NCBI GenBank assembly: GCA_030648265.1
Contig: JAUSHX010000028.1
Coordinates: forward strand, 249-64,248
DNA length: 64,000 nucleotides
From: a bacterium
GTDB lineage: Bacteria > Patescibacteriota > Minisyncoccia > Phycocordibacterales > UBA2100
Direction of reading: 5' to 3'
How positions within the stretch are numbered: the stretch's first letter is position 1; the number at the start of each line of letters is the position of its first letter. Positions 1 through 64,000 of this stretch are shown piece after piece. The position numbers and the translations under genes are program-made. The notes beneath the pieces are model-generated. The model did no database searches, was not told the DNA's origin, and was given only the letters and a program-made list of their open reading frames with translations.

Positions 1-68
1 GGGGGAATTCAGAACAGACGGCACTTCGTGCCGACCATATTTTTGCTTCCGAACCCGATTTCGTTTTT

Positions 69-159
69 TGGCGGAGGGGGTGGGATTTGAACCCACGGGG
101 CCTTTTAAAGGGCCCACGGCTTAGCAAGCCGCTCGTTTGAACCGCTCACGCACCCCTCC
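69..159 (-). tRNA. tRNA-Ser(GCU), type II with long variable arm, CCA encoded
   Basis: Reverse-complement reads GGAGGGGTGCGTGAGCGG…GGTTCAAATCCCACCCCCTCCGCCA; anticodon loop TTGCTAA; 91 nt cloverleaf folded by hand. Confidence 0.8.
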
Positions 160-209
160 AACTGGTGCATCGTATCTTATGCTCGGTATCTTTCCAAATG
201 TTTTGATTG

Positions 210-875
210 CTATGCTCGCGCGAGGGCAAGCGCGGAGACTTCCGCCCCCGCTTTCTGAAGCGGCCTCGCGGCTTCCGCAAGCGTGGCGCCCGTGGTGGTA
301 ACGTCGTCTATAAGAAAAACGTGCGTGCCCTGCACCGCCTGAACATCCGGAACGGAAAACGCCCCCTTCACATTTTTCAGCCGTTCGGCGCGCGCGAGCC
401 GCGTTTGTTGTTTTGTTTCGCGCGAACGAATTAGTGCGTGCGGTGCGAATGTTGCAAACGTCCCGTCCAAGAATTCCTCCGGTAATCTTTTGAGCACGAT
501 TTCTATCTGATTAAATCCGCGCTCGCGTTCGCGGGTTTTGAAAAGGGGAACGGGCACGAGCAAAACCGGGCGCGGTGAAAAACTTTTGACTTGCGAAATT
601 TCCTCGCGAAGGTAATCCGCGAGTGTCTCGGAAAGCAGTTCCGCCGAACGGGAAGAGCCGTCGTACTTGAGCGCGCGGATGCAATCTTCAACCGCCGCGT
701 TTCTGTAATCCAAAATTGTTGTGAAGCGCATACCGCACGCCTCGTGTGTGTTTGGAGAAACCGCGAGGTCGTCAATCGCCCAATGCTCCGCGCGCATCGT
801 GCGTTCTTTGCGGGGAAGAATGATATCCAACGCAGAAATAAACAGTTCACGAATCTTTACGATGTTCACACGCAT
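210..875 (-). CDS. comFC: ComF family competence protein (ComFC-type phosphoribosyltransferase domain)
   Basis: C-terminal PRTase motif VFLIDDVTTTGATL; the ORF track begins at a TTG (968), the first ATG is at 875. Confidence 0.7.
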   Translation of the reverse strand: MRVNIVKIRELFISALDIILPRKERTMRAEHWAIDDLAVSPNTHEACGMRFTTILDYRNAAVEDCIRALKYDGSSRSAELLSETLADYLREEISQVKSFSPRPVLLVPVPLFKTRERERGFNQIEIVLKRLPEEFLDGTFATFAPHALIRSRETKQQTRLARAERLKNVKGAFSVPDVQAVQGTHVFLIDDVTTTGATLAEAARPLQKAGAEVSALALARA

Positions 876-905
876 ACTATAGCGCAAGATGATATAATCC
901 AGGCC

Positions 906-1232
906 ATGACCCTTGCCGACAAACACTGCGTTCCCTGCGAAGGAGGCGCGAAGCCGCTGACTGTCCAACAGGCAAAAGAATTATTGCGTCAGGTCGGCGG
1001 TTGGGCGCCCGGCGAGGACGGGAAATGGATTGTGAAGCAATTCAAGTTTGGTGATTTCGTAGAGGCAATGAATTTTGCAAACAAAATAACTCCCGTTGCC
1101 GAAAGGGAAGGCCATCACCCGGATGTGCATATCTCGTATGGCAAGGTAGTCGTGGAACTTTCCACGCACGCCATCAAAGGGCTTTCAGAAAACGATTTTA
1201 TTCTCGCATCCAAAATAGACGCATTGAATTAG
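906..1232 (+). CDS. pterin-4a-carbinolamine dehydratase (PCD/DCoH)
   Basis: ~108 aa; EGHHPD motif typical of PCD. The 5' part of ORF 591..1232 is antisense to comF and discarded. Confidence 0.75.
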   Translation: MTLADKHCVPCEGGAKPLTVQQAKELLRQVGGWAPGEDGKWIVKQFKFGDFVEAMNFANKITPVAEREGHHPDVHISYGKVVVELSTHAIKGLSENDFILASKIDALN

Positions 1233-1363
1233 CGAGGTTTCGAGGTCTATTTTTGGGTTATCCACTTTCACTGGAAGTTCACCGCGCGTTAGTGTATAAT
1301 TGTGTTTCTAACCCCACTGCCCCTGTAGCAATGCAAGGGCAGTTTTGGTTGTATACTTGTCCG

Positions 1364-1894
1364 ATGGCGGAGAAAGTGACTATCTTTATTGATGGCGGGA
1401 ATCTATATCGGAGATTAAAGGAGTGCGGGGTCTTTCCCGGAAAGAGGTTTGACTACACGAAACTCATTGACGTTCTGCTTCGCGGCCGTTCCTTGTCGTC
1501 AAAGCGATACTACATTGGAACAGTTCGCAATTATGACCAGACCAAAAGGAGTCAAGATATGGTTGAGGCTCAACAGAAATTTCTTAGCACGCTTGAGCTT
1601 CAAGGATTTCTTATCGAACGGGGAAGAATTGTATATGACCACAAAATCAGAGAAAAGGGCGTAGACGTTAAAATTGCCATCGACTTGGTTATAGGGGCGG
1701 TTGAAAATGAATATGATACAGCTGTAATAGTCAGTTCTGACACAGATTTAATTCCAGCAATAAAATACGTCATAAGCAGGGGAAAGAAAGTTGAGTATGC
1801 AGGTTTTGCGGAGCGGCCATCGCTTGGTTTAGCGCGCGAAAGTTCTTTAAGCGTTCTTTTGTTGCCGGATGATATACGCAAGATGGCAAGCTAA
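1364..1894 (+). CDS. NYN/LabA-like (PIN-fold) domain protein
   Basis: VTIFIDGGNLY…IVSSDTDLIPAI motifs typical of LabA/NYN family; start chosen at MAEKV. Confidence 0.6.
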   Translation: MAEKVTIFIDGGNLYRRLKECGVFPGKRFDYTKLIDVLLRGRSLSSKRYYIGTVRNYDQTKRSQDMVEAQQKFLSTLELQGFLIERGRIVYDHKIREKGVDVKIAIDLVIGAVENEYDTAVIVSSDTDLIPAIKYVISRGKKVEYAGFAERPSLGLARESSLSVLLLPDDIRKMAS

Positions 1895-2048
1895 TCGGTG
1901 AAATATCTCGCAATGCGAAAACAAGAATGAAAGCAGTCTGACTGCCTTCATTTCCGGTGTGAGATTGAGGATTGAGTTATCCCACAAGTTGTCTGACAGG
2001 AAGAGGAAGGGGGCTATTCTTGGCGCATATTCGTAATCAATTTATCCT

Positions 2049-2630
2049 GTGGCTGAAGAACTTAAATCGAATCACAAACCAGTGGATGAGGATAAATATC
2101 AAGGGTTGAGAAACAGACATCTCTCATCCAAGGCTGAGGATCTTGGGCTAAAAATGTCTGCAGGTGAACTTCAAGAAAGTGCAAATAAGGGAGATAAGAG
2201 GATTTTGGAGCCGATGCACGAAGACGCGCTTCTTTATGATGCCCGGAGAAAAGCAATAAAAGGTGCACCTGAACCCATACCCATATCAAATGAAAACTTG
2301 CAGAGGATATTGAGCCTGCGACTCGACACAGCAGGAGACCTTGTTCTAGATACAATTGACAGCACGATGACGATAGTGCCGTTGGTACCAATAAGAAAAC
2401 CGGAAGACGTTTTGAAGGAGGATATTTCTGTGAGAAATGTGATTAAGCTTCGTTCTAAAGTTGATAATGAGCGCCTACGTCTACGTCCAGGCGAGCAAAT
2501 CGAAATGGACACACCCATGAAGGATGAGTTCCTTAAACAATTTCCCGTGGGCGAGCTGTACAGAGCTTTTCGAGCCGCCGATGAAGAGTTGAAACAGTCC
2601 GGAATCAAGAAAATCGTCAGCGAACTTTGA
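2049..2630 (+). CDS. hypothetical protein (GTG start)
   Basis: 193-aa ORF upstream of pilM, no recognisable motif. Confidence 0.35.
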   Translation: MAEELKSNHKPVDEDKYQGLRNRHLSSKAEDLGLKMSAGELQESANKGDKRILEPMHEDALLYDARRKAIKGAPEPIPISNENLQRILSLRLDTAGDLVLDTIDSTMTIVPLVPIRKPEDVLKEDISVRNVIKLRSKVDNERLRLRPGEQIEMDTPMKDEFLKQFPVGELYRAFRAADEELKQSGIKKIVSEL

Positions 2631-2720
2631 TGAGTTAATACTGTCAACATTTTCCCCGCGCCATCGTATGTGGCCATTCTGCGTGTTTTTCCATGCTACA
2701 ATTTAAGCATGCTGTATTTC

Positions 2721-2748
2721 TCTACGTTCTACGTTCTACGTTCTACGC
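2721..2748 (+). repeat. heptanucleotide tandem repeat (tctacgt) x4, 12 nt upstream of the pilM ATG
   Basis: Direct reading of tctacgttctacgttctacgttctacgc. Confidence 0.9.
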
Positions 2749-2759
2749 ACTAGTCCCCT

Positions 2760-3911
2760 ATGTCTTTCTCCCTCGGCGGTATTTCAAAATTCTTCAAGTC
2801 CTCATTCGGAGGAAGTTCCGAGGGGAGCATTATCGGCATTGACATCGGTGCGTCGTCCGCGAAAATTGTCCAGTTGCGCGCGTCCCGCGGGACGGCGATT
2901 CTTGAAACGTACGGAGAAATCGCTCTCGGGCCCTACGGAGGCCAGGCAATCGGCAAAGCGGTGAAACTGACTCCGGAAAAAATTGCCGAGGCGCTCAGCG
3001 ATCTCATGCGCGAGGCAAATGTGACCGCCCGTACTGGCGGGCTCTCCATACCCTTTTCTGCGAGTCTCGTGTCGGTGCTTGAAATGCCGAAAGTGGACAA
3101 AGATTCTCTAAAGAGAATGGTTCCGATAGAGGCGCGCAAATATATTCCGCTTCCCGTATCGGAAGTCACTCTTGATTGGTTCGTCATACCGCATGAGGAG
3201 CAGGGGGAGAGCGCGTTTGACCAGGTGGAGGCGCCCAAACCCGTTCACGCGAGAATGCAGGAAATCCTCCTCGTCGCCATACATAATGAAATCCTCCGGG
3301 ACTATCAGAAGATATCAGAGGCAACCGGGCTCAACGTGAGTTTCTACGAGATTGAGATTTTCAGCGCGACTCGTTCCTCAATGGGGCATGGCGCGGCGCC
3401 TGTCTTGGTTGTTGATTTGGGCGCGGCGACGACGAAGATGTATATTGTGGAGCGCGGGATTGTGCGCCTTACCCACCTGCTCACATCCGGCGGACAAAAC
3501 ATGACGGATACGCTGGCGCGCTCGCTCTCATGGGAATTTGAAAAAGCGGAGCGCGTGAAGAGGGAAATCGGACTTGTCAGTTCAACCGCGTACAGCACGG
3601 ATGAGAACGACCGGATAAAGACGGCATTGTTATCAACACTCTCCCGTGTGTTTTCTGAGATAGACCGAGTATTATTAAGCTACGGGCAGCGATATAACAA
3701 AAACGTGTCGAATGTCCTCTTGACTGGAGGAGGGGCATCGCTACCCGGCCTTGCGGAACATGCCAAGGGGTCGTTGCACGCGGAAGTTCTGATTGCGGAT
3801 CCTTTTTCGCGCTCGGAGGCGCCCGCATTTCTCCGAGATGTTCTGCGGCAGATTGGTCCGGGGTTTTCCGTTGCGGTGGGTCTTGCGTTGCGGAATTTGA
3901 AGCAAGGATAA
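2760..3911 (+). CDS. pilM: type IV pilus assembly protein PilM (actin-like ATPase fold)
   Basis: IIGIDIGASSAKIVQL N-terminus, 383 aa, first gene of a pilM-N-O cluster. Confidence 0.8.
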   Translation: MSFSLGGISKFFKSSFGGSSEGSIIGIDIGASSAKIVQLRASRGTAILETYGEIALGPYGGQAIGKAVKLTPEKIAEALSDLMREANVTARTGGLSIPFSASLVSVLEMPKVDKDSLKRMVPIEARKYIPLPVSEVTLDWFVIPHEEQGESAFDQVEAPKPVHARMQEILLVAIHNEILRDYQKISEATGLNVSFYEIEIFSATRSSMGHGAAPVLVVDLGAATTKMYIVERGIVRLTHLLTSGGQNMTDTLARSLSWEFEKAERVKREIGLVSSTAYSTDENDRIKTALLSTLSRVFSEIDRVLLSYGQRYNKNVSNVLLTGGGASLPGLAEHAKGSLHAEVLIADPFSRSEAPAFLRDVLRQIGPGFSVAVGLALRNLKQG

Positions 3912-4022
3912 ATATGTTCCAATCTACGAATCATCCGAATACTACAAATATCTACAAATTCAGGCATTTTTTATTCGTAGACATTCGTTGATTGGCATTC
4001 ATTTGCAGATTGGTACACACAT

Positions 4023-4733
4023 ATGGAAACGGGAATACAAAATACTTTTATACCGCACGATGTCTCGCAACCTGCGCAACGAGAGCGCGCGCGGGAGGGC
4101 GGTATCATGGATCTCGTGATGCTCGTGTCTATTGTTCTCCTGGTTGCGTCTTTGGCTCTTGCGGCAGGGGTTTTTCTGTACCAGCAATATCTGGATACGA
4201 GCAGTAAAAGCAAAATTAATCAACTCAATATTGCCAAGGCGCAGTTTGACCCGGTGCTCATTCAGGAATTTTCACGCTTAGATGACAGGATGCGGGACGC
4301 GGATTTGATTTTGGGCAACCACATCGCCCCGTCCGTATTCTTCCATATGCTGGAGGCAAATACCCTGACCACGGTATCATTTCGTTCCCTTGATTTTCAG
4401 GCGGGAAGCGATGAGGGTATGTCTATAAAAATGGGAGGAATCGCTAAGAGCGTGAATTCCATAGCGCTGCAGGCCGACTTTTTCAGCAAAGTAGGCATTA
4501 TAACGAGCCCGATTTTTTCCAACATTGACCGTCAACTGGACGGGGTGCATTTCAGTTTTTCTGCGCTCGTAAATCCATCCGCAATACGCTACGCGCAATT
4601 GGCGGCAGCGGGAAATGGAGGAAATGCCGTGCCAACGCTTTCTGTGCCCACAGCGCCTTCGGCGGCCCCAACCCCAACCCCGGCTCCCGAATCAGGATTA
4701 TTTCCTTCGCAGCCGGCGAACCAGCAACAATAA
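4023..4733 (+). CDS. pilN: PilN-like pilus assembly protein (single N-terminal TM helix; Pro/Ala-rich C-terminal tail)
   Basis: TM segment LVMLVSIVLLVASLALAAGVFLY, position after pilM; the start could be ATG 4107. Confidence 0.55.
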   Translation: METGIQNTFIPHDVSQPAQRERAREGGIMDLVMLVSIVLLVASLALAAGVFLYQQYLDTSSKSKINQLNIAKAQFDPVLIQEFSRLDDRMRDADLILGNHIAPSVFFHMLEANTLTTVSFRSLDFQAGSDEGMSIKMGGIAKSVNSIALQADFFSKVGIITSPIFSNIDRQLDGVHFSFSALVNPSAIRYAQLAAAGNGGNAVPTLSVPTAPSAAPTPTPAPESGLFPSQPANQQQ

Positions 4734-4754
4734 TAAATGAATAGTACAATCCAT

Positions 4755-4949
4755 CCCAGCCCCACTTTTGCAAAACACATTTAGAAAATTATGACAAAAT
4801 TACGCAAGCAGGCATATATATCGGCAACGCGCTCCGCCCAGCAAGGGGAGTCCTATTCGGACACGCACGTTGCATGTAACGTATCGGCAAAAGTGGAGTG
4901 GGACGTAAGAGTTTCTAAGCTCGCTTCGCTCACTAACAAACTCTAACGT
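4755..4949 (+). repeat. composite intergenic palindromic element plus conserved pre-ATG hairpin module (copy E1), filling the pilN–pilO spacer
   Basis: Arms cccagccccacttttgc / gcaaaagtggagtggg, followed by gtaagagtttctaagctcgcttcgctcactaacaaactctaacgt and then ATG. Confidence 0.8.
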
Positions 4950-5549
4950 ATGATTAAAATAATTATTTCCATAGTCAGTCTTGCGATTGCCGGCGGAGTG
5001 TTTTTCATATACACAGAATCTGCCTACAGCAACACGCAACTTCTCCAAACGAATATTGACCGGCATAACCAGGCGTTAGATAAGGCGGCGGAACTTAAGA
5101 AACTGCAGGAGACATTACTCTCGCGGTTCAATGCTTTCAACAAGGACGAAGTTGATAGGTTGCATAAGCTTCTGCCGGACCACGTGGACAATGTGCGCCT
5201 GATACTTGACCTTGACCATCTGGCAAGCACGTTCGGGATGGCGCTTCAGAATGTTGTCATAAGCAGTCCCGCAAGCGAAAGCGCGGGCACGACCGTCATA
5301 GGGTCTATTGGGGCAGGAAAGGAGAAGTATGATTCGCTGACGCTGAGATTTTCCACGCACGGCACGTATGCAAACTTTGTCGCATTCATGGAGAGTCTGG
5401 AATCAAGCTTGCGCATTGTTGACCTCGTAGCTTTGTCTCTCTCTCCGGAAGCGCCGGGTAGCGCCGCTAAGGGAACGAATACGCCGGCGGCCGCGTCTGA
5501 ATCGTCCTACAAATATGACATCACGGTCAGGACGTACTGGCTCAGATGA
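4950..5549 (+). CDS. pilO: PilO-like pilus assembly protein
   Basis: N-terminal TM, coiled-coil, 199 aa, follows pilN. Confidence 0.55.
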   Translation: MIKIIISIVSLAIAGGVFFIYTESAYSNTQLLQTNIDRHNQALDKAAELKKLQETLLSRFNAFNKDEVDRLHKLLPDHVDNVRLILDLDHLASTFGMALQNVVISSPASESAGTTVIGSIGAGKEKYDSLTLRFSTHGTYANFVAFMESLESSLRIVDLVALSLSPEAPGSAAKGTNTPAAASESSYKYDITVRTYWLR

Positions 5550-5562
5550 TTTGTATAATTGT

Positions 5563-5940
5563 ATGATGGACATCTTCTCAAAAAATAAGCTTGTGGCGGC
5601 CGCCGCCGCTCTCATCATTGCCGGCGCTGTATGGTATGGGTTTTCCGGCGGCTCGCCGCCGGCGCTGCTCGGAACCGAAAACGCAAACGGCGTGGTGAAT
5701 TCTGAAGACCAGGACCTTGTCGCGACGCTTCTCAAACTTCGGTCCGTAACGCTGACGGGGACAATATTTCAATCGCAGGTATTTCTCGGATTAAAAGATT
5801 TCAGCACAGAGATTACGCAAGAGCCGGTCGGAAGGGTGGATCCATTTGCTCCGATTCCGGTCGGTGTTTCTCAATCTGCCGCTGTTTCTGGGGCAAATAA
5901 TACAGGCGGCGCCGGCCTTTTTAACAAGCCGCAACCGTAA
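5563..5940 (+). CDS. PilP-like / hypothetical membrane-anchored protein
   Basis: TM helix LVAAAAALIIAGAVWYG, position after pilO. Confidence 0.4.
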   Translation: MMDIFSKNKLVAAAAALIIAGAVWYGFSGGSPPALLGTENANGVVNSEDQDLVATLLKLRSVTLTGTIFQSQVFLGLKDFSTEITQEPVGRVDPFAPIPVGVSQSAAVSGANNTGGAGLFNKPQP

Positions 5941-6095
5941 ATCTTTGCGGTTTTCGTCGTATGCCCAGACACTAAGTTTGTCGTCGCCTTCTTTATGAAT
6001 CAAATCACTGTGGATAATATTCTAACGACAAGTACAAATCTTGACATGTCTAGAATTGTTTCGGCACGAAATTACGGCAAACTTAGTGTACGGGT

Positions 6096-7811
6096 ATGAT
6101 AGATGTAACACAAGCGGGTAACGCCCCCCCTCTCGCCCCCATCCAAACGGCCGCGCCGAGTCGCGCGCTCGGAGACAAAAAAGTTGCCTACGATGTTTTG
6201 CGGCACATTCCCGAAGAATCGGCCGAACACTACAAGCTTGTGCCTCTCGCGGTGGAGGACGGAGTTTTGGAGGTCGGGATGCTGGACCCCGATAATCTGG
6301 ATGGAATAGACGCGCTTAACTTCATCGCCCGCAACACGGGTATGCCATTCAAGGTTTTCCAGGTGTCCGAAGAAGATTTCGGACGCGTCATGAAGATGTA
6401 TCGCGGACTGGGAGGCGAAGTGGACCGGGCAATTTCCGACCTTGAGAGCGAGCAGAGAACGCACACCTCTCAAAATCAGGCAGAGATGTCCAGTTTGGAT
6501 ATTGAGAACCCATCAATACGTGCCGGGGGGAGCAATTTGGAGTCCCTCAACATTCAGGAGGATGCGCCGACAATAAAGATAGTATCCACGATTCTGCGGT
6601 ACGCGATAGACGGGCATGCGAGCGACGTGCACATAGAACCTTTGCCCGCGGGGGTGCGCGTGCGGTACCGCGTGGATGGCGAACTGCACACGAGCGTAAT
6701 CTTGCCCGCCGCCGCCCAGCGCGCGCTCGTGGCGCGCGTTAAGGTTCTCGCATCTATCCGTTTGGACGAACAGAGAAAACCCCAAGACGGGCGCTTCTCC
6801 GCATCCATTGACGGACGGCAAATCGACTTCCGCGTATCAACTTTTCCCTCGTACTACGGCGAGAAAGTGGTGTTGCGAATCTTAGACCGCGACCAGGGAT
6901 TTATCGCTCTTGATAAAATCGGGTTCACGCCGCGCAATCTTGAGCTCATCCGTAGGGCGATTAAGAAACCGCACGGGCTCGTGCTAATTTCAGGCCCCAC
7001 CGGTTCGGGAAAATCAACCACGCTTTATTCCATGCTCGGAGAAATAGACAGAGAGCATAAGAACGTTCTCTCGCTTGAGGATCCGATAGAATATTTCGTT
7101 GATGGCGTAACACAGTCACAAGTGCGCCCGGAGATTGGTTACACATTCGCAAACGGCCTGCGCACGACTCTCCGTCAGGACCCAGACGTCATCATGGTAG
7201 GCGAGATACGCGATGCCGAAACAGCGAAGCTTGCGTTTCAGGCCGCACTCACCGGCCACCTTGTGCTCTCTACGATACACACGAATGATGCGGTGGGGAC
7301 AATTCCGCGCCTTATAGACATGGGAGTAGAGCCGTATCTCATTCCGCCGGTTCTCGTTCTCTCAATGGCGCAACGTCTTGTGCGCACGCTCTGTTCGGAC
7401 GGCGGGAAAGAATCCGAAATTACGGCGAGCGACAGGAAGAACATAGAAACGCAAATTACCACACTGCCGAAACAGTACCGGTTTAAGGTACCGAACATAG
7501 TGTATGAAGCGACGCGGACCCCGACGTGCCCTACCGGCATGCGCGGGAGAATGGCGGTGTTTGAGGCCCTGGAAATGTCCAGCGATATAGAACGCATCAT
7601 TCTGGATAATCCGGTTGAGTCGCGCCTCTGGGCATCGGCGCGCTCGCAGGGAATGCTCACCATGCGCGAGGATGCTATGATGAAGGCGTTCAACAAGCTC
7701 ATTCCTTTTTCTGAAGTCAACACGCTAAGCTCTCTCTTACTCGCGGGGGATGAAGAAGTGAAACCGGTTCTCCCGAAAGGAGAAACGGAAAAAAGCGCAG
7801 TTGCAGAGTAA
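6096..7811 (+). CDS. pilB: type IV pilus assembly ATPase PilB (GspE family)
   Basis: Walker A GPTGSGKSTT; GspE N-terminal domain; 571 aa. Confidence 0.9.
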   Translation: MIDVTQAGNAPPLAPIQTAAPSRALGDKKVAYDVLRHIPEESAEHYKLVPLAVEDGVLEVGMLDPDNLDGIDALNFIARNTGMPFKVFQVSEEDFGRVMKMYRGLGGEVDRAISDLESEQRTHTSQNQAEMSSLDIENPSIRAGGSNLESLNIQEDAPTIKIVSTILRYAIDGHASDVHIEPLPAGVRVRYRVDGELHTSVILPAAAQRALVARVKVLASIRLDEQRKPQDGRFSASIDGRQIDFRVSTFPSYYGEKVVLRILDRDQGFIALDKIGFTPRNLELIRRAIKKPHGLVLISGPTGSGKSTTLYSMLGEIDREHKNVLSLEDPIEYFVDGVTQSQVRPEIGYTFANGLRTTLRQDPDVIMVGEIRDAETAKLAFQAALTGHLVLSTIHTNDAVGTIPRLIDMGVEPYLIPPVLVLSMAQRLVRTLCSDGGKESEITASDRKNIETQITTLPKQYRFKVPNIVYEATRTPTCPTGMRGRMAVFEALEMSSDIERIILDNPVESRLWASARSQGMLTMREDAMMKAFNKLIPFSEVNTLSSLLLAGDEEVKPVLPKGETEKSAVAE

Positions 7812-7813
7812 AT

Positions 7814-8218
7814 ATGTCAGATAACAGCGAAAAACTAAGCATTCTACTGGTAGACGATGACAAGTTCCTCGTGGATATGTACAGCATGAAATTCACGGCT
7901 AAGGGCTACAATGTGAATGCATGCTTGTCGGCCGCGGATGCGCTTCAAGTGCTTCGCGACGGCTTTCTGCCGCAGGCAATAGTTTTTGATTTGGTTATGC
8001 CGGAGCACGACGGATTTTACTTTTTAAAAGCTCTCATTACCGAAAATCTAAAGCGCGGCGCATCGCTCATAGCGTTAACGAACGAGAGCAATGATGATAC
8101 AAAAGCAAAGATTACCGAACTTGGAGCGGACAGGGTCATTGTCAAGGCGACCATGATTCCGTCGGAAGTTGTGGGCACCGTGGAGGAGGAGATTGTCAAG
8201 AAGAAAAAGGAGCGCTAG
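7814..8218 (+). CDS. CheY-like response regulator receiver (PilH-like, single domain)
   Basis: ILLVDDDKFLVDMY… receiver fold; the last codons and stop lie inside the intergenic repeat (…aaggagcgctagcgac). Confidence 0.7.
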   Translation: MSDNSEKLSILLVDDDKFLVDMYSMKFTAKGYNVNACLSAADALQVLRDGFLPQAIVFDLVMPEHDGFYFLKALITENLKRGASLIALTNESNDDTKAKITELGADRVIVKATMIPSEVVGTVEEEIVKKKKER

Positions 8219-8374
8219 CGACTATTTTCGCTTGACCCAGCACCTTTGGCTGGGTGTTGAAAAGTAAGCGTGTATGGGAATGCATAGGGTATACTTATAA
8301 ACGATATGTCGTATGTTGAACAAAAGGTGCTGGGCATAAGAATTTCTAACTCGCTCCGCTCATAACAAATTCTT
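8219..8374 (+). repeat. composite intergenic palindromic element plus pre-ATG hairpin module (copy E2), pilH–pilT spacer
   Basis: Arms cccagcaccttt / aaaggtgctggg; module cataagaatttctaactcgctccgctcataacaaattctt then ATG. Confidence 0.8.
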
Positions 8375-9436
8375 ATGGACTATAGCGCCCAACTAAAAAA
8401 GTACATCAACGTGTTAGTGCACGAAGGCGCCTCGGACGCTCATTTCTCCGTCGGCGTGCACCCGACTATCCGCGTTGCGGGGAATCTCTCTCCCATGCTC
8501 AAAGAGCCGGTGTTGACAAAGGAAGACACTCTCGGTTTCTTGACTGCACTCACCACGCCACTGAATCAAAAGCGGTTTTTTTCAGAGCAGGAAATTGATT
8601 TTGCATACGAAACAGAGGACAAAGTCCGTTTTCGCGGGAATGCATTTTACCAGCGCGGCTCGGTGAGCATTGCACTCCGCCTAATCCCCCGAAAAATCAG
8701 CACTATCGCTGAATTGAACCTGCCGGAGATTCTTACGACTTTCGCCCGAAAGTCGCAAGGATTTTTTATCGTTGTCGGACCAGTTGGCCAAGGGAAAACG
8801 ACGACTCTGGCCTCTATGATAGAGCTCATCAACACCGAAAGAATGGAGCACATCGTCACCATTGAAGACCCGATAGAGTATGTTTTTGAGCCGAAGCTGT
8901 CGCTCGTGGAACAGCGCGAAGTACGCATAGACACGAAAGATTTTCCTTCCGCACTTGCCAGCGCGTTCCGCGAGGATATTGATGTGCTCATGGTTGGCGA
9001 GATGAGGGGGCCGGAGACCATGGCAGCCGCTGTCACAGCCGCCGAAACAGGGCACCTGGTTTTCTCTACGCTCCATACGAATGATGCCGCACAAACGATT
9101 GACCGCATTATTGATACATTTCCGGCTTCCCAGCAGGACCAGATACGGCTCCAGCTCGCGTCCTCCATGGCCGGTATTTTTTCGCAACGTCTAATCCCGC
9201 GCATTTCCGGGGGTCTTATTCCTGCGTTTGAACTTCTCATCAACAACAAAGCGGTATCAAACCTGATCCGCGAGAAGCGCACGCATGAATTAAATACGGT
9301 GATAGAGACCAACTCCGAAGAGGGAATGATTGATATGAACCGCTCGCTTGCGGAATTGGTGGCGCGCGGCGAAATCACGGTTGAGAGCGCATACCAGTAT
9401 TCTCTCAATCCGAATATGCTCCAAAAATTGTTATGA
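8375..9436 (+). CDS. pilT: twitching motility / pilus retraction ATPase PilT
   Basis: Walker A GPVGQGKTTT; 353 aa. Confidence 0.9.
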   Translation: MDYSAQLKKYINVLVHEGASDAHFSVGVHPTIRVAGNLSPMLKEPVLTKEDTLGFLTALTTPLNQKRFFSEQEIDFAYETEDKVRFRGNAFYQRGSVSIALRLIPRKISTIAELNLPEILTTFARKSQGFFIVVGPVGQGKTTTLASMIELINTERMEHIVTIEDPIEYVFEPKLSLVEQREVRIDTKDFPSALASAFREDIDVLMVGEMRGPETMAAAVTAAETGHLVFSTLHTNDAAQTIDRIIDTFPASQQDQIRLQLASSMAGIFSQRLIPRISGGLIPAFELLINNKAVSNLIREKRTHELNTVIETNSEEGMIDMNRSLAELVARGEITVESAYQYSLNPNMLQKLL

Positions 9437-9627
9437 AAAATAAGGAGCAGAGCGACTATATTTTTCTAACCCCCCACCACTTTAGTATCCCACAACCTTA
9501 TCTTAGATTTGATACTATGTTGAGACGGTCTCGACGAAATCACAAGATTAGAATATGAGAACGGATACTAAAGTGGTGGGGGGTGTAAGATTTTCTAAGC
9601 TCGCTCCGCTCGCTAACAAAATCTAAC
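9437..9627 (+). repeat. composite intergenic palindromic element (copy E3), pilT–pilC spacer
   Basis: Outer gagcagagcgactatatttttctaac; arms ccccccaccactttagtatcc / ggatactaaagtggtgggggg enclosing a ~70-nt loop with an inner hairpin gagacggtctc; module gtaagattttctaagctcgctccgctcgctaacaaaatctaac then ATG. Confidence 0.85.
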
Positions 9628-20226: not shown

Positions 20227-20979
20227 GTGGAGAACCGATGCGCGGTTCTCTTTACGGGGTATAATCTCCCCATGGACGGAGGAGCTTCATTCAGCACGGT
20301 ATTTTCAAATATATTCTGGTTTATCGGCGAGGTCGCGTTCAAACTCGTGCCGGCTACTGTCGCCACGATTACCGGGGCTGAAAGTTCAGGCACTGGTCCG
20401 ATTTCGGCGGGATTTACTCCCATCACACAACCAGTGACCGCTGGCAGCATAGTTTCTTTTTTGGAGCAGATATCTTCACCGGAGGAATTCAGCTCTTTTG
20501 TTCACCGGTGGGATGTATTCGTCGCGATTTCAATGACCATCTGCCTCATTCTGGCAACGGGCATCATCTACTGTGTCATCCGCATCAGGCAGGTTAGGCA
20601 TCTTGAGCGCATGAAATTCCAGGCCGCGGAACATTCTGTCACTGCAGAAGATGTGCCGCGCACGCAATTGCGCTGGAGCAAAGTTCTTGAGCAGGTGAAT
20701 TCCGATTCCGAACAACACTGGCGTCTCGCCATCCTTGAAGCGGATATCATGCTGAATGAATTACTGGATCTTAGAGGCTACAAGGGAGACACCATGGCTG
20801 ATAAAATGAAACAAGTTGAGCGGGCGGATTTCAACTCAATTGATGAGGCGTGGGAGGCGCATAAAGTTCGTAATCTAATTGCGCACGAAGGTGCATCCTA
20901 CCAAATCAACAATCGCGAAGCCCGCCGGATTATCAGTTTGTACGAAAAAGTATTCAGGGAGTGCAAAGTCATTGAATAA
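20227..20979 (+). CDS. hypothetical membrane protein
   Basis: TM segments; GTG start at 20227 or ATG at 20272. Confidence 0.4.
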   Translation: MENRCAVLFTGYNLPMDGGASFSTVFSNIFWFIGEVAFKLVPATVATITGAESSGTGPISAGFTPITQPVTAGSIVSFLEQISSPEEFSSFVHRWDVFVAISMTICLILATGIIYCVIRIRQVRHLERMKFQAAEHSVTAEDVPRTQLRWSKVLEQVNSDSEQHWRLAILEADIMLNELLDLRGYKGDTMADKMKQVERADFNSIDEAWEAHKVRNLIAHEGASYQINNREARRIISLYEKVFRECKVIE

Positions 20980-21104
20980 TCTGCCTTGAGATTTTATCGC
21001 GTCGTTTTTCCCGCGCATAGCCACGTGACAAAATGACGCCAACGCAAGCGCTACTTTGTTTTTACGTGGTTGCGAGAGTTGGAAATTTGCAGTATATTCA
21101 CGCG

Positions 21105-21179
21105 AGCGGGGTGGAGCAGTAGTAGCTCGCAAGGCTCATAACCTTGAGGTCGCAGGTGCAATTCCTGTCCCCGCAACCA
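21105..21179 (+). tRNA. tRNA-Met(CAU), initiator-like (A1·A72 mismatch), CCA encoded
   Basis: AGCGGGGTGGAGCAG…GGCTCATAACC…TTCCTGTCCCCGCAACCA; close to E. coli tRNA-fMet. Confidence 0.8.
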
Positions 21180-21187
21180 CGTAAAAC

Positions 21188-21213
21188 GAAAACCCCGCCA
21201 TTGGCGGGGTTTT
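21188..21213 (+). terminator. rho-independent terminator hairpin aaaaccccgccattggcggggtttt
   Basis: GC stem followed by a T-tract, immediately after the tRNA. Confidence 0.7.
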
Positions 21214-21327
21214 CGTCACGTGGCTTGCGCCAGCAGGACATGTGTGAGCGAAGCGATTTACGTGGTTGAGCCGCGTGGTGAACGGAGTGAGCTTTACGCG
21301 GCAACTTATTCACGTAAGAATGTGTAC

Positions 21328-21591
21328 ATGTACCATGTTTACCTTTTAGAAAACCAAGACGACAAAAGTTGGTATATCGGCTACAGCGCCAATCTCAAAC
21401 AACGAATCGAGCGGCATCAAAAGGGTGATGGCGCTCGCACAACAAGTAGAAAGGAAAACTGGGATTTGATTTACTATGAAGCCTACAAAAACGAACAAGA
21501 TGCAAAAGGACGCGAGCGCTTCCTTAAAAGCGGGTCTGGCAGAAAGTTCCTAAAAAAACAGCTCGCACACTATTTGGTTAGTGAATTGTGA
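21328..21591 (+). CDS. free-standing GIY-YIG nuclease family protein (UPF0213/YhbQ-like, 87 aa)
   Basis: MYHVYLL…WYIGYSANLKQRIERHQKG…NWDLIYYEAY…RERFLK; the same family as the domain embedded in the pseudopilin at 13492. Confidence 0.75.
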   Translation: MYHVYLLENQDDKSWYIGYSANLKQRIERHQKGDGARTTSRKENWDLIYYEAYKNEQDAKGRERFLKSGSGRKFLKKQLAHYLVSEL

Positions 21592-21799
21592 CGCCATTTC
21601 CTGCCCCTGCAACACGGTTGTGACGCCAGGGAACCACATTCCCACAGGCGTCGAAAGTGCAAGAAGTCGGTACGGTACCGACTCCCATGGTCGGCTATAA
21701 AAGCGCATGAAACCACGCGAGTGGTTTTTGCGCATGCAATGTTCTCAACGTATTTTTGGTGCAATTCCAATTCTCGTGCAAATCAGTGATGTGTGTTGA

Positions 21800-21880
21800 A
21801 ATCGTGAAAATAGGCGTATTTCCTAAGTAATTCACGATTATGCTTGACTAAATCGTGAAAATCAATATACTTTAGCGGAC
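21800..21880 (+). promoter_or_regulatory. sigma70-like promoter (TTGACT-16-TATACT) embedded in palindromic operator-like repeats aaatcgtgaaaat / aattcacgatt / aaatcgtgaaaat upstream of fic
   Basis: Direct reading; inverted half-sites AATCGTGAA/TTCACGATT overlap the -35 and the spacer. Confidence 0.55.
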
Positions 21881-21898
21881 ACAGAGAACAAATCGTAT

Positions 21899-22771
21899 AT
21901 GACAAAGACTCCTCAAACACTCAGCCAGATTAAATTGCTCCGCGAGCGCTACTATAAGGCGCTGCCGGGCAAAGAGTTGCTCATCAAGATTATCAATGAG
22001 TCGGAAATTCCCGAGCACGTTTATAATTCAAACGCTATAGAAAATAGCACGCTCACCCTAGAGGAGACCGAAAAAATTCTCCTCCAGATTGATCTTGGCC
22101 GATATGTAAACGAGCGGGAAATTTTTGAAGCGAGGAATCTCGCGCGCGTTGTTGAATATATAGAAACGAAAGCAAAAGAAGCCGAGCTCTCTTTGTCCGG
22201 CATATGCCTGCTTCATAAAATGCTTATTGCCAATATCCGCGACGATGTCGCCGGCAGGTTCCGTCAGACTGGCGAGTGGGTGCGCGTCGGCGCACACATG
22301 GGAGCAGACCCGAAAGACATTGAGCATCTTCTGACAAAAATGCTCACGACATACCACGCAAGCTCGCACGAGCATATTGTGAAGCGCATTGCCTGTCTTC
22401 ATCTCGCCATTGAACACATTCATCCATTTGTTGACGGCAACGGGCGAATCGGCCGCGTCATTAACAACTATGCACTCATTAGGGAGGGGTACGTGCCGAT
22501 TAATATCGCGTTCGTGAATCGCGCCCGCTATTATGATGCGTTCAAAGAGTCTGATGCGAGCGGCGCAACCTCGATTATGGAAGAGGTCGTTGGCCGTGCG
22601 CTTGCCACGAGCTACCACAAGCGCTTGGCATATCTTGAAGGCAAACACATCATCACTCTTGCCGAGTATGGCAAACAAAAAAAACTTTCTCACTCAAATC
22701 TCATTAACAAAGCTCACCGCCAGACCATCCCTGCCTTTCTTGAGAAAGGTGTATGGAAAATCGGAGTGTAG
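21899..22771 (+). CDS. fic: Fic family protein (AMPylase/filamentation induced by cAMP)
   Basis: Fic motif HPFVDGNGRIGR. Confidence 0.9.
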   Translation: MTKTPQTLSQIKLLRERYYKALPGKELLIKIINESEIPEHVYNSNAIENSTLTLEETEKILLQIDLGRYVNEREIFEARNLARVVEYIETKAKEAELSLSGICLLHKMLIANIRDDVAGRFRQTGEWVRVGAHMGADPKDIEHLLTKMLTTYHASSHEHIVKRIACLHLAIEHIHPFVDGNGRIGRVINNYALIREGYVPINIAFVNRARYYDAFKESDASGATSIMEEVVGRALATSYHKRLAYLEGKHIITLAEYGKQKKLSHSNLINKAHRQTIPAFLEKGVWKIGV

Positions 22772-23014
22772 TATTCGTGTAGTAAATACCCTCATAAACC
22801 CTTGCGTTCATCATATAAGCTTGTAGTTAGCTGTTAATCTACAAGCACAAGGAATGACGCAACCCCCGCTGTGAGCCCCGAGGCGAGCAGAGCGAGCTTT
22901 TCGGGGTGAGTCCAGACCTGTTCCGACGCCCCTAGTTGATAAGAAAATCCTTTAAAATAGAGCACGTAATATCGGCAGTATCAAAAAATTAAGATTTGTG
23001 GGATGATTTGATTG

Positions 23015-23677
23015 ATGAAGATTAAAGCACTTCCTGCGCACGAGAGGCCGCGAGAAAAACTCATGGAGAAAGGTGCGGAGAATCTGACCGATGTTGAGTT
23101 ACTCGCAATTCTTTTGCGCACTGGTCGCGCAGGAAAGAGCGCGCTTGATATTGCGGAAAGTATTCTCACAAAGTACTCAAAGAAAAGAATATTAGATATT
23201 ACGTTAGCCGACCTTAGAGCGATCAAAGGCATTGATGCGGGCAAGGCATGCACCTTGCTTGCGGCATTTGAGTTCACAAAACGTGCGACGGGCGCGCATA
23301 AAAATGGAAGGCCAATTATACAAAGCACTGAAGACGCACTGGCACAACTGCATGATGTTCGCTCGCATAAAAAAGAGCATTTCGTTGCGCTTTACTTAAA
23401 TGCTCGCAACGAGCTTGTGCATCGCGAAGATATTTCAGTTGGAACAGTAAACGCAAGCATCGTACATCCGCGCGATGTATTTGCCCCTGCGCTTGAGCAT
23501 AATGCTACGGTCGTCATAGTCGCTCACAATCACCCCTCCGGCAGTCCTGACCCATCGCCAGAAGATTACGATGTTACTGCTCGCCTTAAAGACGCGGGGA
23601 AGCTTATCGGGGTCCAGCTTCTCTACCACCTTATCCTCACCAAAGACGGTCATGCGACGATTCATCAGAACCCGTAA
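23015..23677 (+). CDS. radC: RadC-like JAB/MPN domain protein (UPF0758)
   Basis: HNHPSGSPDPSPED JAMM-like motif and N-terminal HhH. Confidence 0.85.
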   Translation: MKIKALPAHERPREKLMEKGAENLTDVELLAILLRTGRAGKSALDIAESILTKYSKKRILDITLADLRAIKGIDAGKACTLLAAFEFTKRATGAHKNGRPIIQSTEDALAQLHDVRSHKKEHFVALYLNARNELVHREDISVGTVNASIVHPRDVFAPALEHNATVVIVAHNHPSGSPDPSPEDYDVTARLKDAGKLIGVQLLYHLILTKDGHATIHQNP

Positions 23678-23880
23678 TGCTAACTTTGTTTAGTTTCACT
23701 CCTCGAATGTGAAAAAACTAGGCTAGTTTGTTTAATGAGAAGCCCGCAATTATCACCCACTCAATTACTTAAGAATTGGTTAAATATCACTTAAGTTTAA
23801 GTAATCTGCATATTTGGGCTAGGAATTTCCACATGCAGTATTGACAAGTATTTCACATATGATACACTATTGTCATAGTT

Positions 23881-24501
23881 ATGAAAAGCGCTAAGAATCT
23901 ACTCGAGCAGCTCAAATCCTTGCCTTATTTCACCAAGGAGTCTGTTTTGCAGCTTAGCAGACCGTACGGCCTTGCAAAAACAACGGTTGACACATACATC
24001 AGCCGCTCCATGAAGCGCAAAGACATCCTTTCGCTAAGGAGGGGGCTATATGTATCTGCCGACTTTTACAACAAGAACAAGAGTGACACCTCGTATCTTT
24101 TCTTCCTTGCAAATGTTATCCGCAAGCCTTCCTATGTAAGTTCGTGGGCGGCGTTGCAGTACTATGGTCTTGCGACGGAAGCAATCCACACCATTACGTC
24201 CGTTACTTCCAAGGTGACGCGTACATACGTTACAAAGGCAGGCAACTTTGTCTACTCGTCGATAAAGGACGAACTATTTTCTGATTCAGTCTTGATAAAA
24301 GGAAAGTTCGACTTCTTTATCGCCACTCCGGCAAAGGCTTTGTTTGACCTGTTGTATGCTAAGACTCGTCAGTTTCAGGGAGTTGCGTTCGAGCATATTC
24401 CAAGACTCGTCGAAGAGCTACGCATCGATATTGATGAAATGGACAAATCAGAAAGAGAGAAATTTTATATGATGGTAAAGAAATATACGCACCATGGATA
24501 A
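23881..24501 (+). CDS. AbiEi-like antitoxin/transcriptional regulator (type IV TA/abortive infection)
   Basis: N-terminal wHTH similar to the AbiEi N-terminal domain; overlaps the downstream nucleotidyltransferase; strong TTGACA-17-TACACT promoter at 23841–23869. Confidence 0.55.
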   Translation: MKSAKNLLEQLKSLPYFTKESVLQLSRPYGLAKTTVDTYISRSMKRKDILSLRRGLYVSADFYNKNKSDTSYLFFLANVIRKPSYVSSWAALQYYGLATEAIHTITSVTSKVTRTYVTKAGNFVYSSIKDELFSDSVLIKGKFDFFIATPAKALFDLLYAKTRQFQGVAFEHIPRLVEELRIDIDEMDKSEREKFYMMVKKYTHHG

Positions 24502-25780
24502 TCAGATTCTCAGCGTGCTTAAGCAGAGACTCCAGGAAGTTGTCGCGTTGGGCGTTGCCGATGCCGAAACACAGCGCAATGCACTGAAAGAGGAGCTTCA
24601 GTACTATGTACTCGATTTTATCTATCACCACCAGGAATACAAAAGATGGGTGATGTACGGCGGTTCCGCGTTGCGTATTTGTCACGGCTTGGACCGAATG
24701 TCTGTCGACCTTGACTTCGAGGTTGAACATCCCATTACTGATGCATTTCTCACAGACCTACAGAATGAAATCGGAGAGCATTTTTCAAGCGCTTACAATG
24801 TTGGTTCGGAATCGTTGACGGTAAAAACCAATCATGGCCGTGGACTAACGCTCCGCTTTATCATCGGCGACGAACTGGGGTTTGGCCACACATCCAATCA
24901 GGTACATGTGAAGATAGACCTCAATAATTTCATGGCCCCCAAGACGGTTATCGAGCGCCGGCCAATCAACCACAACCAGCTTTCATTCGTTATCGTGACC
25001 TACAATATGTCAGCGCTCATGGCGAGCAAGATTGCCGCCATATTCTTGTGCGGTCGGCGGGGTATCGGAGAAGCGGTGTATGAAGAGAAAGGCAGAGACA
25101 TCTACGATTTACTCTGGTACATGGGCAAGAAGACTGTGCCTGACCTTGATTATCTGAACGCAAAGAAAGTTGAAGAAGCTAAAGACATCCGCACGCTTTT
25201 CACTAAGCTCACGATACAGATGAACAAAGTGAACAATGAAAATCTGAAGCAGGATCTCACGCCGCTTTTCACCAACCAGGGATTCATCACTCACTGGCTT
25301 GAAAACTGGCGCGAGAGTTTTTTCCACTTCATGGATGCTTATAAGATTCGTACCGTAACAAAGCTTGAAGGTGTGCGGGTGTTTGAGGATTTCAACTCCG
25401 ACGTATTTTCATTTGTGTACGCATACTCCACGGCAGAGGGAGATTCGGTGCGGGTTGCGTACCTCATCAGTGACTACTGGATGGACTTCAAGGACGGCGA
25501 TATCCCGACGGTCATAGATAACTTTGTAGACGAGCATATCGAATTTGCCGCAAATGGCGTATCAAGTCGACCCGCATCACAGAAAAAGCTCAAACAGTAC
25601 GCAACTATGTTTTATGCTAAAACCGAAGCGTATTTCAAAAAGACCGGACGCATCATGATAGGCGATACTATCGCGACAAAGCTCATCCGCATGACTGCCG
25701 ATAAACTGAACCAGAAAGAGCAGATTGTGCTCAACAAATCCGCCTTGTTGTCATGCGAGCTTGACGACCTGCTAAGATAG
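24494..25780 (+). CDS. AbiEii/AbiGii-family nucleotidyltransferase toxin with a long C-terminal extension (428 aa)
   Basis: YGGSALRICHGLDRMSVDLDFEV (GS…DxD NTase motif); the C-terminal ~130 aa are beyond the usual ~300-aa family length. Confidence 0.6.
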   Translation: MDNQILSVLKQRLQEVVALGVADAETQRNALKEELQYYVLDFIYHHQEYKRWVMYGGSALRICHGLDRMSVDLDFEVEHPITDAFLTDLQNEIGEHFSSAYNVGSESLTVKTNHGRGLTLRFIIGDELGFGHTSNQVHVKIDLNNFMAPKTVIERRPINHNQLSFVIVTYNMSALMASKIAAIFLCGRRGIGEAVYEEKGRDIYDLLWYMGKKTVPDLDYLNAKKVEEAKDIRTLFTKLTIQMNKVNNENLKQDLTPLFTNQGFITHWLENWRESFFHFMDAYKIRTVTKLEGVRVFEDFNSDVFSFVYAYSTAEGDSVRVAYLISDYWMDFKDGDIPTVIDNFVDEHIEFAANGVSSRPASQKKLKQYATMFYAKTEAYFKKTGRIMIGDTIATKLIRMTADKLNQKEQIVLNKSALLSCELDDLLR

Positions 25781-25868
25781 AAGGTATGCGCTACACACTT
25801 TTTGAACAACTGAAGAAGGTCTTGGAAAAGGACGAGCGATTGGTGGCCGAGGGGGAATTAAATCGAGC

Positions 25869-26005
25869 GACATTCTCACATTCTTGAGAATGTGAGAATG
25901 TCGTGGGAGGGGGAGAATCTATTCTAGTATTTTGCAAAATACTAGAATAGATTGGGAAGGGCGACGGGGCGGGTCATTTCAATGTTTTGCAAAACATTAG
26001 AATGA
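25869..26005. repeat. three long perfect or near-perfect palindromes (34, 38, 32 bp), each followed by a G-rich tract
   Basis: gacattctcacattcttgagaatgtgagaatgtc; aatctattctagtattttgcaaaatactagaatagatt; tcatttcaatgttttgcaaaacattagaatga. A related palindrome at 61853 acts as a terminator. Confidence 0.85.
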
Positions 26006-26049
26006 CGGGGGATAGAAAATAACGGGGGGGAGGGATAGGGAAAAAGGAA

Positions 26050-26420
26050 CATTATTACGCTTAATAATCGTTTGACACCTGTTTCTGTGCCTGTTGCCCG
26101 ACTACGCTGGAGCTCCGCTGGACCGTCTACAGGTGCCTATCATGACCGATAGGCCTGCGATTTGTATCCACGCTACGCGCGGACAAATCGGGAGCCTGAC
26201 ACCTGGTGTTTGTTTACGTCGAAACGGTACCGTCTACAGGCGAATTAACAAATTCGTGGCTCGGCCATAAACTTTGCTGACCGATAGACTCCATTTCGAC
26301 GCGATCTTTACTGGCGACGTAGAGCGAGTGTGATGCGGAAGCGCAGCTTCCGCATCACCGAGCCGAGGAGTCAGAAACCGTCAGCCGGTTTTCGCTTAAT
26401 AATCGCCTACCACCTGCTTC
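26050..26420. other. ~370-nt ORF-free, GC-rich, highly self-complementary region bounded by direct repeats (cgcttaataatcg at 26057 and 26396); candidate structured ncRNA or att/ori-like region
   Basis: Multiple hairpins (gatgcggaagcgcagcttccgcatc; cctatcatgaccgatagg; cacctg…caggtg); no ORF >60 aa on either strand across 25809–26478. Confidence 0.35.
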
Positions 26421-26478
26421 TTTTGAGGAGTACAATGAGCCCTAACGTTTTTGAGTACTGAATTTATAAACGCAGAAT

Positions 26479-27072
26479 ATGAATCAAATTGTCTACATCT
26501 TAATAAATGAGTCTATGCCTGAATTTGTGAAGATAGGCTTTACTCATGGTGATGTAAACGAAAGAATCAGGCAGTTAGATCGGACAGGCGTACCTCTTCC
26601 GTTTGAAGTTTACTACGCTGCAACAGTGGAAGACGCAGAAAAAGAAGAAAAATGGTTGCATTCTATTTTTGCTGATCGTCGGGCACGGGATAGCCGAGAA
26701 TTTTTCAAGATGAATCCTGAATATGCGGCGCTTGCATTAAAACGAGTAGAAATTAGAGAAACTAAGATTTATAGCGTACTGACCCCAGAACAGGAAAAGG
26801 AAGTCGATCAAGTAAAAGAAAGACGCTCAAGATTTCATTTCGCACAGTACGGAATTCCAGTCGGATCTAAACTTACTTTTACGAGAGATTCGGATATTGT
26901 TGCCGAAGTAGTAGAAAACGACAAAATAAAGATTGGAGACAAGGTTGATTTTCTATCAAATGTGGCCCGTGATTTATTGGGATACAGGCGAAGACCTCAA
27001 GGCACTTTGTATTTTGAATTTGAGGGCGAGATCTTAGATGATAGACGCAGAAGAATGGAGGAAGAAGATTAG
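26479..27072 (+). CDS. T5orf172 (GIY-YIG-like) domain protein with DUF4357-like C-terminus
   Basis: IVYILINESMPEFVKIGFT…ERIRQL…EFFKMNPEYA matches the T5orf172 signature. Confidence 0.7.
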   Translation: MNQIVYILINESMPEFVKIGFTHGDVNERIRQLDRTGVPLPFEVYYAATVEDAEKEEKWLHSIFADRRARDSREFFKMNPEYAALALKRVEIRETKIYSVLTPEQEKEVDQVKERRSRFHFAQYGIPVGSKLTFTRDSDIVAEVVENDKIKIGDKVDFLSNVARDLLGYRRRPQGTLYFEFEGEILDDRRRRMEEED

Positions 27073-27173
27073 ACAGGAGGCGGCGGCGCGGCAGGTTTCC
27101 CGGAAATGAGGATTTGTGGGATGATGTTCTGGCGATGGTAAACAATGGACTGGATGTTGCAACAAGGATTCAG

Positions 27174-28013
27174 TTATCTGTAATAATTCAGTAGGACTTC
27201 GAGGGTCAGGTCTACGCCTCTTGTGCGGAGTTCTTTAATTACTTTTCCAGTGTAAAGCTTTTTAAGCATTTCACTTTTTGACGCATCTTCCGCATTGTGT
27301 ATTTTTCTGTGACAATTTGGACATAAAGGCACAATGTTTACTGGAACATCAATACTGTGCGGGAAGTCTTCCTGATTAGAGATGGGTATTATATGATGCA
27401 TTTCAACGTATTGCCCCTCGAGTGTGGGGCTAAAAAAGGTCTTGTGCGATGGATCATAAGTACAGAGGTTGCCAGATAAAATAAGTGCGAGTTTAGCTAT
27501 CCTTGGGTTGCCCCGATACCCAGTAGATGAATTTTTTGTCTGTTTTCTAGGCTTTGCGATTGGTCCCTCCGGCAATGGTTCAATCGGATCCGCGATGCGC
27601 ACTGCAGTCTGGAACATCTCATCAGTTGTGTCTATGACGGACTCCCCCCTTTCTATTGCGGAGATGATTCGCTGAGCCTCCTCAATGGTGACTGTGTCTG
27701 ACGCTGCAAGACCGGAGAGGTCTTTCAGCCTGTATTCGTGACCAGTGCCGTTAGGAGATTCGAATACACGATGTGCCAATCTGCCATCCCCCTGGTTAAG
27801 CTCACTCCGATATTGCGCTGTCCAGTTACTGCCGTGATGAAACTCGTGCCTCCAAAGTTCTGAAAAGGGGTTGGATCTGAAATTCTCGATAGGTAAGTAT
27901 TTCCCAGGTTTTGCGATGGACAATGCCGAAAGAATTATTGCAAATGAGAGGCGGGTGCTATCTTTATATTGGAAAACCTCGGCTAACTCACTGGCGGTCA
28001 TTTCAGAAATCAT
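27174..28013 (-). CDS. HNH endonuclease (candidate restriction endonuclease), divergent from the methyltransferase fusion
   Basis: C-terminal HNH motif EMHHIIPIS…NIVPLCPNCHRKIHN; the ORF track starts at TTG 28055, the first ATG is 28013. Confidence 0.65.
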   Translation of the reverse strand: MISEMTASELAEVFQYKDSTRLSFAIILSALSIAKPGKYLPIENFRSNPFSELWRHEFHHGSNWTAQYRSELNQGDGRLAHRVFESPNGTGHEYRLKDLSGLAASDTVTIEEAQRIISAIERGESVIDTTDEMFQTAVRIADPIEPLPEGPIAKPRKQTKNSSTGYRGNPRIAKLALILSGNLCTYDPSHKTFFSPTLEGQYVEMHHIIPISNQEDFPHSIDVPVNIVPLCPNCHRKIHNAEDASKSEMLKKLYTGKVIKELRTRGVDLTLEVLLNYYR

Positions 28014-28130
28014 AGCTGTATAGTTATACACATCCGAAAATAAGTAAAGCACCAATCTTAGTGCATAATATGCATGTTACTGCTCGTATTGGTTGATTAA
28101 TTTACCACCTACACTCAATTGGTCGAATTC

Positions 28131-31031
28131 ATGGTCTATATATCAACGAAAAAAGCCTCAGATATTTTGGGAGTATCTCCAACAACCATGAGACGATATG
28201 CGGATGCTGGGAGTTTGCCCGTTGTTCGCTTGTCGCAATCGAGGCACCGCCGTTTTGCCGTATCTGACGTTAGTAAGTTGTTGACGGACCTTTCAGTAAG
28301 AGGCGATGAGAATGGGTTCCACAAGAAGAATAGTCCATCTTTCGCCAAACCGCATCCTTCTCACTATCTATTACATAAATATTGGGGCAGAAAGGCCCAT
28401 AATATTGTCGAGAACTATGTTAAGCGATACACCCGAAAAGGAGATGTGGTACTTGATCCGTTCATGGGGAGTGGCGTTGTATTAATTGAATCGGCGAAAG
28501 CACATCGTAAGGCTATTGGAATCGACATTAACCCTTTGTCGAAGTTCATTGTTGACGGTACTACGCAGAAAGTTAACCCCGAGGAACTCGCCGAGGTCTT
28601 TGGAAACATTCTGTCTCAGTTGGAGGCAGCATTTGAATACTACAATATGACAAAATGTTTGCACTGTAGACTCGATTCAACCATAGAAACTACGGTATGG
28701 AATGAGACGGAGCCAGCAGTCATCAGATTCCGCTGCCCCGTTCACGGCGTCGGTGTTAAAGTCCCGTCCCAAAGTGATAAGAGGGTTATTAGAGAGGCAC
28801 GCACTCTGTTTGAAGATCTTGAGGCGGCACACGAATTACAATACCCCAAGGATGAGATTTTAAAATATGTAAAAAGAAGTGGAGTATCGACTATAGATGC
28901 GCTCTTTACATCCCGGGCGTTAGTGCAGTTGTCCCACCTGCTTATCCTAATAGAAAAAGTGGAAGTCCAGTCTGTCCGCGACACTTTAAAATTAATATTT
29001 AGTTCAATGTTACCGAACGTCTCGAAGATGATACCTGGCGATATTGAAAAAGGAACGTATAAGTCTGGTTGGGTCATCAGCAAATTTTGGGTTCCCAAAA
29101 TACATACGGAACGCTCCGTGTTGCATTGCTTGAAACTCCGATTCCAATCTGTTTTCAAAGGGAAAAAAGAGTTAAAAGATTTAGACGAGAGCTTAATTCA
29201 ATCGCACATAGCAGATAGTAAGAAACTGGCTCTCGATGATAATTCAGTCGATTATATTTTTACTGACCCGCCTTATGGAGAGAGTATTGCATACCTCGCC
29301 TTGAGTCATTTTTACAATGCCTGGTTTAAAATGCTACCTGAATATTCTAATGAGATTATTATCGATCCATATAGAAAGATTTCGAAAGAAGATTTTGCAA
29401 GAAATATCCAAAAATGTTTTGGAGAGATGTATAGGGTTCTTAAACCAAATAGGTTTCTATCCTTCACCTTTCACAATAGGAATTTGGATGTGTGGAAGAC
29501 TATCCTAGAGGCATGCCTAAAGTCGGGATTTACACTTAAGGACATTGTCTTTCAGCCACAGGCAGTTTCGTCGGGAACACAGGGTATCAACAGAAAGAAT
29601 ACCTTATACGGGGATTTCATCTATACATTTCAAAAACCTAAGAAAAAGAAGATTCATGAGGGGTTCAAATACTTCGATAACGCCTACGGTTTTCTGGTTA
29701 ATACAATAAATTCTCTATTAGTATCAAAAGGGCAGGTTTCTACGGCTGAATTGTATGAGCATATAATACCTATTATTGTGAAGAATCACGCATATCTGGA
29801 TAAGGATGGGAAAATTATCGATTTGGAGACATTGATCAGTAATAATTTTGAGTATAAGAAGACAGAGAAAGGTGATCGGTGGCGTGCCCTTTCCAGAGTT
29901 GCCAACACATCACGTTTCACGGTCGTGGACTTATTTGCGGGGGCGGGCGGTTTTTCTGAGGGATTTAAACACGCGGGGTTTGACATTGCTGTTGCGGTTG
30001 AAAATGACTCACGTCATAGCGAAACGTATGTGCACAATCACCCAAATACTAGATTGATAGTGGACGGAGTTGAAAACATCTCAACATCAAAGAGGCGGGG
30101 GAGGTTCTCAATTTCAGAGTTTCTAAGGGAGAATCATAAATCTTGCAACATCATCATTGGAGGTCCTCCATGTCAGGGATTCAGCATGGCAGGTTCGCGA
30201 ATTAGAAGAAAAAGAAGATTCTTATCGGATAGACGAAATACCCTGTTTCTTGAATACGTAAATTTGGTTGAAGATTTAAATCCAGAAGTATTTATACTGG
30301 AAAATGTACCGGGAATACTCAACTATGATAACGGAGCCGTAAAAGAAGAGATCATATCGAAATTCGCAGAGCTTGGATATGATGTGCATGCTGAAATCTT
30401 AGACGCAAGTAAGTATGGTATTCCTCAATCTAGAAAGCGGGCTTTTTTCATTGGGAACAGATTGGGCATTCCGTCGAAAACTCTATTTCCGAATTCACAA
30501 TGTGATAACGAAACTGTGTCAGTATGGGATGCGATTAGTGACCTTCCTCAAATTATGAGCGGTGAAGGAGGTCAGGTTATAAAAAACAATATGATGGTAC
30601 CTCAGTCACATTATCAGCAAATAATGCGATTGGAAAACGAGGACTGTATTTTCAATCATGAAGCGCCAACGCATAGTCAGGCCACTCTAGATGTTATGAA
30701 ACTCATAAAACCAGGTAAGGGATTGAAGGATCTACCTAAGGAATTTCACACAAGATCGGTTCATAGTGGTGCATATGGTCGAATGGAAAAGGATAGGCCA
30801 GCGTTCACCTTAACGACTCGTCTAAACACTCCATCGGTTGGAAGAATTACGCACCCAGTACTGCATAGAACGATCACGCCTCGAGAGGCTGCCAGGTTAC
30901 AGAGTTTCTCTGATTCGTATCGATTCTTCGGTGACGTGACAACTCAGGGAATTCAAATTGGCAACGCAGTACCTCCACTCCTGGCTGAATTAATTGCCAA
31001 AGAGATTATGAAAAAAGCTTTTGATCGGTAG
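28131..31031 (+). CDS. fusion protein: MerR/excisionase-like HTH + amino (N4/N6) DNA methyltransferase + C5-cytosine DNA methyltransferase
   Basis: HTH (ASDILGVSPTTMRRYAD); amino-MTase motif I VLDPFMGSGVV and motif IV IFTDPPYG; C5-MTase motifs FAGAGGFSEGF (I), GGPPCQGFS (IV), ENV (VI), QSRKRAFFIG (VIII), GNAV (X). Confidence 0.8.
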   Translation: MVYISTKKASDILGVSPTTMRRYADAGSLPVVRLSQSRHRRFAVSDVSKLLTDLSVRGDENGFHKKNSPSFAKPHPSHYLLHKYWGRKAHNIVENYVKRYTRKGDVVLDPFMGSGVVLIESAKAHRKAIGIDINPLSKFIVDGTTQKVNPEELAEVFGNILSQLEAAFEYYNMTKCLHCRLDSTIETTVWNETEPAVIRFRCPVHGVGVKVPSQSDKRVIREARTLFEDLEAAHELQYPKDEILKYVKRSGVSTIDALFTSRALVQLSHLLILIEKVEVQSVRDTLKLIFSSMLPNVSKMIPGDIEKGTYKSGWVISKFWVPKIHTERSVLHCLKLRFQSVFKGKKELKDLDESLIQSHIADSKKLALDDNSVDYIFTDPPYGESIAYLALSHFYNAWFKMLPEYSNEIIIDPYRKISKEDFARNIQKCFGEMYRVLKPNRFLSFTFHNRNLDVWKTILEACLKSGFTLKDIVFQPQAVSSGTQGINRKNTLYGDFIYTFQKPKKKKIHEGFKYFDNAYGFLVNTINSLLVSKGQVSTAELYEHIIPIIVKNHAYLDKDGKIIDLETLISNNFEYKKTEKGDRWRALSRVANTSRFTVVDLFAGAGGFSEGFKHAGFDIAVAVENDSRHSETYVHNHPNTRLIVDGVENISTSKRRGRFSISEFLRENHKSCNIIIGGPPCQGFSMAGSRIRRKRRFLSDRRNTLFLEYVNLVEDLNPEVFILENVPGILNYDNGAVKEEIISKFAELGYDVHAEILDASKYGIPQSRKRAFFIGNRLGIPSKTLFPNSQCDNETVSVWDAISDLPQIMSGEGGQVIKNNMMVPQSHYQQIMRLENEDCIFNHEAPTHSQATLDVMKLIKPGKGLKDLPKEFHTRSVHSGAYGRMEKDRPAFTLTTRLNTPSVGRITHPVLHRTITPREAARLQSFSDSYRFFGDVTTQGIQIGNAVPPLLAELIAKEIMKKAFDR

Positions 31032-31401
31032 TATGGGGAATAGGGTGTCAGGTGCCATTTTTGCGTTAGAATTGGAACATGCCCGACGAAACCCAGGCCC
31101 CTGCGACCGAGCCAGAAACACTGAATGAGCCAGTGGCTAGTAGCCAGCAGCCCGTAGCAATACCAGAAACAGACGTATCAAGTCCTGCGGGCGATATTTC
31201 AAGCACCGAAACCCCGCCTGCGCCCCAAAACGGCCCTGGGGACATCGCGACCCCGGTTCCTGTTAAAGATGCAAATTCGGAGCCGAATTTGGCTGAGAGC
31301 AGTGGCGAAAATACGGAAAAACAGCCTGAAATCGGAGCCGCGGGAGCGGCCGCTACTGCGGTTGCTCCCGCGGCTTCATCCCCCTCGTTTATCGGCGATT
31401 T

Positions 31402-32310
31402 TTGAAAGATAACGGTCTCGCTGTTGGCCAACCAGGAAGATTTGAATTAACAAAAGCGGGCGTGTTGTTGTTTGGTAAAAATCCTTCCATTGCACTTAAA
31501 AATAAGTGTGGAATTAAAATCTCTCATTATTATGGAACAAAACCGAGCCATACCGGAAAACCAAATTTCGTTACTCGTCCGTTTACGGTTGAAGGGCCTT
31601 TGTTGAAGCAGATTGAGCAGGCAATTGAGTACTTCAGGAATATTGTAAAGAATTCGCCACCAAAACTTAGCGGTGCGTCTTTTAACCCTACTTTTTTGGT
31701 TCCGGAATGGGCATTCCAAGAAGCCATAACAAATGCGGTTATCCACAGAAACTATTTTGTCCAAGACGATATACAAGTCAGGTTTTTTGACGATCGCGTT
31801 GAAATCGAAAGCCCCGGAACATATCCAGGCCATATTACTGTTGAAAATATCAGGACCGAACGGTTTGCGAGAAATCCGCTGATTTTGCGAACTCTCAATC
31901 GTTTTCAAATTGCCCCTAACTTGGATATTGGCGAGGGCGTAGATCGCATGTTTAAAGTTATGAAAGAGCAAAACCTGTATGAACCACTTTTCTTTCCGCC
32001 CACGATACGTCCCAATTCTGTTTTATTGTTTTTGCTTAATATTCAGAAAGTTGAGTATTGGGACACTGTCGGTAAGTATTTAGATAAAAATTATCGCATC
32101 TCTAACAAAAGAGCGCGCGAGATAACCAGTGTGCAAGATATTTTGAAAATGTCTCGACTGTTACATAATTGGGTTGAAAAAGGATTATTGGAGAAAATGG
32201 GCAAAGCCAAGAAGGACTGCTATTACCGTAAACCAGGACAGGAAATCCCCAAGGGTTTATTTTCAATGGGGGGTGATAATAAAACCGGCAAAGGGAATTT
32301 ACACCCTTAA
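31402..32310 (+). pseudogene. N-terminally truncated Schlafen/AlbA_2–HATPase_c_4 family protein (divergent AAA, RecG-C-like) fragment; TTG start only
   Basis: Retains …LTKAGVLLFGKNP… (end of the AlbA_2 domain) and the HATPase_c_4-like region; no ATG; preceded by a low-complexity Pro/Ala/Thr ORF in another frame. Confidence 0.45.
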
Positions 32311-32364
32311 AATAGGCATATTTTGGTAGGCCTTATTCTCACAGACACATTAAAGGAAGAAATT

Positions 32365-34158
32365 ATGTCAACGCCGCAATCTGAAAATTCATATATTGCC
32401 AATGAAATCTTGCCTCTCTTGGCAAGTGGTTTTGGCTATCCGATTCACGATTCTGTCAGGGTAAAAATCAACGATGTCCCGATTTTCCGGCCGAGTGGTG
32501 GTCGAGCAGGCACTATGGATATTGTCTACTATCACAATGGTGAGCCAGTACTACTCGTAGAAGCTAAGAGAAAACACAAATCGCATGATGCGGCATTGCA
32601 AGAGGCCCTTAAATATTTACTTAATTTTCCCGTTAAACGTGAAGAGTTCGCTCCATCCGGCATACCCCCGAAATTTTTGGCAACAACTGTCGGCAAAGAA
32701 ATAAAGTTTTATAAATGGTCGTACGATTATTCTCATCAGATACCGGATTTTTTGACAGAAGAAGTTGAGATTCTGTCGTTTAATAGACTTCTTGAGTATT
32801 ACGGTTTAAACGAAAAGTATCAGGCACGTATTTTGGATGTGAGAGGATTTAAGACAGATTTTTTTGACGAATTAGTAGCAATTTTTAAAACAGATGCGAA
32901 GGAGGAAAGAATCACCGCAGATATTATCAAGAAGGTTTCACTGCAGATTCTTAATTTTTTGGCTTATGGAGATAAGTTTGCCGGTCAGCTGCCCTATACC
33001 GGTTTGTCTATACAGGGACAAAAGGCAGTGCGTGACTTGTTTGACCGCTTTAATCTAACATCCTCGCTTGGACCGGAAGCCGCCAGAGAGTTCCGCAGAG
33101 CAATTCTACGCTCCTTTCAGGGTGGCGGATTTAACCAGTATCTTACAGAACAGTGCGTGATTGCTTTCATGGTCGGTCTAGTAGGGGGTTTTAGACCGGA
33201 AACCACGGTGCTTGATTTCGAGTGCGGAAGCGGTGGATTCTTAGCAGCCGCTGTTGAGCTTGGCGTCGGTTTGGAAAATATACGCGGCATAGATATCGAG
33301 GAATTACCTTGTATTGTTGCCAAGACCTATTTAGCTCTATATTTCAAGAAAACGGGTGAATGGATTGATGCTCTACCAGTGAAAAAAGATAACGGCCTGC
33401 TCGACCAAGGGAGTAATTGGGATGTTGTAATCGGCAATCCAGCTGGTGGGAATAAATACGAGCACGGAGGTTTAGTAAAAATTGGAAGTCACCTTGACCG
33501 AGACTTGGATAGAAACGGTCGGCTGGACGACAATCTTTCCGAGTATAACCTTTCCATTCAGCAGGCCGTGATGAGTACAAAGATTGGCGGAAAAATCTGC
33601 CTGATTTTGCCGGAAGGATTTTTTTCGAACTCACAGGATGAGTTTCTGCGCAAATTTGTGGCCAAGCATTGTAAAGTGTTGGCGATTGTTAGTCTGCCGC
33701 GCGGTGTCTTCAAGAAAGGGACCTCAACGCGTCGACTAAGGGGTGGTGCGCAAACCGCCTCTATGAAAATGTCTATTTTTTGTGCAGAGAAAGTGAAAGA
33801 GATTGATAAGGAAGATCTGATTGGCACCGACGATTCTTCTACCGTGAGTTATCCAGTATTTCTTGTGAGCGTAAACGAACCAACATCAACAAGCGGGTCG
33901 GTTTGTGACTGGCTTGAACCGCGCCTCGTTGCCGTATTAGAGCAGTGGGAAGTATGGCGCAGCAGCGAGCATCTTGAAGCAAAGCCGATTACCAAAATCG
34001 CCGCATTAGTAAGTGAAAAGAGAAAGAAACATTTGCCCGCCGTGCCGTTACCTTTCGCACAAAGTCCAGATGCCGATACCAAGTCGGCGCGCAAACGAGC
34101 ACAGCCGAAGACGCAGACCAAGGTCAACAAAGATTTGGACGATATTTTCTCGCAATAA
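32365..34158 (+). CDS. PD-(D/E)xK nuclease domain (HsdR-N-like) fused to an N6-adenine DNA methyltransferase (Type IIG/IIL-like R-M candidate)
   Basis: MDIVYYHNGEPVLLVEAKRK (D…EAK); MTase motif I LDFECGSGGFL and motif IV VVIGNPAGG; SD GGAAG before ATG 32365. Confidence 0.6.
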   Translation: MSTPQSENSYIANEILPLLASGFGYPIHDSVRVKINDVPIFRPSGGRAGTMDIVYYHNGEPVLLVEAKRKHKSHDAALQEALKYLLNFPVKREEFAPSGIPPKFLATTVGKEIKFYKWSYDYSHQIPDFLTEEVEILSFNRLLEYYGLNEKYQARILDVRGFKTDFFDELVAIFKTDAKEERITADIIKKVSLQILNFLAYGDKFAGQLPYTGLSIQGQKAVRDLFDRFNLTSSLGPEAAREFRRAILRSFQGGGFNQYLTEQCVIAFMVGLVGGFRPETTVLDFECGSGGFLAAAVELGVGLENIRGIDIEELPCIVAKTYLALYFKKTGEWIDALPVKKDNGLLDQGSNWDVVIGNPAGGNKYEHGGLVKIGSHLDRDLDRNGRLDDNLSEYNLSIQQAVMSTKIGGKICLILPEGFFSNSQDEFLRKFVAKHCKVLAIVSLPRGVFKKGTSTRRLRGGAQTASMKMSIFCAEKVKEIDKEDLIGTDDSSTVSYPVFLVSVNEPTSTSGSVCDWLEPRLVAVLEQWEVWRSSEHLEAKPITKIAALVSEKRKKHLPAVPLPFAQSPDADTKSARKRAQPKTQTKVNKDLDDIFSQ

Positions 34159-34672
34159 ATTGCAGGTACTGTCATGGACGAGGAACTCTTCGAACTCGCA
34201 AAAGATAACGACCTAACGCTTGATGAGGCCCAGGAGGTTCAGGATTTGGCTGATGAGACGGGTCTGGATCTCAACGAAGCATTGGAAATTTGGCAGGCAC
34301 AATAATAGCAGCCCTGAAACCAGCTGTTGGTAACTCGCTTCGCAACTCGCTAATACTAAGCTAGGGTGCTCAACGATAGCCAAAAGTGCTATCATGTTCT
34401 GTACACCACCAATATCGGCTCGAAAGAGCGTCGACCTAAACTATTCGCAAGAGTGGCATGGTCGAGAAGACCCAATCACGATACTGAACCCGCCTGTTTG
34501 GGCTGTCCCCACTTCTTGCGAATTTCATCTTGACCATGTATACTGCTACGCATAAACACCTTGTCGTAGCTTCGGTTACGGTAAGTCAACGAAAGGGGGC
34601 TTAGGCCCCCTTTTGTTATGTATGGTATTCTTGAATCCATGGTATTCTGAACTTCAGATTCACACTTTCTAT

Positions 34673-35173
34673 ATGGCAACGAAAATAAACCAAGCAAAGT
34701 ATCGCAACGCCATCCTGTTTTTTGCGAGTAGGATTCAAAATGGCACGCTCGGCAAGTTGAAGCTAATGAAGCTTCTCTACTATTTCGATTTCGATTTCTT
34801 CGAGAAATATGGGCGCTCGGTTACAGGTGATAAATACCTACGTTTCGAGAATGGTCCCGTGCCACGTATGGCAGAGAAGATTATAAAGCAGATGGATGGC
34901 AAAGAAATCAAGATTTCGAGGCGAAAGGTAGCTGATGGCTATAAAGACCAGATGCATATAGAAGCTCTTGTGGCCTTTGATATTAGTGTTTTCGAAAAAG
35001 AAGAAATCCTTCTTCTCGAGGAACTTGCGTCCAAATGGGAACGCTTTAGCGGTGCCGAAATGAAAAGTGCGACTCATGGTGAAGCACCATGGATTGCCAC
35101 CGAAGCGAATGGCGTCATCGATTACAATCTCGCCTATTATCGAGACACATACGGCGAAATGGCAAAGGTCTAG
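34673..35173 (+). CDS. Panacea/DUF4065 (SocA-like) domain antitoxin candidate
   Basis: GKLKLMKLLYYFDFDFF…TGDKYLRFENGPVP is a typical DUF4065 signature. Confidence 0.65.
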   Translation: MATKINQAKYRNAILFFASRIQNGTLGKLKLMKLLYYFDFDFFEKYGRSVTGDKYLRFENGPVPRMAEKIIKQMDGKEIKISRRKVADGYKDQMHIEALVAFDISVFEKEEILLLEELASKWERFSGAEMKSATHGEAPWIATEANGVIDYNLAYYRDTYGEMAKV

Positions 35174-35184
35174 CGGAGAACCTC

Positions 35185-35523
35185 ATGGATCTTTGTCGTC
35201 ACGAAGATATCGAGAAAGATTTTCATGCGCTGAAACGCTTTGCTGCGCCACAAGCTTCACTTGAAGCGTGGGAGCGACTCTTTTCACTCAAAGGTCTCAA
35301 AGAAACACCGGGAATTGATGCGTTTCCTGGTTTTGGGGGTGCGAAGATATATAAAGGTCGCGTGGTTCCTCTCAAAGAGAATGTTGGTAAGTCAAAGGGT
35401 TACCGGGTGATTTTTGAATTGCAGGAAGAACAGCGCTATCGCATCGTAGTTTTCTCACGACATGGGATTTATCATGACGAACAAGATTTGATAAATCTTG
35501 TCAGGATCAGACTCAAGCGTTGA
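35185..35523 (+). CDS. RelE/ParE-superfamily toxin candidate (112 aa)
   Basis: C-terminal KGYRVIFEL…YRIVVFSRHGIYHD pattern; 12 nt downstream of the Panacea gene; SD GGAG. Confidence 0.5.
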   Translation: MDLCRHEDIEKDFHALKRFAAPQASLEAWERLFSLKGLKETPGIDAFPGFGGAKIYKGRVVPLKENVGKSKGYRVIFELQEEQRYRIVVFSRHGIYHDEQDLINLVRIRLKR

Positions 35524-35690
35524 TTTCCGGTACGGTACCGCTCGGCCTCTTCGGCCTTCGAAATGCGCCGAAAGTCGTCGAATACTCTTTGAACTGACCC
35601 ATACCGACAGGCATCGCTCGGGCGTACTATAGAGAGGTGAAAGAACCTTTGGTTTGCTTACTGGGTGGGGTAGGGTACCGCCAAGGGCAA

Positions 35691-35721
35691 CAGAAAAACC
35701 GCCCGTATGGCGGTTTTTCTG
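35691..35721. terminator. terminator-like hairpin cagaaaaaccgcccgtatggcggtttttctg
   Basis: Perfect stem with T/A tracts on both sides; lies between the island and ilvD. Confidence 0.6.
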
Positions 35722-35772
35722 TTGGAGGATTGAACTTATTATCCAACGCGGGTATACTTCCACCACGTATAT

Positions 35773-37467
35773 ATGGCCAAGTCTGTTAATCTAAAGCCCC
35801 GCAGTTCGGTGATGACGGAAGGTGATGGGCGCGCTCCAAATCGTGCCATGCTTCGCGCGACCGGATTTACCGATGCGGATTTCAAGAAGCCGATAATCGG
35901 CATAGCGAGCACGTGGAGCGAGGTGACGCCGTGCAACATGCATATCAACAAGCTTGCCGAGCACGTGCACGCGGGTTGCCGCACGGCCGGCCTCGTCCCA
36001 CAGACATTCGGCACAATCACCGTAAGCGACGGCATCTCAATGGGACATGAGGGCATGAAATATTCTCTGGTGAGCAGGGAAGTCATCGCCGACTCCATAG
36101 AAGTTGTCGCCGGAGCGGAGAGATTTGACGGCCTTATAACAATCGGCGGGTGCGATAAGAATATGCCCGGCTGTATGATGGCGATTTCGCGCGTGAACAC
36201 GCCGAGTATTTTTATCTACGGCGGCACAATTATGCCAGGCAAGTTGCACGGCAAAAACATTGACATCGTGAGTATTTTTGAAGCGGTGGGGCAATTTCAG
36301 GCAAACAAAATTAGTGCGAAAGAACTGAAGGCAGTTGAGTGCAATGCGTGTCCGGGTCCCGGTTCATGCGGTGGCATGTACACGGCCAACACAATGTCTG
36401 CCGCGATAGAAGCGATTGGAATGTCACTCCCGTATGGCGCGACGACTCCGGCAATCAGCAAGCAAAAAGCCGACGAGTGCGAAGTGGCAGGTCGTCAAAT
36501 AAAAAATTTGTTGAAGCTCCGACTGCGCCCGAGCGATATCATGACTCGGAGCGCATTTCTGAATGCGATTACGGTCGTTATGGCTGTGGGCGGCTCCACC
36601 AATGCAGTGCTCCATCTTCTCGCTATGGCAAAGGCGGCGAATGTAAATTTGACGATGAAAGATTTCAACACGATTTCCGACCGCACGCCTTTACTTGTGG
36701 ATATGAAACCGGGCGGTAAATATGTGACGGTGAATTTGCATAACGCGGGAGGAATTCCCGGAGTTATGAAAGAGCTTTTGGATGCCGGGCTTCTGAACGG
36801 CGATTGCATGACAATAACAGGGCGTACTGTCGCGGAGAATTTGAAAGGCGTGAAAAGAAAGAACTCGCTCCATCCTGTCATTCACACGGTTAAATCTCCG
36901 GTGAAGAGTCGCGGGCAAATCGTCATCCTCCATGGAAATCTTGCGCCCGAGGGCGGTGTTGCGAAGATTAAGGGCATCAAATCTCTGAAGCACAAAGGGC
37001 CTGCAAAGGTCTTTGAAGACGAGGAAGAGGTTTTCACCGCGCTCAAAAAAGGTTCAATAGTCGCGGGCGACACTATCGTCATCCGCAACGAAGGCCCCAA
37101 GGGAGGCCCAGGTATGCGGGAAATGCTTTCAGTAACCTCGGCTATCATAGGACAAGGGCTCGGCGATTCCGTGGCACTTATAACGGATGGACGATTTTCA
37201 GGAGGCACATACGGATTGGTTGTGGGACACGTTGCACCGGAGGCGTACGTGGGCGGCCCCATAGCGCTCGTCAAGAATGGCGATATCATTACGCTTGATG
37301 TGGAAAAAAAGACGATGTCTGTTGCTGTTTCGGATGCCGAATTCAAGCGCAGGCGAGGCGTATGGAAACAGCCGAAGCCCAGATACAAGAGCGGGGTGTT
37401 GCGAAAATACATAGAGTTGGTTTCATCGGCGAGCCAAGGCGCAGTAACAGATAATTTTGATTTATGA
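35773..37467 (+). CDS. ilvD: dihydroxy-acid dehydratase
   Basis: ILVD/EDD family; CDKN…PGC and SGGT motifs; 564 aa. Confidence 0.95.
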
Positions 37468-37787
37468 AACTTGGAATTGTCCTGCAATCAAATGGAGCAG
37501 AACGTGCGTGGAATACACTCCGCCTTGGAATTACTTCGCTTAAGGCGGGTCATAAAGTGGATATCTTTTTAATGAGCGAGGGATCAGAACTTGACGCTAT
37601 TCCCGACAGCGAGAATTTTGATATCTCCGCGAAGGTGAAAGAATTCAAAGGGCTGAACGGAGACATCTATGCGTGCGGCACTTGTCTTAAAGTGCGCGGC
37701 AAGCAGGAAAGCAAGGTATGCCCTGTTTCCACAATGGCAGATTTGCTGAAAATGGTTGAGGGTTCGGATAAATTACTAGTTTTTTGA
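37464..37787 (+). CDS. DsrE/DsrF-like family protein
   Basis: 107 aa, [16 protein letters not shown]…GDIYACGTC pattern of the DsrE fold. Confidence 0.5.
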
Positions 37788-37901
37788 TAAAGAAGTTGTT
37801 ATGAGCGAAGCGAATTACAAATTCTTTACCCAGCACCTTTCGCGAAAGGTGCTGGGTGTAAGATTTACTAAACTCATTATCATTCGTTAAGAAAATCTAA
37901 C
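37788..37901 (+). repeat. composite intergenic palindromic element (copy E10), dsrE-like–ilvC spacer
   Basis: gagcgaagcgaattacaaattctttac + cccagcacctttcgcgaaaggtgctggg + tgtaagatttactaaactcattatcattcgttaagaaaatctaac + ATG. Confidence 0.85.
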
Positions 37902-38960
37902 ATGGCAAAAATTAATTTCGGCGGAGTGGTAGAAGATGTGATAACGCGCGAAGAATTCTCGCTAGATAAAGCGCGGGAGGTTTTAAAGAACGAAGTCGTA
38001 GCCGTCTTGGGCTACGGCGTACAGGGTCCTGCACAGTCCTTGAACATGCGCGACAACGGCATCAACGTTATCATCGGCCAGAAATCCGGAAGCTCTTCGT
38101 ACGATAAAGCAGTTAAGGACGGGTGGGTTCCCGGCAAGACGCTTTTCTCGCTTGAGGAAGCCGCGGAGAAGGGCACCATCATCCAGTATCTCGTTTCGGA
38201 TGCGGGACAAATGATGATATGGCCGAAAATAAAACCGCATCTCACGAAGGGCAAAGCACTGTATTTTTCTCACGGTTTTGGAATGGTGTTCAACGACCAG
38301 ACCGGCATTGTGCCGCCGAAAGATATTGACGTGATACTGGTGGCGCCGAAAGGTTCCGGCCGGAGCGTGCGCATCAATTTTCTCAATGGCAGCGGAATCA
38401 ACGCGAGCTACGCTATAGAACAGGATGCGACAGGGCACGCGCGTGAACGCGCAATTGCTCTCGGCATCGCGCTCGGCGCCGGCTACCTTTTCCCCACGAC
38501 ATTCGCCAACGAAGTAAACAGCGACCTCACCGGTGAACGCGGGATTCTCATGGGCGCACTCGCAGGCGTCATGGAAGCGCAATACAACGAACTGCGCAAA
38601 CATGGCCACTCTCCCAGTGAGGCGTTTAACGAAACAGTAGAGGAGCTCACGCAGAGTCTTATCCGCCTTGTCGGCGAAAACGGCATGGATTGGATGTACG
38701 CCAACTGTTCAACGACCGCCCAGCGGGGTGCCTTGGACTGGAAGCCCCGTTTCAGAAAGGCGGTAGAACCTGTTTTCAAAGATTTGTACGAAAGCGTGAA
38801 AACGGGAAATGAGGCGCGCATCACGCTCAAGGCCAACAGCCAGCCGGATTACAAAGAGAAACTTGCGGTGGAACTCGCGGAAATCCACGATTCTGAAATG
38901 TGGCAGACAGGCGCGGCGGTTCGTTCGTTACGACCGGAGAATTGGAAGAGAAATGCCTAA
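37902..38960 (+). CDS. ilvC: ketol-acid reductoisomerase
   Basis: GYGVQGPAQSLNMRDNG Rossmann motif; 352 aa. Confidence 0.95.
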   Translation: MAKINFGGVVEDVITREEFSLDKAREVLKNEVVAVLGYGVQGPAQSLNMRDNGINVIIGQKSGSSSYDKAVKDGWVPGKTLFSLEEAAEKGTIIQYLVSDAGQMMIWPKIKPHLTKGKALYFSHGFGMVFNDQTGIVPPKDIDVILVAPKGSGRSVRINFLNGSGINASYAIEQDATGHARERAIALGIALGAGYLFPTTFANEVNSDLTGERGILMGALAGVMEAQYNELRKHGHSPSEAFNETVEELTQSLIRLVGENGMDWMYANCSTTAQRGALDWKPRFRKAVEPVFKDLYESVKTGNEARITLKANSQPDYKEKLAVELAEIHDSEMWQTGAAVRSLRPENWKRNA

Positions 38961-38962
38961 AC

Positions 38963-40447
38963 GTGCATACGTCAAAGCCATTTATAACCCTTGAAGACGC
39001 AACCGTCCGATTGGACGGACACATTCTATTCAAGAATCTTAACTGGGAAATACGCAACGACCAGCAGTTGGCAGTTATTGGGCCAAATGGCTCGGGGAAA
39101 TCCGCGCTCATGAAAGTGCTGGCTGGCATTTTGCCTGCGGTCGGGGGTCGCATCGCCTATCATTTTTTGGATAAAGGGGAAGTGCCGCATGAACACATCA
39201 CATACGTGTCATTTGAGGAGCAGAGGGAGGCGCTTGGCCCCGAGGCATATCTTCAAGACCGTTGGAATGTGGGATTAAGTGAAGAAGCGCCGACTGTTTC
39301 TGATTTACTTTCGGAAAGTGGCGTAAAACACATGAACCCATTCGTTGTCGCACATGAAAAAGCGGATGCGACATTCTCCGGACGCAGACAAAAAATCATG
39401 CGGCAACTCGGTTTGAAACCGCTCTTGAAACGCACGCTCATGCAACTTTCCAACGGTGAGCGGCGCAAAGTTACTATCGCGCGGGCGCTTCTCAAAAATC
39501 CGTGTCTTCTCATTTTGGACAATCCGTTTGAGGGATTGGACGTGAGCTTCCGCGCGACACTGAAGAAGAATCTTGAAATCCTAATGAAAGGCGATATGCG
39601 CTTGATTATCGTGGGAACCGGCCGCGAAGAAATACCCGCGGGAATTACACACGTTCTGTGCATTAACGAAAATCATGAGGTTGCAACGGGAACGCGGAGA
39701 GAAATGCTGGAAAAGTTAAACATCGAAGGCAAGGAAAATATATCAAAGAAAGGTGCGCTGAAAAACATAAAGAAGAAAACGCGCCCGATATTGGTGCAGA
39801 TGAAAAATGTGAACATTACGTACAATCAAGTGCCAATTCTGCGAAAACTAAACTGGACGATACATGAGGGGGAGAGGTGGGCGCTCTTCGGCCCGAACGG
39901 CGCGGGGAAGACCACGCTTCTCTCTCTCATTCTCGGAGACAATCCGCAGGCATACGCCAACGACATAACGCTCTTCGGCAAGAAACGCGGGAGCGGCGAA
40001 AGCATCTGGGAAATCAAAAGAAAAATCGGTTGGGTTTCACCGGAGTTGCAATTGTATTATCCACCGGACGCGACATGTTTTGATGTGGTGTGCTCCGGAT
40101 TCTTTGACACAATCGGATTGTATAAAAGATGCACATCATCGCAACAAAAAACTGCGCGCTCGTGGCTCAAAGAACTTGTCCTCGGCGAGCTCGAAAAGAT
40201 TCCGTTCAAAGATATCTCGGAGGGAGAGGAACGGCTCGTGCTTCTCGCGCGCGCACTTGTAAAGAATCCCGCGCTTCTCGTCTTGGATGAACCGTGTCAG
40301 GGGCTTGATGCTGGAAACCGCGACCGCGTTCTTACGGCGGTTGATTTGGCGTGCAAAGATGTAACGGCGACGATGATTTATGTAACGCACCGCACCGACG
40401 AACTCCCGAAAGGCATCACCAACAAACTAGTCTTAAAGAAACGGTGA
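38963..40447 (+). CDS. ABC ATPase with two nucleotide-binding domains (ModF/ABC-F-like)
   Basis: Two Walker A motifs (GPNGSGKSAL, GPNGAGKTTL) and two signature-like motifs; a GTG start is assumed because the ORF overlaps the ilvC end. Confidence 0.7.
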   Translation: MHTSKPFITLEDATVRLDGHILFKNLNWEIRNDQQLAVIGPNGSGKSALMKVLAGILPAVGGRIAYHFLDKGEVPHEHITYVSFEEQREALGPEAYLQDRWNVGLSEEAPTVSDLLSESGVKHMNPFVVAHEKADATFSGRRQKIMRQLGLKPLLKRTLMQLSNGERRKVTIARALLKNPCLLILDNPFEGLDVSFRATLKKNLEILMKGDMRLIIVGTGREEIPAGITHVLCINENHEVATGTRREMLEKLNIEGKENISKKGALKNIKKKTRPILVQMKNVNITYNQVPILRKLNWTIHEGERWALFGPNGAGKTTLLSLILGDNPQAYANDITLFGKKRGSGESIWEIKRKIGWVSPELQLYYPPDATCFDVVCSGFFDTIGLYKRCTSSQQKTARSWLKELVLGELEKIPFKDISEGEERLVLLARALVKNPALLVLDEPCQGLDAGNRDRVLTAVDLACKDVTATMIYVTHRTDELPKGITNKLVLKKR

Positions 40448-40703
40448 AAAACCGCGAAAGCAAACAGGAAAGCGCAATCTCACGTCCCAAAATTAGTGCC
40501 CCATCATGCAATTAAGTATACCACCATGGATTGCGTGCCGCTAAAGAACGGTGTGTATATCTCGATAGCTATCCCATTACGACCTGTAACGTCTATGACG
40601 CTAGCTTATGCGGCCGCACTAGCTAGCGTTATATGTTGAATAGATAATGATGGGATAGGTCTACACATCTCTCTATATGGTGTAGCATTAAGCGCACTTC
40701 ATC

Positions 40704-41888
40704 ATGAAAAAACAATGCCCGCACTGCGGCAACAACCCTGTTTCGCACTTTGCCGCTTGGGTGAACAACTCTTTCAGTGTTCCGGCGAACCGTTTCTACC
40801 TTGCTGTGTTCGGAAAGCTAGAACAGAAATTTGCCGGTTACCTGGTCAAACATGCATTTAATATATTCATCGCCACATTCCGCTTTTTCGGATTGATTAA
40901 GACTTACGACGACCCCCTCAAAGCTGGCACGACCCGCGGGAGAGTTTTGTGGGAAGAAGCACGGCGCCGCGGCATAGACATGAGAGGCCTCCTTTTCTTA
41001 GGACATCAAACCGATTCGTACATCGCGCGGGTGGCGGGACGAAAAATTTATTTTTCCGGCCTTCCGCGACCTGTTTACACGCGCTCCGGTTCCGATTGGT
41101 GGTTGGACGACAAAGCGATGCTGAAGGAGAAACTCGCGAGTGCTGGCATACCGGTGCCGGCAGGCGGAAGTTACTCGAGATACGATGCGCTCACTGCTAA
41201 ATTTGACGAGCTGAAAAAGCCGGTCGTCGTAAAACCGCAGCTCGGTTCTCGCGGAAGGCACACAACAACGCACATCTATACCAAAGAACAGTTGCGCACG
41301 ACATTCAATATTGCCAAGCAAATTTGTTTCTGGGTCGTCACGGAAGAGCATTTAGGAGGGAGCGTGTATCGGGCGACAATGATAGGAGGAAAACTCATCG
41401 GCGTGTTGCGCGGCGACCCGCCGCGCGTGAGAGGGGACGGCGTCCGCACCATCTCTCAGCTGGTGGAGGAGAAGAATAAAATACGGCATGAGAAAGTCTC
41501 TGAAATCGTTTTAGACGAGCGGCATCAGGATTTTCTCGCCCGTACCGGGCGCGACATTACAACGGTCCCTGCTTCCGGCGAAATCGTTGACCTTCTTGCA
41601 TCCATCGGCGTCGGCTATGGCGGACATAGCGCGGAAGTGACAGCAAAGACCAACGCCGAAACGAAAAAGATCTTGGAAATGGCGGCGGATGTCGTAGTGG
41701 ACCCGATGATCGGGTTTGATTTTATTATTCCCGATATTCAGGGTTCGCCCTCGGGGCAGCGCTGGGGAATCATTGAATGCAATTCAACGCCGTTCATCAA
41801 CCTGCATCACGACCCGGTAGAAGGGGAGCCAATCAACATCGCCAAGTATGTGTGGGATTATGTGGAAGGGAATCTTGATCGATATTAG
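40704..41888 (+). CDS. ATP-grasp domain protein with N-terminal Cys motif (CPHCGN)
   Basis: ATP-grasp fold pattern (PVVVKPQLGSRG…ECNSTPF). Confidence 0.5.
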   Translation: MKKQCPHCGNNPVSHFAAWVNNSFSVPANRFYLAVFGKLEQKFAGYLVKHAFNIFIATFRFFGLIKTYDDPLKAGTTRGRVLWEEARRRGIDMRGLLFLGHQTDSYIARVAGRKIYFSGLPRPVYTRSGSDWWLDDKAMLKEKLASAGIPVPAGGSYSRYDALTAKFDELKKPVVVKPQLGSRGRHTTTHIYTKEQLRTTFNIAKQICFWVVTEEHLGGSVYRATMIGGKLIGVLRGDPPRVRGDGVRTISQLVEEKNKIRHEKVSEIVLDERHQDFLARTGRDITTVPASGEIVDLLASIGVGYGGHSAEVTAKTNAETKKILEMAADVVVDPMIGFDFIIPDIQGSPSGQRWGIIECNSTPFINLHHDPVEGEPINIAKYVWDYVEGNLDRY

Positions 41889-41922
41889 GATTCGGAGATT
41901 GTTTCGGTGGTATAGTAATTCC

Positions 41923-42927
41923 ATGGCGTTACGCACAGTGGGGCTCATTCCGGTTGTGTCGGCGATTGTCGGCAACGCTTTAGTCACGTTCATAAAAACG
42001 GGCGCAGCTCTCGTCAGTGGTTCAAGCGTCATGTTTTCCGAGGCGATACACAGTCTTGCCGACACGCTTAACCAGCTTTTTCTTCTTATTGGAGTCAAAC
42101 GTTCGTATAAAAAGTCTGATGATGCCTTTGGATACGGATATGGGCAAGAACGTTTTTTCTGGTCGCTTCTCTCGGCGTGCGGTATTTTTTTCGTTGGTGC
42201 TGGCGTCACTCTCTACAGCGGAATCGCTTCACTTATTCATCCTGAACCGATTGAAATACACCCGCTGGTTTTTTTTGTGCTTGCCGCATCGTTTGTAATT
42301 GAATCTTTGACGTTATGGATAGCGGCGCGCGGGCTGAAGAATTCGTACCCAAATGCAGCTTGGCGCGAACGGCTCGTACTTGCCGACCCCTCAACGCTCG
42401 CGGTTTATCTTGAAGATGGAGTCGCTCTCTTGGGTGTCGGCGTCGCGGCTTTGAGCATCGGCGCGTCCTACTATACGGGCAATGTTTTTTGGGATGGACT
42501 CGGTTCTATTCTCATCGGCATTCTTCTGGCCGCAACCGCAGTTATACTTATAAGGAAAAATCGCTCGTATATTCTAGGCCGTTCAATTCCCGAAGAGGAT
42601 CGCGAAGAAATAATCGCGGCGCTTGTAGCGGAGCCGTCTATAGAACGCGTACTTGATTTCAAATCAACAGTGCTCGGCATCGGCGTGTACCGCATTAAGT
42701 GCGAAGTAGAATTTAACGGCCCCGCACTCTTCAAAGAGGCATACCAGCGCAAATATCTGAAAGAGCAGTACGAAGAGGTGAAAAATGATTACGAAGCGTT
42801 CAAGCGCTTTTGCGTTGATTATGCCGACCGGATTCCGCGTCTCATGGGAAAGAAAATAGATGAGATTGAAATAATGCTCAAGAAACGTTTTCCTTCAGTA
42901 CGCCACATAGACATTGAGATTAATTGA
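41923..42927 (+). CDS. cation diffusion facilitator family transporter
   Basis: CDF signature SAIVGNALVTFIKTGAALVSGSSVMFSEAIHSLADT. Confidence 0.8.
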   Translation: MALRTVGLIPVVSAIVGNALVTFIKTGAALVSGSSVMFSEAIHSLADTLNQLFLLIGVKRSYKKSDDAFGYGYGQERFFWSLLSACGIFFVGAGVTLYSGIASLIHPEPIEIHPLVFFVLAASFVIESLTLWIAARGLKNSYPNAAWRERLVLADPSTLAVYLEDGVALLGVGVAALSIGASYYTGNVFWDGLGSILIGILLAATAVILIRKNRSYILGRSIPEEDREEIIAALVAEPSIERVLDFKSTVLGIGVYRIKCEVEFNGPALFKEAYQRKYLKEQYEEVKNDYEAFKRFCVDYADRIPRLMGKKIDEIEIMLKKRFPSVRHIDIEIN

Positions 42928-42947
42928 AGTAGAATTTTCATATCCAC

Positions 42948-43352
42948 ATGTTCATCTTAAATCTTTTGACAATTCTTTTTGCGGGAATAATTTCCGCCCT
43001 CATAGGTTTTGTGTGGTATCACCCGCGTGTTTTCGGAGGTGCTTGGATGCGGTTGTCCAGTCTGACGCCGGAAGTGGTTGAGCGGGGGAAGCGTCGTATG
43101 CACGCGGATGAAATTCTGGCGCTGCTCGCTAGTATTCTTGCTGCGTTTGTATTGTTTTCGCTTGAGACAAAGCTCGGCATATACGATGCGAGAGGTGCCG
43201 TACAGCTCGGATTATTGGCGTGGGCCGGATTTGTTGTCCCGGCTCTTTCAGGGACGGTCTTATGGGAGCAAAGACCGATATCACTGTACATCATCAATGT
43301 TGGCTATTGGCTTGTTGCGTTCGTAACTATGGCTGTTATTGTAATCCTATAG
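42948..43352 (+). CDS. DUF1761 family membrane protein
   Basis: N-terminus LIGFVWYHPRVFGGAWM. Confidence 0.5.
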   Translation: MFILNLLTILFAGIISALIGFVWYHPRVFGGAWMRLSSLTPEVVERGKRRMHADEILALLASILAAFVLFSLETKLGIYDARGAVQLGLLAWAGFVVPALSGTVLWEQRPISLYIINVGYWLVAFVTMAVIVIL

Positions 43353-43419
43353 AGATAGAGATGAAAATTGCAAATTTACCCTACTCCGCTAAAGCTACAG
43401 AAGGGCACGGTGCAGAATC

Positions 43420-43887
43420 ATGAATTGGAAACATACATTTCAGACGGTTCTCGTCCTCGCGGCGGCTGTAGTCATTATCGCGTCCATTTCACCGCACAAC
43501 GTCATTCCGGTTCCCGTGCCATCCGCAGAAACCGGCGCACGGATCATAAGGCTCGCGGGACAAGACGTTCGCGTATCGGTGGTTTCAACTCCTGAAGCGA
43601 GAACAAAGGGTCTTAGCGGACGAACGGGACTTGCAAGAGGCGAAGGAATGCTATTCATATTTAACTTGGACGCGAAATACGGGTTCTGGATGAAGGACAT
43701 GCTCTTCCCAATAGACATTCTATGGCTTTCCTCTGAAGGAAGGGTCGTGGATATGAGAGAGAGCGTCTCTCCGGCGACATATCCGGCTGTTTTCACCCCA
43801 AACTTGGGCGCGCGTTATGTTTTGGAGCTTTTTGCAGGGTTCGCCAGTGCTCATAATGTAAAAATAGGTGATTTTGTAGACCTATAA
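43420..43887 (+). CDS. DUF192 domain protein
   Basis: GMLFIFNLDAKYGFWMKDMLFPIDILWL. Confidence 0.6.
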   Translation: MNWKHTFQTVLVLAAAVVIIASISPHNVIPVPVPSAETGARIIRLAGQDVRVSVVSTPEARTKGLSGRTGLARGEGMLFIFNLDAKYGFWMKDMLFPIDILWLSSEGRVVDMRESVSPATYPAVFTPNLGARYVLELFAGFASAHNVKIGDFVDL

Positions 43888-44009
43888 TCGCATACGGGAT
43901 CACCTTTTGGGTTTCTTGGTTGTGAGTCAGGAGTTGTCCACAGTTGTTGCTGGAAACATGGCCGCGGGATGCGCGATACAATTAACTTCTCTAACAAAAC
44001 GGATTCATT

Positions 44010-46391
44010 ATGCGCATGACGAATCAAAAAACGACAGTAAGAGTTGCAAGAAATGCGACTCGGGTTTCTATTTCTGCGAAAGCGGGAGCGGGCGGAGGAG
44101 CGGCTCTTCGCGTGTATAAAAAATATCTTCCTAACGTTCAAAAAAGAGACGGCCGTATCGTGCCGTTTGAATTTGACAAGGTGGTAAATGCTATTTACAA
44201 GGCGATGCTTGCGACGAATGAGGGCTCGGAAGACGAAGCAGTAGTGGTGGCGCACAAAGTTGCGGGCGAAATGATGCGGATTGCCAAAACGTATAAGAAC
44301 TTCCTGCCTACGGTTGAAGGATGCCAAGACGAAGTTGAACGCCAGCTCATTCTTGCCGACTACGCCGCCGCGGCGAAAGCATATATTCTCTATCGCGCGG
44401 AGAGAGCCAAGGTTCGCAAAGAGCAGGGAGCGGTGCCGGAGCATGTCCGTGCGCTCGCTGCAGAAAGCAAAAAGTATTTCAAGAATAATCCGCTCGGAGA
44501 ATTCGTGTATCTGCGTACGTACGCTCGTTGGATTGAAAGCGAGCAGAGGCGCGAGACGTGGATAGAGACAGTGGACAGATACGTCGGATTCATGAAAGAA
44601 AATCTCGGCGATAAACTCACGAAAAAAGAATATGCGGAAATCCGCGAGGCGATATTGAAACAGGAAGTCATGCCGTCAATGCGCGCGATGCAATTCGCCG
44701 GCGCTCCGGCGAAGAAGTGCAACACGTGTTTCTATAATTGTTCCTTCACTGCCCCTGTGAAATTGGAAGATTTCTCAGAAATAATGTATCTCTCAATGCA
44801 GGGATGTGGCGTGGGCTATGCAGTGGAAAGCCAGAATATTCAGCAGCTTCCGCAGATAGAAAAACAGACCGGAGAGAAGCTTGCGACCCACATTGTCGCC
44901 GACAACAAAGAGGGCTGGTGCGACTCGCTCACGCTCGGGCTCCGCACATGGTATTCGGGAAAGGACGTTGATTTTGATTTCTCTGTGATCCGTCCTGCGG
45001 GCTCGCGCCTGAAGACAATGGGCGGGAAAGCTTCCGGTCCGGAGCCGCTTCGCTCGTTGCTCGCATTTGCGCGCGAGCGGATATTAAGACGCCAAGGGCG
45101 ACGGCTTCGCAACATAGATGCGCACGACATCATTTGCAAAATCGGAGAGTGCGTAGTTGCCGGGGGCGTACGCAGAACCGCCATGATTTCTCTGTCGGAT
45201 TTGGATGACGTGGAGATTCGAGACGCTAAAAAAGGCCAGTTTTTCCTCACGGATCCGTACCGTTCAGTCGCCAACAACTCCGCCGTCTATGAGGTGAAGC
45301 CATCAAATGCGGAGCTCATGGATGAATGGGTGGCTCTGATGAAGAGCGGGACGGGAGAGCGCGGGATTTTCAATCGCGGCTCGCTTGAGAAAACGATGCC
45401 GGAACGCCGACAGAAGTTATTGCACAAAAAATACGGGAAACGTGGGAATTCTATCGGACAAGTCGGTACGAATCCTTGCGGAGAAATAATTCTGCAGTCC
45501 AAACAGTTCTGCAATCTATCGGAAGTTATTGCCCGCGCTGACGACACGGAAAAGACGCTTCTTCGCAAGGCGCGCCTCGCTACACTTCTCGGAACCTATC
45601 AGTCAACGCTCACAAATTTCAATTACATTTCCAAAGATTGGCAGAACAATTGTGAGGCGGAAAGGCTTCTCGGCGTATCAATCACGGGCCAGTGGGATTC
45701 TCCGGTGGTTCGCGATGCAAAAGTAATGCGCAAGATGCGTGCAGTTTCAATTAGGACGAATGCAACATACGCGAAGCGCTTCGGTATCAATGCTTCAACG
45801 TCTATCACGTGCGTGAAGCCTTCGGGTACTGTCTCGCAGACATTTAACTGCTCGTCGGGCATTCATCCGCGACACTCGCAGTACTACATTCGCCGTGTCC
45901 GCATCTCGGCGACCGATTCGCTCTACAAGATGATGCGTGACCAGGGCGTGCAAGCTTTCCCTGAAGTAGGGCAGAATGCGAATGAAGCGACGACGTTTGT
46001 TTTGGAATTTCCGGTTAAAGCCCCCAACGGTTCTCTCTACAAGAACGACCTAACGGCGATGGAACAGTTGGAGTATTGGAAAATGGTGAAATTGAATTTT
46101 ACCGAGCACAATCCCTCGGCAACGATTTCAGTAGGGGACGAGGAATGGGTTGCGGTCGTCGCGTGGATTTCCGACAACTGGGACATCATCGGCGGACTCT
46201 CATTCCTACCGCGCGAGAATCACGTGTATCGCCTCGCTCCGTACGAAACGATTGACAAGAAAACCTACGAAGCGCTCGCATCGAAATTCCCCGTCATTGA
46301 TTATTCAAAATTGATTATCTACGAGCGGACAGACGAGACCGAACAGGCGAAGGAATTGGCATGTGCCGGAGGGACGTGCGAGATTGTTTAG
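44010..46391 (+). CDS. nrdJ: class II (adenosylcobalamin-dependent) ribonucleotide reductase with N-terminal ATP-cone
   Basis: ATP-cone (VQKRDGRIVPFEFDKV), catalytic NPCGEI motif; 793 aa. Confidence 0.85.
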   Translation: MRMTNQKTTVRVARNATRVSISAKAGAGGGAALRVYKKYLPNVQKRDGRIVPFEFDKVVNAIYKAMLATNEGSEDEAVVVAHKVAGEMMRIAKTYKNFLPTVEGCQDEVERQLILADYAAAAKAYILYRAERAKVRKEQGAVPEHVRALAAESKKYFKNNPLGEFVYLRTYARWIESEQRRETWIETVDRYVGFMKENLGDKLTKKEYAEIREAILKQEVMPSMRAMQFAGAPAKKCNTCFYNCSFTAPVKLEDFSEIMYLSMQGCGVGYAVESQNIQQLPQIEKQTGEKLATHIVADNKEGWCDSLTLGLRTWYSGKDVDFDFSVIRPAGSRLKTMGGKASGPEPLRSLLAFARERILRRQGRRLRNIDAHDIICKIGECVVAGGVRRTAMISLSDLDDVEIRDAKKGQFFLTDPYRSVANNSAVYEVKPSNAELMDEWVALMKSGTGERGIFNRGSLEKTMPERRQKLLHKKYGKRGNSIGQVGTNPCGEIILQSKQFCNLSEVIARADDTEKTLLRKARLATLLGTYQSTLTNFNYISKDWQNNCEAERLLGVSITGQWDSPVVRDAKVMRKMRAVSIRTNATYAKRFGINASTSITCVKPSGTVSQTFNCSSGIHPRHSQYYIRRVRISATDSLYKMMRDQGVQAFPEVGQNANEATTFVLEFPVKAPNGSLYKNDLTAMEQLEYWKMVKLNFTEHNPSATISVGDEEWVAVVAWISDNWDIIGGLSFLPRENHVYRLAPYETIDKKTYEALASKFPVIDYSKLIIYERTDETEQAKELACAGGTCEIV

Positions 46392-46639
46392 CATTTGCCC
46401 GCGCGTAAGCGCGGATGCAAATACTTAACCCGTTCACCATTTTCAGCGTGCGAACAGATTCAGAACGCCCACTGCCGATTGCGGTTTCTTAGACCAATAT
46501 TTATCAGCAAGATAGAAAGTGAGGAAATGGTGTCGGGTTTAAACAGGTTGTGGGGAATAGCTTCTAGCTGCTAGGAGGAAATACGAAAAGAGAAAGCCCG
46601 GTGAACCGAGTCTTTTTTCTCTCGATTCCTCCCGGGCAG

Positions 46640-46924
46640 TCAGGGTAGAAGGTGCGAATAACCACCAACCCACCATGATGATCCGCGCATTGAATGTTCG
46701 CCGTCATCGATAATCAACAGAGTGTCACGACTCCGCAGTTTGCGGCCGCCGTCTTTTTCGCGGTCCATACGAGTACCATTCACGAATACCCGCAATGCCC
46801 TCGTCAAGCCAGTCCCCTTCTTTTTGAGGATCTCGTTAACCACTTTTCCCAATGTCCATGGAGCTTTCCGCTGGAAGCTGATGCTACCACCTTCTTGCGG
46901 CACGAACGTTGTGTTCTCTCTCAT
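46640..46924 (-). CDS. small hypothetical protein (possible S4/YbcJ-like RNA-binding fold) inside repeat unit 1
   Basis: RVFVNGTRMDREKDGGRKLRSRDTLLIIDDGE; weak assignment. Confidence 0.25.
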   Translation of the reverse strand: MRENTTFVPQEGGSISFQRKAPWTLGKVVNEILKKKGTGLTRALRVFVNGTRMDREKDGGRKLRSRDTLLIIDDGEHSMRGSSWWVGGYSHLLP

Positions 46925-47538
46925 GATTTTTATCTCCTGTGCGAAATAGCTCGACTAACCAGATGGTCTAGCCGTGTCGGCGCTATCTCAAAACGCAGAG
47001 AGAAAGTCAATCAAAAGAAAAAAGAGCCCTTTGGGGGCTCTTTTTTCATGTTCTGCGCAATAAGCCGGATTCTGTCGGGGACAGTCATTTATCTGGGATG
47101 ATTGTAAATTCTAGCAGTCTGACTGCTAAGATTCCATTGTATCAAACCTTAGAAAGAAAAGGGAAAAAGAGAAAGCCCGGTGAACCGAGTCTTTTTTCTC
47201 TCGTTTCCTTCCGGACTTTTTTGCACCGTCATTTTTTCTTCGCAGGCGGACGCCGCCGCCGCGAAAAGATGCGGGACATCTCCCTCACCGTCTCGATTGA
47301 GGGGGGTGGAAGCGCTTTTGCATCTCGCATGGCCTCTTCCAGATCAACAGCATCAACGGCGGGTAACCGCCTTGGTTTGTTACGCTTCATCGCAATCTCC
47401 TCAAATAACTCGACCAACCGATTGATTGACCGTGTCGGCAGTATCGCAAGTTGCAGAGAGAGAGTCAATCAAATGAAAAAGTACCGCAGCAGAACCCACG
47501 AGGTTTCACCTCGTGGGTTCTCAGACATCCAGACACAC

Positions 47539-47567
47539 TTGATATATTTGTCAACCTTTGATACACT
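47539..47567 (+). promoter_or_regulatory. sigma70-like promoter TTGATA-17-TACACT for the RNase P RNA
   Basis: Spacing read directly; the same TACACT -10 is used upstream of the AbiEi gene. Confidence 0.55.
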
Positions 47568-47571
47568 ACAT

Positions 47572-47930
47572 ACCTGCGTTAGGCAGTCGCTGGTCCGCAA
47601 GGGCTAGAGGAAAGTCCGGACACGCCCACGTTTCGTAAGATATGTGGAGCACGGTAGCGGGTAACGCCCGCCGGGGTAATCCTAGGGATGCGAACAGAGA
47701 CGGTTTTTTGCGAGAGCAAAAAACCGCCCCGTGAAATCGCGAAAGCATATTTCACTGGGGCGAGATTGAGCAGTTAAAGGCTCAAGGTGCAACGGCAAAA
47801 ATCCTACCTGCGTGCAAGGTCGTATCAAATCGTGCCATCGGTACGGTTAGAAGAACCGCTTGAGGTGATTGGCAACAATCATCCCAGATAAATGACTGTC
47901 CTCGACAGAATCCGGCTTACAAATGCAGCG
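47572..47930 (+). ncRNA. rnpB: RNase P RNA (bacterial type A)
   Basis: Universally conserved GAGGAAAGTCCGGAC (P4), 5' AGGCAGTCGC and 3' …AATGACTGTCCTCGACAGAATCCGGCTTAC, aligning with the E. coli M1 RNA termini. Confidence 0.85.
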
Positions 47931-48160
47931 AAATGAGCGGAGCGAAAAAGCTTCGCTTTTTCGTTTCCGAATGAGAAAATTTGCACGAAGTTGGGCGCAG
48001 TGCAGCCGAGCGCAGCGAGTACTGCACAGAACATGAAAAAAGAGCCCCAAAAGAGCTCTTTTTTCTTTTCTTCAATACCCCCAAATCCACACCCATCCCT
48101 TGCGGTACTTGCGCACTTCGTATGCTACACTTCCAACATATTAGTCAGATAAATATTATT

Positions 48161-50524
48161 ATGGAAAACAGCATATCAAAGCTAGATCGGATTGCACAGT
48201 GGTGCATGGTGCTTCTCATCGGACTTCTTCCGATTTTCTTCATACCTATACTATGGATAACAACCGTACAAGTTAAAGCATTTCTTGTCGCGGTTCTTCT
48301 TATAATCGCGACGGTGACGTGGGCCATCGCGCGGTTCAAAGAGGGCAGCATAAGAGTGCCCAATAATTTAATTCTTGCGGCGGGACTCCTCATGCCGCTT
48401 GTGTACGCAATTTCGGTTGCGATATCAGGCTTGAGCCAGGTCTCTCTGGTCGGTACCGGAGTTGAACAGGACACCCTTGCGTTCACATGTATCTTGTATG
48501 CGGCCCTCGTTCTATCCGCTCTTATATTCTCCGGCCCGCCTGCGGAGGCCCCCGCCTACGCCGAAGCTTCGGCGGGCAGGTCGGCGCAAGCAGGCGCATC
48601 ACGCAAAAGCATTACGGCAATACGGGGTCTTTTTGTCGGCGGCTTTGCGCTCATCTTTCTTGAGATTGTTCATTTTGTGTTTCCAGGTTTGAGTTTGGGC
48701 GGCGTTCTTGCCGGACAAACAGGAAATGCGTTTGGCAACTGGAATGAATTTGCGATTTTGCTGGGACTTTTCGTTGTTCTTGGAATTGCCCTTAGGCATA
48801 CCGAGGTAGCCCAAGGAAAGTGGAAATACCTTCTTGACGCGGTAGCTCTGATATCCGCACTTCTTTTGATTATCGCGAATTTCTTTGATGTGTGGACGGC
48901 GGTAGGAATTGCAGGCCTTATCGCGCTTCTCGTGCAACATTTCGCATCGCGAGCGCAATCAGGAGATTCCGCCCCTCAACTGGGCACAAAACGTGTTTGG
49001 ATAACCCTTGTTATCATCGCACTTTTCTTTATGCTCTTTGGCGCTTTGGTAAACAACGTACTGTCTGCGCGAATACGTGTGGCGAATATAGAAGCGCGTC
49101 CCTCGCTCCAGGGAACGATTGCAATCGGGCAACAGGCTCTCACACAGCCGGCGTCTCTCTTCTTCGGCGTTGGTCCGAATACGTTCAGTCATGAGTGGGG
49201 ACTCTATAAACCAACGACCATAAATCAATCCGCCTATTGGAATACAGACTTTACCTCCGGAGTCGGAACCATTCCGACGTCGTTCGTAACGACCGGAATT
49301 TTCGGCATCATTGCATGGATTTTGTTCGCCATCGCGCTCGTATTGACTGTTATACGCGCGCTTGTGCGATATGGAAAAGGGGAACAGGGGAATCTCTATG
49401 CCTCCTCTTTTGGCATCGCTTCGGTTTTCTTGCTCTCATTCTACTTGCTCTATGTTCCAGGGCCCGCGCTAAGTACACTTGTATTTCTCTGTATAGGATT
49501 GCTCGTGGCGTTTTCTGCACAGGCGGGGTTCACCGGCACGCATAACGTTATTTTACGCGGGAACGGATGGAAGGGCATGGCTTCAGTAGCCGGGCTGGTG
49601 TTCTTTGCAGTTGTGACGGTGGTATCTTCCATAGGCATATCGCGCGTACTTTTGGCAGAAATGATTTTAAACCGTGGAGTTGTCACGTATAATAATACGC
49701 AGGACATAGGAGCCGCCACTGGTTATATCTCGTCCTCGCTCGCCGTATATCCATCAAATGCCAGAGCGCATCGTGTTGGAATTCAGCTCGGTCTTGCCCA
49801 GTTACAACAGTTGATAGCCAAAGCTGACCCGAAGGATGAAAAAGCACGCGCGGAATTGCAGGATGTTTTGAAACAGACCATCCAGCACGGCCTAGATGCG
49901 GTCGCAATAAACGGGACTGATTATCAGAATTGGCTTGAACTGGCCGGGCTTTATCAGCAACTTGCCGGTGTGAAGGTGGCTGGTGCGTTTGAAAATGCAC
50001 GCGCCGCCTACGAGCGTGCTCGCAAGGAAAATCCATTGAGTCCTCTGCCGCTCCTGCAATTGGCACAGCTTGAGGTTATTCAGGGCAACACCGATGTTGC
50101 ACTGCAGGATCTTGCTGCCGCAGTTCAGCTGAAACCCGACCTTGCCGCCGCCTATTACATGGCGTCGCAGATTTACGCCTCCAAGAAGGACTTTAAAAAT
50201 GCGATTCCCGCAGCCACGCAGGCGGCACAATATGGGCAGAATGATCCTTTGGGTTGGTACAACCTTGGGGCGATTTCCTATGCCGGAACTGATTACACAA
50301 CTGCCGCCGCTGCGGAAGAGCGGGCACTCACACTGAATTCGCAGTACGCCAACGCAATGTATATTCTTGGTCTCTCGTACTATGAACTTAAGCGTCCGGA
50401 CGATTCGTTAAAAGTATTTAACGCGCTTAACCAGCTTTCTCCCGGTCAGCAAGTGGTCGCGGATATTCTCGCGAACCTGAACGCAGGTAAACCGCCGCTC
50501 TCAACGACATCTGCGGGCAGATAG
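48161..50524 (+). CDS. polytopic membrane protein, O-antigen-ligase (Wzy_C)-like core with C-terminal TPR repeats
   Basis: ~10 TM helices followed by TPR-like repeats (AAAYYMASQIY…YNLGAISY…); start chosen at ATG 48161. Confidence 0.5.
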   Translation: MENSISKLDRIAQWCMVLLIGLLPIFFIPILWITTVQVKAFLVAVLLIIATVTWAIARFKEGSIRVPNNLILAAGLLMPLVYAISVAISGLSQVSLVGTGVEQDTLAFTCILYAALVLSALIFSGPPAEAPAYAEASAGRSAQAGASRKSITAIRGLFVGGFALIFLEIVHFVFPGLSLGGVLAGQTGNAFGNWNEFAILLGLFVVLGIALRHTEVAQGKWKYLLDAVALISALLLIIANFFDVWTAVGIAGLIALLVQHFASRAQSGDSAPQLGTKRVWITLVIIALFFMLFGALVNNVLSARIRVANIEARPSLQGTIAIGQQALTQPASLFFGVGPNTFSHEWGLYKPTTINQSAYWNTDFTSGVGTIPTSFVTTGIFGIIAWILFAIALVLTVIRALVRYGKGEQGNLYASSFGIASVFLLSFYLLYVPGPALSTLVFLCIGLLVAFSAQAGFTGTHNVILRGNGWKGMASVAGLVFFAVVTVVSSIGISRVLLAEMILNRGVVTYNNTQDIGAATGYISSSLAVYPSNARAHRVGIQLGLAQLQQLIAKADPKDEKARAELQDVLKQTIQHGLDAVAINGTDYQNWLELAGLYQQLAGVKVAGAFENARAAYERARKENPLSPLPLLQLAQLEVIQGNTDVALQDLAAAVQLKPDLAAAYYMASQIYASKKDFKNAIPAATQAAQYGQNDPLGWYNLGAISYAGTDYTTAAAAEERALTLNSQYANAMYILGLSYYELKRPDDSLKVFNALNQLSPGQQVVADILANLNAGKPPLSTTSAGR

Positions 50525-50533
50525 TGTGCGGGT

Positions 50534-52237
50534 ATGATGAATCGCGTACTACGACGGCTCCTCTCTTTTGAGGTGCGCGGAATTCAATCTGCCGTGTACG
50601 TGCTGGCCGCGTTTGCATTATTGTCCTCTCTTCTTGCGCTTTTTCGCGACCGGCTCTTGGCGGGTGAATTTGGAGCGGGTACCGAACTGGACCTCTATTA
50701 TGCGGCGTTTCGAATACCCGACTTCGTCTTTGTGGCATTGGGAGCACTTGTCTCGGTGTATGTTCTTATTCCGGAGCTTGCGCGCCGCGACACAAGTGCA
50801 CAAAGAAATTACATAGACACCGTGGTTTTAGGATTCTCGGCTCTCGCGATTTGCGCAGGCTCTGTCACGGCGCTTTTTGCACCGCGATTGCTGTCATATC
50901 TTTTTCCACAATTTGTTGAAGCAGGATTTCTGCCTGTCCTTGTTTCACTGACCCGCATAATGCTGCTTCAGCCCATTTTGCTTGGATTCTCCAACATCTT
51001 TGCCGCAATTACGCAGACAAAATACAGATACATGCTCTACGCGTCATCACCATTATTCTATAACTTCGGAATAATTCTTGGAATTGTTGTTTTATATCCC
51101 ATATGGGGCATGCCCGGCCTTGCATGGGGAGTTGTTATAGGTGCCTCACTTCATGCCGGCATACAAATTCCCTCAATTATAAGTGACGGATTTTTCAGGA
51201 AATTACCGCGCCTTGGAGATATCCGTGTGCTGTTTCGTACGGCGGCAGTGTCCGTGCCGCGCGCCCTCGCCTTGTCTATGAATCAGGTGACGTTCATCGG
51301 CCTTACCGCACTCGCAGGCACGCTCGCAGTCGGTTCAATATCCGTATTCATGTTTGCTTTTAATCTCTACAGCGTGCCTCTCGCTATAATCGGCGCATCG
51401 TACTCCGTCGCAGCGTTTCCGGTACTCGCACTTTCCCTGGCAAAAGGCAGGCAATCGGAATTTATAGAAAATATTGCAAATGCCGCACGGCACATATTTT
51501 TCTGGTCATTGCCGGCCACTGCTCTCATTATAGTATTGCGCGCGCATATCGTCCGGGTTGTTTTGGGAAGCGGCTCTTTTGACTGGACAGACACGCGCCT
51601 TACGGCCGCATCGCTCGCGGTGCTCTCGCTTGCGCTCGTCGGGCAGGGTCTCATGCTGCTCTTGGTGCGCGGATATTACGCCGCAGGGCGGACTTTTACG
51701 CCGTTTCTTGTGTCATGCGGCATTGCTTTGGGCACAATCGGATTGGGCGCAATTCTCATCCGCATTATGGAGAATGCGGCGACCCTTTCCTTCATTCAGG
51801 TGCTGTTGCGCGTGGAAGATATACAGGGAAGCAACATGCTCGCGCTTGCAATCGCCTACGCTCTCTCAACGCTTATAGGCACGGCGTTTCTGGCGGTTTA
51901 TTTTGAACTCCGTTTCAGGGGCTTTTTTACACGCATCGGAAGGTCTTTTGCAGAAGGAACGGTGGCGGCATTCACCGGAGGGGTATCTGCATACGCGACG
52001 CTTGCAATAATAGGCCCGCTTACGCTCTCCTCCACGTTAGCGTCCGTTTTAATCAAAGGATTTGTAGCGGGTGCGGCGGGAATTATAGTTGCGGGGCTCG
52101 TATATGCGTTTCTGGGAAACCGCGAATTTTTAGAGACAGTTGCGGAAATTCGCGGGAGGTTGTGGCGCGGCTTTATAAAGGAAGAGGGCGGTACGGAGAT
52201 TGTTGTGTCGGCGGAGGAAGCGGCGGAACTTAAGTAG
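50534..52237 (+). CDS. murJ: lipid II flippase MurJ (MviN family)
   Basis: 567 aa, 14-TM MOP-family pattern, conserved Arg-rich N-terminal helices. Confidence 0.75.
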   Translation: MMNRVLRRLLSFEVRGIQSAVYVLAAFALLSSLLALFRDRLLAGEFGAGTELDLYYAAFRIPDFVFVALGALVSVYVLIPELARRDTSAQRNYIDTVVLGFSALAICAGSVTALFAPRLLSYLFPQFVEAGFLPVLVSLTRIMLLQPILLGFSNIFAAITQTKYRYMLYASSPLFYNFGIILGIVVLYPIWGMPGLAWGVVIGASLHAGIQIPSIISDGFFRKLPRLGDIRVLFRTAAVSVPRALALSMNQVTFIGLTALAGTLAVGSISVFMFAFNLYSVPLAIIGASYSVAAFPVLALSLAKGRQSEFIENIANAARHIFFWSLPATALIIVLRAHIVRVVLGSGSFDWTDTRLTAASLAVLSLALVGQGLMLLLVRGYYAAGRTFTPFLVSCGIALGTIGLGAILIRIMENAATLSFIQVLLRVEDIQGSNMLALAIAYALSTLIGTAFLAVYFELRFRGFFTRIGRSFAEGTVAAFTGGVSAYATLAIIGPLTLSSTLASVLIKGFVAGAAGIIVAGLVYAFLGNREFLETVAEIRGRLWRGFIKEEGGTEIVVSAEEAAELK

Positions 52238-52245
52238 GGGGGAAC

Positions 52246-52337
52246 GGTTCACAGTCTACAGTTTACAGTGCACAGAAAGTCGTTAGAAATTTCGGTTTGT
52301 GATTTTCTCTGTCAACTGTAAACTGTCCACTGTCTAC
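52246..52337 (+). repeat. two inverted heptanucleotide arrays (cagtcta cagttta cagtgca / tgtcaac tgtaaac tgtccac tgtctac) upstream of lepA
   Basis: Same tgtNNac family and the same inverted arrangement as at 15673–15753. Confidence 0.9.
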
Positions 52338-52357
52338 TAACGGCACCATTGACCACT

Positions 52358-54142
52358 ATGTCCTCCAACATACGAAACTTCAGTATCATTGCCCACATAG
52401 ACCATGGCAAGAGTACCTTGGCGGACCGTATGCTTGAGATGACGGGTACCATAGAGGCGCGGGATATGCAGGAGCAGGTTCTAGACAGAATGGACCTGGA
52501 ACGCGAACGCGGAATCACCATAAAAATGGCCCCCGTCCGCATGAACTACACGCTAAACGCTACTCGCTATACGCTCAATCTAATTGACACTCCCGGCCAC
52601 GTAGATTTTGCCTATGAAGTATCGCGCGCGCTATCCGCCGTGGAGGGAGTCATTCTTCTTGTAGATTCCACGCAGGGCGTAGAGGCGCAGACACTTTCGG
52701 TTCTCGGAGTTGCAAAGAGTCTTGGGCTCGTCATCATTCCCGTAGTTTCCAAGATAGATTCGCCGAACGCGAGAATCGCGGACATTACAAGCGAACTTGC
52801 CCTATTGCTCGGGTGCCCCGAGTCGGATGTTCTTCCTGCTTCCGGGAAAACGGGAGATGGCGTGAAAGAGATATTGAATGCTGTCGTTGCAAGGATCCCG
52901 GCTCCGAAAGCTTCCGGCGGTAATCTGCAGGCGCTTGTGTTTGATTTCGGATATTCCGACCACCGCGGCGTCATCGTGTACGCGCGTATATTCGGCGGAC
53001 ACATCGCAAAGGGTGACAACCTGCGTCTGGTCGCCGCTCACGCCGATTTTATTGCTCTTGAGGTGGGAGTGATGAAGCCTGGCGAAACCCCGGTGGATAC
53101 CCTGAACGAAGGGGAAATCGGCTACATTGTTACAGGCATCAAGAAGCCCGGGCTGGCGTCTGTCGGCGATACCGTGACGACAGTACGCAATCCGGCACCC
53201 GCGCTACACGGGTATCGCTCACCCGCGCCGGTTATTTGGGCGAGCGTATATCCGGAGAATCAGGACAACTTGGTGCTTCTCCGTCAATCGCTTGCGCGCC
53301 TGCATCTGTCGGATTCATCGCTCTCGTATGAGGAAGAATCGTCCGGTGTTATGGGGAAAGGCTTCCGGTGCGGATTCCTTGGCATGCTTCACTTGGAGAT
53401 TATTATTGAGCGCCTGCGGCGCGAATTTGCGCTTAATCTTGTGGTGACGATGCCGACGACGGTGTATGAAGTAACGTACCAAAACGGAAAAGTTGAAGAG
53501 ATTTATGCGCCCGCCCGACTGCCCGACGATGGCACCGCAAAGCGCCTGCGCGAGCAGTGGTCGGAAGTTTCCGTCATATCTCCGCCGGAGTACCTCGGCG
53601 TCATTTCACAGTTGCTCTATGATCACGAAGCGATAATAGGGGATACGGAAACATTGCCCGACGGCAAGGCAAAACTCTCTTCGCAGATGCCTCTGCGCGA
53701 ACTCATGCGGGGGTTCTTTGATAAGTTGAAGAGCGTCTCATCGGGTTTTGCGTCGCTCTCCTATGAAATAATCGGCCTGCGCGATGCGGATGTGGTGCGT
53801 CTTGATGTGCTCGTCGCGGAGGAAATTATGCCGGCATTTTCTAGAATTGTCAGCCGCAGGCGCGTGCGGACTGAAGCTGAAGCGATTGTAGAAAAATTGG
53901 AAAAGATTTTACCCCGCCAGCAGTTCGTTTTAAAAATTCAGGCAAAAGCGATGGGAAATATCATAGCAGCTCGCCGTGTCTCTGCCCTGCGCAAAGATGT
54001 AACTGGCTATCTCTACGGCGGAGACATCACCCGAAAAATGAAACTATTGGAGAAACAGAAGAGGGGAAAGAAGAAAATGCTCGCGCGCGGGAAAGTTGAT
54101 ATCCCGCACGATGTTTTCTTGAAGGTCATTCGTGATAGCTAG
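52358..54142 (+). CDS. lepA: elongation factor 4 (LepA)
   Basis: G-domain AHIDHGKST, DTPGHVDF; the ORF track starts at TTG 52349, the first ATG is 52358. Confidence 0.95.
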   Translation: MSSNIRNFSIIAHIDHGKSTLADRMLEMTGTIEARDMQEQVLDRMDLERERGITIKMAPVRMNYTLNATRYTLNLIDTPGHVDFAYEVSRALSAVEGVILLVDSTQGVEAQTLSVLGVAKSLGLVIIPVVSKIDSPNARIADITSELALLLGCPESDVLPASGKTGDGVKEILNAVVARIPAPKASGGNLQALVFDFGYSDHRGVIVYARIFGGHIAKGDNLRLVAAHADFIALEVGVMKPGETPVDTLNEGEIGYIVTGIKKPGLASVGDTVTTVRNPAPALHGYRSPAPVIWASVYPENQDNLVLLRQSLARLHLSDSSLSYEEESSGVMGKGFRCGFLGMLHLEIIIERLRREFALNLVVTMPTTVYEVTYQNGKVEEIYAPARLPDDGTAKRLREQWSEVSVISPPEYLGVISQLLYDHEAIIGDTETLPDGKAKLSSQMPLRELMRGFFDKLKSVSSGFASLSYEIIGLRDADVVRLDVLVAEEIMPAFSRIVSRRRVRTEAEAIVEKLEKILPRQQFVLKIQAKAMGNIIAARRVSALRKDVTGYLYGGDITRKMKLLEKQKRGKKKMLARGKVDIPHDVFLKVIRDS

Positions 54143-54251
54143 AAATCACCTGTATTTGAGCCATTTATCAAAGTTTGACATAGATTGCAACGCCATGAGC
54201 AGGAAGCAAATGTTCCTGTCTGGGTGGCGTTGTTCTTAACAGGAGACGAAG

Positions 54252-54437
54252 ATGGCCCACAAGCCTGAGCTAGAGAGAAAAATGTCCGAATTCATCCGCA
54301 GAGTGGATGACAGGGCAGTGATTTTTTCTCGGCAAATTGATGATGCTGCGAGAGCCCTCGGGATTGAATCCGTTGAACTCAAGCGAATCGTCAAACCGTT
54401 GCTGCAAGCACTGTTGGATAAACACCTCGGTGAATAA
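54252..54437 (+). CDS. small hypothetical protein
   Basis: 61 aa; SD AGGAGA 7 nt upstream. Confidence 0.4.
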   Translation: MAHKPELERKMSEFIRRVDDRAVIFSRQIDDAARALGIESVELKRIVKPLLQALLDKHLGE

Positions 54438-54623
54438 CAGCAGGCAATCGTAGAGACCTGGCAGGGTCTAAATCTTCCCGACTGTTTATGGTTCCGTCGT
54501 TAATTGAACCTGTCTTTTTCCAATCACACTATTGGAAAAACAAGTTTTCATTTCTAAAACTCAATTTTAGAAATGAGAACTAACCGGTAGCGCCTATGCG
54601 TTGCCGGTTTTCTCTTTTTAATT

Positions 54624-54758
54624 TTAATAGTTTCCCGAAAGCATGGCAACAAGCCCCGGTGCGAAGAACAGCACCATACTGATGATAACGAGGACGGCCA
54701 CGACGCCCCAAAAATACTTGAGGGCTTTTTTCGTGTTGCGGTGGAAAAGGAAAGACAT
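54624..54758 (-). CDS. small hydrophobic protein (44 aa) directly downstream of a minus-strand copy of the pre-ATG hairpin module
   Basis: MSFLFHRNTKKALKYFWGVVAVLVIISMVLFFAPGLVAMLSGNY; below the ORF-track size cut-off. Confidence 0.4.
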   Translation of the reverse strand: MSFLFHRNTKKALKYFWGVVAVLVIISMVLFFAPGLVAMLSGNY

Positions 54759-54759
54759 G

Positions 54760-54911
54760 TTAGATTTTGTTAGAGAATGAAATGAGCTTAGAAAATCTTA
54801 CACCCTGTTAAATGCGACTCCGTCGCCCCGCCTACGGCGGGATTTAACAGGGTCAAGAATCTGTAATTCGCTGCGCTCATAACAATATTCTAGATGCTAA
54901 GATTATAGCGT
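54760..54911. repeat. bidirectional composite element (copy E11): central hairpin ccctgttaaatgcgactccgtcgccccgcctacggcgggatttaacaggg flanked by outward-facing pre-ATG modules on both strands
   Basis: Minus-strand revcomp of 54759–54800 is tttaacagggtgtaagattttctaagctcatttcattctctaacaaaatctaac+ATG; plus-strand caagaatctgtaattcgctgcgctcataacaatattctag precedes ftsB-like gene. Confidence 0.8.
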
Positions 54912-55286
54912 ATGAGTACATTTGAGCAACGTCGGGACCCCCTGCACCTGTTCGGCAAACGTCTGTTTCTCGCCTTACTCGTCCTGCTTATTGCCGTGGC
55001 GATATCGGGGGTGTGGAAAGCCTATCGCAAAGAGCAGGAGTCCCTCTCACTCCGCCGGGAGGCGGAAGTTCAGCTTGCAGACCTCGCAAAGAGGAAAGCC
55101 CAACTGGAAACCGATATCTCAAAATTGAACACTCCACGCGGAATGGAAGACGCTCTGCGCGAGCAGTATCTTCTTGCAAGAAGTGGAGAGAATCTCATAA
55201 TAATTGTAGATTCTCCGACTCCAACGCCCATAGAAGCGACCTCATCAATGATGCAATGGTTCCAAAAGACGTTTTGGAGCTGGTAG
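54912..55286 (+). CDS. FtsB/DivIC-like septum formation initiator
   Basis: N-terminal TM, coiled-coil, C-terminal LLARSGENLIIIV motif. Confidence 0.6.
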   Translation: MSTFEQRRDPLHLFGKRLFLALLVLLIAVAISGVWKAYRKEQESLSLRREAEVQLADLAKRKAQLETDISKLNTPRGMEDALREQYLLARSGENLIIIVDSPTPTPIEATSSMMQWFQKTFWSW

Positions 55287-55409
55287 TCACTACTGATGTA
55301 TTCAAGATGGCCCGAGTCAAGGAGCTCCTAGCGTTTCCTTATAGGCTAATTCGCACGAATTGGCCTATAAGGATTTGTTGAGATAGTGAAATAATTACAA
55401 AACCTTTGT

Positions 55410-55483
55410 TGGTGCGGATACGGAGAATCGAACTCCGATCTAATGCTTGGGAAGCACTCGTTTTACCACTAAACTATATCCGC
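55410..55483 (-). tRNA. tRNA-Gly(CCC), CCA encoded
   Basis: GCGGATATAGTTTAGTGGTAAAACGAGTGCTTCCCAAGCATTAGATCGGAGTTCGATTCTCCGTATCCGCACCA; near-identical architecture to E. coli glyU. Confidence 0.85.
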
Positions 55484-55532
55484 AGGTATGGCATGAGAAT
55501 ACCCTATATTTTCCGATATAACAAAAACCGTT

Positions 55533-55886
55533 TCAGAGATATTTCTTTCCGTAAGCGCGCATTGCGTTGATTACTCCCCGCAGGGCGGCGCCTTTTTTGG
55601 TCAATGTATATTCCACACGCGGGGGCTCGCTCAATTCTTTTCGCCGTACCAACATCTCACCCTCAAGCAGTTTCAGTTTATTGGAAAGGGTGCGCGTGCT
55701 GATGCCCGAAAGGGAGTTCTGCAGGTCGCAAAATCGCCGCGGCTTCAGAAGCAGGTCGCGCAGAACAAGAAGGGAGCAGGAATCACCCAAAAGGTCCGCC
55801 ACGCGGGCGACGGGGCAGGAACTGCAGAGAGTTTTTCGCTGTTGCGCTGTCCGTAGCATCATGGTGTACAGTGTAGCATCCCGCAA
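55533..55886 (-). CDS. HxlR-family winged-helix transcriptional regulator
   Basis: CSSCPVARVADLLGDSCSLLVLRDLL…RVEYTLTKKG. Confidence 0.75.
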   Translation of the reverse strand: MRDATLYTMMLRTAQQRKTLCSSCPVARVADLLGDSCSLLVLRDLLLKPRRFCDLQNSLSGISTRTLSNKLKLLEGEMLVRRKELSEPPRVEYTLTKKGAALRGVINAMRAYGKKYL

Positions 55887-55948
55887 AACACTTTACAATG
55901 TAAAGCATCGGCTCTATAATGAACACATTAAAAATAACTATAAAACAC

Positions 55949-56545
55949 ATGACTGATGCAAATGTTCTGAAGGTCAAAATTATTCTGGGAAGCACGCGCC
56001 CAACTCGTTTTAGCGAATATGCGGGAGGTTGGATATTAGAACAAGCAAAGAAAATTACAGGGATTGAGCCCGAAATATTGGACTTGCGGGATTACGTGAT
56101 GCCGTTTTTCAACGAGCCGGTGAGTCCGTCGTACAAGCAAGAGCCGTATAAAAATGAAGCGGTCGCGCGCTTTACTTCAAAAATCGCGGAAGGGGACGCC
56201 TTTATCATTATTACGCCGGAGTACAATCACGCGACATCCGGAGTGCTCAAAAACGCGCTGGATTGGGTTTATCAGGAATGGAACAACAGGCCTGTTGGCT
56301 TTGTCGCATACGGCAGTGTTGGAGGAGCTCGCGCGGTTGAACAATTACGATTAGTAGCTGTTGAACTTCGAATGGTGCCCGTCAGAAATGCGGTTCATAT
56401 TAACTCGCACTGGATGCTTCTTGATGAGAAAGGCGTTCTCAAAACCGGTGCGCTTGATTCCTACCAAGGCGCAGCCGAGGGGTTACTGACCCAGTTGGTA
56501 TGGTGGGCAAAGGCGCTCCAAGCGGCACGCAGTACACAGGCCTAG
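55949..56545 (+). CDS. NAD(P)H-dependent FMN reductase family protein
   Basis: LKVKIILGSTRP…IIITPEYNHATSGVLKNALDW; the ORF ATG at 55919 overlaps a TTTACA-17-TATAAT promoter, so start 55949 is preferred. Confidence 0.75.
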   Translation: MTDANVLKVKIILGSTRPTRFSEYAGGWILEQAKKITGIEPEILDLRDYVMPFFNEPVSPSYKQEPYKNEAVARFTSKIAEGDAFIIITPEYNHATSGVLKNALDWVYQEWNNRPVGFVAYGSVGGARAVEQLRLVAVELRMVPVRNAVHINSHWMLLDEKGVLKTGALDSYQGAAEGLLTQLVWWAKALQAARSTQA

Positions 56546-56600
56546 ATTGATTATGGTATACTCTCAAAAATAATTATAAAGAAATAATTGATAGTACTGT

Positions 56601-56843
56601 ATGGCTGCACAAGCAAAGGTAACAATTTACTCAACGCCGACCTGTCATTTTTGCCACGCGGCAAAGGATTTCTTCACGGCAAATAATGTAAAGTTCACCG
56701 ATTACAATGTAGCAACAGACCTAGCCAAAAGGAAGGAAATGATTGAGAAAAGCGGGCAGATGGGCGTTCCTGTAATATACGTCGGCGATGAAGTGATAGT
56801 CGGCTTTGACGAGGCGCAGCTACGCACTCTACTGAAGGTTTAG
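56601..56843 (+). CDS. glutaredoxin-family protein (CHFC active site)
   Basis: VTIYSTPTCHFCHAAKDFF…GVPVIYVGDEVIVGFD. Confidence 0.85.
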   Translation: MAAQAKVTIYSTPTCHFCHAAKDFFTANNVKFTDYNVATDLAKRKEMIEKSGQMGVPVIYVGDEVIVGFDEAQLRTLLKV

Positions 56844-56864
56844 GTACCGGCGTTTTTTCCGCCA

Positions 56865-56900
56865 AGGGGCGCATATGCTAAAGTGCATATGCGCCCCCGT
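56865..56900 (+). terminator. terminator hairpin ggggcgcatatgc…gcatatgcgcccc
   Basis: 13-bp perfect stem after the glutaredoxin gene. Confidence 0.6.
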
Positions 56901-56955
56901 AGTTTCCTCCCAAGGAGGATCCGCCTTGGGCGGACAATGGGCACTGTACTTTTAA

Positions 56956-57027
56956 GCTCTCGTAGTTCAACGGATAGAACTTCGCACTCCTAACGCGAGA
57001 ATCCAAGTCCGACTCTTGGCGAGGGCA
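56956..57027 (+). tRNA. putative degenerate tRNA-Arg(CCU)-like sequence (no CCA; A31·C39 mismatch; T-loop TCCGACT)
   Basis: Hand-folded cloverleaf: acceptor GCTCTCG/CGAGGGC, D-arm GTTC-AACGGATA-GAAC, anticodon loop CTCCTAA, T-arm CCAAG-TCCGACT-CTTGG. Confidence 0.4.
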
Positions 57028-57180
57028 CATAGTGAATGCAATGAACGGCGTGCCCTCGCCAGGGGAAGGGGCCGGGAAACGGGAGTTTCCCGCGGAGGAA
57101 GGAATGGGAAAACCGTGGGTTTCCCAGGCGGCGAAGGGCACAGATGGTATAATGCGTTTGTGATAGAAGCAGACCGCCAA

Positions 57181-57471
57181 ATGCAGGAAGAAATCCTTCG
57201 CCTTGAAAAGGATAATAATCGCATGCTTCATAGCATGCGTCGCACCGCATTCTGGGGCGGCGTATTTAAGCTCATCCTATGGGCTGGCCTTATTGCGGCG
57301 CCAATCTGGCTCTATGCAACATACCTCGCGCCAATCGTTCAAAGTGTTCAGCAGACGGTGAATCAGGTTCAGAACACAGGCACAAATGCGCAGGCACAGG
57401 TGAACGGTTTTGGGGACGCGCTCCAGCAATTTGAAACAAAATTTATGTCCATGTTCCAGGGGAAGAAGTGA
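57181..57471 (+). CDS. small hypothetical membrane protein
   Basis: One TM helix (FWGGVFKLILWAGLIAAPIWLY); start at MQEEIL. Confidence 0.4.
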   Translation: MQEEILRLEKDNNRMLHSMRRTAFWGGVFKLILWAGLIAAPIWLYATYLAPIVQSVQQTVNQVQNTGTNAQAQVNGFGDALQQFETKFMSMFQGKK

Positions 57472-57505
57472 AAAATTAGTTCTAATATGGTAGATTGTCC
57501 AGACT

Positions 57506-57581
57506 GCTTGGGTAGCTCAGTTGGTAGAGCGCGGCCCTGAAGAGGCTGAGGTCCCCGGTTCGATCCCGGGCCCAAGCACCA
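57506..57581 (+). tRNA. tRNA-Phe(GAA), CCA encoded
   Basis: GCTTGGGTAGCTCAGTTGGTAGAGCGCGGCCCTGAAGAGGCTGAGGTCCCCGGTTCGATCCCGGGCCCAAGCACCA. Confidence 0.9.
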
Positions 57582-57586
57582 AAATT

Positions 57587-58168
57587 TCAGAACCCAAGCG
57601 TGTAGGTGAGAGCGCTTCCGTTTCCTTTTAGCCACTTTGAAGTGTCTAACTTTACTTCGCGCACTTTGCCCAGTTCGCTGTACCTTACGTGTCCGTTCGC
57701 CAGCGCGTAATCAAATAATTCTCGCGTAATCTCCACATCCTTCAGACAGTATTTCCGGACTTTATCAACTTCGCCTGCCCGCCACCATTTAAGCGATTGC
57801 GCGCCGTCTGCAGACTTCTTCTTTCCCAAAGTTCCGTCAGCAATCGCATCCAGCCGCAGACGGCGTCCCACGACGTCCTGAACTTCTTTCATGATGTCCA
57901 GGCTCCGTATGCGGGTCAAATCGCCCGGATAATATTTGTTGAGGAGGGGAATGTCAAAATGGTCGGAATTATAACCCACAAGAAGGTCGGTACGCTCCAG
58001 TATTTTCCACAGCTGCGGCAATTCCGGCTCAAGAAAGCTTTTGTACTCGCCGGTTTCGGAATCGTGAATACACACGAGTGCAATGGTGAGGTCCGCGGGT
58101 TGGGAGGTACCGACATCCGACATCCAGTTCGCCGTTTCAATGTCAAAAGTAATGATGCGCATGCTCAA
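57587..58168 (-). CDS. DEDD-family 3'-5' exonuclease (DnaQ-like fold)
   Basis: Exo I ITFDIETAN, Exo II YNSDHFDIPLL, Exo III YCLKDVEITRELF. Confidence 0.75.
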   Translation of the reverse strand: MSMRIITFDIETANWMSDVGTSQPADLTIALVCIHDSETGEYKSFLEPELPQLWKILERTDLLVGYNSDHFDIPLLNKYYPGDLTRIRSLDIMKEVQDVVGRRLRLDAIADGTLGKKKSADGAQSLKWWRAGEVDKVRKYCLKDVEITRELFDYALANGHVRYSELGKVREVKLDTSKWLKGNGSALTYTLGF

Positions 58169-58238
58169 GGTGACAGGTGTCAGGTGATAGGTTATAGAAG
58201 ATCCTTATAATTTGCGTTGTGCCTGGCACCTGAAACCT

Positions 58239-59549
58239 CTAACCTAATGAGCTGAACAAATGTTCTGCAATTCTGTCAGATGGCAGGGTGAGCTCGTTGC
58301 CGGTGGCGAGATTCTTTATCGTGTAGCGCCCGGATTCTCTCTCTTGCGCTCCAATAGCGATAACGAACGGCACCTTCATTTTATCGGCTTGGCGTATCTG
58401 GTCGCCGATGCGTTTTCCGGAGAAGTTCACGGCGACATTTACATCTTCTCTCCGCAGTTCTTGGGCGAGGCGCATAGCGTGCGGGAGGGCCGCGGTATCT
58501 ACAACGCACAACATGAGTTCTGTCGCCGGAGCATACACGGGTAACAGGTTATGCGCCTCAAGGAAATCGCGCGCGGTGACATCGCCCATTCCAAAACCGA
58601 CGGCCGGAATAGAAGAGCCACCTCCGCCAGAGGCGGATCCTCCTCCGGAGGAGAAGAGCGAAAGCAGGTTGTCGTATCGCCCTCCGCCGAAAATTGACCT
58701 CCTGTTATTTTCGTCGGTGTCATAAACCTCAAACACCATGCCCGTGTAGTAGTCAAATCCGCGCGTTATTTTCGTGTCTACAACCATGTTGTGCACGCCC
58801 ATCGATTCAAGCTGCGTGCGCAATTCTTCCAGATATGCCGTGCTCGTCGTGCGCTCCAAAAGTTCCAATAGTTGTTCTGCTTTCTTGTTGCCCACCAGTG
58901 CCGGAAGTTTCTTATTAAAATCGGGACTTTTCCCGCGCGTGTCCAGGAGCCGCGTCAGTTGAGCACGAATCTCCGCATCAATCTCCACAGAATCATAAAT
59001 TGAATCAATAATCCGGCGGTCGGAAACGCGTATCTCAAAATTCCGCTCATCGGCTCCGAGCGAACGCATAACGCTGTGCGCGAGCGTGATGATTTCCGCA
59101 TCCGCTTCAACGCCGGAGGCACCCACTATATCGGCGTTCAACTGCCAGTGTTCGCGCAGGCGCCCGCGCTGCGGCCGTTCATAGCGGAACATGTTTGCGA
59201 TTGAGTACCACCGGGCTGGAAGTGATATTTCCCGCGCCTTGCTTGCCACCATGCGTGCGAATGTCGGAGTCATTTCAGGCCTCAGGGTTACCTCGCGGTC
59301 GCCGCGGTCTTTAAATGTATACGTCTGGTCATTGACTATTTCCTCGGAAGTCTTGCCACGATAGAGCTCACTCGGTTCCAATACGGAAGCGCTGTACTCC
59401 TCATAGCCAAAAAGCTCGCAGACGCGCTCCATGTGTTCAAAGAGGTAGCGTAAAACAAATTGGTCTTCGGGGTAAAAATCGCGGACGCCCTTGTATGGTT
59501 CAGAAGAAAGTTTCTCACCTCGTTTAGCCATTGGCATATTATGCACCAA
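58239..59549 (-). CDS. hisS: histidine–tRNA ligase
   Basis: Class II aaRS motifs incl. FRYERPQRGRLREHWQ; an in-frame Gly/Ser-rich insert (SSGGGSASGGGGSS). Confidence 0.95.
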   Translation of the reverse strand: MVHNMPMAKRGEKLSSEPYKGVRDFYPEDQFVLRYLFEHMERVCELFGYEEYSASVLEPSELYRGKTSEEIVNDQTYTFKDRGDREVTLRPEMTPTFARMVASKAREISLPARWYSIANMFRYERPQRGRLREHWQLNADIVGASGVEADAEIITLAHSVMRSLGADERNFEIRVSDRRIIDSIYDSVEIDAEIRAQLTRLLDTRGKSPDFNKKLPALVGNKKAEQLLELLERTTSTAYLEELRTQLESMGVHNMVVDTKITRGFDYYTGMVFEVYDTDENNRRSIFGGGRYDNLLSLFSSGGGSASGGGGSSIPAVGFGMGDVTARDFLEAHNLLPVYAPATELMLCVVDTAALPHAMRLAQELRREDVNVAVNFSGKRIGDQIRQADKMKVPFVIAIGAQERESGRYTIKNLATGNELTLPSDRIAEHLFSSLG

Positions 59550-59701
59550 AAATGCGTACGGGGAAGTGTAATGGACAATAGCAATTTGTTTTCGTCGAAA
59601 ATCTCCTGATTTTCGACGCGATTTTTGCTCCTTGGATTACCAAGGAAAAAATCGTTTGCAAAATGGCTTTAATACGATATAGTCTTGGGCACAAACCAGA
59701 T

Positions 59702-59809
59702 ATGTCGCAGGATCAACTTTTTAAACTCGCGTGTGCAAAGTGCGGCTGTATTAATGCCGACGTTACAGTCGGCACCCCGACCGCAGAGCGCGTCGGGGCT
59801 ATTGGCTAA
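59702..59809 (+). CDS. 35-codon upstream ORF duplicating the first 18 codons of rpmG (synonymously diverged), then hairpin-rich unique tail
   Basis: MSQDQLFKLACAKCGCIN… versus rpmG MSQDQLFKLACTKCGRIN…; ~75% nt, ~90% aa identity. Confidence 0.4.
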   Translation: MSQDQLFKLACAKCGCINADVTVGTPTAERVGAIG

Positions 59810-59819
59810 CTTTTATCGT

Positions 59820-59978
59820 ATGTCTCAAGATCAACTTTTCAAATTAGCCTGCACAAAGTGTGGAAGAATAAATTATTGGTCGCGCAAAAACCGCAAGCTT
59901 GTCACGCGCAAAATTGAACTGAAGAAGTACTGCAAATGGTGTCGCGCTCATATTAAGCACAAGGAGGCGAAAAAGTAG
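59820..59978 (+). CDS. rpmG: 50S ribosomal protein L33
   Basis: CTKCGRINYWSRKNRK…KKYCKWCRAHIKHKE zinc-ribbon L33 pattern, 52 aa. Confidence 0.85.
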   Translation: MSQDQLFKLACTKCGRINYWSRKNRKLVTRKIELKKYCKWCRAHIKHKEAKK

Positions 59979-60115
59979 CTTCTAGCGACTAGGGGCTAGG
60001 TGATAGGAGAAAGAAGGTATGTTCCTTGGTTTGCCCAAAAAGGTAACCCGGTTGTGGACAACTGACCGTGTTAGTCCAACGATAAGGTATAATGTAACCG
60101 TAGATGTAGGTTCGT

Positions 60116-60784
60116 ATGCTCGCCAAAACATCGGAGAAGGAAAAAGCCATAAAGTTGCGGTCACGGGGTCATTCTTTGAATGAGATTTCTGATTTGCTCA
60201 AAATCTCGAAATCATCGGCCTCACTTTGGTTACGCGACGTACCTTTGTCCGAACAAGCAAGGAAAATAATCTTCCAGAAGCGCGAGCACGCTCGACTCAA
60301 ATCTGCACTAACGCACCACGCCCAGTTGCGGAAGCGACTTGATGAAGCTGAAGCATTTGCAGACGAGACTGTATCAACAATAAAGTTGGACAAGGCAATG
60401 TCTCGGGTAATGTGTTCGATATTGTATTGGTGCGAGGGCGAAAAAACCAACACGGACAAAACTCTAACATTTGCCAACTCTGACCCTAAACTTATTGCAA
60501 CATTCCTGGCTATGTTAAGGAAAGGTTTCGAGATTAACGAGAAAAAGCTTAGGGTGTGCCTGCATCTCCATGATTATCATGACGAAAAGCGGCAAATCGC
60601 ATTCTGGTCACGGATAACTGGTATACCGGCTACTCAATTCTCGAAAACGTATAACAAGCCACATACGGGCAAACGTACAAAGGAAGGATATGCAGGATGT
60701 GCAAGTATACGGTATTATGACACTCGAATCGCTCGGCAGGTGCAAGCCACGGCGCGAGCGTTTCTAAGGAAAACGGGCCTATAG
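60116..60784 (+). CDS. hypothetical HTH-containing protein; stop codon lies inside tRNA-Trp
   Basis: N-terminal HTH (LRSRGHSLNEISDLLKISKSSASLWLR); weak LAGLIDADG-like segment SILYWCEGEKT, not asserted. Confidence 0.4.
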   Translation: MLAKTSEKEKAIKLRSRGHSLNEISDLLKISKSSASLWLRDVPLSEQARKIIFQKREHARLKSALTHHAQLRKRLDEAEAFADETVSTIKLDKAMSRVMCSILYWCEGEKTNTDKTLTFANSDPKLIATFLAMLRKGFEINEKKLRVCLHLHDYHDEKRQIAFWSRITGIPATQFSKTYNKPHTGKRTKEGYAGCASIRYYDTRIARQVQATARAFLRKTGL

Positions 60785-60846
60785 TTCAATGGCTAGAATT
60801 TCTCTCTCCAAAAGAGAAGATCAAGGTTCGAATCCTTGTGGGCCCG
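60775..60846 (+). tRNA. tRNA-Trp(CCA), CCA not encoded
   Basis: GGGCCTATAGTTCAATGGCTAGAATTTCTCTCTCCAAAAGAGAAGATCAAGGTTCGAATCCTTGTGGGCCCG. Confidence 0.75.
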
Positions 60847-60850
60847 CAAT

Positions 60851-61453
60851 ATGAATGAAAAAGAATATTGGAAAAATCGCTGGGTTACAGGTGAGAGGAA
60901 TCCCCCTAATCCTTTTGCGAAAAAGGCTTATGCCCTAATAAGAAAAAGGAATTATATAACCTTGCTTGATATTGGCTGTGGTGATGGCAGAGATTCACTA
61001 TATTTTGCGGAAAAAGGTCTAAGGGTTAGCGCGCTCGATTTCTCGAAAAACGGCGTTACAAACCTCAAGTCACTGAATTCGAATATCAAAACGTATGTTG
61101 GCGATATCAGAAAAATGCCATTCGGGCAAAACTCATTCGATATTGTTTATGCACATCTGAGTTTGCATTATTTCGATGACAAGGAGACTGATAAAATATT
61201 TGAGAATCTTTATCGTATTCTGAAGAAGGGCGGATTGATTTTTGTGAAATGCAAATCTACGGACGATGCGCTGTATGGTAAGGGAGAGAAACGCGGTCCC
61301 GACATGTATCGCGATGGACATTTGCGGCATTTTTTCTCAAAAGAGTACATGGCCAGTAAGATGAAGAAGTTCAAGATACTTAAACTCCGTAAGACATCGT
61401 CTGTTTACGACCTTTATAAGTCGTCCTTTATTGAGGCGATTGCTACAAAGTAA
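60851..61453 (+). CDS. class I SAM-dependent methyltransferase
   Basis: Motif I LLDIGCGDGRDSLYFAEKG. Confidence 0.75.
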   Translation: MNEKEYWKNRWVTGERNPPNPFAKKAYALIRKRNYITLLDIGCGDGRDSLYFAEKGLRVSALDFSKNGVTNLKSLNSNIKTYVGDIRKMPFGQNSFDIVYAHLSLHYFDDKETDKIFENLYRILKKGGLIFVKCKSTDDALYGKGEKRGPDMYRDGHLRHFFSKEYMASKMKKFKILKLRKTSSVYDLYKSSFIEAIATK

Positions 61454-61508
61454 CATTTCAACGTCATAGCATCCAACTTGCTAGACTTATACCTTATAAT
61501 GCAAGGCG

Positions 61509-61832
61509 ATGCTTCACCTTCATTTACGCAAACGACTGATGGGTGCTATTGAGCCGTACCCCGCGCGTACTTTCGGGAAAAGGTTTCTTGATATCGCAGT
61601 ATATGTTGCCGGCATATTGGGTCCGGTCATGTCCCTGCCGCAAGTTATCCTCGTGTATGTCGGTCAGGATGTGGCGGGTATTTCAGTCATTTCCTGGCTT
61701 GGGTGGGCAATGCTTGATGTCCCATTCATTATCTACGGCTTTGCACATAAGGAGCGCCCGATAATAATTACGTATACGCTCTGGATGCTGATTAATTTCT
61801 CCGTGGCAATCGGGGCTGTTATTTACGGATAA
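61509..61832 (+). CDS. PQ-loop/SemiSWEET-like small membrane protein
   Basis: 3 TM, conserved SLPQV PQ motif, 107 aa. Confidence 0.5.
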   Translation: MLHLHLRKRLMGAIEPYPARTFGKRFLDIAVYVAGILGPVMSLPQVILVYVGQDVAGISVISWLGWAMLDVPFIIYGFAHKERPIIITYTLWMLINFSVAIGAVIYG

Positions 61833-61852
61833 ATATCTGCAGCCTTAAACCT

Positions 61853-61896
61853 ACCGAAAACATTCTCATATTCTTAAGAATATGAGAATGTTTTTA
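61853..61896. terminator. bidirectional terminator palindrome gaaaacattctcatattcttaagaatatgagaatgttttt
   Basis: ~17-bp perfect stem followed by T-tract; the same family as the palindromes at 25869–26005. Confidence 0.7.
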
Positions 61897-61936
61897 GACC
61901 AAATGCGCAATTCAATGGAGGGCGTATAATGTTTGG

Positions 61937-62653
61937 ATGAAGCGGGTACTGGTTGTCGGCGGGTCTGAAGAGTATTCGGGGGCTGTATTCCTTGTTGGAA
62001 TTGCCGCCCTACGCTCGGGCGCCGAATCGGTGGTTGTGATGGCGCCGAAAAAAGTCGCCTGGGCACTGAACGCACTTTCGCCGGATTTGGTAACCCGGAA
62101 ATTGAAGGGGGAATATCTTTCGCTTTCGCACAAAATGCAGATTCTTCGCCAGCTCAAAACAGCAGATGTGCTCGTGATAGGGAACGGTACTACGACTCGG
62201 CCGGCTACAGCCGCTTTGATGCGCGCTCTGTGCGCGTGGCCCGGGAAGAAGGTGATTGACGCGGATGCGCTCAAAGTGCTTCGCGGAAACAAGACTTCAA
62301 ATGCGATTCTTACGCCCAATGCGGGCGAATGGAAATTACTGGAGAAGAACCGTGATATCAAGAAACTTCTCGCACAGAACATTGTCATTATAAAAAAGGG
62401 AATGCCGACGAAGATTATTTCCAAAACACAAACGTTTCGGCAGAAGCAAACGAACCGTGGATTGGATAAGGCCGGCACCGGCGACGTGCTTGCCGGCCTG
62501 TGCGCCGGATATCTGGCGCTGGGGCTTTCCTTATGGGATGCAGCAAAGCAGGCTTGCGAGACAGGAAATACGATTGCAGAACTTCTTACAAAGAAAAAGA
62601 AAGGGTACTATTTCCTCGCTAGCGATATTGTGCAGGAATTAAAGAAGAGTTAA
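61937..62653 (+). CDS. nnrD: ADP-dependent NAD(P)H-hydrate dehydratase (YjeF C-terminal/carbohydrate kinase fold)
   Basis: VLVVGGSEEYSGA…GTGDVLAGL. Confidence 0.8.
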   Translation: MKRVLVVGGSEEYSGAVFLVGIAALRSGAESVVVMAPKKVAWALNALSPDLVTRKLKGEYLSLSHKMQILRQLKTADVLVIGNGTTTRPATAALMRALCAWPGKKVIDADALKVLRGNKTSNAILTPNAGEWKLLEKNRDIKKLLAQNIVIIKKGMPTKIISKTQTFRQKQTNRGLDKAGTGDVLAGLCAGYLALGLSLWDAAKQACETGNTIAELLTKKKKGYYFLASDIVQELKKS

Positions 62654-62710
62654 ACGTTCTCCCAATTTCTAATATTCCATATCCTACGCCATGGCGTAGG
62701 ATATGGAATA

Positions 62711-63613
62711 TTATTTTTGTAGCCAATTGATTACTCGGCCAGAAATTCTATTCGTTTCCTTCGGATTTAACCATTTAATTGCTTTATTACGTCGCCAGTA
62801 AGTAATTTGCCTCTTTGCATAACGCATGCTCTCGCGCACCAACATTTCGTCAAATTCTTTGCGCGAGATTTTCTTCTGCAAAAGGAGGGCTAGAAATTTG
62901 TAATCAAGACCTAGAGATTCCATTTTTTTGTACGACAGACCTTTTTTGTGCAGAGACCTTGCCTCCGCTATCATACCTAGTCTAATTCGCGCGAATAAGC
63001 GAATAGTGATTCTCTCTTCCAATTTTTTCATAGGTAGCGCGATACCTATCCACAGCACATCATACCAAGGACCGTCCTTGGTATTGGATACATGGATATA
63101 GCCCAAAGCGGAGGCAATTTCAAGAGCACGGACAAGACGCCGTTTGTTGTGCCTGTCTATTTCTTTGGCTCGCCGGGGGTCGCGTTTTTTCAGGAGCGCG
63201 AATAATTTCTCCGCAGTCATTTTCTCAAGCTGTTCCCGAAGCTTGATGTTCATGGGTACATTTGGCAGAGCAATCCGGCCAAGCAAGGCGTCAATATAGA
63301 ATCCCGTGCCTCCGGCAACTATGGGTAATTTACCCCTACACGCAACTCGGACGGCCGTCCGAGTTGCGTGTGTTACGAAATCATGAGCAGTGAATATCCG
63401 TTTTGGAGAGACAACATCTAACAAGTGATGAGGGACGCCCCTCATTTCTTGTTTTGTTATTTTTCCCGTTCCTAAGTCCAGTCCTTTGTATACTTGCCGC
63501 GAATCTGCGGAAATGATTTCGCCCCCGAATTTGCGAGCGAGCTCAACAGCCAAGGCGCTTTTGCCGGATGCCGTAGGGCCGACAATAACAAGCACCTTTT
63601 GCCTCTTTTGCAT
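62711..63613 (-). CDS. miaA: tRNA dimethylallyltransferase
   Basis: P-loop GPTASGKSALAV and ISADSRQVYKGLDLGTGK. Confidence 0.9.
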   Translation of the reverse strand: MQKRQKVLVIVGPTASGKSALAVELARKFGGEIISADSRQVYKGLDLGTGKITKQEMRGVPHHLLDVVSPKRIFTAHDFVTHATRTAVRVACRGKLPIVAGGTGFYIDALLGRIALPNVPMNIKLREQLEKMTAEKLFALLKKRDPRRAKEIDRHNKRRLVRALEIASALGYIHVSNTKDGPWYDVLWIGIALPMKKLEERITIRLFARIRLGMIAEARSLHKKGLSYKKMESLGLDYKFLALLLQKKISRKEFDEMLVRESMRYAKRQITYWRRNKAIKWLNPKETNRISGRVINWLQK

Positions 63614-63731
63614 GGGCTCTACAGTACAGGAACGGACAGATAAGTGCCAATATCCTGCGCAGTTGGTGGCTTGCGTATGGTTAAGCGCACCATATAATTA
63701 GATTTAATCTTAATAATTTAGAAATAACCGC

Positions 63732-64000
63732 ATGGCGTCACCAGAAAGACCAACAAGACGAGATTTTCTCAAGGGTGCTAGCGCTCTTGTGCTTGGGGCA
63801 ATAGTTCCCAAGGGAGCAAAAAGTGCAGAATCTGAACCCAAGCAAACAGAGCATAAAGAAAGTCCAGAACAGTTGAAAGACAGAAATACAACAATTGGAC
63901 TTGAGATAGGCATACTCAATTCGTTTGATGAAACTGACATAGAGCTTCTTATAAAGGAGGGGAAGTTGCCGGTTGACAAGATATTTCAATTTACCAAGGG
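63732..64000 (+). CDS. Tat-signal (RRDFLKGASALV) secreted protein, 3'-truncated by the window edge
   Basis: Twin-arginine motif followed by a hydrophobic stretch. Confidence 0.4.
   Translation, partial: MASPERPTRRDFLKGASALVLGAIVPKGAKSAESEPKQTEHKESPEQLKDRNTTIGLEIGILNSFDETDIELLIKEGKLPVDKIFQFTK

Follow-up and report, generated by a model that had tools for sequence, protein, structure and literature searches.

The type IV pilus cluster examined here (pilM, pilO, pilB, a response regulator gene, pilT, pilC, pilin genes and the prepilin peptidase gene) contains composite palindromic repeats that run from the stop codon of one cistron to the start codon of the next, which raises the question of what such an element is and what it does so close to the start of translation. 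The window (the whole 64,000-nucleotide stretch of DNA that was analysed, G+C content 48.7%) also encodes ligA, ilvC, lepA, RNase P RNA and six tRNAs. Its best syntenic relatives among the loci fetched from other genomes (cited here by L numbers) are the Kaiserbacteria MAGs L110, L017 and L037, with coding DNA of ~65–83% nucleotide identity. The Shine-Dalgarno (SD) sequence appears not to be used in this lineage. SD-like motifs were found in ~7 of 62 upstream regions of window genes in one scan and in 4 of 54 in a second, and TATAAT-type boxes lie 6–8 nt 5′ of the ATG at several genes (e.g. 61509, 61937, 12677). The remark in an earlier note on this DNA that the repeat-filled spacers have no SD is true, though equally true of nearly all genes in the window.

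The six copies listed in that note were all recovered at the same positions. A search pattern for the pre-ATG module, AAGANNNNSTAAN{0,2}YTCRYTNCRYTCN{1,2}TAA, has 7 matches in the window against 0.00 expected (100 shuffles). A covariance model, run with filters off and with every window position scored, gives 9 significant modules, with those at 9583+, 4903+, 16317+, 54758-, 37856+ and 8334+ adjoining start codons and those at 37787-, 54851+ and 16240- forming the far ends of composites. The composites and their parts are as follows.

4734–4949, + strand: composite 1, from a pilN-like gene to pilO, without a left module
~4753–4771 / 4887–4904, + strand: arms of the long central hairpin of composite 1, with an insert of ~115–150 nt
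4903–4948, + strand: core module of composite 1, 66.6 bits, followed by GT and then the ATG at 4950
8195–8377, + strand: composite 2, from pilH to pilT
~8195–8236, + strand: left hairpin of composite 2, the 5′ arm being pilH lysine codons and the tip GAGCGCTAGCGA giving ER and the stop
~8235–8335, + strand: central hairpin of composite 2, with TATACT within the loop
8334–8377, + strand: short-type module of composite 2, 46.7 bits, overlapping the ATG at 8375
9437–9628, + strand: composite 3, from pilT to pilC
9437–9470, + strand: degenerate left hairpin of composite 3, beginning directly 3′ of the TGA stop
9469–9490 / 9563–9584, + strand: central hairpin of composite 3, with perfect 22-nt arms
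9583–9628, + strand: module of composite 3, 70.1 bits, with the A of the ATG as its last base
16240–16362, + strand: composite 4, from a 192-aa ORF to ligA
16240–16280, - strand: inverted module of composite 4, 25.0 bits, with the TAA stop inside
~16278–16318, + strand: central hairpin of composite 4
16317–16362, + strand: module of composite 4, 66.5 bits, flush with the ATG
37787–37902, + strand: composite 5, from a DsrE-like gene to ilvC
37787–37830, - strand: inverted short-type module of composite 5, 38.3 bits, directly 3′ of the TGA stop
37819–37866, + strand: central hairpin of composite 5
37856–37902, + strand: module of composite 5, 59.0 bits, flush with the ATG
54758–54895, both strands: composite 6, between divergent genes
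54758–54803, - strand: long-type module of composite 6, 66.4 bits, flush with the ATG of a 44-aa ORF
~54802–54853, no strand assigned: central hairpin of composite 6
54851–54895, + strand: short-type module of composite 6, 30.7 bits, ~17 nt 5′ of the ftsB-like ATG at 54912

The module had been described as ending exactly at the ATG. This applies to four copies, which are flush with it; the copy at 8334 overlaps the ATG, copy 1 has a 2-nt spacer, and the right end of copy 6 lies ~17 nt before its ATG. The element was also said to supply the last codons of pilH (KKER and the stop). The ER and stop codons do come from the element tip, while the lysine codons are ancestral, since L037 carries them without the element. 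The element of composite 3 is also found 5′ of pilC in L005, L016, L062 and L108. A coding role of the insert in copy 1 was considered and rejected: although the window and L036 share an open frame of 50 codons, all 17 differences read off between the two sequences are non-synonymous.

Three blocks make up the element. The first is an inverted module on the gene-distal side, the terminus of which (T[TAG]A or A[TAA]AGA) usually doubles as the upstream stop codon; the second is a GC-rich central hairpin; and the third is the gene-proximal 42–46-nt core, with its 3′ base against the start codon. The outer left segment, previously taken for a separate part, is itself a hairpin, namely the module in inverted orientation, as a rule in a degenerate form or as a shorter subtype (GTAATTCGCTNCGCTCATAAC). 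Composites 2–6 thus consist of two inverted modules around a central hairpin, the inverted doublet of REPIN-like elements. The fold minimum for composites 4 and 5 consists of three tandem hairpins on either strand (z = -4.9 to -7.8); for composite 4, three hairpins in a row are predicted at -49.3 kcal/mol (z = -7.8).

The central hairpin (ACCC..CAC.TTT / AAA.GTG..GGGT) is a repeat family of its own, the larger members of which carry a -10-like box in the loop. Half-sites occur at 13501, 14349 and 15020, and the window contains hairpins of this and of another type that have no module.

10838–10955, + strand: central-hairpin member without a module, beginning inside the pilC stop codon
12612–12660, + strand: central-hairpin member without a module; next comes the start of the prepilin peptidase gene, GATAAT-N8-ATG, laid out like a leaderless-type promoter
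5961–6097, + strand: long hairpin of a different type without a module, its 3′ arm reaching and overlapping the pilB ATG at 6096

Since the blocks occur alone and in varied combinations, the whole element is a mosaic, as BIMEs are, and the earlier comparison with ERIC/BIME-type elements is apt in this respect.

The core module is an irregular hairpin of 42–46 bases. From the base, its helix comprises a 3–4-bp basal stem, a U-A/A·A/A-U motif, an 8-bp variable stem and, exactly 10 nt beyond the first, a second U-A/A·A/A-U motif; the apex is formed by a 1–3-bp covarying inner stem, a UC/UC tandem mismatch, 2 bp and a UNC triloop. Hairpins inserted at the apex are tolerated (L010 6620, L065 4757). 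With ~21 stacked pairs and mismatches under the triloop, the module has the form of an RNase III-type site, an irregular helix of about two turns between cistrons. On the module strand the predicted fold pairs positions -1 to -12, in line with the earlier view that the stem sequesters the last ~12 nt before the start codon; the basal stem is predicted to take in the first two bases of the AUG as well in most CPR copies.

Compensatory changes among the window copies had been taken to mean that the proximal stem covaries as a selected RNA or single-stranded DNA structure. Both parts of that claim stand, and covariation is much stronger in multi-genome alignments. The 3′ arm lies outside the search pattern, so that its complementarity to the 5′ arm provides an unbiased test; at the free 5′ positions, a mean of 4.18 out of 5 are paired, versus 2.49 ± 0.09 with shuffled partners. 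Both RY dinucleotide pairs of the 'loop' are Watson-Crick in 112 of 123 copies (GC/GC 53, AC/GT 31, AT/AT 21, GT/AC 7). An ungapped alignment of 51 long-type copies from many genomes, with the structure.(((.((((((((..(((..((...))..)))..)))))))).))), has 89.0% of cells paired versus 68.7% in shuffled controls and both-sided changes in 12 of 16 pairs. Its covariation score is 0.544, versus 0.203 for shuffled and at most 0.111 for slid controls, and none of 500 shuffles equalled the observed score. In the 96 CPR copies that the model picked out, the paired share of cells is 90.6% versus 69.8%, with two-sided changes at 14 of 16 pairs. The 3′-arm test and both alignments indicate that pairing of the stem is under selection.

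Several features bear on the molecule in which this pairing matters. G-U pairs make up <1% of paired cells in both alignments, which is unusual for an RNA-only constraint and consistent with a structure formed in DNA or with both strands being constrained. The mismatches that recur are pyrimidine-pyrimidine on the module strand, the complement reading G·A (GA/GA, GNA triloop), and the complementary strand folds ~1.5–3 kcal/mol better with RNA and DNA parameters alike. The common tip on the complementary strand is GCGAAGC, of the GCGNAGC type, which is a very stable DNA mini-hairpin (PMC13037366).

Comparison across genomes shows that the core hairpin is a cross-phylum motif, extending beyond the window genome. 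A pattern scan over 185,579 species genomes returned at least 113 loci with several copies per genome, and >170 module copies were found overall. The hosts are Kaiserbacteria, Paceibacteria-type CPR, Planctomycetota, Zixibacteria, Rickettsiales and delta-proteobacterial MAGs, so that the module is known from at least five phylum-level groups, with a patchy distribution. Among 2.9 million viral contigs there were 7 pattern matches, only 2 of them CM-positive, and phages seemingly make no general use of it as an expression signal. In the Rfam comparison suggested at the outset the module matches no family: a gathering-threshold scan of the window against Rfam 15 returned only RNase P RNA and tRNAs, and scans of 16200–16400, 4700–11000 and L088 6700–7360 with a permissive E-value cut-off gave no relevant match. 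No matching element was found in the literature searched on CPR repeats and MITEs or on leaderless/SD Patescibacteria. TIGR-Tas arrays were set aside because the hairpins stand singly and scattered at gene borders instead of forming tandem arrays.

Placement of the module is exact and polar. Among CPR long-type modules, 45 of 51 have an ORF-opening ATG at -2 to +12 nt, the A of the ATG being the last model base in 32 of these and the ATG lying at +2, past the basal stem, in 9. The long-type module is always oriented toward the downstream start. About half of the CPR copies are inverted and lie at stop codons. Of the 19 assignable inverted modules without an ORF-opening ATG at the outer end, 16 have the upstream stop in their first 8 nt, and in 13 of those 16 it is part of the terminal motif T[TAG]AAG or A[TAA]AGAA. 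In Gottesmanbacteria and three other genomes, an SD of the GGAGGTGA type lies directly 3′ of the module; a crude ORF-based count, which is too noisy for firm use, finds SD at ~15–40% where the module precedes an SD versus 0–7% in the window, L017, L037 and L110.

Stable RNA genes show the same precision. The module, here in its pyrimidine-loop form, lies directly 5′ of tRNA-Ile in a 16S-23S spacer (L042), tRNA-Tyr (L088), tRNA-Met (L096) and tmRNA (L047), while its reverse complement lies directly 3′ of tRNA-Gly (L088), tRNA-Met (L096), tRNA-Leu (L059), tRNA-Ser (L102), a tRNA in L112, tmRNA (L073) and RNase P RNA (L040). One orientation rule holds in 11/11 of these cases, to within 0–5 nt. 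Only 5 of 72 non-CPR copies adjoin an ATG, the others being at the ends of tRNA, tmRNA or RNase P RNA or in repeat clusters; in Rickettsiales, Rhizobiaceae and delta-proteobacterial MAGs the module occurs in clusters among other GC hairpins, away from gene starts. Highly expressed genes preceded by the module include rplF, rpsK, rplQ, rpmJ, rplX and groEL, and it recurs there in several genomes.

The element is gained, lost and exchanged among related genomes. The pilN-pilO site holds a 215-nt element in the window versus TAA-CCC-ATG in L017 and TAA-T-ATG in L110, and the pilH-pilT site holds a 156-nt composite versus 21 nt with TACAAT-N7-ATG in L037. Four states are found 5′ of pilB: a hairpin only (window), an SD-like GGAGG only (L017), hairpins and module (L110), and a full composite (L037). 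Copy 1 is 88% identical to a copy in L036 over 203 nt, the flanking genes of which differ, and L064 contains two near-identical ~150-nt copies within one operon, before rpmJ and rpsK. In blastn comparisons of the window with the L052/L064/L104/L108 genome only element DNA matches, and at the pilC site of L108 the coding DNA beside the element gives no match. The sequence ATGA stands on both sides of copy 1 when compared with the empty L017 site, a single case that could be chance; no equivalent of such a target duplication is found at pilH/pilT, and the terminal TAA/TAG belong to the conserved motif.

Orthologues of pilT provide a test case. Among those from metagenomes, the module precedes pilT in 8 of 80 and follows it in 1 of 80. 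At least 25 of ~31 module-less loci (scored by eye, 40 loci listed) have TACAAT/TATAAT or a near variant 6–8 nt before the start, which is the layout of a leaderless mRNA. In the module-bearing loci with a clear -10 box (L121, L123, L124, L143, L188) the box lies ~65–90 nt upstream, in the loop of the central hairpin, and the 3′ arm and the module fill the rest up to the ATG. The -10 box being displaced by the element, expression of pilT must cope with a new, structured, SD-less leader.

The elements thus very probably constitute a family of mosaic, imperfectly palindromic intergenic repeats with separable blocks and a covarying cross-phylum core, subject to gain, loss and exchange. As to function, the reading we prefer, at a rough probability of 0.4, is that the core hairpin is an RNA-level end-defining signal, probably acting via processing to leaderless mRNA. 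The composite would be transcribed as an intercistronic spacer or 5′ UTR, and the core hairpin would act in the RNA as a 'punctuation' signal. An endonuclease (the candidate being of the RNase III type or some other structure-specific RNase) would recognize the hairpin and cut at or near its gene-proximal base. This would release a downstream mRNA starting at or a few nt from the AUG, to be translated leaderless by the SD-less lineage, and the upstream mRNA would be left with protective hairpins at its end. The gene-proximal base lies against the first thing that the RNA needs, namely the AUG in SD-less lineages, the SD in SD-using ones and +1 of a tRNA or tmRNA, the inverted copy lies at stop codons and mature 3′ ends, and the module may mark both the beginnings and the ends of mature RNAs. 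Cleavage at the hairpin base would reconcile the placement at starts, stops and RNA ends with the separation of a leaderless-type promoter from its start codon in genes that are nonetheless retained.

An end-defining role is favoured by the predicted structure with its covariation, the cross-phylum spread and the folding of both strands into three tandem hairpins. It is also favoured by the placement at start and stop codons, SD sequences and stable RNA ends in and beyond an apparently SD-less lineage, by the displacement of the pilT -10 box, by the link to essential genes and by the lack of conventional signals in the module. The same comparative data favour processing or end definition over a simple repressor hairpin. 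Against this role stand the scarcity of G-U pairs, the better-folding complement and its GCGNAGC tip; the dispensability of the element (most pilT orthologues are without a module, and pilB has four states); the occurrence, in Rickettsiales, Rhizobiaceae and delta-proteobacterial MAGs, in clusters remote from gene starts; and the presence in only 2 of 2.9 million viral contigs. Flushness may in part come from insertion into the 1–20-nt spacers of compact genomes. It is because G-U scarcity, the better fold of the complement, the DNA-type tip, dispensability and patchiness keep a selfish-DNA reading alive that the probability is put no higher. A further proposal, that this is an undescribed cross-phylum RNA punctuation motif at which a conserved endonuclease or self-cleavage at the gene-proximal base sets exact RNA ends, is doubtful.

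A reading of the element as chiefly selfish DNA, non-autonomous in the manner of a MITE or REPIN and without RNA function, is rather unlikely. The core hairpin would then be an ssDNA or cruciform substrate of a transposase or recombinase (e.g. HUH/Y1 or RAYT-like), and positions would be flush because compact genomes tolerate insertions only in their few non-coding bases. Such an origin fits the empty and filled orthologous sites, the 88% identical ~200-nt copy at a non-orthologous locus in L036, the twin copies in one L064 operon, and nucleotide matches between genomes that are stronger in the element than in adjacent coding DNA. The inverted modules flanking a spacer (cf. terminal inverted repeats or REPINs), the patchy phylum distribution, the near-absence of G-U pairs and the GCGNAGC-type tip on one strand are likewise in its favour. 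However, no transposase was seen among the window ORFs scanned or beside the copies inspected (the L078 ORFs beside a cluster showed nothing obvious), the Y1_Tnp domain is absent from 30 window ORFs scanned, no autonomous element with matching ends was seen in the loci inspected, and target-site duplication is not consistent beyond the single ATGA...ATGA case. The strict polarity of the long type and of all 11 stable-RNA cases also argues against it, as does the finding that several genomes retain the element at the same essential genes. In Planctomycetota and Zixibacteria MAGs the hairpin lies exactly against tRNA, tmRNA and RNase P RNA ends; these MAGs lie outside the reduced-genome CPR, so that genome compaction is an unlikely explanation there. 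The RNA-end and selfish-DNA readings are compatible, since an element that spreads as DNA could be tolerated by virtue of ends that do not disturb expression.

An uncleaved cis-acting translation element is unlikely. Three variants can be considered: the hairpin presents the AUG in a leaderless-like manner, it occludes the AUG as an operator or thermosensor, or the composite fold brings the upstream stop beside the downstream start and so keeps termination-reinitiation coupling. In favour of such a role, the basal stem of most CPR copies is predicted to pair with the first two bases of the AUG, and the composite has a stop codon at one base (5′) and a start codon at the other (3′); the tightly coupled ancestral pilN/pilO layout (TAA-N1-3-ATG) and the apparent disuse of SD in the window's lineage would suit it as well. 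It leaves unexplained, however, the copies at tRNA, tmRNA and RNase P RNA ends and those at divergent or promoter-proximal genes, which have no upstream cistron. A stable hairpin at -1 is moreover expected to clash with the ribosomal mRNA channel, and the genes concerned include highly expressed ribosomal protein genes.

A transcription signal, with a promoter firing at the first base past the module and the inverted copy as the upstream terminator, would account for an AUG, SD or tRNA +1 right past the module and for inverted copies at gene 3′ ends, but is very improbable: the conserved bases are off the -10/-35 positions for a start at the ATG, consensus scans place no sigma-70-like promoter in the modules or with its end at them (the only promoter-like match touching one, 4933–4960, ends past the ATG), ordinary TATAAT-type -10 boxes occur elsewhere in these genomes, the elements contain no terminator-like site and no T-tract after the hairpins, and stem covariation points to a single-stranded fold rather than a duplex DNA site, so that a sigma-70 promoter or intrinsic terminator in the module was rejected.

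The element is of the same general kind as the REP/BIME, ERIC and Correia intergenic repeats, and the checkable defining features of each named family are missing from it. Correia/NEMIS elements of Neisseria are ~100–150 bp long and co-transcribed, carry promoter elements and form hairpins that are reportedly cut by RNase III. They resemble the present element in being short and non-autonomous, with inverted repeats at their ends, and in lying near gene starts, but there is no sequence relation; each end is here an irregular hairpin with a cross-phylum core, coinciding with start and stop codons. The 26-bp repeats and the IHF site are Correia features, and the window element is set apart by the lack of a TA duplication at its ends. 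REP/BIME/REPIN sequences of Enterobacteria and Pseudomonas are likewise mosaics of palindromic units in alternating orientation, extragenic, multi-copy and transcribed, with compensatory stem changes. However, the conserved 5′ GTAG of REP, an imperfect palindrome of 20–40 nt, is missing here, the conserved flanks being (G)TAAGA and TCTAA(C), and no RAYT gene is found among the window ORFs scanned; REP sequences are species-specific, whereas the window core is common to CPR, Planctomycetota, Zixibacteria and Proteobacteria. ERIC/IRU sequences are imperfect palindromes of ~127 bp within transcribed operon spacers, but show no sequence similarity, have another host range and are not flush with codons.

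Other systems share the placement or the structure. In mycobacteria, MIRUs are intercistronic repeats whose ends are the flanking stop and start codons and which keep expression of the downstream cistron. The ends of the present element coincide with flanking codons in the same way, but MIRUs are tandem direct repeats encoding short ORFs, without palindromic hairpins. At T7 RNase III sites and in mitochondrial tRNA punctuation, structures between cistrons set mRNA ends, and the mitochondrial mRNAs are leaderless; processing is demonstrated there and only proposed here, and the punctuating structure is here a repeat hairpin rather than a tRNA. Integron attC sites (e.g. the VCRs of Vibrio) are imperfect palindromes of 60–140 nt that span the distance from stop to next start, keep structure over sequence and function as folded single strands. 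Their core order RYYYAAC...GTTRRRY is however reversed here (GTTAGA outermost left, TCTAAC outermost right), no integrase is found among the ORFs scanned, and the genes on either side belong to the core set (ribosomal proteins, ligA, ilvC). With MITEs the element shares terminal inverted repeats (outer ends TTAGA...TCTAA) and presence/absence polymorphism at orthologous sites.

CPR bacteria make up a large share of bacterial diversity, and how their internal cistrons are translated without a Shine-Dalgarno sequence is the question addressed by these observations; a repeat hairpin that lies exactly at start codons, and in some relatives replaces the leaderless promoter layout, makes it experimentally concrete. 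Whatever the mechanism, the core is a candidate new RNA or single-stranded DNA family, covarying and outside Rfam, the distinctive traits of which are a cross-phylum core structure and codon-exact or RNA-end-exact placement, and it could possibly be used in annotating gene starts and stops in CPR genomes. If RNA punctuation is the true function, SD-less CPR would turn polycistronic or leadered transcripts into leaderless mRNAs, and the hairpin would be a bacterial counterpart of mitochondrial tRNA punctuation, borne on a mobile repeat.

In the composite repeat element at 4734-4949, the central hairpin, which is the middle block and belongs to a separate repeat family, carries an insert of ∼115-120 nt (window 4770-4890). 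This insert is kept in other genomes at different loci (L036, 3350-3470, and L101), with paired segments (CAACGCGC...GCGCGTTG), and has no match in Rfam. Because all changes in its open reading frame are non-synonymous, the insert appears to be a structured module that does not code for protein. Half of the central hairpin, the 5′ arm only (ACCCCTTACCACTTTTyyyATG), lies ahead of each of three tandem units of ∼671-677 nt at 13441-15658. In a domain scan of the ORFs of units 1 and 3, the unit 1 ORF showed a GIY-YIG nuclease domain with a prepilin N-methylation motif after it, and the unit 3 ORF the prepilin motif alone. Further repeats and associated features in the window are listed below.

14346-15020, ORF of unit 2 of the 13441-15658 array
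15673-15753, tandem heptamer repeats AGTTTAC / CTGTCAA, both orientations
52246-52338, tandem heptamer repeats AGTTTAC / CTGTCAA, both orientations
47571-47935, RNase P RNA, score only 113.6 bits
47013-47062 / 48020-48069, repeat pair near RNase P RNA
46586 / 47165, repeat pair near RNase P RNA
46972 / 47430, repeat pair near RNase P RNA

The first heptamer array is at the beginning of the ORF at 15666-16244 and the second immediately upstream of lepA, making the heptamers a putative iteron-like or regulatory repeat common to two far-apart sites. Over 45 nt at its 3′ end (47875-47919), the RNase P RNA call is 98% reverse-complementary to a segment ∼770 nt upstream (47061-47105), which is surrounded by inverted, terminator-like arms and direct repeats. 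This upstream segment may represent either a partial copy in inverted orientation or an antisense partner. A candidate processing nuclease is encoded by the ORF at 1253-1894, which contains a NYN domain (PIN-like ribonuclease fold) and has 83% nucleotide identity in the Kaiserbacteria relative L110. The perfect, spacer-less 22+22-nt palindrome at 62670-62713, between the convergent NAD(P)H-hydrate dehydratase and miaA genes, is likely a bidirectional terminator-like hairpin not related to the repeat family.

In locus L042, from another genome, a group II intron domain (3322-3403) separates the 16S rRNA gene from the module-bearing tRNA-Ile/tRNA-Ala pair. In locus L064 (520-640, minus strand), from a relative, the predicted rplM ORF begins within the central hairpin loop and runs through a variant module, the core hairpin of the repeat; the repeat may contribute N-terminal codons to rplM, or the real start may be non-canonical. 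Among 40 listed of the 80 metagenomic pilT orthologues (L121-L200), inspected by eye, at least 25 of the ∼31 module-less loci have TACAAT/TATAAT 6-8 nt upstream of the pilT start codon, with no SD motifs. Together, these -10-type boxes and the absence of SD motifs suggest that leaderless mRNAs are widespread in this CPR clade.

Follow-up and report, generated by a model that had tools for sequence, protein, structure and literature searches.

How did a block of defence, methylase and toxin-antitoxin (TA) genes of ~14 kb come to lie in a strain-variable slot 3' of the tRNA-Met gene of an uncultured groundwater bacterium, a Parcubacteria-like organism with a Kaiserbacteria-like genome? The window (the whole 64-kb stretch of DNA analysed) carries housekeeping genes on either side of it, ligA-gatC-gatA on the left and ilvD-DsrE-ilvC on the right, and an earlier note had proposed a single ~14-kb element bounded by two identical 13-mers. 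The comparisons do not support that proposal and point to a nested mosaic: the 21.2-35.7 kb region, between ligA-gatCA-unk250-tRNA-Met and ilvD-ilvC, is probably a strain-variable hotspot 3' of tRNA-Met, built stepwise by insertions and cassette replacements (Table 1).

Table 1. Coordinates of features in and around the island.
Feature	Position	Strand	Evidence and remarks
Inverted copy of tRNA 3' end + trailer	21055..21074	+	I5 inverted repeat; 20 nt, 90% complementarity with 21172-21191
tRNA-Met (CAT)	21105..21179	+	ARAGORN; Rfam tRNA 58 bits; without intron here; hotspot anchor
Extended terminator hairpin from tRNA ACCA end	21176..21268	+	Inverted repeats I15, I22
GIY-YIG nuclease gene, 86 aa	21331..21591	+	Pfam GIY-YIG 2.5e-17
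A', displaced degenerate direct copy of tRNA-Met 3' end	21595..21613	+	17/19 identical to tRNA positions 55-73
E, tRNA-trailer-type segment	21614..21667	+	CGGTTGTGACGCCAGG(G)AACCA directly 3' of intron-bearing tRNA-Met in L092
Left 13-mer CGGTACGGTACCG	21668..21680	.	Exact copy, one of two in window
Fic module: promoter-like site, Fic ORF 21899-22771, tail	21681..22942	+	Pfam Fic 3.6e-21; PADLOC SoFic/PDC-S04
Window-specific cargo block, 11.4 kb	22943..34325	+	Inside Fic...TA unit
RadC	23012-23677		In cargo block
AbiEi	23881-24501		In cargo block; PADLOC 2e-34
AbiEii	24494-25780		In cargo block
Palindrome-rich non-coding gap	25781-26478		In cargo block; holds ACGGTACCGT at 26224-26233
T5orf172/MUG113	26479-27072		In cargo block; PADLOC PDC-S57, 2e-60
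HNH, 293 aa	27174-28055	-	Separate ORF
HTH+N4/N6+C5 methylase, 970 aa	28119-31031		In cargo block
108-aa ORF	31079-31405		In cargo block
Schlafen/HATPase_c_4-like fragment	31402-32310		In cargo block
HSDR_N+N6 methylase	32323-34158		In cargo block
Conserved non-coding spacer (anchor) before TA slot	34326..34445	+	77-86% identical to L180, L181, L185, L186
TA cassette: Panacea-domain antitoxin 34613-35173 + toxin ORF	34613..35523	+	Pfam SocA_Panacea 2e-17
Conserved non-coding element, ~165 nt, ends in GCAACA	35526..35692	+	80% identical to L180, L185, L186; repeat family D2
Right 13-mer CGGTACGGTACCG	35528..35540	.	4 nt past toxin stop codon, at start of conserved non-coding element
Outer right joint: GCAACA junction + tRNA-type trailer/terminator	35687..35729	+	Trailer alignment with L185
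ilvD	35773..37467	+	Pfam ILVD_EDD 3e-134; conserved right flank, outside island

The locus combines foreign composition, presence/absence variants and recognisable joints. A near-empty site, as the earlier note had anticipated, occurs in L004, where gatC-gatA-unk232-tRNA-Met is followed by ilvD after ~325 bp; the tRNA-Met gene is 98.6% and ilvD 80% identical to those of the window. From 21.6 to 35.7 kb the composition is atypical, with GC falling to 0.414 against 0.498 +/- 0.017 in the flanks (z = -5.1) and tetranucleotide distance reaching z = +8.6; two compositional sub-blocks are evident, GC being lowest in 22943-34325. The L004 site, composition and gene content together support reading the region as an accessory/defence island that occupies a variable slot 3' of tRNA-Met. 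The relatives compared are metagenome contigs, in which chimeric assembly is possible, although one arrangement (type A) was seen in six contigs and another (type B) in four.

The cargo is that of a defence island: a SoFic-type Fic protein, AbiE, PDC-S57/T5orf172, an HNH nuclease, a triple-domain methylase, a nuclease-methylase fusion and a Panacea TA pair. Profile matches bear out most of the gene list first drawn up by eye (Fic, RadC, AbiEi, AbiEii, T5orf172, Panacea and HSDR_N+N6_Mtase), but not its HNH + MTase fusion or its RelE call. The HNH is an ORF of its own on the minus strand, and the 970-aa protein consists of HTH_17, N4/N6-MTase and C5-MTase domains. The putative toxin (113-144 aa, starting at 35089 or 35182 and ending at 35523) gave no HMM or PDB match in its 144-aa form, and a GKSKGYRVIF motif, recognised by eye only, suggests RelE/HigB. 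As the earlier note had remarked, no integrase or transposase is visible; neither these nor an excisionase was found among the island ORFs, the six-frame fragments of its gaps or ten other ORFs of recombinase size in the window, and terminal inverted repeats were likewise not found.

Which part of this DNA is peculiar to the genome? By these comparisons it is the 11.4-kb block inside the Fic...TA unit. In L185, L186 and L180 this block is absent, the Fic tail being joined directly to a homologue of 34325-34445, and in L177, L178 and L187 a type I R-M cluster takes its place. Among 200 loci none matches the block at the nucleotide level, except over 32377-33957, where the methylase homologues fetched on purpose (L198-L200) match. 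AbiEi, T5orf172 and the 970-aa methylase have only ~35%-identity matches, in unrelated loci; a GTTGRTAA repeat at the block was not significant. The Fic module, in contrast to its differing flanks, is 93-96% identical at the nucleotide level in 14 metagenome contigs. The TA slot is variable too, holding a 62-aa + ParE pair in L185, L186 and L180, and its cassettes end within ~10 nt of the right 13-mer.

The 13-mer pair is genuine and located at recombination joints. The window contains CGGTACGGTACCG exactly twice, at the two ends originally reported, and none of 161 loci, related or unrelated, has an exact copy, so the 13-mer is not a common motif. The chance of a shared 13-mer between the two border intergenic regions is ~0.0007-0.003; the ~0.002 quoted earlier was mis-stated as an expectation per window, the window having 109 maximal exact direct-repeat pairs of at least 13 nt. 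The homology that type B contigs show to the window begins at 21681, the first base after the left 13-mer, which has a 12/13 copy at the equivalent place in L181 and L185, while the position homologous to the right 13-mer reads GGTACCATACCG in L185, L186 and L180. In L185 the 12/13 and 11/13 versions flank a unit of only ~1.85 kb, the counterpart of the Fic...TA unit that the two 13-mers bound in the window. The repeats are older than the divergence of the window and L185 lineages and are therefore not a fresh target duplication; they enclose an older inner Fic...TA unit, common to relatives in its 1.85-kb form. In a distant relative (L092), moreover, the tRNA-Met trailer aligns without interruption with a fusion of 21596-21680 to the sequence from 35541 on (score 86, 0/3000 shuffles), and 13-mer+CTCGGC matches its CAGTACAGTACCGCTTGGC. 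This trailer looks like a virtual 'empty site' for the 13-mer-bounded unit.

The outer joints of the island seem to be not the 13-mers but tRNA-Met 3'-end copies, or junctions there. The inverted copies described earlier, upstream of the gene and near 21257, are real: neither L004 nor L178 conserves the upstream one, and the second (21254-21268 versus 21174-21188) matches over 15 nt at 93%. For the terminator hairpin, RNAalifold on six loci predicts 25 pairs, 12 with compensatory changes. Two further features of the stretch from the tRNA to the left 13-mer, absent from the earlier note, are the direct copy A' (shuffle p ~0.0015), found at the equivalent place in L004, L185/L181 and L177/L186, and the small GIY-YIG gene, which lies inside the coordinates that the note gave for the island and whose cassette sits between the tRNA and A'. 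On the right, the sequence from GCAACA (35687-35692) onward aligns with the trailer after the intact tRNA-Met of L185 (score 60, 0/2000 shuffles), in which an element of the 35526-35692 type is joined at GCAACA to an L004-type trailer; GCAACA and tRNA-Met trailer are found in two different combinations. The tRNA derivation of the right-hand copy is not statistically recognisable (p ~0.3), so this joint is placed by trailer homology only.

Identity of the GIY-YIG homologues across Parcubacteria is 78-89%, against 59-71% for gatA, and the gene is syntenic 3' of tRNA-Met in other Kaiserbacteria-like genomes (L162, L165-170), in one of which the tRNA-Met gene bears a group I intron (L162: RF00028, 82 bits). 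It is absent from type B and type C contigs, and its presence varies even among near-identical contigs. Copies of the tRNA-Met 3' end, 19-20 nt long, border the gene even where no intact tRNA adjoins it (L183), and distant homologues also adjoin tRNA genes (L100, L106, L121). The protein, a catalytic domain only, weakly matches the group-I-intron endonuclease family TIGR01453.

Several other histories could be read from these data. That the 13-mers are palindromic protein-binding or structural motifs of the conserved non-coding anchors, their place at the island ends being incidental, we consider rather unlikely, although the 13-mer reads as a perfect palindrome about its central G (CGGTAC-G-GTACCG), its 9-mer core ACGGTACCG is present a third time within the large non-coding gap of the island, at 26224, and repeat pairs of this length are plentiful in the window. 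Such motifs could possibly act as operators or arm-type sites, or close the stem of a small structured RNA spanning 35526-35692. The right half of the right 13-mer can base-pair with a degenerate copy at 35668-35680, and in the MFE fold it does so over 35674-35680, with one compensatory change in L185; in L092 two GTACCG-containing copies lie close together with nothing between. However, the element has no Rfam match and a fold z of only -2.55, with covariation on two distinct sequences only; in independent variants both 13-mers fall where conserved DNA gives way to variable DNA, and the flanks fit an insertion duplication, the left corresponding to the left side of L092 and the right to its right side. 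The one-element history, an integrative element of ~13.9 kb (21681-35527) that a site-specific recombinase inserted, with an att core or target duplication of 13 bp, and that later lost its integrase gene, would suit the exact direct repeats just outside the first and last genes, their positional chance of ~0.001-0.003, the apparently unoccupied L092 trailer and the abrupt start of type B homology. We nevertheless find it improbable: the L185 versions flank 1.85 kb, only the Fic module and anchors being in common, the 11.4-kb cargo forms a block of its own, added later, in an island of two compositional sub-blocks, and neither terminal inverted repeats nor an integrase remnant in any gap was found.

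Homing-type exchange, in which the GIY-YIG enzyme (and possibly T5orf172 and the HNH nuclease) would cut the tRNA-Met 3' region or palindromic joints, would need no integrase, because repair would copy the cassettes in. The gene's conservation far above neighbouring core genes, its patchy presence, its flanking tRNA-end copies, the tRNA-adjoining distant homologues, the TIGR01453 match and the intron-bearing target tRNA of relatives all fit, yet an 86-aa protein without DNA-binding domain does not, homing via homologous repair does not normally produce target duplications, and the Kaiserbacteria synteny is in keeping with a conserved host gene; we regard this, too, as improbable. It is very hard to credit that nothing was inserted, the gene order being ancestral and the region deleted in relatives such as L004. 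Scars between tRNA-Met and ilvD in L004 (a displaced tRNA 3' end and ~25 nt like the GIY-YIG 3' end) do mean that at least some DNA was lost there, but the island is foreign in composition, its genes have no close homologue in the related loci fetched (purposely fetched methylases aside), the cargo behind near-identical Fic modules differs, and defence/TA cargo is typical of horizontally moving DNA.

Stepwise build-up at a tRNA gene has known parallels. Accretion at one att site, as in CIMEs (cis-mobilisable elements) and the Streptococcus elements ICESt1/ICESt3, gives tandem segments between att-like repeats, and segments without recombination genes are movable by a related element's integrase. 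The island likewise has tandem segments separated by att-like repeats (of putative att function), but no helper element or integrase was identified here. Free-standing GIY-YIG homing endonuclease genes are known from phage T4 Seg and I-TevI relatives. The small gene resembles them in adjoining a putative target tRNA that is intron-bearing in relatives, in its presence/absence polymorphism and in its unusually high conservation; unlike them, it encodes only 86 aa without a DNA-binding domain, is flanked by short target-like direct repeats and is syntenic in the whole family. In tRNA-linked islands such as Prochlorococcus islands and tycheposons, successive integrations push older elements inward and scatter partial tRNAs (bioRxiv 10.1101/2020.12.28.424599). 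Ours is similar in adjoining a tRNA gene, in its partial tRNA 3'-end copies, inward-pushed older elements and degenerate remnants, and in cargo that varies among close relatives, but lacks a tyrosine recombinase or fragment, has a CPR host and defence/TA cargo, and has a palindromic 13-mer, not a tRNA fragment, at one joint. Among E. coli defence hotspots, 18 of 41 are tRNA loci, and many occupied sites of hotspots without a detectable mobile genetic element have no identifiable means of mobilisation (PMC10121019). E. coli hotspot #37 and those of P. aeruginosa (PMC10121019) share with our locus a core-gene slot whose defence systems differ by strain, although E. coli examples often retain an integrase, whereas the variable slots here are framed by conserved non-coding anchors and a conserved Fic gene.

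The stepwise history we favour would run as follows. A ~430-bp cassette (terminator + GIY-YIG) would have come to lie between the tRNA 3' end and its displaced copy A', a step that may be ancient, or no insertion at all, because the gene is syntenic in several Kaiserbacteria. The palindromic 13-mer, now on both sides, would mark where the Fic...TA unit then entered the old tRNA trailer, the 11.4-kb cargo would have been inserted behind the Fic module, within that unit, and the TA slot would be exchangeable. Since the island encodes no recombinase, the joints (tRNA 3'-end copies, 13-mer) are presumably sites of recombinases supplied in trans; as neither an integrase nor an excisionase nor a transposase turned up in the 64 kb tested, site-specific recombination is inferred from scars only. 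Homologous recombination between the anchors (Fic module, 34326-34445, 35526-35692) probably also contributes to cargo turnover. If recombinases do act in trans, the present array would be a non-autonomous or fossil (CIME-like) island. As a tRNA-linked defence hotspot without integrase, it is of a known kind, an ordinary type of genomic island.

The DNA between tRNA-Met and ilvD, at ~21.2–35.7 kb, is a genuine, well-delimited, composite defence island of a known kind. It occupies a hotspot beside a tRNA gene and is assembled as a nested mosaic, in which the joints are defined and the cargo has alternatives. Its composition is atypical when compared with the flanks, a check proposed in the earlier note: GC content, 0.498 ± 0.017 in the flanks, drops to 0.414 (z = −5.1) across 21–35 kb, where tetranucleotide distance reaches z = +8.6, and two compositional sub-blocks can be told apart (GC ~0.46 at 21–27 kb, 0.41–0.44 at 27–34 kb). 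A second atypical stretch of the window, 59000–64000 (GC ~0.45, z ~−2.9; tetranucleotide z +3.4), begins around tRNA-Trp (60775–60847) and may be another tRNA-linked variable region.

Features of the tRNA-Met–ilvD region and its flanks (gene assignments from Pfam, PADLOC, NCBIfam and PHROGs; tRNA from ARAGORN)
Feature	Position	Strand	Remark
ligA, gatC, gatA	16362–20144
Conserved 250-aa ORF	20227–20979
Upstream inverted copy of tRNA-Met 3' end	21055–21074
tRNA-Met (CAT)	21105–21179		ARAGORN
Terminator hairpin	21176–21268
GIY-YIG, 86 aa	21331–21591
A', displaced tRNA-Met 3'-end copy	21595–21613		CATTTCCTGCCCCTGCAAC
E, tRNA-trailer-type segment	21614–21667
Left 13-mer	21668–21680		CGGTACGGTACCG
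Fic	21899–22771		SoFic/PDC-S04
RadC	23012–23677
AbiEi	23881–24501
AbiEii	24494–25780
Palindrome-rich gap	25781–26478		700 bp
T5orf172/MUG113	26479–27072		PDC-S57, 2e-60
HNH	27174–28055	minus
HTH_17 + N4/N6-MTase + C5-MTase	28119–31031		970 aa
108-aa ORF	31079–31405
HATPase_c_4 fragment	31402–32310		matches C-terminal two-thirds of phrog_12156
HSDR_N + N6_Mtase	32323–34158
Panacea antitoxin	34613–35173
Unclassified 113–144-aa ORF	ends 35523
Non-coding element	35526–35692
Right 13-mer	35528–35540		CGGTACGGTACCG
Degenerate 13-mer copy	35668–35680
ilvD, DsrE, ilvC	from 35773

Several anti-phage and toxin–antitoxin (TA) systems cluster in the island: PADLOC matched SoFic/PDC-S04, AbiEi with AbiEii, PDC-S57, type II methylases, a MAD2-like methylase and HNH, and Pfam detected the Panacea domain. 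The two AbiE genes are adjacent, with an 8-nt overlap (PADLOC 2e-34 and 2.3e-30; Pfam AbiEii 1.2e-20). The gene list of the earlier note is thus mostly right, but it missed the GIY-YIG gene, described as an HNH–methylase fusion what is a separate HNH gene, and gave the Panacea partner a RelE label that profiles and PDB do not support, the 144-aa ORF having no Pfam, PHROG or PDB sequence match to RelE/ParE. Exact look-up of the Fic and 144-aa proteins returned no match. The 302-aa HATPase_c_4 protein covers only positions 193–479 of the 485 of phrog_12156, and its ORF and the preceding one, unclassified and 108 aa long, overlap at the latter's stop codon, so the two may be a split or truncated gene of Schlafen/AlbA_2 type. 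The palindrome-rich gap, close to where GC content changes from one cargo sub-block to the other, holds perfect palindromes at 25868–25903, 25916–25953 and 25973–26006, a 32-nt direct repeat (26055/26390, 81%) and, at 26224, a third copy of ACGGTACCG(T); the palindrome at 25870–25901 has a 91% copy at 61860–61891.

The site is empty in a relative. Closest to the window's ilvD are genes of unclassified or Kaiserbacteria-like Patescibacteria MAGs, and one comparison contig, L004, has the best-matching versions of several flank genes (ilvD 80%, ilvC 90%, the 250-aa ORF 82%, gatA 71%). Its order is gatC–gatA–unk232–tRNA-Met (9605–9677)–ilvD (10001), so that tRNA-Met is followed after ~325 bp by ilvD, the arrangement that the earlier note had suggested looking for. 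No close homologue of any island gene was found in the relatives' loci, and the only matches, those of AbiEi, T5orf172 and the 970-aa methylase at ~35% identity, were in unrelated loci. At the same site the variants L185 and L177 hold other cargo, and L082 and L088 keep gatA–unk–tRNA-Met and continue differently, which makes the position after tRNA-Met a synteny break point. The sole exact-match public contig for ilvD, a 2.2-kb Logan contig (L001, SRR13727527), covers the window from 35630 onward; it breaks ~90 nt right of the right 13-mer, consistent with an assembly break at a strain-variable junction.

Island DNA starts within 20–500 bp of tRNA-Met. The inverted copies of the tRNA 3' end that had been reported upstream and downstream of the gene are both real. 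The downstream one belongs to a conserved structure, a terminator hairpin that reaches into the tRNA's ACCA end and shows compensatory changes in 12 of 25 predicted pairs across six loci (e.g. CCACGT/ACGTGG versus ATCGAGT/ACTCGAT); the upstream copy is not conserved in L004 or L178. Segment 21254–21268 is a second downstream stretch able to base-pair with this tRNA end, a hint of alternative structures upstream of the GIY-YIG gene. A further, displaced copy, A', lies right after the GIY-YIG stop codon; it is identical to the tRNA-Met 3' end at 17 of 19 positions (p ~0.0015) and is followed by CGGTTGTGACGCCAGGGAACCA, which in a distant relative, L092, directly follows an intron-bearing tRNA-Met. 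L004 carries the same displaced tRNA end, with ~25 nt resembling the GIY-YIG 3' end before it and, after it, the terminator that stands behind the intact tRNA of the window. The tRNA-Met genes of the window, L004 and L178 have no intron; in several relatives the anticodon loop is interrupted by a group I intron (Rfam RF00028, with 82 bits for L162). The loci concerned are L162 9502–9789, L088 2003–2298, L092 ~4300–4676, L165 and L179/L180, and intron-bearing genes of this kind are missed or mis-called by ARAGORN.

The GIY-YIG gene is syntenic (tRNA-Met, terminator, GIY-YIG) in the Kaiserbacteria loci L162 and L165–170, which weakens the idea of a recent insertion unique to the window genome; there it is 78–89% identical, versus 59–71% for gatA and 53–63% for ligA. 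Another GIY-YIG locus was listed in L171 (5880–6300), and in some contigs (type A below; L183 150–660) the gene lies between 19–20-nt copies of the 3' end of tRNA-Met, and no complete tRNA gene adjoins it. The small gene may be a minimal tRNA-targeting cassette. Homologues of 40–48% identity adjoin tRNA genes in distant Patescibacteria (L100, L106, L121), and in L106 a partial duplicate of the 5' half of the neighbouring tRNA-Asp precedes the gene. A second, larger GIY-YIG ORF (300 aa, 13441–14343) lies inside a type IV pilus gene cluster, amid direct repeats of 39, 27, 21 and 20 nt (13759/14436/15119 and 14345/15016; region 13759–15140). Our full-text literature search on GIY-YIG, tRNA and CPR turned up only a paper about something else, haloarchaeal viruses and DPANN symbionts.

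Many groundwater contigs encode a Fic protein 96% identical to that of the window, and 14 of these contigs were compared; window 21681/21711–22881 is 93–96% identical to all 14 at the nucleotide level, and both sides vary. On the left there are three arrangements. Type A (six contigs, e.g. L177, L183, L186) lacks window 21614–21710 and reads 19-nt tRNA-Met 3' fragment, terminator, GIY-YIG, 20-nt tRNA 3' copy, Fic module. Type B (L178, L179, L180, L184) runs from unk250, tRNA-Met and terminator directly into the Fic module, without GIY-YIG, A' or 13-mer, its homology to the window beginning immediately behind the left 13-mer, at 21681. Type C (L181, L185) has tRNA-Met, a different trailer, A', E, TTGGTACGGTACCG and the Fic module. 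On the right, a type I R-M cluster follows in L177, L178 and L187, an HTH_38 gene in L181, and in L185, L186 and L180 a homologue of window 34325–34445, then a 62-aa and ParE pair, then a homologue of 35588–35692. The DNA specific to the window genome is thus ~22943–34325, which, compared with 200 loci (2.5 Mb), gave no match at the nucleotide level except at 32377–33957, matching methylase homologues that were fetched on purpose (L198–L200). When this 11.4-kb block was sought elsewhere, its last gene had closest homologues of at most 78% identity, and these belong to another system, of four genes (SNF2 helicase, methylase, S-like protein, methylase). Fic homologues at a greater distance (77%) show no link to tRNA-Met.

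At the right end, the 13-mer lies 4 nt after the toxin stop codon, at the start of a ~165-nt non-coding element, located between the TA slot and the terminator of ilvD, that is 80% conserved in L185, L186 and L180, where the homologous motif, GGTACCATACCG, follows a different TA cassette. The element starts with the 13-mer and ends with the degenerate copy, which is able to pair with that 13-mer, and in GCAACA; from GCAACA the window aligns with the trailer after the intact tRNA-Met of L185 (score 60, 0/2000 shuffles), and the L185 version of the element runs, at GCAACA, into an L004-type trailer (score 172). This outer joint, at tRNA-end sequence, shows only GCAACA plus a tRNA-type trailer. 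GCAAC as a universal crossover pentamer was discarded as unsafe, since so short a sequence (5–6 nt) is too common and a trailer must in any case begin where the tRNA ends. The element has a fold z-score of −2.55, matched nothing in Rfam and is too little like the tRNA (p ~0.3) to be recognised as derived from it; the idea that 35600–35705 is a decayed tRNA half (p ~0.3) was dropped.

What the 13-mers are is less clear-cut. The exact sequence occurs exactly twice in the window and nowhere in the first 161 loci fetched, a search for further copies having been proposed in the earlier note; it is palindromic around a central G, so the minus strand matches with one mismatch. The chance expectation of 0.002 per window once attached to the pair is a wrong number, the window holding 109 maximal exact direct-repeat pairs of at least 13 nt. 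By position the pair is nonetheless improbable, since the chance that the two border intergenic regions (307 and 249 bp) share a 13-mer is 0.0007 from shuffled sequence, 0.0011 by calculation and 0.003 for pairs of windows drawn at random from the real sequence, but there were several candidate boundaries to choose from. Other repeats in the window include an identical 21-mer, AAGGTGCTGGGTGTAAGATTT, just upstream of ligA (16307–16327) and ilvC (37846–37866), a 39-nt repeat (46586/47165), and 47-, 35- and 23-nt exact repeats at the 5' ends of three tandem ~160-aa ORFs (11046–12590), probably paralogous pilin-like genes.

That the 13-mers are recombination sites of att type has, in our judgement, about an even chance, the main alternative being a binding or structural motif. 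For recombination, both copies sit at boundaries of conserved and variable DNA in independent variants, and L185 holds both around a 1.85-kb unit. Moreover, the tRNA trailer of L092 aligns continuously with window 21596–21680 fused to 35541 onward (score 86, 0/3000 shuffles), sharing its left flank (GTC) with the left copy and its right flank (CTYGGC...TTCG.AAA.G.CCGAAAG) with the right copy, which, judged by alignment, is the pattern predicted of an unoccupied site. However, the repeats are old, having arisen before the window and L185 lineages diverged, and they are palindromic. Nor do they stand alone: the window has three copies of the 9-mer core ACGGTACCG (21672, 26224, 35532; 0.18 expected), all in island non-coding DNA, and in addition a degenerate fourth copy. 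The right half of the right copy also pairs with 35674–35680 in the MFE fold, with one compensatory change in L185, and no terminal inverted repeats were found at the ends of the 13-mer-bounded unit (p = 0.21). The 13-mer does mark a joint, but that of an older unit inside the island; it does not bound the single 14-kb element that the earlier note had delimited by it.

A transposon or IS with target-site duplication was rejected, as neither terminal inverted repeats nor a transposase domain was found; such repeats are missing from the ends of the 11.4-kb block too (p = 0.48), and the GTTGRTAA repeat flanking it is not significant. As had been noted from the sequence, no integrase or transposase is visible: none appeared among the island ORFs (Pfam), six-frame gap fragments or ten other recombinase-sized ORFs of the window. 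A CIME would have working att sites at either end, acted on by an integrase provided in trans; the island has repeats that are candidates for such sites, but a cognate integrase or an element with matching attP was not found; the E trailer had no matches in viral contigs, and Rfam found nothing but tRNA on 20–37 kb. Because no recombinase is encoded in the island, the joints would have been made by site-specific recombinases acting in trans. Cargo could also be exchanged by homologous recombination between conserved anchors (the Fic module, 34326–34445 and 35526–35692), and the TA modules by the joints, with the defence cargo, would favour retention. It is unlikely, though conceivable, that this Parcubacteria tRNA-Met hotspot is instead serviced without an integrase, with the ~430-bp GIY-YIG cassette an unrecognised mobile unit targeting the tRNA 3' end and the palindromic 13-mer joints nuclease or recombination sites for swapping defence and TA cassettes; the evidence for such an integrase-independent, nuclease-linked system is circumstantial.

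CPR/Patescibacteria have tiny genomes and few recognisable mobile elements, and the gain and exchange of their defence genes is therefore poorly documented. The locus provides a base-resolved, tRNA-linked, strain-variable defence hotspot in this group, in which non-coding anchors are conserved and backgrounds that are nearly identical carry several alternative cargoes. Its architecture is like that of published tRNA-linked islands, where each new integration displaces earlier elements inward and partial tRNAs are left behind (10.1101/2020.12.28.424599), and of defence hotspots, many of whose occupied sites lack a recognisable mobile element (PMC10121019). In principle it goes no further than the E. 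coli, Pseudomonas and Prochlorococcus islands; the principle would be new only if the integrase-less joints, the 13-mer and the GIY-YIG cassette, should prove to be an autonomous mechanism.

Follow-up and report, generated by a model that had tools for sequence, protein, structure and literature searches.

The stretch of DNA analyzed here, 64,000 nucleotides in length and referred to as the window, carries a defense island that starts after tRNA-Met (21105). The island comprises, in order, a GIY-YIG gene, Fic (SoFic/PDC-S04-like), RadC, the AbiEi/AbiEii pair, a gap, T5orf172, an HNH endonuclease gene on the minus strand, a gene for a fused HTH / N6-N4 / C5 methylase, a further methylase and SocA, and the cassettes around the gap occur in both orientations. 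PADLOC assigns the neighbors of the gap to AbiE, PDC-S57 and Type II R-M, where PDC-S57 is a candidate single-gene system matched by T5orf172 at E 2e-60; to our knowledge, none of these neighboring systems needs an RNA partner. The gap itself measures 698 nt, from the AbiEii stop codon (25780) to the T5orf172 ATG (26479), and its only ORFs are 33, 58 and 43 aa long. No credible Pfam match was obtained for any of the three (the sole hit, for the 33-aa ORF at E 0.12, is at chance level), and the 33-aa ORF is likewise without a match in NCBIfam. Stops abound in all six frames of 26050-26478, which shows neither coding potential nor a pseudogene and contains two small ORFs without a family match. 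An earlier note on this DNA had described an ORF-free region with palindromes, G-tracts, hairpins and direct repeats, all of which are present with small corrections to their coordinates (Table 1). A likely operator is found between the HNH and methylase genes (TGCATAATATGCA) and another upstream of AbiEi (ATTACTTAAG...CTTAAGTAAT); both are unlike the palindromes of the gap.

Table 1. Features of the gap between AbiEii and T5orf172, and copies of its elements elsewhere in the window
Feature	Position	Strand	Remarks
Type III R-M Mod remnant, first 25-27 codons	25786-25866	+	tblastn to L047/L048
Palindrome 1 (family F1)	25868-25903		17-nt perfect arms, 2-nt center TG; dG -26.7, z -8.5
G-run 1 (TGGGAGGGGGAG)	25904-25915	+	read from sequence
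Palindrome 2 (family F2)	25916-25953		19-nt perfect arms, center TTTTGCAAAA; RNA-fold z -7.7
G-run 2, canonical G-quadruplex motif (GGGAAGGGCGACGGGGCGGG)	25954-25973	+	motif scan
Palindrome 3 (family F2)	25973-26006		17-nt arms, two adjacent mismatches; RNA-fold z -4.2
G-run 3 with G-quadruplex motif at 26024-26040	26007-26046	+	sequence and motif scan
Direct repeat copy 1	26055-26086	+	overlaps small AT hairpin 26051-26068
Double-hairpin module (family F3)	26112-26198	-	HP1 26130-26157, HP2 26158-26190; L052 relative
Hairpin family F4	26209-26305		arms 26209-26227 and 26291-26305
Perfect hairpin, 13-bp stem, loop GCA	26330-26358		no relative found
Small hairpin AAACCG-TCAGC-CGGTTT	26375-26391	+	one further T at 26392, then CGCTT; not called by terminator scan
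Direct repeat copy 2	26390-26421	+	81% identical to copy 1
HP2 dispersed copy	46393-46422	+	starts 1 nt after ribonucleotide reductase stop codon
F4 probable dispersed copy	59581-59625		upstream of hisS, short loop
F1 dispersed copy	61857-61894		intergenic between two housekeeping genes; A-run and T-run flanks

Judged by its homology, the 33-codon ORF at the left edge of the gap is a gene remnant. When compared by tblastn, this ORF (at 25786) matches a longer ORF of the metagenomic contigs L047/L048 at 89% identity over 27 aa, and the longer fragment there belongs to Pfam PF12564 (TypeIII_RM_meth, E 1.9e-20); the remainder of the Mod gene is nowhere in the window, and palindrome 1 begins one base past the last alignable Mod codon. 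Mod is cut at the same codon in more diverged groundwater contigs (L037-L046), where different cassettes follow. The RadC end and the intergenic block upstream are conserved with L047/L048, in which Fic cassettes replace the AbiE pair. Because different cassettes sit between the conserved RadC end and the Mod start, the locus is a hotspot of cassette exchange.

Immediately after the Mod remnant come the three long palindromes, each followed by a G-run, that had been reported for this tract; their arms measure 17, 19 and 17 nt, with mismatches only in the third, which is 79% identical to the second over 28 nt. Five mononucleotide shuffles of the 64-kb window produced no palindromes with arms of at least 12 nt. 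Canonical G-quadruplex motifs number four in the whole window, two of them in the tract, against a shuffle mean of 0.85 per window. The palindromes are not a CRISPR array, as the earlier note had also held: the repeats are 64-79% identical, their spacings are 49 and 55 nt, each is a full palindrome, and there are no cas genes. Like Rho-independent terminators, the tract offers stable hairpins directly downstream of genes, and the 61857 copy of palindrome 1, with its A-run and T-run flanks, resembles a bidirectional terminator. Unlike intrinsic terminators, palindromes 1-3 are AT-rich and are followed by G-runs rather than U-tracts, and the scan called no terminator within the tract; we rejected this class for the tract on these grounds. 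Ordinary terminators with a GC stem and a T-run occur elsewhere in the genome, at 21186, 35688 and 47017.

The stretch from 26050 to 26420 had been described as packed with hairpins, and the hairpins cacctg/caggtg, cctatc..gatagg and cgtcgaaa..tttcgacg and the 13-bp stem at 26330-26358 were all recovered. Folding of 26040-26430 is more stable than that of shuffles on both strands (z -3.5 on the plus strand, z -4.9 on the minus strand), and the hairpins of the tract overall have arms of 13-19 nt with dG -12 to -27 kcal/mol and z -4 to -9. The structure of the tract is non-random. The direct repeats CGCTTAATAATCG said to frame the stretch exist in both copies, at 26058 and 26393 rather than at 26057 and 26396; no shuffle gave two copies, and with its flanks the repeated segment measures 32 nt (26055-26086 and 26390-26421), the copies being 81% identical. 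The interior is composite. In family F4 the arms enclose a loop of 63 nt with a partial copy of F3, namely ACCGTCTACAGG at 26229 and TGACCGATAGAC at 26278, which are the two best-conserved motifs of F3, and from its sequence the loop appears to represent one element nested in another. We also tried the 370 nt as a simple tandem duplication, which scored 51.5 against 35.7 +/- 5.4 for shuffles (shuffle maximum 49.5), and set this candidate aside as weakly supported.

The possibility named first in the earlier note was a structured ncRNA of a defense system. In this reading the ~370 nt would form one RNA with T5orf172 or another neighbor as its partner, and its position inside a defense island, directly upstream of a candidate defense gene, together with the fold stability on both strands, is consistent with such an RNA. 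The comparison with 34 T5orf172 loci from other genomes speaks against it. Nucleotide homology to the window at these loci begins at 26477-26479 and runs to ~27041-27072, covering the ORF alone; we found no upstream similarity to the tract at any of the 34, no palindrome enrichment and no consistent long leader, and the upstream gaps vary from -4 to 760 nt. The link between the tract and T5orf172 that the earlier note implied thus fails, since the loci share only the ORF. Homologues of T5orf172 number in the hundreds at 80-89% amino-acid identity and are spread across very different phyla. The HNH-methylase pair, for its part, stays together at other loci (L049-L051) amid unrelated flanks, and the tract is absent beside these homologues as well. 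Moreover, only 81 of the 370 nt are conserved in the one relative found, described below, and the remainder is an internal mosaic of duplicated make-up whose parts have separate copies.

Database searches bear on the same proposal. The Rfam scan suggested for the tract returned nothing relevant, whether the window was searched at the gathering threshold or the region at E<=10; the best sub-threshold Rfam 15 match in the region reached 20 bits against a 44-bit threshold and is a generic hairpin only. Retron msr/msd, group I/II introns and HEARO/omega RNA were not among the Rfam matches, and no reverse transcriptase, IscB or TnpB lies nearby. Promoter and terminator counts in the tract are at chance level. 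Distant blastn and tblastn searches of plasmid and phage collections gave no match to the tract, and three pattern scans of viral contigs gave none either. A single ncRNA of this length is therefore largely refuted, and we regard it as very improbable.

The separate pieces of the tract, in contrast to the tract as a whole, do have relatives. Palindrome 1 (F1) has a paralogue at 61857-61894 with a 29/32 match (E 3.6e-5), and the two copies differ by one compensatory change from C-G to T-A. Relatives of F2 and F3 occur on L052, a 4.1-kb JGI metagenome contig with DpnI-like, NYN and LexA-methylase genes, which by its gene content is another defense island, unrelated to that of the window. Palindrome 2 with its flanks aligns to L052 1338-1405 on the reverse strand with a score of 42 (shuffles 17.1 +/- 3.3), and the unit there has a comparable G-tract block. 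For F3, 26115-26195 aligns to L052 489-569 at 88% identity over 81 nt (E 3e-19); the similarity stops at both ends of the 81 nt, and the outer flanks are unrelated. F3 folds as two adjacent hairpins; the window and L052 agree fully in its unpaired flanks and in the loop of HP1. HP1 shows a compensatory change from C-G to U-A between these sequences, and the sole mismatch of HP2, A.C when read on the plus strand, pairs as G.U when the minus strand is read. A covariance model (R1) built from the window/L052 pair detected a paralogue of HP2 at 46393-46422 (E 4.7e-4), where one U-A pair is changed to C-G, also compensatory; within the window, a second HP2 model of this kind detected no additional copies.

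The arms and flanks of F4 recur at 59585-59600 and 59611-59622 around a loop of ~10 nt; the gapped alignment of F4 to this copy is not above genomic background, and their kinship is only suggestive. The 64-kb contig has one more intergenic copy each of F1, F3/HP2 and probably F4, and L052 has copies of F2 and F3, which co-occur there within 900 nt. The direct repeats and the hairpins at 26330 and 26375 have no relatives in the sequences searched, and a JGI metagenome scan for CGCTTAATAATCG-N5-CACCTG gave no match. Part of the tract is thus conserved with compensatory changes, namely the 81-nt double hairpin and the palindrome plus G-tract unit.

Several other repeats are found on the contig. 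A leader repeat of ~55 nt (a G-box and a hairpin) stands directly before the start codons of six or more housekeeping genes, and long perfect palindromes number ~10 in the 64 kb, with none in shuffles. The contig's other repeats could not be aligned with the tract. As possible sources of the palindrome units, we considered the cassette leader motif GATTTGTGGGATGAT and the leader repeats of the housekeeping genes, and rejected both because the alignments were no better than those of shuffles.

We consider it probable, if only modestly so, that 25868-26421 is a mosaic, situated at a cassette junction, of interspersed BIME/REP- or BOX-like hairpin repeats, with at least four families of short elements specific to this uncultured lineage. 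Like the REP/BIME elements of Enterobacteria and the REPINs of Pseudomonas, the tract consists of intergenic hairpin palindromes of ~30-40 nt (within the ~20-40 nt expected of such elements) that differ between copies in ways that preserve the stem and form mosaics with other short motifs, with at least four families within 550 nt and one apparently nested. REP/BIME elements are dispersed in several copies; each family of the tract has at least one other copy, on the contig or in L052. The side-roles of REP/BIME elements are those of mRNA 3'-end stabilizers and of termination or pause sites. The tract departs from these elements in having no GTAG-type head, the palindromes sharing no flanking tetranucleotide, and in its perfect and longer arms; G-quadruplex-type tracts accompany the palindromes here, ~2 copies per family were counted in the 64 kb, and this stretch holds no RAYT, as there is no Y1_Tnp or IS200-type transposase among the ~55 ORFs of the window. 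The BOX elements (boxA-boxB-boxC) and RUP/SPRITE of Streptococcus pneumoniae and the Correia/NEMIS elements of Neisseria resemble the tract as modular, composite intergenic repeats that fold, whose modules are duplicated, deleted or nested and which lie between genes and affect termination or expression. They have no sequence relationship with the tract, however, and unlike Correia elements the tract does not have terminal inverted repeats with a target-site duplication, its 32-nt repeats being too long and too diverged for that role.

The evidence against the repeat mosaic should be set beside this. Copy number is low, at two per family in 64 kb; there is no transposase in the window and no GTAG-like head; the kinship of F4 is statistically insecure; and old REP copies seldom keep Watson-Crick arms of 17-19 nt free of mismatches. 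The co-occurrence of F2 and F3 in the L052 defense island could, moreover, mean a cassette-specific function instead of generic repeats.

One such function would be that of an RNA. On its minus strand, the 81-nt double hairpin (26112-26198) may be a dedicated cis-acting or small RNA of the island cassettes, serving at a 3' end or in processing, or else as a leader that controls the next gene, with the rest of the 370 nt as its decayed duplicates. The identity of the flanks and of the HP1 loop between the window and L052 alongside compensatory changes in the stems, and the single non-Watson-Crick position that pairs as G.U on the minus strand only, would fit an RNA on that strand. Orientation agrees, since F3 in L052 lies in sense orientation between the NYN stop codon and a promoter-like motif of the DpnI-like gene, and the HP2 copy at 46393 is in sense orientation just downstream of a gene; the partial F3 copy in the F4 loop, furthermore, keeps exactly the two most conserved motifs. 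Nevertheless, only three sequences are available for F3/HP2, and their covariation is not convincingly above shuffles (62/500). The scan of the module yielded no promoter or terminator and Rfam no family, the window has neither a gene nor a leader motif on the minus strand after the module, and outside the 81 nt the two loci have unrelated flanks. Protein-recognized DNA hairpins such as REPs would give the same pattern. We judge a dedicated RNA unlikely.

The palindromes could instead act as DNA sites. On this account, the palindromes and the boxes AATCG-N-CACCTG / ACCGTCTACAGG / TGACCGATAG would be operator arrays or att/attC-like sites for cassette exchange, which the exchange hotspot, with Fic cassettes in place of AbiE in relatives, and the truncation of Mod at the same codon in two diverged lineages would suit. 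The layout of the palindromes, with inverted arms of roughly 13-14 nt on either side of a spacer of ~8 nt, is reminiscent of the core sites of tyrosine recombinases. The motif CACCTG occurs three times in the 370 nt and 10 times in the whole plus strand, and two of the element families stand together in L052, another defense island. Integron attC sites and CALIN arrays are comparable as hairpin sites at the boundaries of exchangeable gene cassettes, often ones for defense, in which structure is kept over sequence. Unlike these arrays, the tract is without an integron integrase and without R''/R' cores, its cassettes lie in both orientations, and copies of its elements are found at housekeeping loci (61857, 46393). 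The attC class was accordingly rejected, with no RYYYAAC/GTTRRRY core on either strand of 25781-26480 and no tyrosine recombinase in the window.

More broadly, no recombinase, integrase, transposase, reverse transcriptase, relaxase or Rep was found among the ~55 ORFs of the window, and the tRNA-Met end is not repeated; with the attC cores also missing, nothing supports the origin or att region that the earlier note had entertained. Its further suggestion of binding-site arrays is disfavored, because the arms differ between copies while symmetry is kept, as fits a hairpin more readily than a site for a sequence-specific dimer. The probable operators of the adjacent regulators, which differ from the tract palindromes, also speak against it. 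DNA sites of either kind are thus, in our estimation, distinctly unlikely. A related and still less probable reading, which we would call a long shot, takes the palindrome plus G-quadruplex unit and the 81-nt double hairpin as dedicated defense-cassette junction elements of an uncultured groundwater lineage, serving as sites for recombination or regulation in a system that would shuffle cassettes much as integrons do, but independently of an integrase. This reading would explain both the recurrence of F2 with F3 in L052 and the breakage of Mod at the same codon in separate lineages.

Further classes were evaluated for the tract and rejected. A MITE would call for terminal inverted repeats with a 2-10-bp duplication, whereas the 335-bp unit here is bounded by 32-nt direct repeats and there is no IS in the window. 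ToxI-like repeats of a Type III toxin-antitoxin system, which are tandem, nearly identical units of ~36 nt directly before a ToxN/AbiQ-type endoribonuclease gene, were dismissed on account of the diverged palindromes and of the downstream gene, which is T5orf172 / PDC-S57. A group I/II intron with a homing-endonuclease ORF found neither an intron model match nor a split host gene, and a dif/Xer site is contradicted by a GC skew that is monotonic across the window and by the presence of the palindrome more than once.

We also weighed an assembly artifact, in which the tract, or its adjacency to AbiE and T5orf172, would stem from a chimeric join made where palindromes and a gene with multiple copies occur. 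When the same run was assembled independently by Logan, contigs broke off within palindrome 1 (L001, which ends at 25897) and within T5orf172 (L036), a gene that many genomes in samples of this type share in highly similar form. Because of these two breaks, the join across 25898-26900 rests on one assembly only. Short-read breaks are, however, expected at hairpins and repeats and are no proof of a misjoin, and the tract sequence itself is real, because genuine relatives of its elements occur both on this contig and in a second data set. An artifact of this kind seems to us highly improbable.

Returning to the repeat mosaic, a plausible course of events can be proposed for this locus. The cut of Mod after ~25 codons would have left a dispensable non-coding gap in which repeats piled up, and other defense cassettes, namely the T5orf172 ORF and the restriction-modification pair of HNH and fused methylase, now adjoin it. 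We infer that spread took place at the DNA level, the elements being mobilized in trans as non-autonomous hairpin units or else propagated by recombination or gene conversion. When transcribed, their stable hairpins would block read-through and 3' exonucleases: transcription on the plus strand after the AbiE operon would be stopped by the three palindromes, and transcription on the minus strand by the double hairpin and then by a C-rich, G-poor sequence that resembles a Rho-loading site. Rho loads on C-rich, G-poor sequence. Because the hairpins would block both strands, the cluster would insulate the adjacent cassettes from each other. Such an insulating side-role is plausible as pure inference, and the sense orientation of the F3/HP2 copies just downstream of genes, in L052 and at 46393, would suit it. 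The palindromes without U-tracts and the absence of any terminator in the scan argue against a classical terminator role.

If the tract is indeed a mosaic of interspersed repeats, the uncultured small-genome bacteria of this lineage carry hairpin families of their own that are comparable to REP and BOX elements, and these repeats pile up at the junctions of defense islands, where they break short-read assemblies and can mimic ncRNA genes. If the elements mark cassette boundaries, they could be used to delimit and predict the exchange of defense cassettes in genomes without recognizable recombinases.

The T5orf172 ORF, which PADLOC assigns to the candidate single-gene defence system PDC-S57, was compared with 34 T5orf172 loci from other genomes (L002-L035). 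Identity is 80-89% for the protein and 70-82% for the DNA, and the homology extends precisely from start codon to stop codon and no further. The hosts span CPR phyla, Omnitrophota, Gammaproteobacteria, Acidimicrobiales, Flavobacteriaceae and one Woesearchaeote. The gene behaves like a free-standing and very promiscuous ORF, either selfish or defensive.

Comparison with contigs carrying the same Type III Mod gene (L037-L048) revealed that the truncated Mod of the window breaks after the codon ...GEL, a break shared with the diverged groundwater contigs, while the sequence that follows differs between the two. Between RadC and the start of Mod, the window has an AbiE cassette and the relatives have Fic genes.

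In three different genomes, island cassettes carry a short motif, GATTTGTGGGA(T/A)(G/T)AT, placed 6-9 nt 5' of their ATG; a G-rich box often comes before the motif, which may be an extended -10 element for leaderless mRNAs. Downstream of the window copy at 27111 there is only a truncated ORF, which extends into the HNH gene from the 3' side. A separate leader repeat of ~55 nt, in which a G-rich box is followed by TAAGATTT, a hairpin and AAATCTAAC, directly abuts at least six housekeeping start codons (pilO, pilT-like, pilC, ligA, ilvC and one more); the palindrome ACCCAGCACCTTT/AAAGGTGCTGGGT is often found 5' of this repeat.

Coordinates of repeats, motifs and genes (window unless a contig is named)
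Feature	Positions	Remarks
T5orf172 / PDC-S57 ORF	26479-27072	
Type III Mod, truncated	25786-25866	
Island-cassette motif	22993-23007; 27111-27125	
Island-cassette motif, L037 (groundwater contig)	3188; 6138	
Island-cassette motif, L052 (metagenome contig)	471; 1245	both (-)
Housekeeping leader repeat	4890-4949; 8323-8374; 9572-9627; 16306-16361; 37845-37901; 54754-54805	last copy (-)
Tandem paralogue array	13441-15658	direct repeats 151 nt, spacing ~675 nt
Tandem paralogue array	11046-12590	direct repeats 134-300 nt, spacing ~520 nt
RNase P RNA gene	47571-47935	
Inverted RNase P RNA duplication	47013-47105 vs 47875-47919 and 48020-48069	98% and 92% complementary
Perfect palindromes in prepilin peptidase and miaA ORFs	13088-13126; 13360-13392; 63338-63371	15-17-nt arms
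TGCATA-A-TATGCA	28070-28085	
Palindrome, L047 (contig with longer Mod ORF)	138-179	19-nt arms

Duplication is also seen elsewhere in the window. Two tandem arrays of paralogous genes with direct repeats include pilin-like N_methyl proteins and, at 13441, a third GIY-YIG gene. The RNase P RNA gene has its 3' end and downstream terminator duplicated in inverted orientation ~770 nt upstream, and the two ORFs bracketed by this duplication gave no Pfam match.

Long palindromes occur outside the hairpin tract (25868-26421) as well. Perfect ones lie within the prepilin peptidase and miaA ORFs, which is odd for coding DNA, and they may represent in-frame insertions or indicate that the ORFs have been over-extended. 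The divergent promoter region of the HNH endonuclease and HTH-methylase genes holds TGCATA-A-TATGCA. This palindrome looks like a site for a controller protein or an operator, and it has no relation to those in the hairpin tract. On the related contig L047 a further palindrome sits just 3' of RadC, within ~170 nt missing from the window. The intergenic DNA of this lineage seems to gain and lose long palindromes.

Follow-up and report, generated by a model that had tools for sequence, protein, structure and literature searches.

The question that this locus raises is whether an HNH nuclease gene and a divergent gene in which a domain of the helix-turn-helix (HTH) type is joined to two chemically different DNA methyltransferases (MTases) form a single restriction-modification (R-M) system and, if so, what kind of target such a system would recognize. 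The window, that is, the whole stretch of 64,000 nucleotides analyzed here, contains the two genes in an island of low GC content that holds a mixture of defence genes, with R, the HNH nuclease, encoded on the minus strand and M, the fused methylase, on the plus strand (Table 1); a search for att-like repeats of the tRNA-Met gene at the boundary of the island was negative. Both ORFs lie where the original prediction had placed them, and their lengths and HMM E-values are far beyond chance. The longest R ORF (27174-28055) encodes 293 aa from a TTG codon, with the ATG at 28013 as the likely start of a 279-aa protein whose N-terminus aligns with those of 17 homologues; similarly, the longest M ORF (28119-31031) encodes 970 aa from a TTG codon, translation being likely to start at the ATG at 28131, which yields 966 aa. 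The previously given gap of 60-100 bp between the genes is thus approximate: measured from the longest ORFs it is 63 bp, and from the ATG starts, 117 bp.

Table 1. Features of the R-M cassette (window coordinates; M motif residues in the 966-aa numbering)
Feature	Position	Strand	Basis or remarks
R gene, 279-aa restriction endonuclease candidate	27174..28013	-	stop codon included; identical to P0121; 17 full-length homologues at 40-63% identity
HNH (beta-beta-alpha-Me) nuclease domain	27252..27506	-	R residues 170-254; Pfam HNH PF01844, E 7e-8
HNH residues C184/H190, E204, H206-H207, D222, N226, CPNCH 231-235, H239	within 27252..27506	-	motif location
N-domain, putative sequence-recognition domain, no Pfam family	27624..28013	-	R residues 1-130
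Invariant N-domain core W64..QYRSELNQG..RLAHRVFES	27756-27815	-	homologue alignment
Divergent R/M regulatory spacer, 117 bp	28014..28130	.	sequence compared across loci
Conserved block ATGTTACTGCTCGTATTGGTTGATTAA, candidate HTH operator	28074..28100	+	overlaps -35-like hexamer of M promoter
M gene, 966-aa HTH + amino-MTase + C5-MTase fusion	28131..31031	+	stop codon included; identical to database protein P0001
HTH_17 / MerR / excisionase-like DNA-binding domain	28137..28286	+	Pfam HTH_17, E 8e-9; TIGR01764 excisionase-family domain, E 7e-5
Alpha-order N6/N4 amino-methyltransferase	28371..29885	+	PF01555 (N6_N4_Mtase), E 1.4e-22; PADLOC MTase_II model PDLC03319
Amino-MTase motif I, FMGSG	28461-28475	+	residues 111-115
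Zinc-ribbon-like CLHC...CPVHG in amino-MTase TRD	28656-28748	+	between motifs I and IV
Amino-MTase motif IV, DPPYG	29265-29279	+	residues 379-383
Colinear C5-cytosine methyltransferase	29910..31016	+	DNA_methylase PF00145, E 2e-67; TIGR00675, E 2e-59
C5 motif FAGAGG	29934-29951	+	residues 602-607
C5 motif PPCQ	30165-30176	+	residues 679-682
C5 motif ENV	30300-30308	+	residues 724-726
C5 motif QSRKR	30426-30440	+	residues 766-770
C5 motif GNAV	30960-30971	+	residues 944-947

A domain HMM scan, one of the checks named in the original prediction, confirmed that the HTH (HTH_17 match at residues 7-56 in the 970-aa numbering), the amino-MTase and the C5-MTase all reside in one ORF. The amino-MTase is covered full-length by PDLC03319 (E 1.7e-52), and the N6_N4_Mtase profile aligns with it as two pieces, the C-terminal, FxGxG-containing part of the profile coming first, i.e., in a permuted order. 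Motif I is N-terminal and is followed by the TRD and then by motif IV, with about 265 residues between FxGxG and DPPY, so the assignment to the alpha class holds. Given that motif IV has the form DPPY, m6A is the probable product. N4-cytosine methylation is not strictly excluded by this motif. In the C5-MTase, positions 1-324 of the 324 in the PF00145 profile align as one stretch with residues 600-965, and motifs I (FxGxGG), IV (PCQ), VI (ENV), VIII (QxRxR) and X (GNxV) are all present in the canonical order; relatives of this module in the PDB include DNMT1, M.HaeIII and M.HhaI. The C5 motifs are invariant in 25 homologues, in which the amino-MTase motifs are invariant or nearly so as well. 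Of the two objections anticipated for this gene, inactivation of one MTase is at odds with the retention of every catalytic motif in both halves, and a frameshift in the assembly is at odds with the existence of about 40 full-length fused proteins, 46-68% identical, from independent assemblies that include two isolate genomes, one of them a complete chromosome. Such fusions of a C5-MTase with an amino-MTase are less uncommon than the original prediction had it, described cases being HpyAV and ten homologues, along with Alw26I, Esp3I, BsmBI and BsmAI (PMC2816704, PMC5944983).

Comparison of homologous loci supports the view that R and M form a candidate R-M system. In 9 of 9 loci, the homologue of the HNH protein adjoins the same methylase pair within unrelated flanks (a UvrD helicase; an integrase accompanied by genes for type IV secretion; DNA polymerase I). 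Moreover, the amino-MTase is followed by the C5-MTase, in fused, adjacent or overlapping genes, in all 26 distinct genome loci identified at a threshold of at least 40% identity (the C5 gene itself was detected in 25, the contig of L023 ending at the amino-MTase). The pair combines with three types of nuclease partners, namely, the HNH protein, a McrB-like AAA_5 ATPase with a DUF2357/PD-(D/E)XK protein, and a ResIII helicase, which may or may not be accompanied by a NOV_C protein; the McrBC-type relatives come from Clostridia, Bacteroidota, Bacillota and a Thiospirochaeta plasmid. The divergence of the two MTase modules is correlated (Mantel r 0.91), as is that of the amino-MTase and the N-terminal domain of R (Mantel r 0.72, a value attained in none of 2000 permutations), part of the Mantel signal being due to closely related Clostridium loci. 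Thus, the nuclease gene lies beside the methylase gene and the two are inherited together, as in Type II systems in general.

Multi-domain methylases with separate specificities exist, and the two modules of M could likewise have different, unrelated specificities, only one of which is cognate to the nuclease, an option that the original prediction had offered along with double protection of one site. We regard this as unlikely because the modules stay together across all three nuclease partners and diverge in a tightly correlated manner, whereas, were one of them a non-cognate passenger, some lineages should have lost or exchanged it. The original prediction gave only part of the standard explanation for two MTases, which is one asymmetric site in which each module modifies one strand.

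The AlphaFold2 model of R (mean pLDDT 90) consists of an N-terminal domain, a linker and the C-terminal HNH domain, the catalytic and zinc residues of which are invariant across 18 homologues. Among solved structures, the HNH domain is closest to those of EcoKMcrA (6ghc, the best match; phmmer E 2e-7, Foldseek E 2e-5) and ScoMcrA, both modification-dependent enzymes; a Foldseek comparison of the full model with the PDB retrieved only McrA-type HNH domains, and the sole PADLOC match of R, resting on the HNH domain alone, is mREase_IV (E 9e-8). These similarities, along with the McrBC-like partner genes of the relatives, which belong to a family that is usually Type IV, would be compatible with R being a McrA-like, modification-dependent nuclease that lies beside an independent, possibly orphan, fused methylase. 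EcoKMcrA, in particular, is similar in size and also combines an N-terminal reader with a C-terminal HNH domain; however, it reads methylated DNA and lacks linkage to a methylase, and the similarity does not extend beyond the generic HNH module (R residues 137-255), the N-terminal domain having no McrA match. Furthermore, the methylase pair is always adjacent and co-diverges with R, the HNH-type cassettes include no other nuclease gene, and a nuclease directed against the methylation of its own neighbour would kill the cell. McrBC-type machinery can read unmodified sites, as in LlaJI (PMC1459862). On the strength of these sequence comparisons, we did not assign R to the Type IV McrA-like nucleases and consider this possibility quite improbable.

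The N-terminal domain of R, hereinafter N-domain, is rare: an exhaustive search of 1.84 billion representatives detected only 25 clusters with two architectures, of about 280 aa (HNH type) and about 520-575 aa (AAA+ type). In a McrB-like ATPase of Clostridium nigeriense, it is present as an insert that is 46% identical to the N-domain of R (E 1e-33), and McrB-like ATPases that contain this domain partner the same methylases in other bacteria. Foldseek search with the N-domain model alone yielded no significant match, the consistent ones being winged-helix domains only (E 0.05-1), and profile-profile comparison gave no indication that the domain is hidden in the NOV_C partner of the helicase-type relatives (hhalign probability 0.2%). 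We tentatively propose, at somewhat less than even confidence, that the N-domain is an undescribed, methylation-sensitive module for sequence-specific DNA reading that has been plugged into a minimal HNH nuclease and into a McrBC-like AAA+ ring, with the same m6A and m5C pair kept in both.

The occurrence of the N-domain without HNH, together with the structural model, indicates that recognition and cleavage domains are set apart in R, as in a modular nuclease. This separation, a Type IIS design (PMC12707154), argues against a reading under which both MTases protect the same palindromic site redundantly and R is a dimeric, Type IIP-like HNH enzyme. HNH enzymes of Type IIP are known, e.g., KpnI, Hpy99I and PacI (PMC4081073), but the described systems with a pair of C5- and N6A-MTases all read asymmetric sites (PMC2816704, PMC5944983), and, because one methylase suffices for a palindrome, it is not easy to see why two chemically different ones would be strictly conserved as a pair; we find this scenario highly unlikely. 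That the cassette, lying as it does among mixed defence genes in a low-GC island, is a decaying or silent remnant with restriction lost is the least credible possibility, both ORFs being full length and aligned end to end with homologues, with all catalytic residues intact.

The cassette is intact, real and tidy, and precedents have been described for all of its features; the assignment of R and M to a single R-M unit is supported by comparative sequence evidence. Specifically, we consider it fairly probable that this is a mobile two-gene Type II system of the Type IIS/IIA style. The obligatory pairing of the amino-MTase with the C5-MTase, along with the precedents (PMC2816704, PMC4081073), suggests that the site is asymmetric. 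Under this scheme, the M protein would methylate the target on one strand via the amino-MTase module, probably producing m6A, and at a cytosine of the other strand via the C5 module; with each strand marked by its own module, both daughter duplexes would therefore be protected after replication. The R protein would bind the unmethylated target via the possibly winged-helix-like N-domain of about 130 residues and cut, probably at or near this target, with the single HNH site. The HTH would bind the spacer, conceivably at the conserved block over the -35 element of the M promoter, and would repress M once the methylase suffices, thus setting the M:R balance as in SsoII/Ecl18kI.

The distribution of the HTH lends indirect support to the notion that this domain is a built-in controller: it is present in 18 of the 19 HNH- and McrBC-type loci, in all but one of which R and M are divergent, and in none of the 19 co-directional helicase-type loci. 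The candidate operator matches the consensus in 20-25 of 27 positions in seven of the eight HNH-type loci and, in five loci, is found 27-30 nt upstream of the start of M; its 17-nt core has a single occurrence in the window, with zero mismatches, and the -35-like hexamer that the block overlaps is TTGATT in the window and TTGACA in L001 and L042. An unbiased k-mer count over the 17 R/M spacers of HTH-bearing loci revealed no motif above the shuffled null, so the block is HNH-type-specific and could simply be a promoter; a sigma-70 consensus scan of the window's own spacer detected no promoter. Two other kinds of candidates were discarded, namely, GTTACT as a family-wide operator or recognition site (seen in 7 spacers, where the null reached as many as 12) and the spacer palindromes TGCATAATATGCA (28062-28074) and TGTATAGTTATACA (28017-28030), which are conserved in the closest relatives only.

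Among the closest known systems are HpyAV and Hin4II, Type IIS enzymes (CCTTC 6/5) with an HNH nuclease whose catalytic motif is near the C-terminus and with C5- and N6-adenine methylases, one for each strand, that form a single polypeptide in HpyAV (823 aa) and are encoded by two genes in Hin4II (PMC2816704). The same alternation of fused and split methylases is seen in the family of the window cassette. However, in M.HpyAV, the C5 module precedes the N6A module and there is no HTH, whereas in M, the HTH is followed by the amino-MTase and then the C5-MTase; in addition, the M and R genes of HpyAV are co-directional, and its nuclease consists of about 420 aa. Given the reversed domain order and the lack of any HpyAV-like length among the N-domain clusters, we did not assign the cassette to this family, with which it was compared by description. 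Alw26I, Esp3I, Eco31I, BsaI, BsmBI and BsmAI are Type IIS systems with an m5C methyltransferase in which the C5 module is circularly permuted, motifs IX-X preceding I-VIII (PMC5944983). Membership of M in the Alw26I/Esp3I/Eco31I/BsaI methylase family was rejected on this motif order, the C5 module of the window being colinear with the profile. The nucleases of the Alw26I/Esp3I type are HNH enzymes about twice as long as R. Their m5C methyltransferase, in work by Bitinaite in 1992 and 2002 and by Jakubauskas in 2007, is said to have an m6A methyltransferase as its partner, either separate or fused, with one enzyme for each strand of an asymmetric site.

With respect to regulation, the relevant precedents are SsoII, Ecl18kI and EcoRII, in which the N-terminal HTH of the C5 methylase binds an operator between the divergent R and M genes and keeps RNA polymerase off the M promoter (PMC2760811, PMC3978073, PMC12707154). 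M likewise has an N-terminal HTH and is divergent from R, but these are single-methylase Type IIP/IIE systems with the HTH fused straight to the C5 module, whereas the HTH of M is of the HTH_17/MerR/excisionase type and lies ahead of an amino-MTase, and its operator is only a candidate. The McrBC-type relatives, with two methylases, a McrB-like AAA+ subunit for specificity and a McrC-like nuclease of the PD-(D/E)XK type, resemble LlaJI (PMC1459862), in which two MTases accompany a McrBC-like nuclease that reads an unmodified asymmetric site (PMC1459862, PMC12707154). LlaJI differs in that both its methylases are C5 enzymes and its specificity resides in a B3-like domain at the N-terminus (PMC12707154), whereas the specificity candidate of the relatives is a different domain, inserted inside the AAA+ module, and in the window it is joined to HNH without a motor.

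With regard to annotation, caution is due because pipelines label R as Type IV or a generic 'HNH endonuclease' and M as just a 'cytosine-5 methyltransferase'. A census of McrBC systems noted that McrB clades that are associated with methylases and carry inserted specificity domains had yet to be described (PMC11090510), a gap on which the present family bears. If the proposed scheme is correct, R is a compact nuclease of Type IIS whose recognition domain is portable and which may serve as a reagent or a fusion scaffold, a single 966-aa polypeptide is responsible for regulation and both strand-specific methylations, and a fixed specificity and modification core has been shuffled among restriction engines of three kinds, HNH, McrBC-like and helicase-based. 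Should the interpretation of the N-domain hold as well, few modular Type IIS enzymes would be smaller than R, at 279 aa, its specificity might be new, and the family would represent a natural experiment in swapping restriction engines around that core.

The originally predicted positions of the two divergent ORFs, encoding the methyltransferase fusion M and the candidate nuclease R, were confirmed by ORF finding in the window, and all of the predicted modules were recovered with Pfam and NCBIfam profiles. In M, these are an HTH_17/MerR/excisionase-type HTH (E 8e-9), an N6_N4_Mtase domain (E 1.4e-22) whose profile is matched as two pieces in permuted order, and a colinear C5 methylase (PF00145, profile positions 1-324, E 2e-67; TIGR00675, E 2e-59); in R, it is an HNH domain (E 7e-8). 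The amino-methyltransferase motifs follow the alpha order, with FxGxG located ~265 residues ahead of DPPY, and between them, in the target-recognition region, lies a zinc-ribbon-like CLHC...CPVHG element in which C176, C179 and C202 do not vary among 25 homologues. When translated from their ATG codons, M is identical to the database protein P0001, annotated 'MAG: DNA (cytosine-5-)-methyltransferase [bacterium]', and R to P0121 ('HNH endonuclease signature motif containing protein'), the N-terminus of R so defined aligning with 17 homologues. Given these starts, the spacer is 117 bp long (63 bp between the longest ORFs), so that the predicted divergence stands and the predicted distance of 60-100 bp is approximate.

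Features of the cassette and the surrounding island (window positions unless residues are stated)
Feature	Position	Strand	Remarks
M ORF	28119-31031	+	970 aa from TTG; 966 aa from ATG at 28131
R ORF	27174-28055	-	293 aa from TTG; 279 aa from ATG at 28013
Amino-methyltransferase motifs	FMGSG 111-115; DPPYG 379-383		M residues, exact location
Zinc-ribbon-like element of M	28656-28748		M residues 176-206
C5-methyltransferase motifs	FAGAGG 602-607; PPCQ 679-682; ENV 724-726; QSRKR 766-770; GNAV 944-947		M residues, exact location
R motifs	HH 206-207; N226; CPNCH 231-235		R residues, exact location
R/M spacer	28014-28130		between ATGs
Conserved spacer block	28074-28100		ATGTTACTGCTCGTATTGGTTGATTAA
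Palindrome, 14 nt	28017-28030		TGTATAGTTATACA
Terminator-like hairpin, then T-run	28049-28064	-	R leader
Low-GC island	21180-35770		~14.6 kb
tRNA-Met	21105-21179		island bound
Fic/SoFic-like gene	21899-22771		
RadC	23012-23677		
AbiEi/AbiEii	23881-25780		
T5orf172/PDC-S57 gene	26479-27072		
HATPase_c_4 protein	31402-32310	+	weak matches to pAgo and Aga defence-protein models
N6_Mtase, 611 aa	32323-34158	+	HSDR_N-like N-terminus; gamma-type N6 adenine methylase (Eco57I/N6_Mtase); weak mad2/MADS2 match
SocA/Panacea antitoxin-like gene	34613-35173		
ilvD	35773-37467		island bound
Direct repeat, 22 nt, 91% identity	22986-23007; 27104-27125		AAATKARGATTTGTGGGATGAT; intergenic
Direct repeat, 32 nt, 81% identity	26055-26086; 26390-26421		intergenic

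A search of 5.8 billion proteins yielded, among the 120 matches listed, ~40 full-length fused homologues of M (46-68% identity) and dozens of ~606-aa proteins consisting of the HTH and the amino-methyltransferase, along with a few shorter fused forms with identity down to 43%. The fused homologues with named organisms come from Omnitrophota, Bacteroidota, Bacillota and Gammaproteobacteria and include two isolate genomes, one of them a complete chromosome, so the fusion does not result from an assembly frameshift. Nor is either methylase dead: across 25 aligned fused proteins, the catalytic motifs of both are invariant or nearly so. Judging from these sequences, the fusion is genuine and each half is maintained by selection, which are the two points on which the original prediction could have failed. 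Moreover, in 26 distinct genome loci encoding an amino-methyltransferase at least 40% identical, a C5-methyltransferase was detected directly after it in 25, either in frame or as a separate, often overlapping gene; in the remaining locus (L023), the contig ends at the amino-methyltransferase. The two enzymes behave as an obligate pair.

Gene context was analysed by tblastn, ORF clustering and Pfam in 38 genome loci, further loci around single homologues and one annotated plasmid, and the methylase pair was found with three types of restriction partner. In type A (the window and loci L001, L039, L041, L042, L043, L046 and L047), a ~280-aa HNH protein is divergent from the fused M gene. In type B, the partners are a McrB-like AAA_5 protein and a DUF2357/PD-(D/E)XK McrC-like protein. 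Their genes diverge from M at every locus except one, and M is fused in some loci and split in others; the hosts are Clostridium, Alkaliphilus, Acetivibrio, Litorilituus, Streptococcus, Pseudolactococcus, Aestuariibaculum, Peribacillus and a Thiospirochaeta plasmid. Isolate genomes that encode relatives are those of Aestuariibaculum lutulentum (CP136709), Peribacillus sp. ACCC06369 and Clostridium nigeriense. In A. lutulentum, the methylase-linked pair has a further, canonical McrB/McrC pair right next to it (L044:1-2709). In type C, from Patescibacteria, Pelagibacteraceae and SAR86, an upstream ResIII helicase, with or without a downstream NOV_C protein, is co-directional with an amino-methyltransferase that lacks the HTH. 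Loci L009-L027 (for example, L011:3495-10013), which also include SAR116, combine the pair with a ResIII helicase of ~820-880 aa and often a 450-aa NOV_C (DUF3883-like) protein; we found no description of this co-directional architecture in the literature. One hybrid operon (L048, 1-5897) encodes, co-directionally, a ResIII helicase, the amino-methyltransferase, the C5-methyltransferase and an HNH protein with the N-terminal domain of R (residues 1-130, hereinafter N-domain), the HNH protein occupying the slot of NOV_C in the helicase-type relatives.

The methylase pair adjoins the HNH homologue in all nine loci that encode one, in wholly different flanks (a UvrD helicase; an integrase with type IV secretion genes; DNA polymerase I; tRNA-modification and tRNA-synthetase genes), which is a hallmark of a self-contained mobile restriction-modification (R-M) module. 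This linkage supports the predicted R-M function, with the corrections made here, and we consider it very likely that R and M are a functional R-M pair. An alternative, in which R would be a McrA-like Type IV nuclease and the neighbouring methylase unrelated to it, draws only on the similarity of the HNH domain and a PADLOC label; against it stand the nine-locus linkage, the fact that type-A cassettes contain no second nuclease, and co-divergence, given that N-domain divergence tracks that of the amino-methyltransferase across 16 loci (Mantel r 0.72, reached in 0 of 2000 permutations; r between the two methylases, 0.91).

We propose that the cassette is an R-M system of the Type IIS/IIA style in which each methylase would modify one strand of a common asymmetric site, the amino-methyltransferase mark being probably m6A (DPPY motif), with m4C also possible; the N-domain of R would read the site when unmethylated, and the lone HNH site would cut at or near it. 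That the two modules share one asymmetric site and mark one strand each seems quite probable. That the two modules have unrelated specificities is argued against by their obligate pairing across three partner types, and redundant methylation of a palindrome explains neither why a pair of chemically different methylases is conserved nor why R is modular. The intact ORFs and motifs speak against a silent remnant.

The HTH profile matches at 8 of the 8 type A and 10 of the 11 type B loci, at none of the 18 type C loci and not in L048; therefore, the HTH accompanies the HNH- and McrBC-type arrangements, whose R and M genes diverge everywhere except at one locus. Of the 8 type-A spacers, 7 contain a 27-nt block with 20-25 conserved positions; it occurs in loci whose proteins are only 45-68% identical and ends 27-30 nt upstream of the M start in the five loci measured. 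Its 3' end resembles a -35 hexamer (TTGACA, 17 nt, CATAAT in L001; TTGACA, 17 nt, TATATT in L042; TTGATT in the window), and this placement implies a predicted near-leaderless M transcript. An HTH bound at the block would shut RNA polymerase out of the M promoter as in the regulatory analogue SsoII/Ecl18kI (PMC2760811, PMC12707154); we lean towards such autoregulation, and the combined statement of R-M pair, asymmetric site and autoregulation is, in our estimate, fairly likely. Alternatively, the block may be no more than a promoter; a k-mer search across the family gave no motif above the null. A 14-nt palindrome (similar in L046, partly in L039) immediately precedes the R start codon, and the R leader contains a terminator-like hairpin; each is a candidate for a further element controlling R.

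The cassette lies in an island of low GC content (0.41-0.46 vs about 0.50) that is dense with defence genes, none of which recurs beside the cassette in the compared loci; no integrase or att repeat was found for the island, the intergenic DNA of which contains two families of short direct repeats. The HATPase_c_4 gene is followed by that for a 611-aa N6_Mtase. Neither gene adjoins the HNH/fusion cassette at other loci, and the two may form an additional modification or defence module, separate from the cassette.

The closest functional analogue is HpyAV/Hin4II, in which an HNH Type IIS enzyme is likewise accompanied by C5 and N6A methylases, fused in one system and split in the other, each acting on one strand (PMC2816704). 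By contrast, in HpyAV, the domain order is reversed, the HTH is lacking and the genes are co-directional; no homology of R was detectable in the N-domain search, which returned no cluster of HpyAV-like length. LlaJI is an analogue of the type-B relatives (PMC1459862). Membership in the Alw26I/Esp3I/Eco31I/BsaI family was ruled out by the circular permutation of the C5 modules in that family (PMC5944983), the C5 module here being colinear. Every single feature of the cassette has precedent; we found no description in the literature of one chain with a regulator and two different methylases, or of a domain common to HNH and McrB-like partners.

The AlphaFold2 model of R has two confident domains (pLDDT 90), the C-terminal one being a McrA-type HNH, with EcoKMcrA (6ghc) as the nearest solved structure and with catalytic and zinc residues invariant in 18 homologues. 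The N-terminal ~130 residues matched no Pfam family; they have a highly conserved core (W64..QYRSELNQG..RLAHRVFES) and are 46% identical (E 1e-33) to an insert that the McrB-like proteins of type B carry in their AAA+ module. An exhaustive HMMER search through 1.84 billion representatives located the N-domain in only 25 clusters and two architectures, HNH and McrB-like, matches of odd length being AAA+ proteins truncated N-terminally. A PDB search with the N-domain model (pLDDT 85) gave no significant match, and the non-significant ones were almost all winged-helix DNA-binding domains (IscR, forkhead, PadR/MarR, ORC, MukE/F WHDs, histone H1). According to an independent census of McrBC systems, McrB GTPase domains often hold inserted 'likely specificity domains', and there are McrB clades associated with methylases that are still undescribed (PMC11090510). 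We read the N-domain as a putative target-recognition module matched to the methylase pair, for which HNH and McrBC would be interchangeable cleavage engines.

Follow-up and report, generated by a model that had tools for sequence, protein, structure and literature searches.

We analyzed a 64-kb stretch of DNA (hereafter the window) from a Kaiserbacteria-like CPR bacterium, in which the start of rpmG, the gene for ribosomal protein L33, is present twice. Codons 1-18 recur at an offset of 118 nt, so that the two copies lie in different frames, and two GC hairpins are found between them (Table 1). The original prediction had described a 35-codon open reading frame that repeats the rpmG start with synonymous divergence, runs into a GC hairpin pair after codon 18 and stops 10 nt before the rpmG ATG. 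All of this was borne out, with the refinement that 6 nt more of rpmG follow the hairpins. Both hairpins form in the MFE and centroid folds, and when the element that they make up is excised in silico, its flanks rejoin as 61 nt colinear with the intact rpmG (54 nt + 7 nt). The 14-nt junction ahead of the intact gene shares CTAACT with the leader of a related locus, L013 (CACTAACTGAAT), and it may have been copied from the 5' UTR and have diverged since.

Table 1. Features of the rpmG locus. Positions are those of the window.
Feature	Position	Strand	Remarks
Sigma-70-like promoter	59656..59683	+	TTGCAA, 16-nt spacer, TATAGT; native rpmG promoter, now ahead of the remnant
Upstream ORF, 35 codons	59702..59809	+	ATG 59702, TAA 59807-59809; remnant and element read-through
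Truncated rpmG copy, long arm	59702..59755	+	codons 1-18, MSQDQLFKLACAKCGCIN; remnant of the original start
Double-hairpin element, 44 nt	59756..59799	.	quasi-palindromic; hairpins 1 and 2; single copy in the window
Hairpin 1	59756-59773		GCCGAC/GTCGGC
Hairpin 2	59775-59798		CCCCGAC/GTCGGGG
Truncated rpmG copy, short arm	59800..59805	+	TATTGG, codons 19-20; 6 nt past the element
Junction/filler, 14 nt	59806..59819	+	CTAACTTTTATCGT; between truncated copy and intact rpmG; holds the stop of the upstream ORF
Intact rpmG	59820..59978	+	L33, 52 aa; Pfam Ribosomal_L33, E=4.5e-17
HTH protein (HTH222), 222 aa	60116..60784	+	function unknown; context only; weak HTH_23 match
tRNA-Trp	60775..60847		overlapped by the final 10 nt of the HTH222 gene

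As had been predicted, the next gene downstream encodes an HTH protein (HTH222) by tRNA-Trp. HTH222 is found sporadically in other lineages, again between rpmG and tRNA-Trp. Its AlphaFold model is confident (pLDDT 93), yet it has no PDB match above TM 0.3 and its sequence-family matches are only weak HTH ones; a role as a LAGLIDADG-like homing endonuclease driving co-conversion was not established. Exact-protein look-ups for L33, HisRS and a 97-aa read-through ORF returned no match.

The similarity of the two rpmG starts is not due to chance. Positions 59701-59755 and 59819-59873 are 76% identical across 55 nt, and the flank-to-flank alignment of the copies reaches z=12 against shuffles. Within the coding part, 13/54 nt differ, ten at third and three at first codon positions, and only 2 of 18 residues are changed (A12/T12 and C16/R16). 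When 13 substitutions were placed at random, at most two amino-acid changes and no stop were obtained in 0/200,000 trials, and a matched control region downstream of rpmG held no comparable copy in 72 related loci. The surplus of synonymous differences implies that, for most of the time since they separated, both copies were evolving as L33-coding sequence.

The upstream copy is a truncated, non-functional remnant of the original rpmG start, and the downstream copy is the working gene. This follows from the native promoter, the 6 nt of rpmG past the element and a Cys at an invariant Arg position. The -10 box and leader (TATAGTCTTGG.CA.AAC...AT ATG) match those straight before the single rpmG of four relatives (L021, L013, L201 and L215), and Ala12 and Gly15 of the remnant match the element-free, syntenic L215. 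Cys16 stands where Arg is present in 80/80 relatives; position 16 is still Arg in the equivalent remnant of L205, from a second species (see below). The 35-codon ORF is probably translated as a by-product. A homologous ORF, P0121, has been called in another species (the search used a 48-aa extended ORF), but the comparison of two species gave no sign of constraint at the peptide level: 3 of the 5 changes in the upstream ORF alter an amino acid and 2 are synonymous. Selection acting on the upstream peptide is not the likely cause of the synonymous divergence.

A dispersed double-hairpin element

The pattern of the element is present on at least 120 metagenome contigs among the matches listed, in many contexts and often several times per contig; several contigs hold it 2-4 times, and the 64-kb window only once. 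It is a palindromic doublet of 35-50 nt with two 7-bp stems built on CCGAC/GTCGG, in which hairpin 2 approximates the reverse complement of hairpin 1 and the commonest loops are GCTTCG and CGAAGC. Outer stem pairs covary (CG, TA, GC, AT), being paired in 93-98% of 125 distinct copies against 62-66% expected, and GACG/CGTC is found in 116/125 copies, on the loop side of the stems and not at the end of the element. Insertion occurs preferentially between T-Y-A-R and Y-T-R-A, with a T-C/T-A-R motif on both flanks. Of the copies, 44% lie inside long ORFs; near tRNA genes, enrichment of the element is six-fold. No matches were found in viral contigs, nor in Rfam at gathering thresholds or at E<=10. 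On inspection of the ORF lists, no ORF between paired copies at six loci (L159, L150, L109, L200, L165 and L114) resembled a transposase; similarly, no integrase or recombinase was seen among the ORFs around rpmG within the window. No transposase or other mobilising enzyme was found beside any copy, and it is from distribution and site preference only that we infer mobility. On these grounds, the element appears to be dispersed through CPR genomes and to behave like a mobile repeat of the REP/REPIN or MITE type.

At rpmG, the element occupies three positions in 5/80 GTDB loci and is absent from L201, L215, L021, L013 and 71 others. The former three are syntenic with the window, L201 having a HisRS 95% identical to that of the window, and all four carry one uninterrupted rpmG right behind the same promoter and leader with no upstream duplicate. 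A layout consisting of a gene fragment, the element, 3-14 nt more of the gene and then the intact gene is also found at the rpmG of at least five other lineages. For example, the element follows rpmG codon 5 in L005 and L015 and codon 3 in L052 and L072, and each time the fragment continues past it for a few native codons before a complete rpmG begins. These shorter remnants were found by reading the upstream sequences of the 80 GTDB loci, among which a regex scan for a second 18-codon copy gave none. Many tRNA genes are arranged likewise, the element sitting in the D-loop (L144 at two sites, L145, L156, L133, L106, L130, L169, L184 and L165). Excision in silico restored colinearity with the neighbouring intact gene in 16/19 element copies at 17 loci, the long arms measuring 15-64 nt and the short arms 3-14 nt.

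Flanking duplication is missing from about 100/122 element copies and is therefore not an obligatory product of insertion. The origin of the second copy may also differ among loci. In L072, the live rpmG is nearly identical to that of the element-free L069 (152/159), which indicates that the duplication was local. In L184 and L169, the tRNA copies differ by compensatory stem changes, which implies that what is now the interrupted copy used to function as a gene of its own; these two are better accounted for by tandem paralogues or by foreign alleles than by a one-step local duplication.

The same cassette in a second species

A second species, represented by L205, carries the cassette on 13 independently assembled contigs, obtained from different samples and with different assemblers, at ~94% identity over a stretch that begins with the promoter and reaches the start of the live gene. 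Compared with the window, 1-2/24 positions differ in the promoter and leader, 1-2/54 in the remnant, 3/44 in the element (two of them compensatory) and 3/20 in the junction, and hairpin 2 shows a compensatory C-G to T-A change. The live gene differs at 15-16/54 positions in codons 1-18 and at 10-13/102 in codons 19-52. Expressed as identity, the remnant is conserved at ~97% between the two species, live codons 1-18 at ~70% and the rest of rpmG at ~88%. Among codons for the same amino acid, the fraction with a different spelling is 0.06 for the remnant and 0.73 for live codons 1-18, against 0.30-0.40 in neighbouring genes and codons 19-52. Within the population of the second species we found four haplotypes, made of two blocks in all four combinations; these blocks, one with 8 linked synonymous differences, show that short recombination tracts occur at the rpmG locus. 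On all ten L205-type contigs examined, the real rpmG was left uncalled and the junk ORF was called.

The near-complete preservation of the remnant, the low identity of live codons 1-18 and the recombination tracts in the population make allelic mosaicism the most likely source of the synonymous divergence: short tracts from other L33 alleles overwrote either live codons 1-18 or the remnant block after the cassette had formed. A search through 80+ loci revealed no allele that might have donated live codons 1-18, the best match being 44/54. As an alternative source of the near identity between the two species, the remnant and hairpin block could be under selection.

Proposed origin of the split and rebuilt gene

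We consider it likely that the locus represents an element-split, dead rpmG start at the native promoter together with an intact rpmG rebuilt by a short duplication, with mosaic alleles. The duplication would be a tandem one of ~74 nt covering the rpmG start. Its first copy, the truncated 5' end at the old promoter, harbours the element, which separates codon 18 from codon 19. Transcription from this promoter would read through the remnant and hairpins and give rpmG a structured leader of ~130 nt. Ribosomes starting at the old ATG would read the junk ORF of 35 codons, unfolding the hairpins on the way, and terminate 10 nt short of the real ATG, which may help re-initiation. As to how the second copy arose, insertion and duplication may have been parts of one mechanism, for example if replication of the fresh insert switched template at the hairpins; this is the weakest step of the proposed series. 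The truncated copy always ends 3-14 nt from the element, and this regularity suggests coupling; two independent events, an insertion and a duplication, fit it less well. The new 5' end may either have arrived with the element or have arisen locally. Two other geometries were considered. A simple long target-site duplication was rejected, as it would place the element at the end of the first copy and not inside it, and as duplication does not extend to the 5' leaders in near-identical tRNA duplicates. Campbell-type integration of a ~118-nt circle fits the geometry, and no result supports it.

A tentative and more specific version of the element-split reading is that of a self-rescuing insertion. 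The doublet would enter, perhaps in single-stranded form at a replication fork, and trigger a template switch 3-14 nt past its hairpins, which leaves an interrupted fragment and a fresh intact gene; cassettes would then spread by short-tract homologous recombination and leave mosaics behind. L33 is dispensable in some bacteria, and the argument from rescue of an essential gene is therefore weaker for rpmG than for single-copy tRNAs.

It seems unlikely that a local duplication was followed by rapid recoding. In that case the copies would have been identical at birth, and selection would have altered live codons 1-18 at synonymous sites, for instance to give an internal start behind the strong hairpins that is AT-rich, unstructured and Shine-Dalgarno-less, while the remnant stayed near-unchanged. 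Third positions in the first 13-17 codons of all five element-bearing rpmG genes are indeed A/T-shifted relative to their nearest element-free relatives. In the window, GC3 is 0.28 in live codons 1-18 and 0.66 in codons 19-52, and the changes from remnant to live copy comprise 7 GC-to-AT and 2 AT-to-GC (hand count). The local duplication seen in L072 is also in keeping with this idea, but there the A/T shift against L069 runs along the whole of rpmG and not the start alone. No benefit of recoding was apparent either: opening the region from -15 to +20 at the ATG costs 6.99 kcal/mol in the real sequence and 6.51 with remnant codons, and the real value ranks at the 29th percentile of 150 random synonymous recodings. 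The two cassette-sharing species were moreover recoded differently (16/54), and recombination tracts are directly visible in the population.

Regulation was the other idea put forward in the original prediction, in the form of a leader peptide or attenuator that senses L33-type translation. Our results do not support such a device: the hairpins belong to a dispersed repeat that is absent from L201, L215, L021 and L013, the upstream ORF ends at varying positions and in varying frames across the other element-bearing rpmG loci, and the proposed check for terminator/antiterminator structures revealed no terminator-like site or T-run after the hairpins (fold z-score -1.7). The remnant ORF and hairpins might instead have been exapted and kept as a control on L33 synthesis: they could act in translational coupling or in re-initiation, the 5'-proximal hairpins could stabilise the mRNA, or L33 could bind to them. 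We find this improbable. The block from promoter to junction is ~94% identical between the two species while neighbouring coding sequence differs by 10-30%, the compensatory change keeps hairpin 2 paired, and in both species 10 nt separate the stop of the upstream ORF from the rpmG ATG. In addition, 3/5 element-bearing rpmG loci have an upstream ORF that crosses both hairpins and ends within ~25 nt of the start; in L005 and L052, however, it stops within the element. The same element is found at hundreds of unrelated sites, including the inside of ORFs and tRNA gene fragments, the closest relatives manage without it, no L33 leader was found in Rfam or in the literature searched, and recent recombinational transfer explains the conservation of the block equally well.

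The suggestion that the locus is the footprint of a site-specific insertion which brought a replacement 5' end from a different allele came close. A mobile-type element has been inserted, and the two copies have separate coding histories. The insert, on the other hand, measures only 44 nt, has no integrase or recombinase gene beside it in the window and lies inside the truncated copy, not between att-like repeats. That a phage, island or plasmid aimed at the rpmG 5' end integrated with its own replacement 5' end and was later deleted to ~60 nt is very unlikely. The geometry does resemble attL/attR duplications, with a partial, synonymously diverged copy beside an intact gene as left by e14 at icd or by islands that integrate at tRNA genes, and the sporadic HTH222 gene lies just downstream. 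Between the copies, however, there are only 44 nt of non-gene, which are a common dispersed repeat, and the 14-nt junction; 3-14 nt of gene continue beyond the element, the insertion point varies by lineage (codons 3, 5 and 18), and independent deletion to the same minimal scar at >15 loci is implausible. An assembly artefact through a collapsed or chimeric repeat, for which nothing speaks beyond the general risk of metagenome assemblies, is scarcely conceivable given copies that are 24% divergent and would not collapse or mis-join, the same ~94% identical arrangement on the 13 contigs of the second species and analogous arrangements in four GTDB genomes.

Comparison with known systems and consequences

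REP sequences are repetitive extragenic palindromes which, with their inverted doublets (REPINs), are mobilised by the RAYT Y1 transposase; a CGTC-tagged superfamily has been described, and part of the definition of a REP is that a conserved tetranucleotide, GTAG or CGTC, stands at its end (Di Nocera et al. 2013, PMC3733652). Like these, the element is a short GC-rich palindrome, dispersed and mostly intergenic with some copies in genes, and forms a head-to-head doublet, foldable into two hairpins or a single long one, with covarying stems. Its CGTC/GACG is near-invariant, and the lack of a dedicated adjoining transposase is shared with CGTC REPs; inspection of the ORFs between paired copies at the six loci revealed no RAYT flanked by repeats. 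In contrast to REPs, the CGTC is no terminal tag but sits where the stem meets the loop, the stem consensus CCGAC/GTCGG has no relation to published families and the host is a CPR bacterium. Embedding in truncated tRNA or rpmG duplicates is not mentioned in that study (0 occurrences of 'duplicat' in PMC3733652). The element also departs from MITEs: it is palindromic as a whole, its insertions into tRNA D-loops lack target duplication (TCAG and TTGG on its two sides are unduplicated native sequence) and no parent IS was found.

Small palindromic repeats inside genes, including those of the translation apparatus, with function kept, are also known as Rickettsia palindromic elements (RPE), reportedly described by Ogata and colleagues in 2000. 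RPEs are tolerated as in-frame peptide insertions, whereas here the interrupted copy is dead and the duplicated gene end keeps the function; the sequences are unrelated. RPEs are discussed alongside REPs in PMC3733652.

Gene ends are duplicated by integrating elements as well, such as e14 in icd and the mobile element of Allomyces atp6 with its foreign C-terminus. The likeness lies in a partial gene end, diverged synonymously or by compensatory changes, beside an intact gene that makes the insertion harmless. These elements, however, span kilobases between the two copies and carry a gene for an integrase or endonuclease, while ours has 44 nt, is non-coding and lies within the partial copy. Gene ends are likewise duplicated at tRNA and tmRNA att sites. 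The tRNA cases have been reviewed (PMC9897764).

Leaders and attenuators of ribosomal protein genes similarly combine a structured 5' region with a short ORF directly upstream, but the rpmG element is unconserved at orthologous loci, offers no terminator/antiterminator alternative, consists of generic repeat hairpins and corresponds to no catalogued L33 leader. An invariant upstream and a fast-changing downstream copy in a coding region with hairpins nearby also recall diversity-generating retroelements (DGR). DGR-type mutagenesis was rejected, as 0/13 differences fall on an A of the conserved upstream copy (hand count) and the changes are synonymous; no reverse transcriptase is encoded among the ORFs neighbouring rpmG. 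A literature search for CPR REP or MITE elements, palindromic elements with partial tRNA duplication and L33 leaders gave no prior description, and we found none of the layout of fragment, element and intact gene.

Short ORFs and hairpins before CPR rpmG and tRNA genes can be debris of a dispersed repeat and not regulators, and gene callers can miss the real rpmG at such loci, as on the L205-type contigs. The locus also shows directly, at a scale of 50-150 nt, mosaic genes built by short recombination tracts in uncultured populations. CPR genomes are tiny, and most of their tRNA genes as well as rpmG are single-copy. Insertion of a repeat into such genes should usually harm; yet the element is enriched near tRNA genes, with partial gene duplications that end 3-14 nt from it. 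If insertion and duplication are one event, the mechanism is undescribed for REP- or MITE-type elements and would provide a handle on how hairpin repeats move with no transposase nearby. Self-rescuing insertion, if true, would let a tiny selfish repeat colonise the single-copy tRNA and ribosomal-protein genes of minimal genomes.

The rpmG locus and its ancestral state

The original prediction described rpmG, the gene of ribosomal protein L33, as preceded by a short open reading frame that repeats its first 18 codons with mostly synonymous differences and then runs into paired GC hairpins. This description proved accurate, as the open reading frames, the divergence of the copies and the hairpins were all re-found. 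A repeat finder returned a 55-nt repeat pair (59701-59755 and 59819-59873) with 76% identity and an offset of 118 nt, which places the copies in different frames. They differ at 13 of 54 coding positions (10 third-codon and 3 first-codon), with only two residue changes, A12/T12 and C16/R16; none of 200,000 simulations with 13 random substitutions each gave two or fewer amino-acid changes and no stop.

Features of the rpmG locus and related sites in the window
Feature	Position	Strand	Description
Longer hairpin	19456-19481		GGTCCGACCTTGG...CCAAGGTCGGACC, CCGAC/GTCGG core
Terminator-like hairpin and T-run	59593-59618	+	5' of the rpmG promoter
Sigma-70-like promoter	59656-59683		5' of the upstream copy; TTGCAA, 16 nt, TATAGT
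Upstream ORF	ATG 59702 to TAA 59807-59809	+	35 codons
Remnant	59702-59755		truncated rpmG start
Element	59756-59799		44-nt quasi-palindromic double-hairpin repeat
Hairpins	59756-59773 and 59775-59798		present in MFE and centroid structures
Short arm	59800-59805		TATTGG, right after the element; equals rpmG codons 19-20
Junction	59806-59819		CTAACTTTTATCGT, 14 nt, between short arm and intact rpmG
rpmG	ATG 59820 to stop at 59978	+	52 aa; Pfam Ribosomal_L33, E=4.5e-17
HTH gene	60116-60784		222 aa
SAM-methyltransferase ORF	60836-61453		205 aa

With the L33 protein as query, a scan of species genomes in GTDB yielded 80 loci. The best matches, at up to 90% identity, came from Candidatus Kaiserbacteria and other Paceibacterota, identifying the window organism as a CPR bacterium. 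A second 18-codon rpmG copy was found in none of the 80 loci. The comparison with relatives suggested in the original prediction revealed a single rpmG and no upstream duplicate in L021, L013, L201 and L215, loci whose HisRS is ~89.5% (L021 and L013), 95% (L201) and 89% (L215) identical to that of the window. In all four, the gene lies right behind a promoter and leader (TATAGTCTTGG.CA.AAC...AT ATG) to which the sequence flanking the upstream copy in the window corresponds; the upstream copy therefore sits at the ancestral position. In L021, exonuclease and HisRS genes occupy one strand, and the opposite strand carries rpmG, then tRNA-Trp and the gene of a PQ-loop protein. L215 additionally has the downstream HTH gene. 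The single rpmG of L215 starts MSQDQLFRLACAKCGRINYW and has the unusual Ala12 and Gly15 in common with the upstream copy, which is thus of the native type for the subclade. The Cys16 of the upstream copy, replacing an Arg invariant in 80/80 relatives, is the sort of change to be expected of a copy no longer used.

Other observations concern the ends of the gene. In many of the Paceibacterota loci (L001-L080) the distance from a TATAGT -10 box to the rpmG ATG is only 8-12 nt, which implies a putatively leaderless or near-leaderless L33 mRNA in many members of the group, and the first ~11 codons are nearly invariant at nucleotide level in L201, L013 and L021. The terminator-like hairpin in the divergent HisRS-rpmG intergenic region of the window is unalignable to the equivalent region of L021 and L013. 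In L215 (2875-2910; MAG GCA_030674455.1), a 32-nt rpmG 3'-end remnant, TGGTGCAGAGCGCACACCAAGCACAAGGAGGC, lies ~130 nt past the rpmG stop and just 5' of the HTH gene, kept apart from rpmG by other GC hairpins. This remnant agrees with the gene at 27/32 positions, with differences that look synonymous, and represents gene-end duplication of a second kind at the rpmG locus.

A dispersed hairpin element and truncated gene copies

Inspection of the 45 nt 5' of each rpmG revealed the same hairpin pair, xCCGAC..GTCGGx followed by CCCCGAC..GTCGGGG, at four further loci (L005, L015, L052 and L072), where the first 3-5 rpmG codons stand at the native promoter, followed by the hairpins and then a complete rpmG. 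The short arm is CTCATAAAG in L015 (Leu-Ile-Lys, rpmG codons 6-8), GATAG(A/G) in L052 and L072 (Asp-Arg) and CTT in L005. We then scanned with the pattern of the hairpin pair alone, free of any rpmG sequence. The matches listed fell on more than 120 metagenome contigs, viral contigs gave none, and the 64-kb window held one match. The contexts were many and varied: among the matches listed, 13% of copies lay at most 60 nt from a tRNA gene (2% expected at random) and 44% within ORFs of 100 aa or more (74% at random), the remaining copies being intergenic.

Across 125 distinct copies, stem pairs 6 and 7 are formed in 93-98% of cases in either hairpin (base composition would give 62-66%), with CG, TA, GC and AT all used. 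GACG...CGTC, comprising the first loop base G of hairpin 1 and the last loop base C of hairpin 2, is kept in 116 of them, and the most frequent loop sequences, GCTTCG and CGAAGC, are the reverse complement of each other, making the element two-fold symmetric. The motif T-C/T-A-A/G adjoins the element on either side (e.g. TCAG|TTGG in the D-loop of tRNAs; TCAA|CTT at rpmG codons 5/6), which constitutes an insertion-site preference. No Rfam family matched the element, inspection of ORF lists revealed no transposase-like ORF between paired copies, and our literature searches turned up no account of repeats of this kind in CPR bacteria. In a ribosomal-protein operon of L200, the ORF of a 238-aa protein contains one copy (4380-4417), apparently with in-frame read-through. 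The longer, distinct hairpin of the window recurs in several Kaiserbacteria loci (L004, 5540-5564; L075, 4189-4212, just 3' of rpmG) and could be a terminator or belong to a second family of repeats.

In the tRNA cases, the element occupies the D-loop of a gene fragment, located just upstream of the intact gene in L144 (twice), L145, L156 (twice, in tandem), L133 and L106 and just downstream in L130, L169 and L184. In L156 (12403-12521), a 16-nt tRNA-Lys fragment, the element and ~30 nt form two perfect tandem units 5' of the intact tRNA. We excised 19 copies from 17 loci in silico and aligned the rejoined flanks to the neighbouring intact gene. The alignment ran across the excision point in 16/19 copies, with a long arm of 15-64 nt and a short arm of 3-14 nt (54 and 7 nt in the window). 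Given this colinearity, the recurring unit is a truncated gene end, interrupted by the element near its truncation point, beside an intact copy; ~100 of 122 copies examined have no flanking duplication. Fragment and intact gene are (near-)identical in some pairs (46/46 in L156, 20/20 in L144, ~95% in L130) and diverged in others, including compensatory tRNA-stem changes (L184, L169), so at least some cases represent paralogues or foreign alleles and not a single local event.

The cassette in a second species and its divergence

Used as a query for homologues, the extended upstream ORF (48 aa) returned one protein cluster, P0121, encoded on 13 groundwater contigs of a second species (L205-L214). 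The order is that of the window, with the element after codon 18, TATTGG, junction, rpmG and HTH gene; where the window has HisRS as the upstream neighbour, these contigs have an SMC-like gene. Gene callers annotated a junk upstream ORF (68 aa) on these contigs and called the real rpmG on 0/10 examined. We compared the window with L205 by nucleotide differences and by the share of same-amino-acid codons with a different spelling.

Window compared with L205
Segment	Nucleotides differing	Differently spelled codons
Promoter and leader	1-2/24	
Remnant	1-2/54; Arg16 retained in L205	0.06
Element	3/44: compensatory C-G to T-A pair and one loop base	
Short arm and junction	3/20	
Live codons 1-18	15-16/54	0.73
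Codons 19-52	10-13/102	0.32
HTH gene		0.30
Carbohydrate-kinase gene		0.40
Outside cassette	sequence unrelated	

Against L021, the spelling measure was 0.22 for the remnant and 0.70 for live codons 1-18, with a background of 0.34-0.51. The synonymous bias between the two starts indicates that, for most of the time since they separated, both were evolving as L33 coding sequence; neutral drift of the remnant cannot have lasted that long. Mosaicism is the simplest account: short tracts of other L33 alleles would have overwritten parts of the cassette and thereby given its segments different coalescence times. Such exchange is directly shown in the L205-type population, where four haplotypes on the 13 contigs combine two blocks (promoter plus remnant, and a ~70-nt tract in rpmG codons 18-42 with 8 linked synonymous differences) in all four ways. 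Fast adaptive recoding of the live start is the alternative, and would fit the A/T-shifted third positions of all five element-bearing rpmG genes and the GC3 of 0.28 in live codons 1-18, but was not supported by a folding test: opening the real start takes 6.99 kcal/mol, against 6.51 with the remnant's codons, in the 29th percentile of random recodings.

Downstream, the 222-aa HTH gene lies between rpmG and tRNA-Trp in some lineages only (L008, L032, L052, L019, L047, L205-L214, L215), its stop codon always overlapping the tRNA 5' end, and it is found together with the hairpin cassette in the window, L052 and the L205-type contigs. The protein combines an HTH at its N terminus with a conserved C-terminal domain (invariant E107, G108, K110, N121, S122, D123, H150, H152, Y154 and H155), with 244 homologues at E<=1e-5, the source-named ones from CPR/Patescibacteria MAGs. 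Its AlphaFold model is confident (pLDDT 93), and no PDB fold matched it with TM >0.3. The gene looks like a site-specific mobile gene. The SAM-methyltransferase ORF right after tRNA-Trp, whose mechanical start overlaps the tRNA 3' end, is missing in L021 and L013, where the PQ-loop gene comes next; with a GC of 0.40 (window 0.49), it is probably another insertion beside the tRNA.

Expression, mechanism and known systems

Transcription from the native promoter would traverse remnant and element before rpmG, giving the mRNA a structured leader of ~130 nt. The old ATG would open the 35-codon ORF across both hairpins, ending 10 nt before the true ATG, which could help ribosomes to reach the start. 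The proposal that this ORF is a leader peptide or attenuator was not supported: its length and frame are not conserved among other element-bearing rpmG loci, nonsynonymous changes exceed synonymous ones between the two species, and the window has no terminator-like site 3' of the element's hairpins. Given the first two findings, we regard the ORF as a by-product.

The other proposal, a footprint of a site-specific insertion carrying its own replacement 5' end, finds support in modified form, as insertion of a dispersed element. Integrating islands at tRNA genes leave a partial, diverged gene end beside the intact gene (PMC9897764), an outcome mimicked at rpmG, but the ORFs around rpmG include no recombinase, no cargo is present and the inserted sequence sits within the partial copy. 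The element's features are like those of REP/REPIN sequences, above all CGTC REPs, which have no transposase and are mostly head-to-head (PMC3733652), although its consensus differs, its tag is not terminal as in REPs and no RAYT was seen adjacent on inspection of ORF lists. It works like such a repeat or a MITE, but without a fixed target duplication, and like Rickettsia palindromic elements it enters genes.

Wherever the element is inserted, 3-14 nt separate it from the truncation point, which argues that insertion and duplication are coupled. We speculate that a template switch at the hairpins, with the new insertion replicated against the uninserted sister, could provide this coupling. The recurrent layout of an interrupted fragment plus a rebuilt gene, seen at tRNA and L33 genes that are single-copy, seems not to have been described before. 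It points to a testable mechanism, and the L205-L214 haplotypes provide direct evidence of short-tract recombination in an uncultured CPR population.
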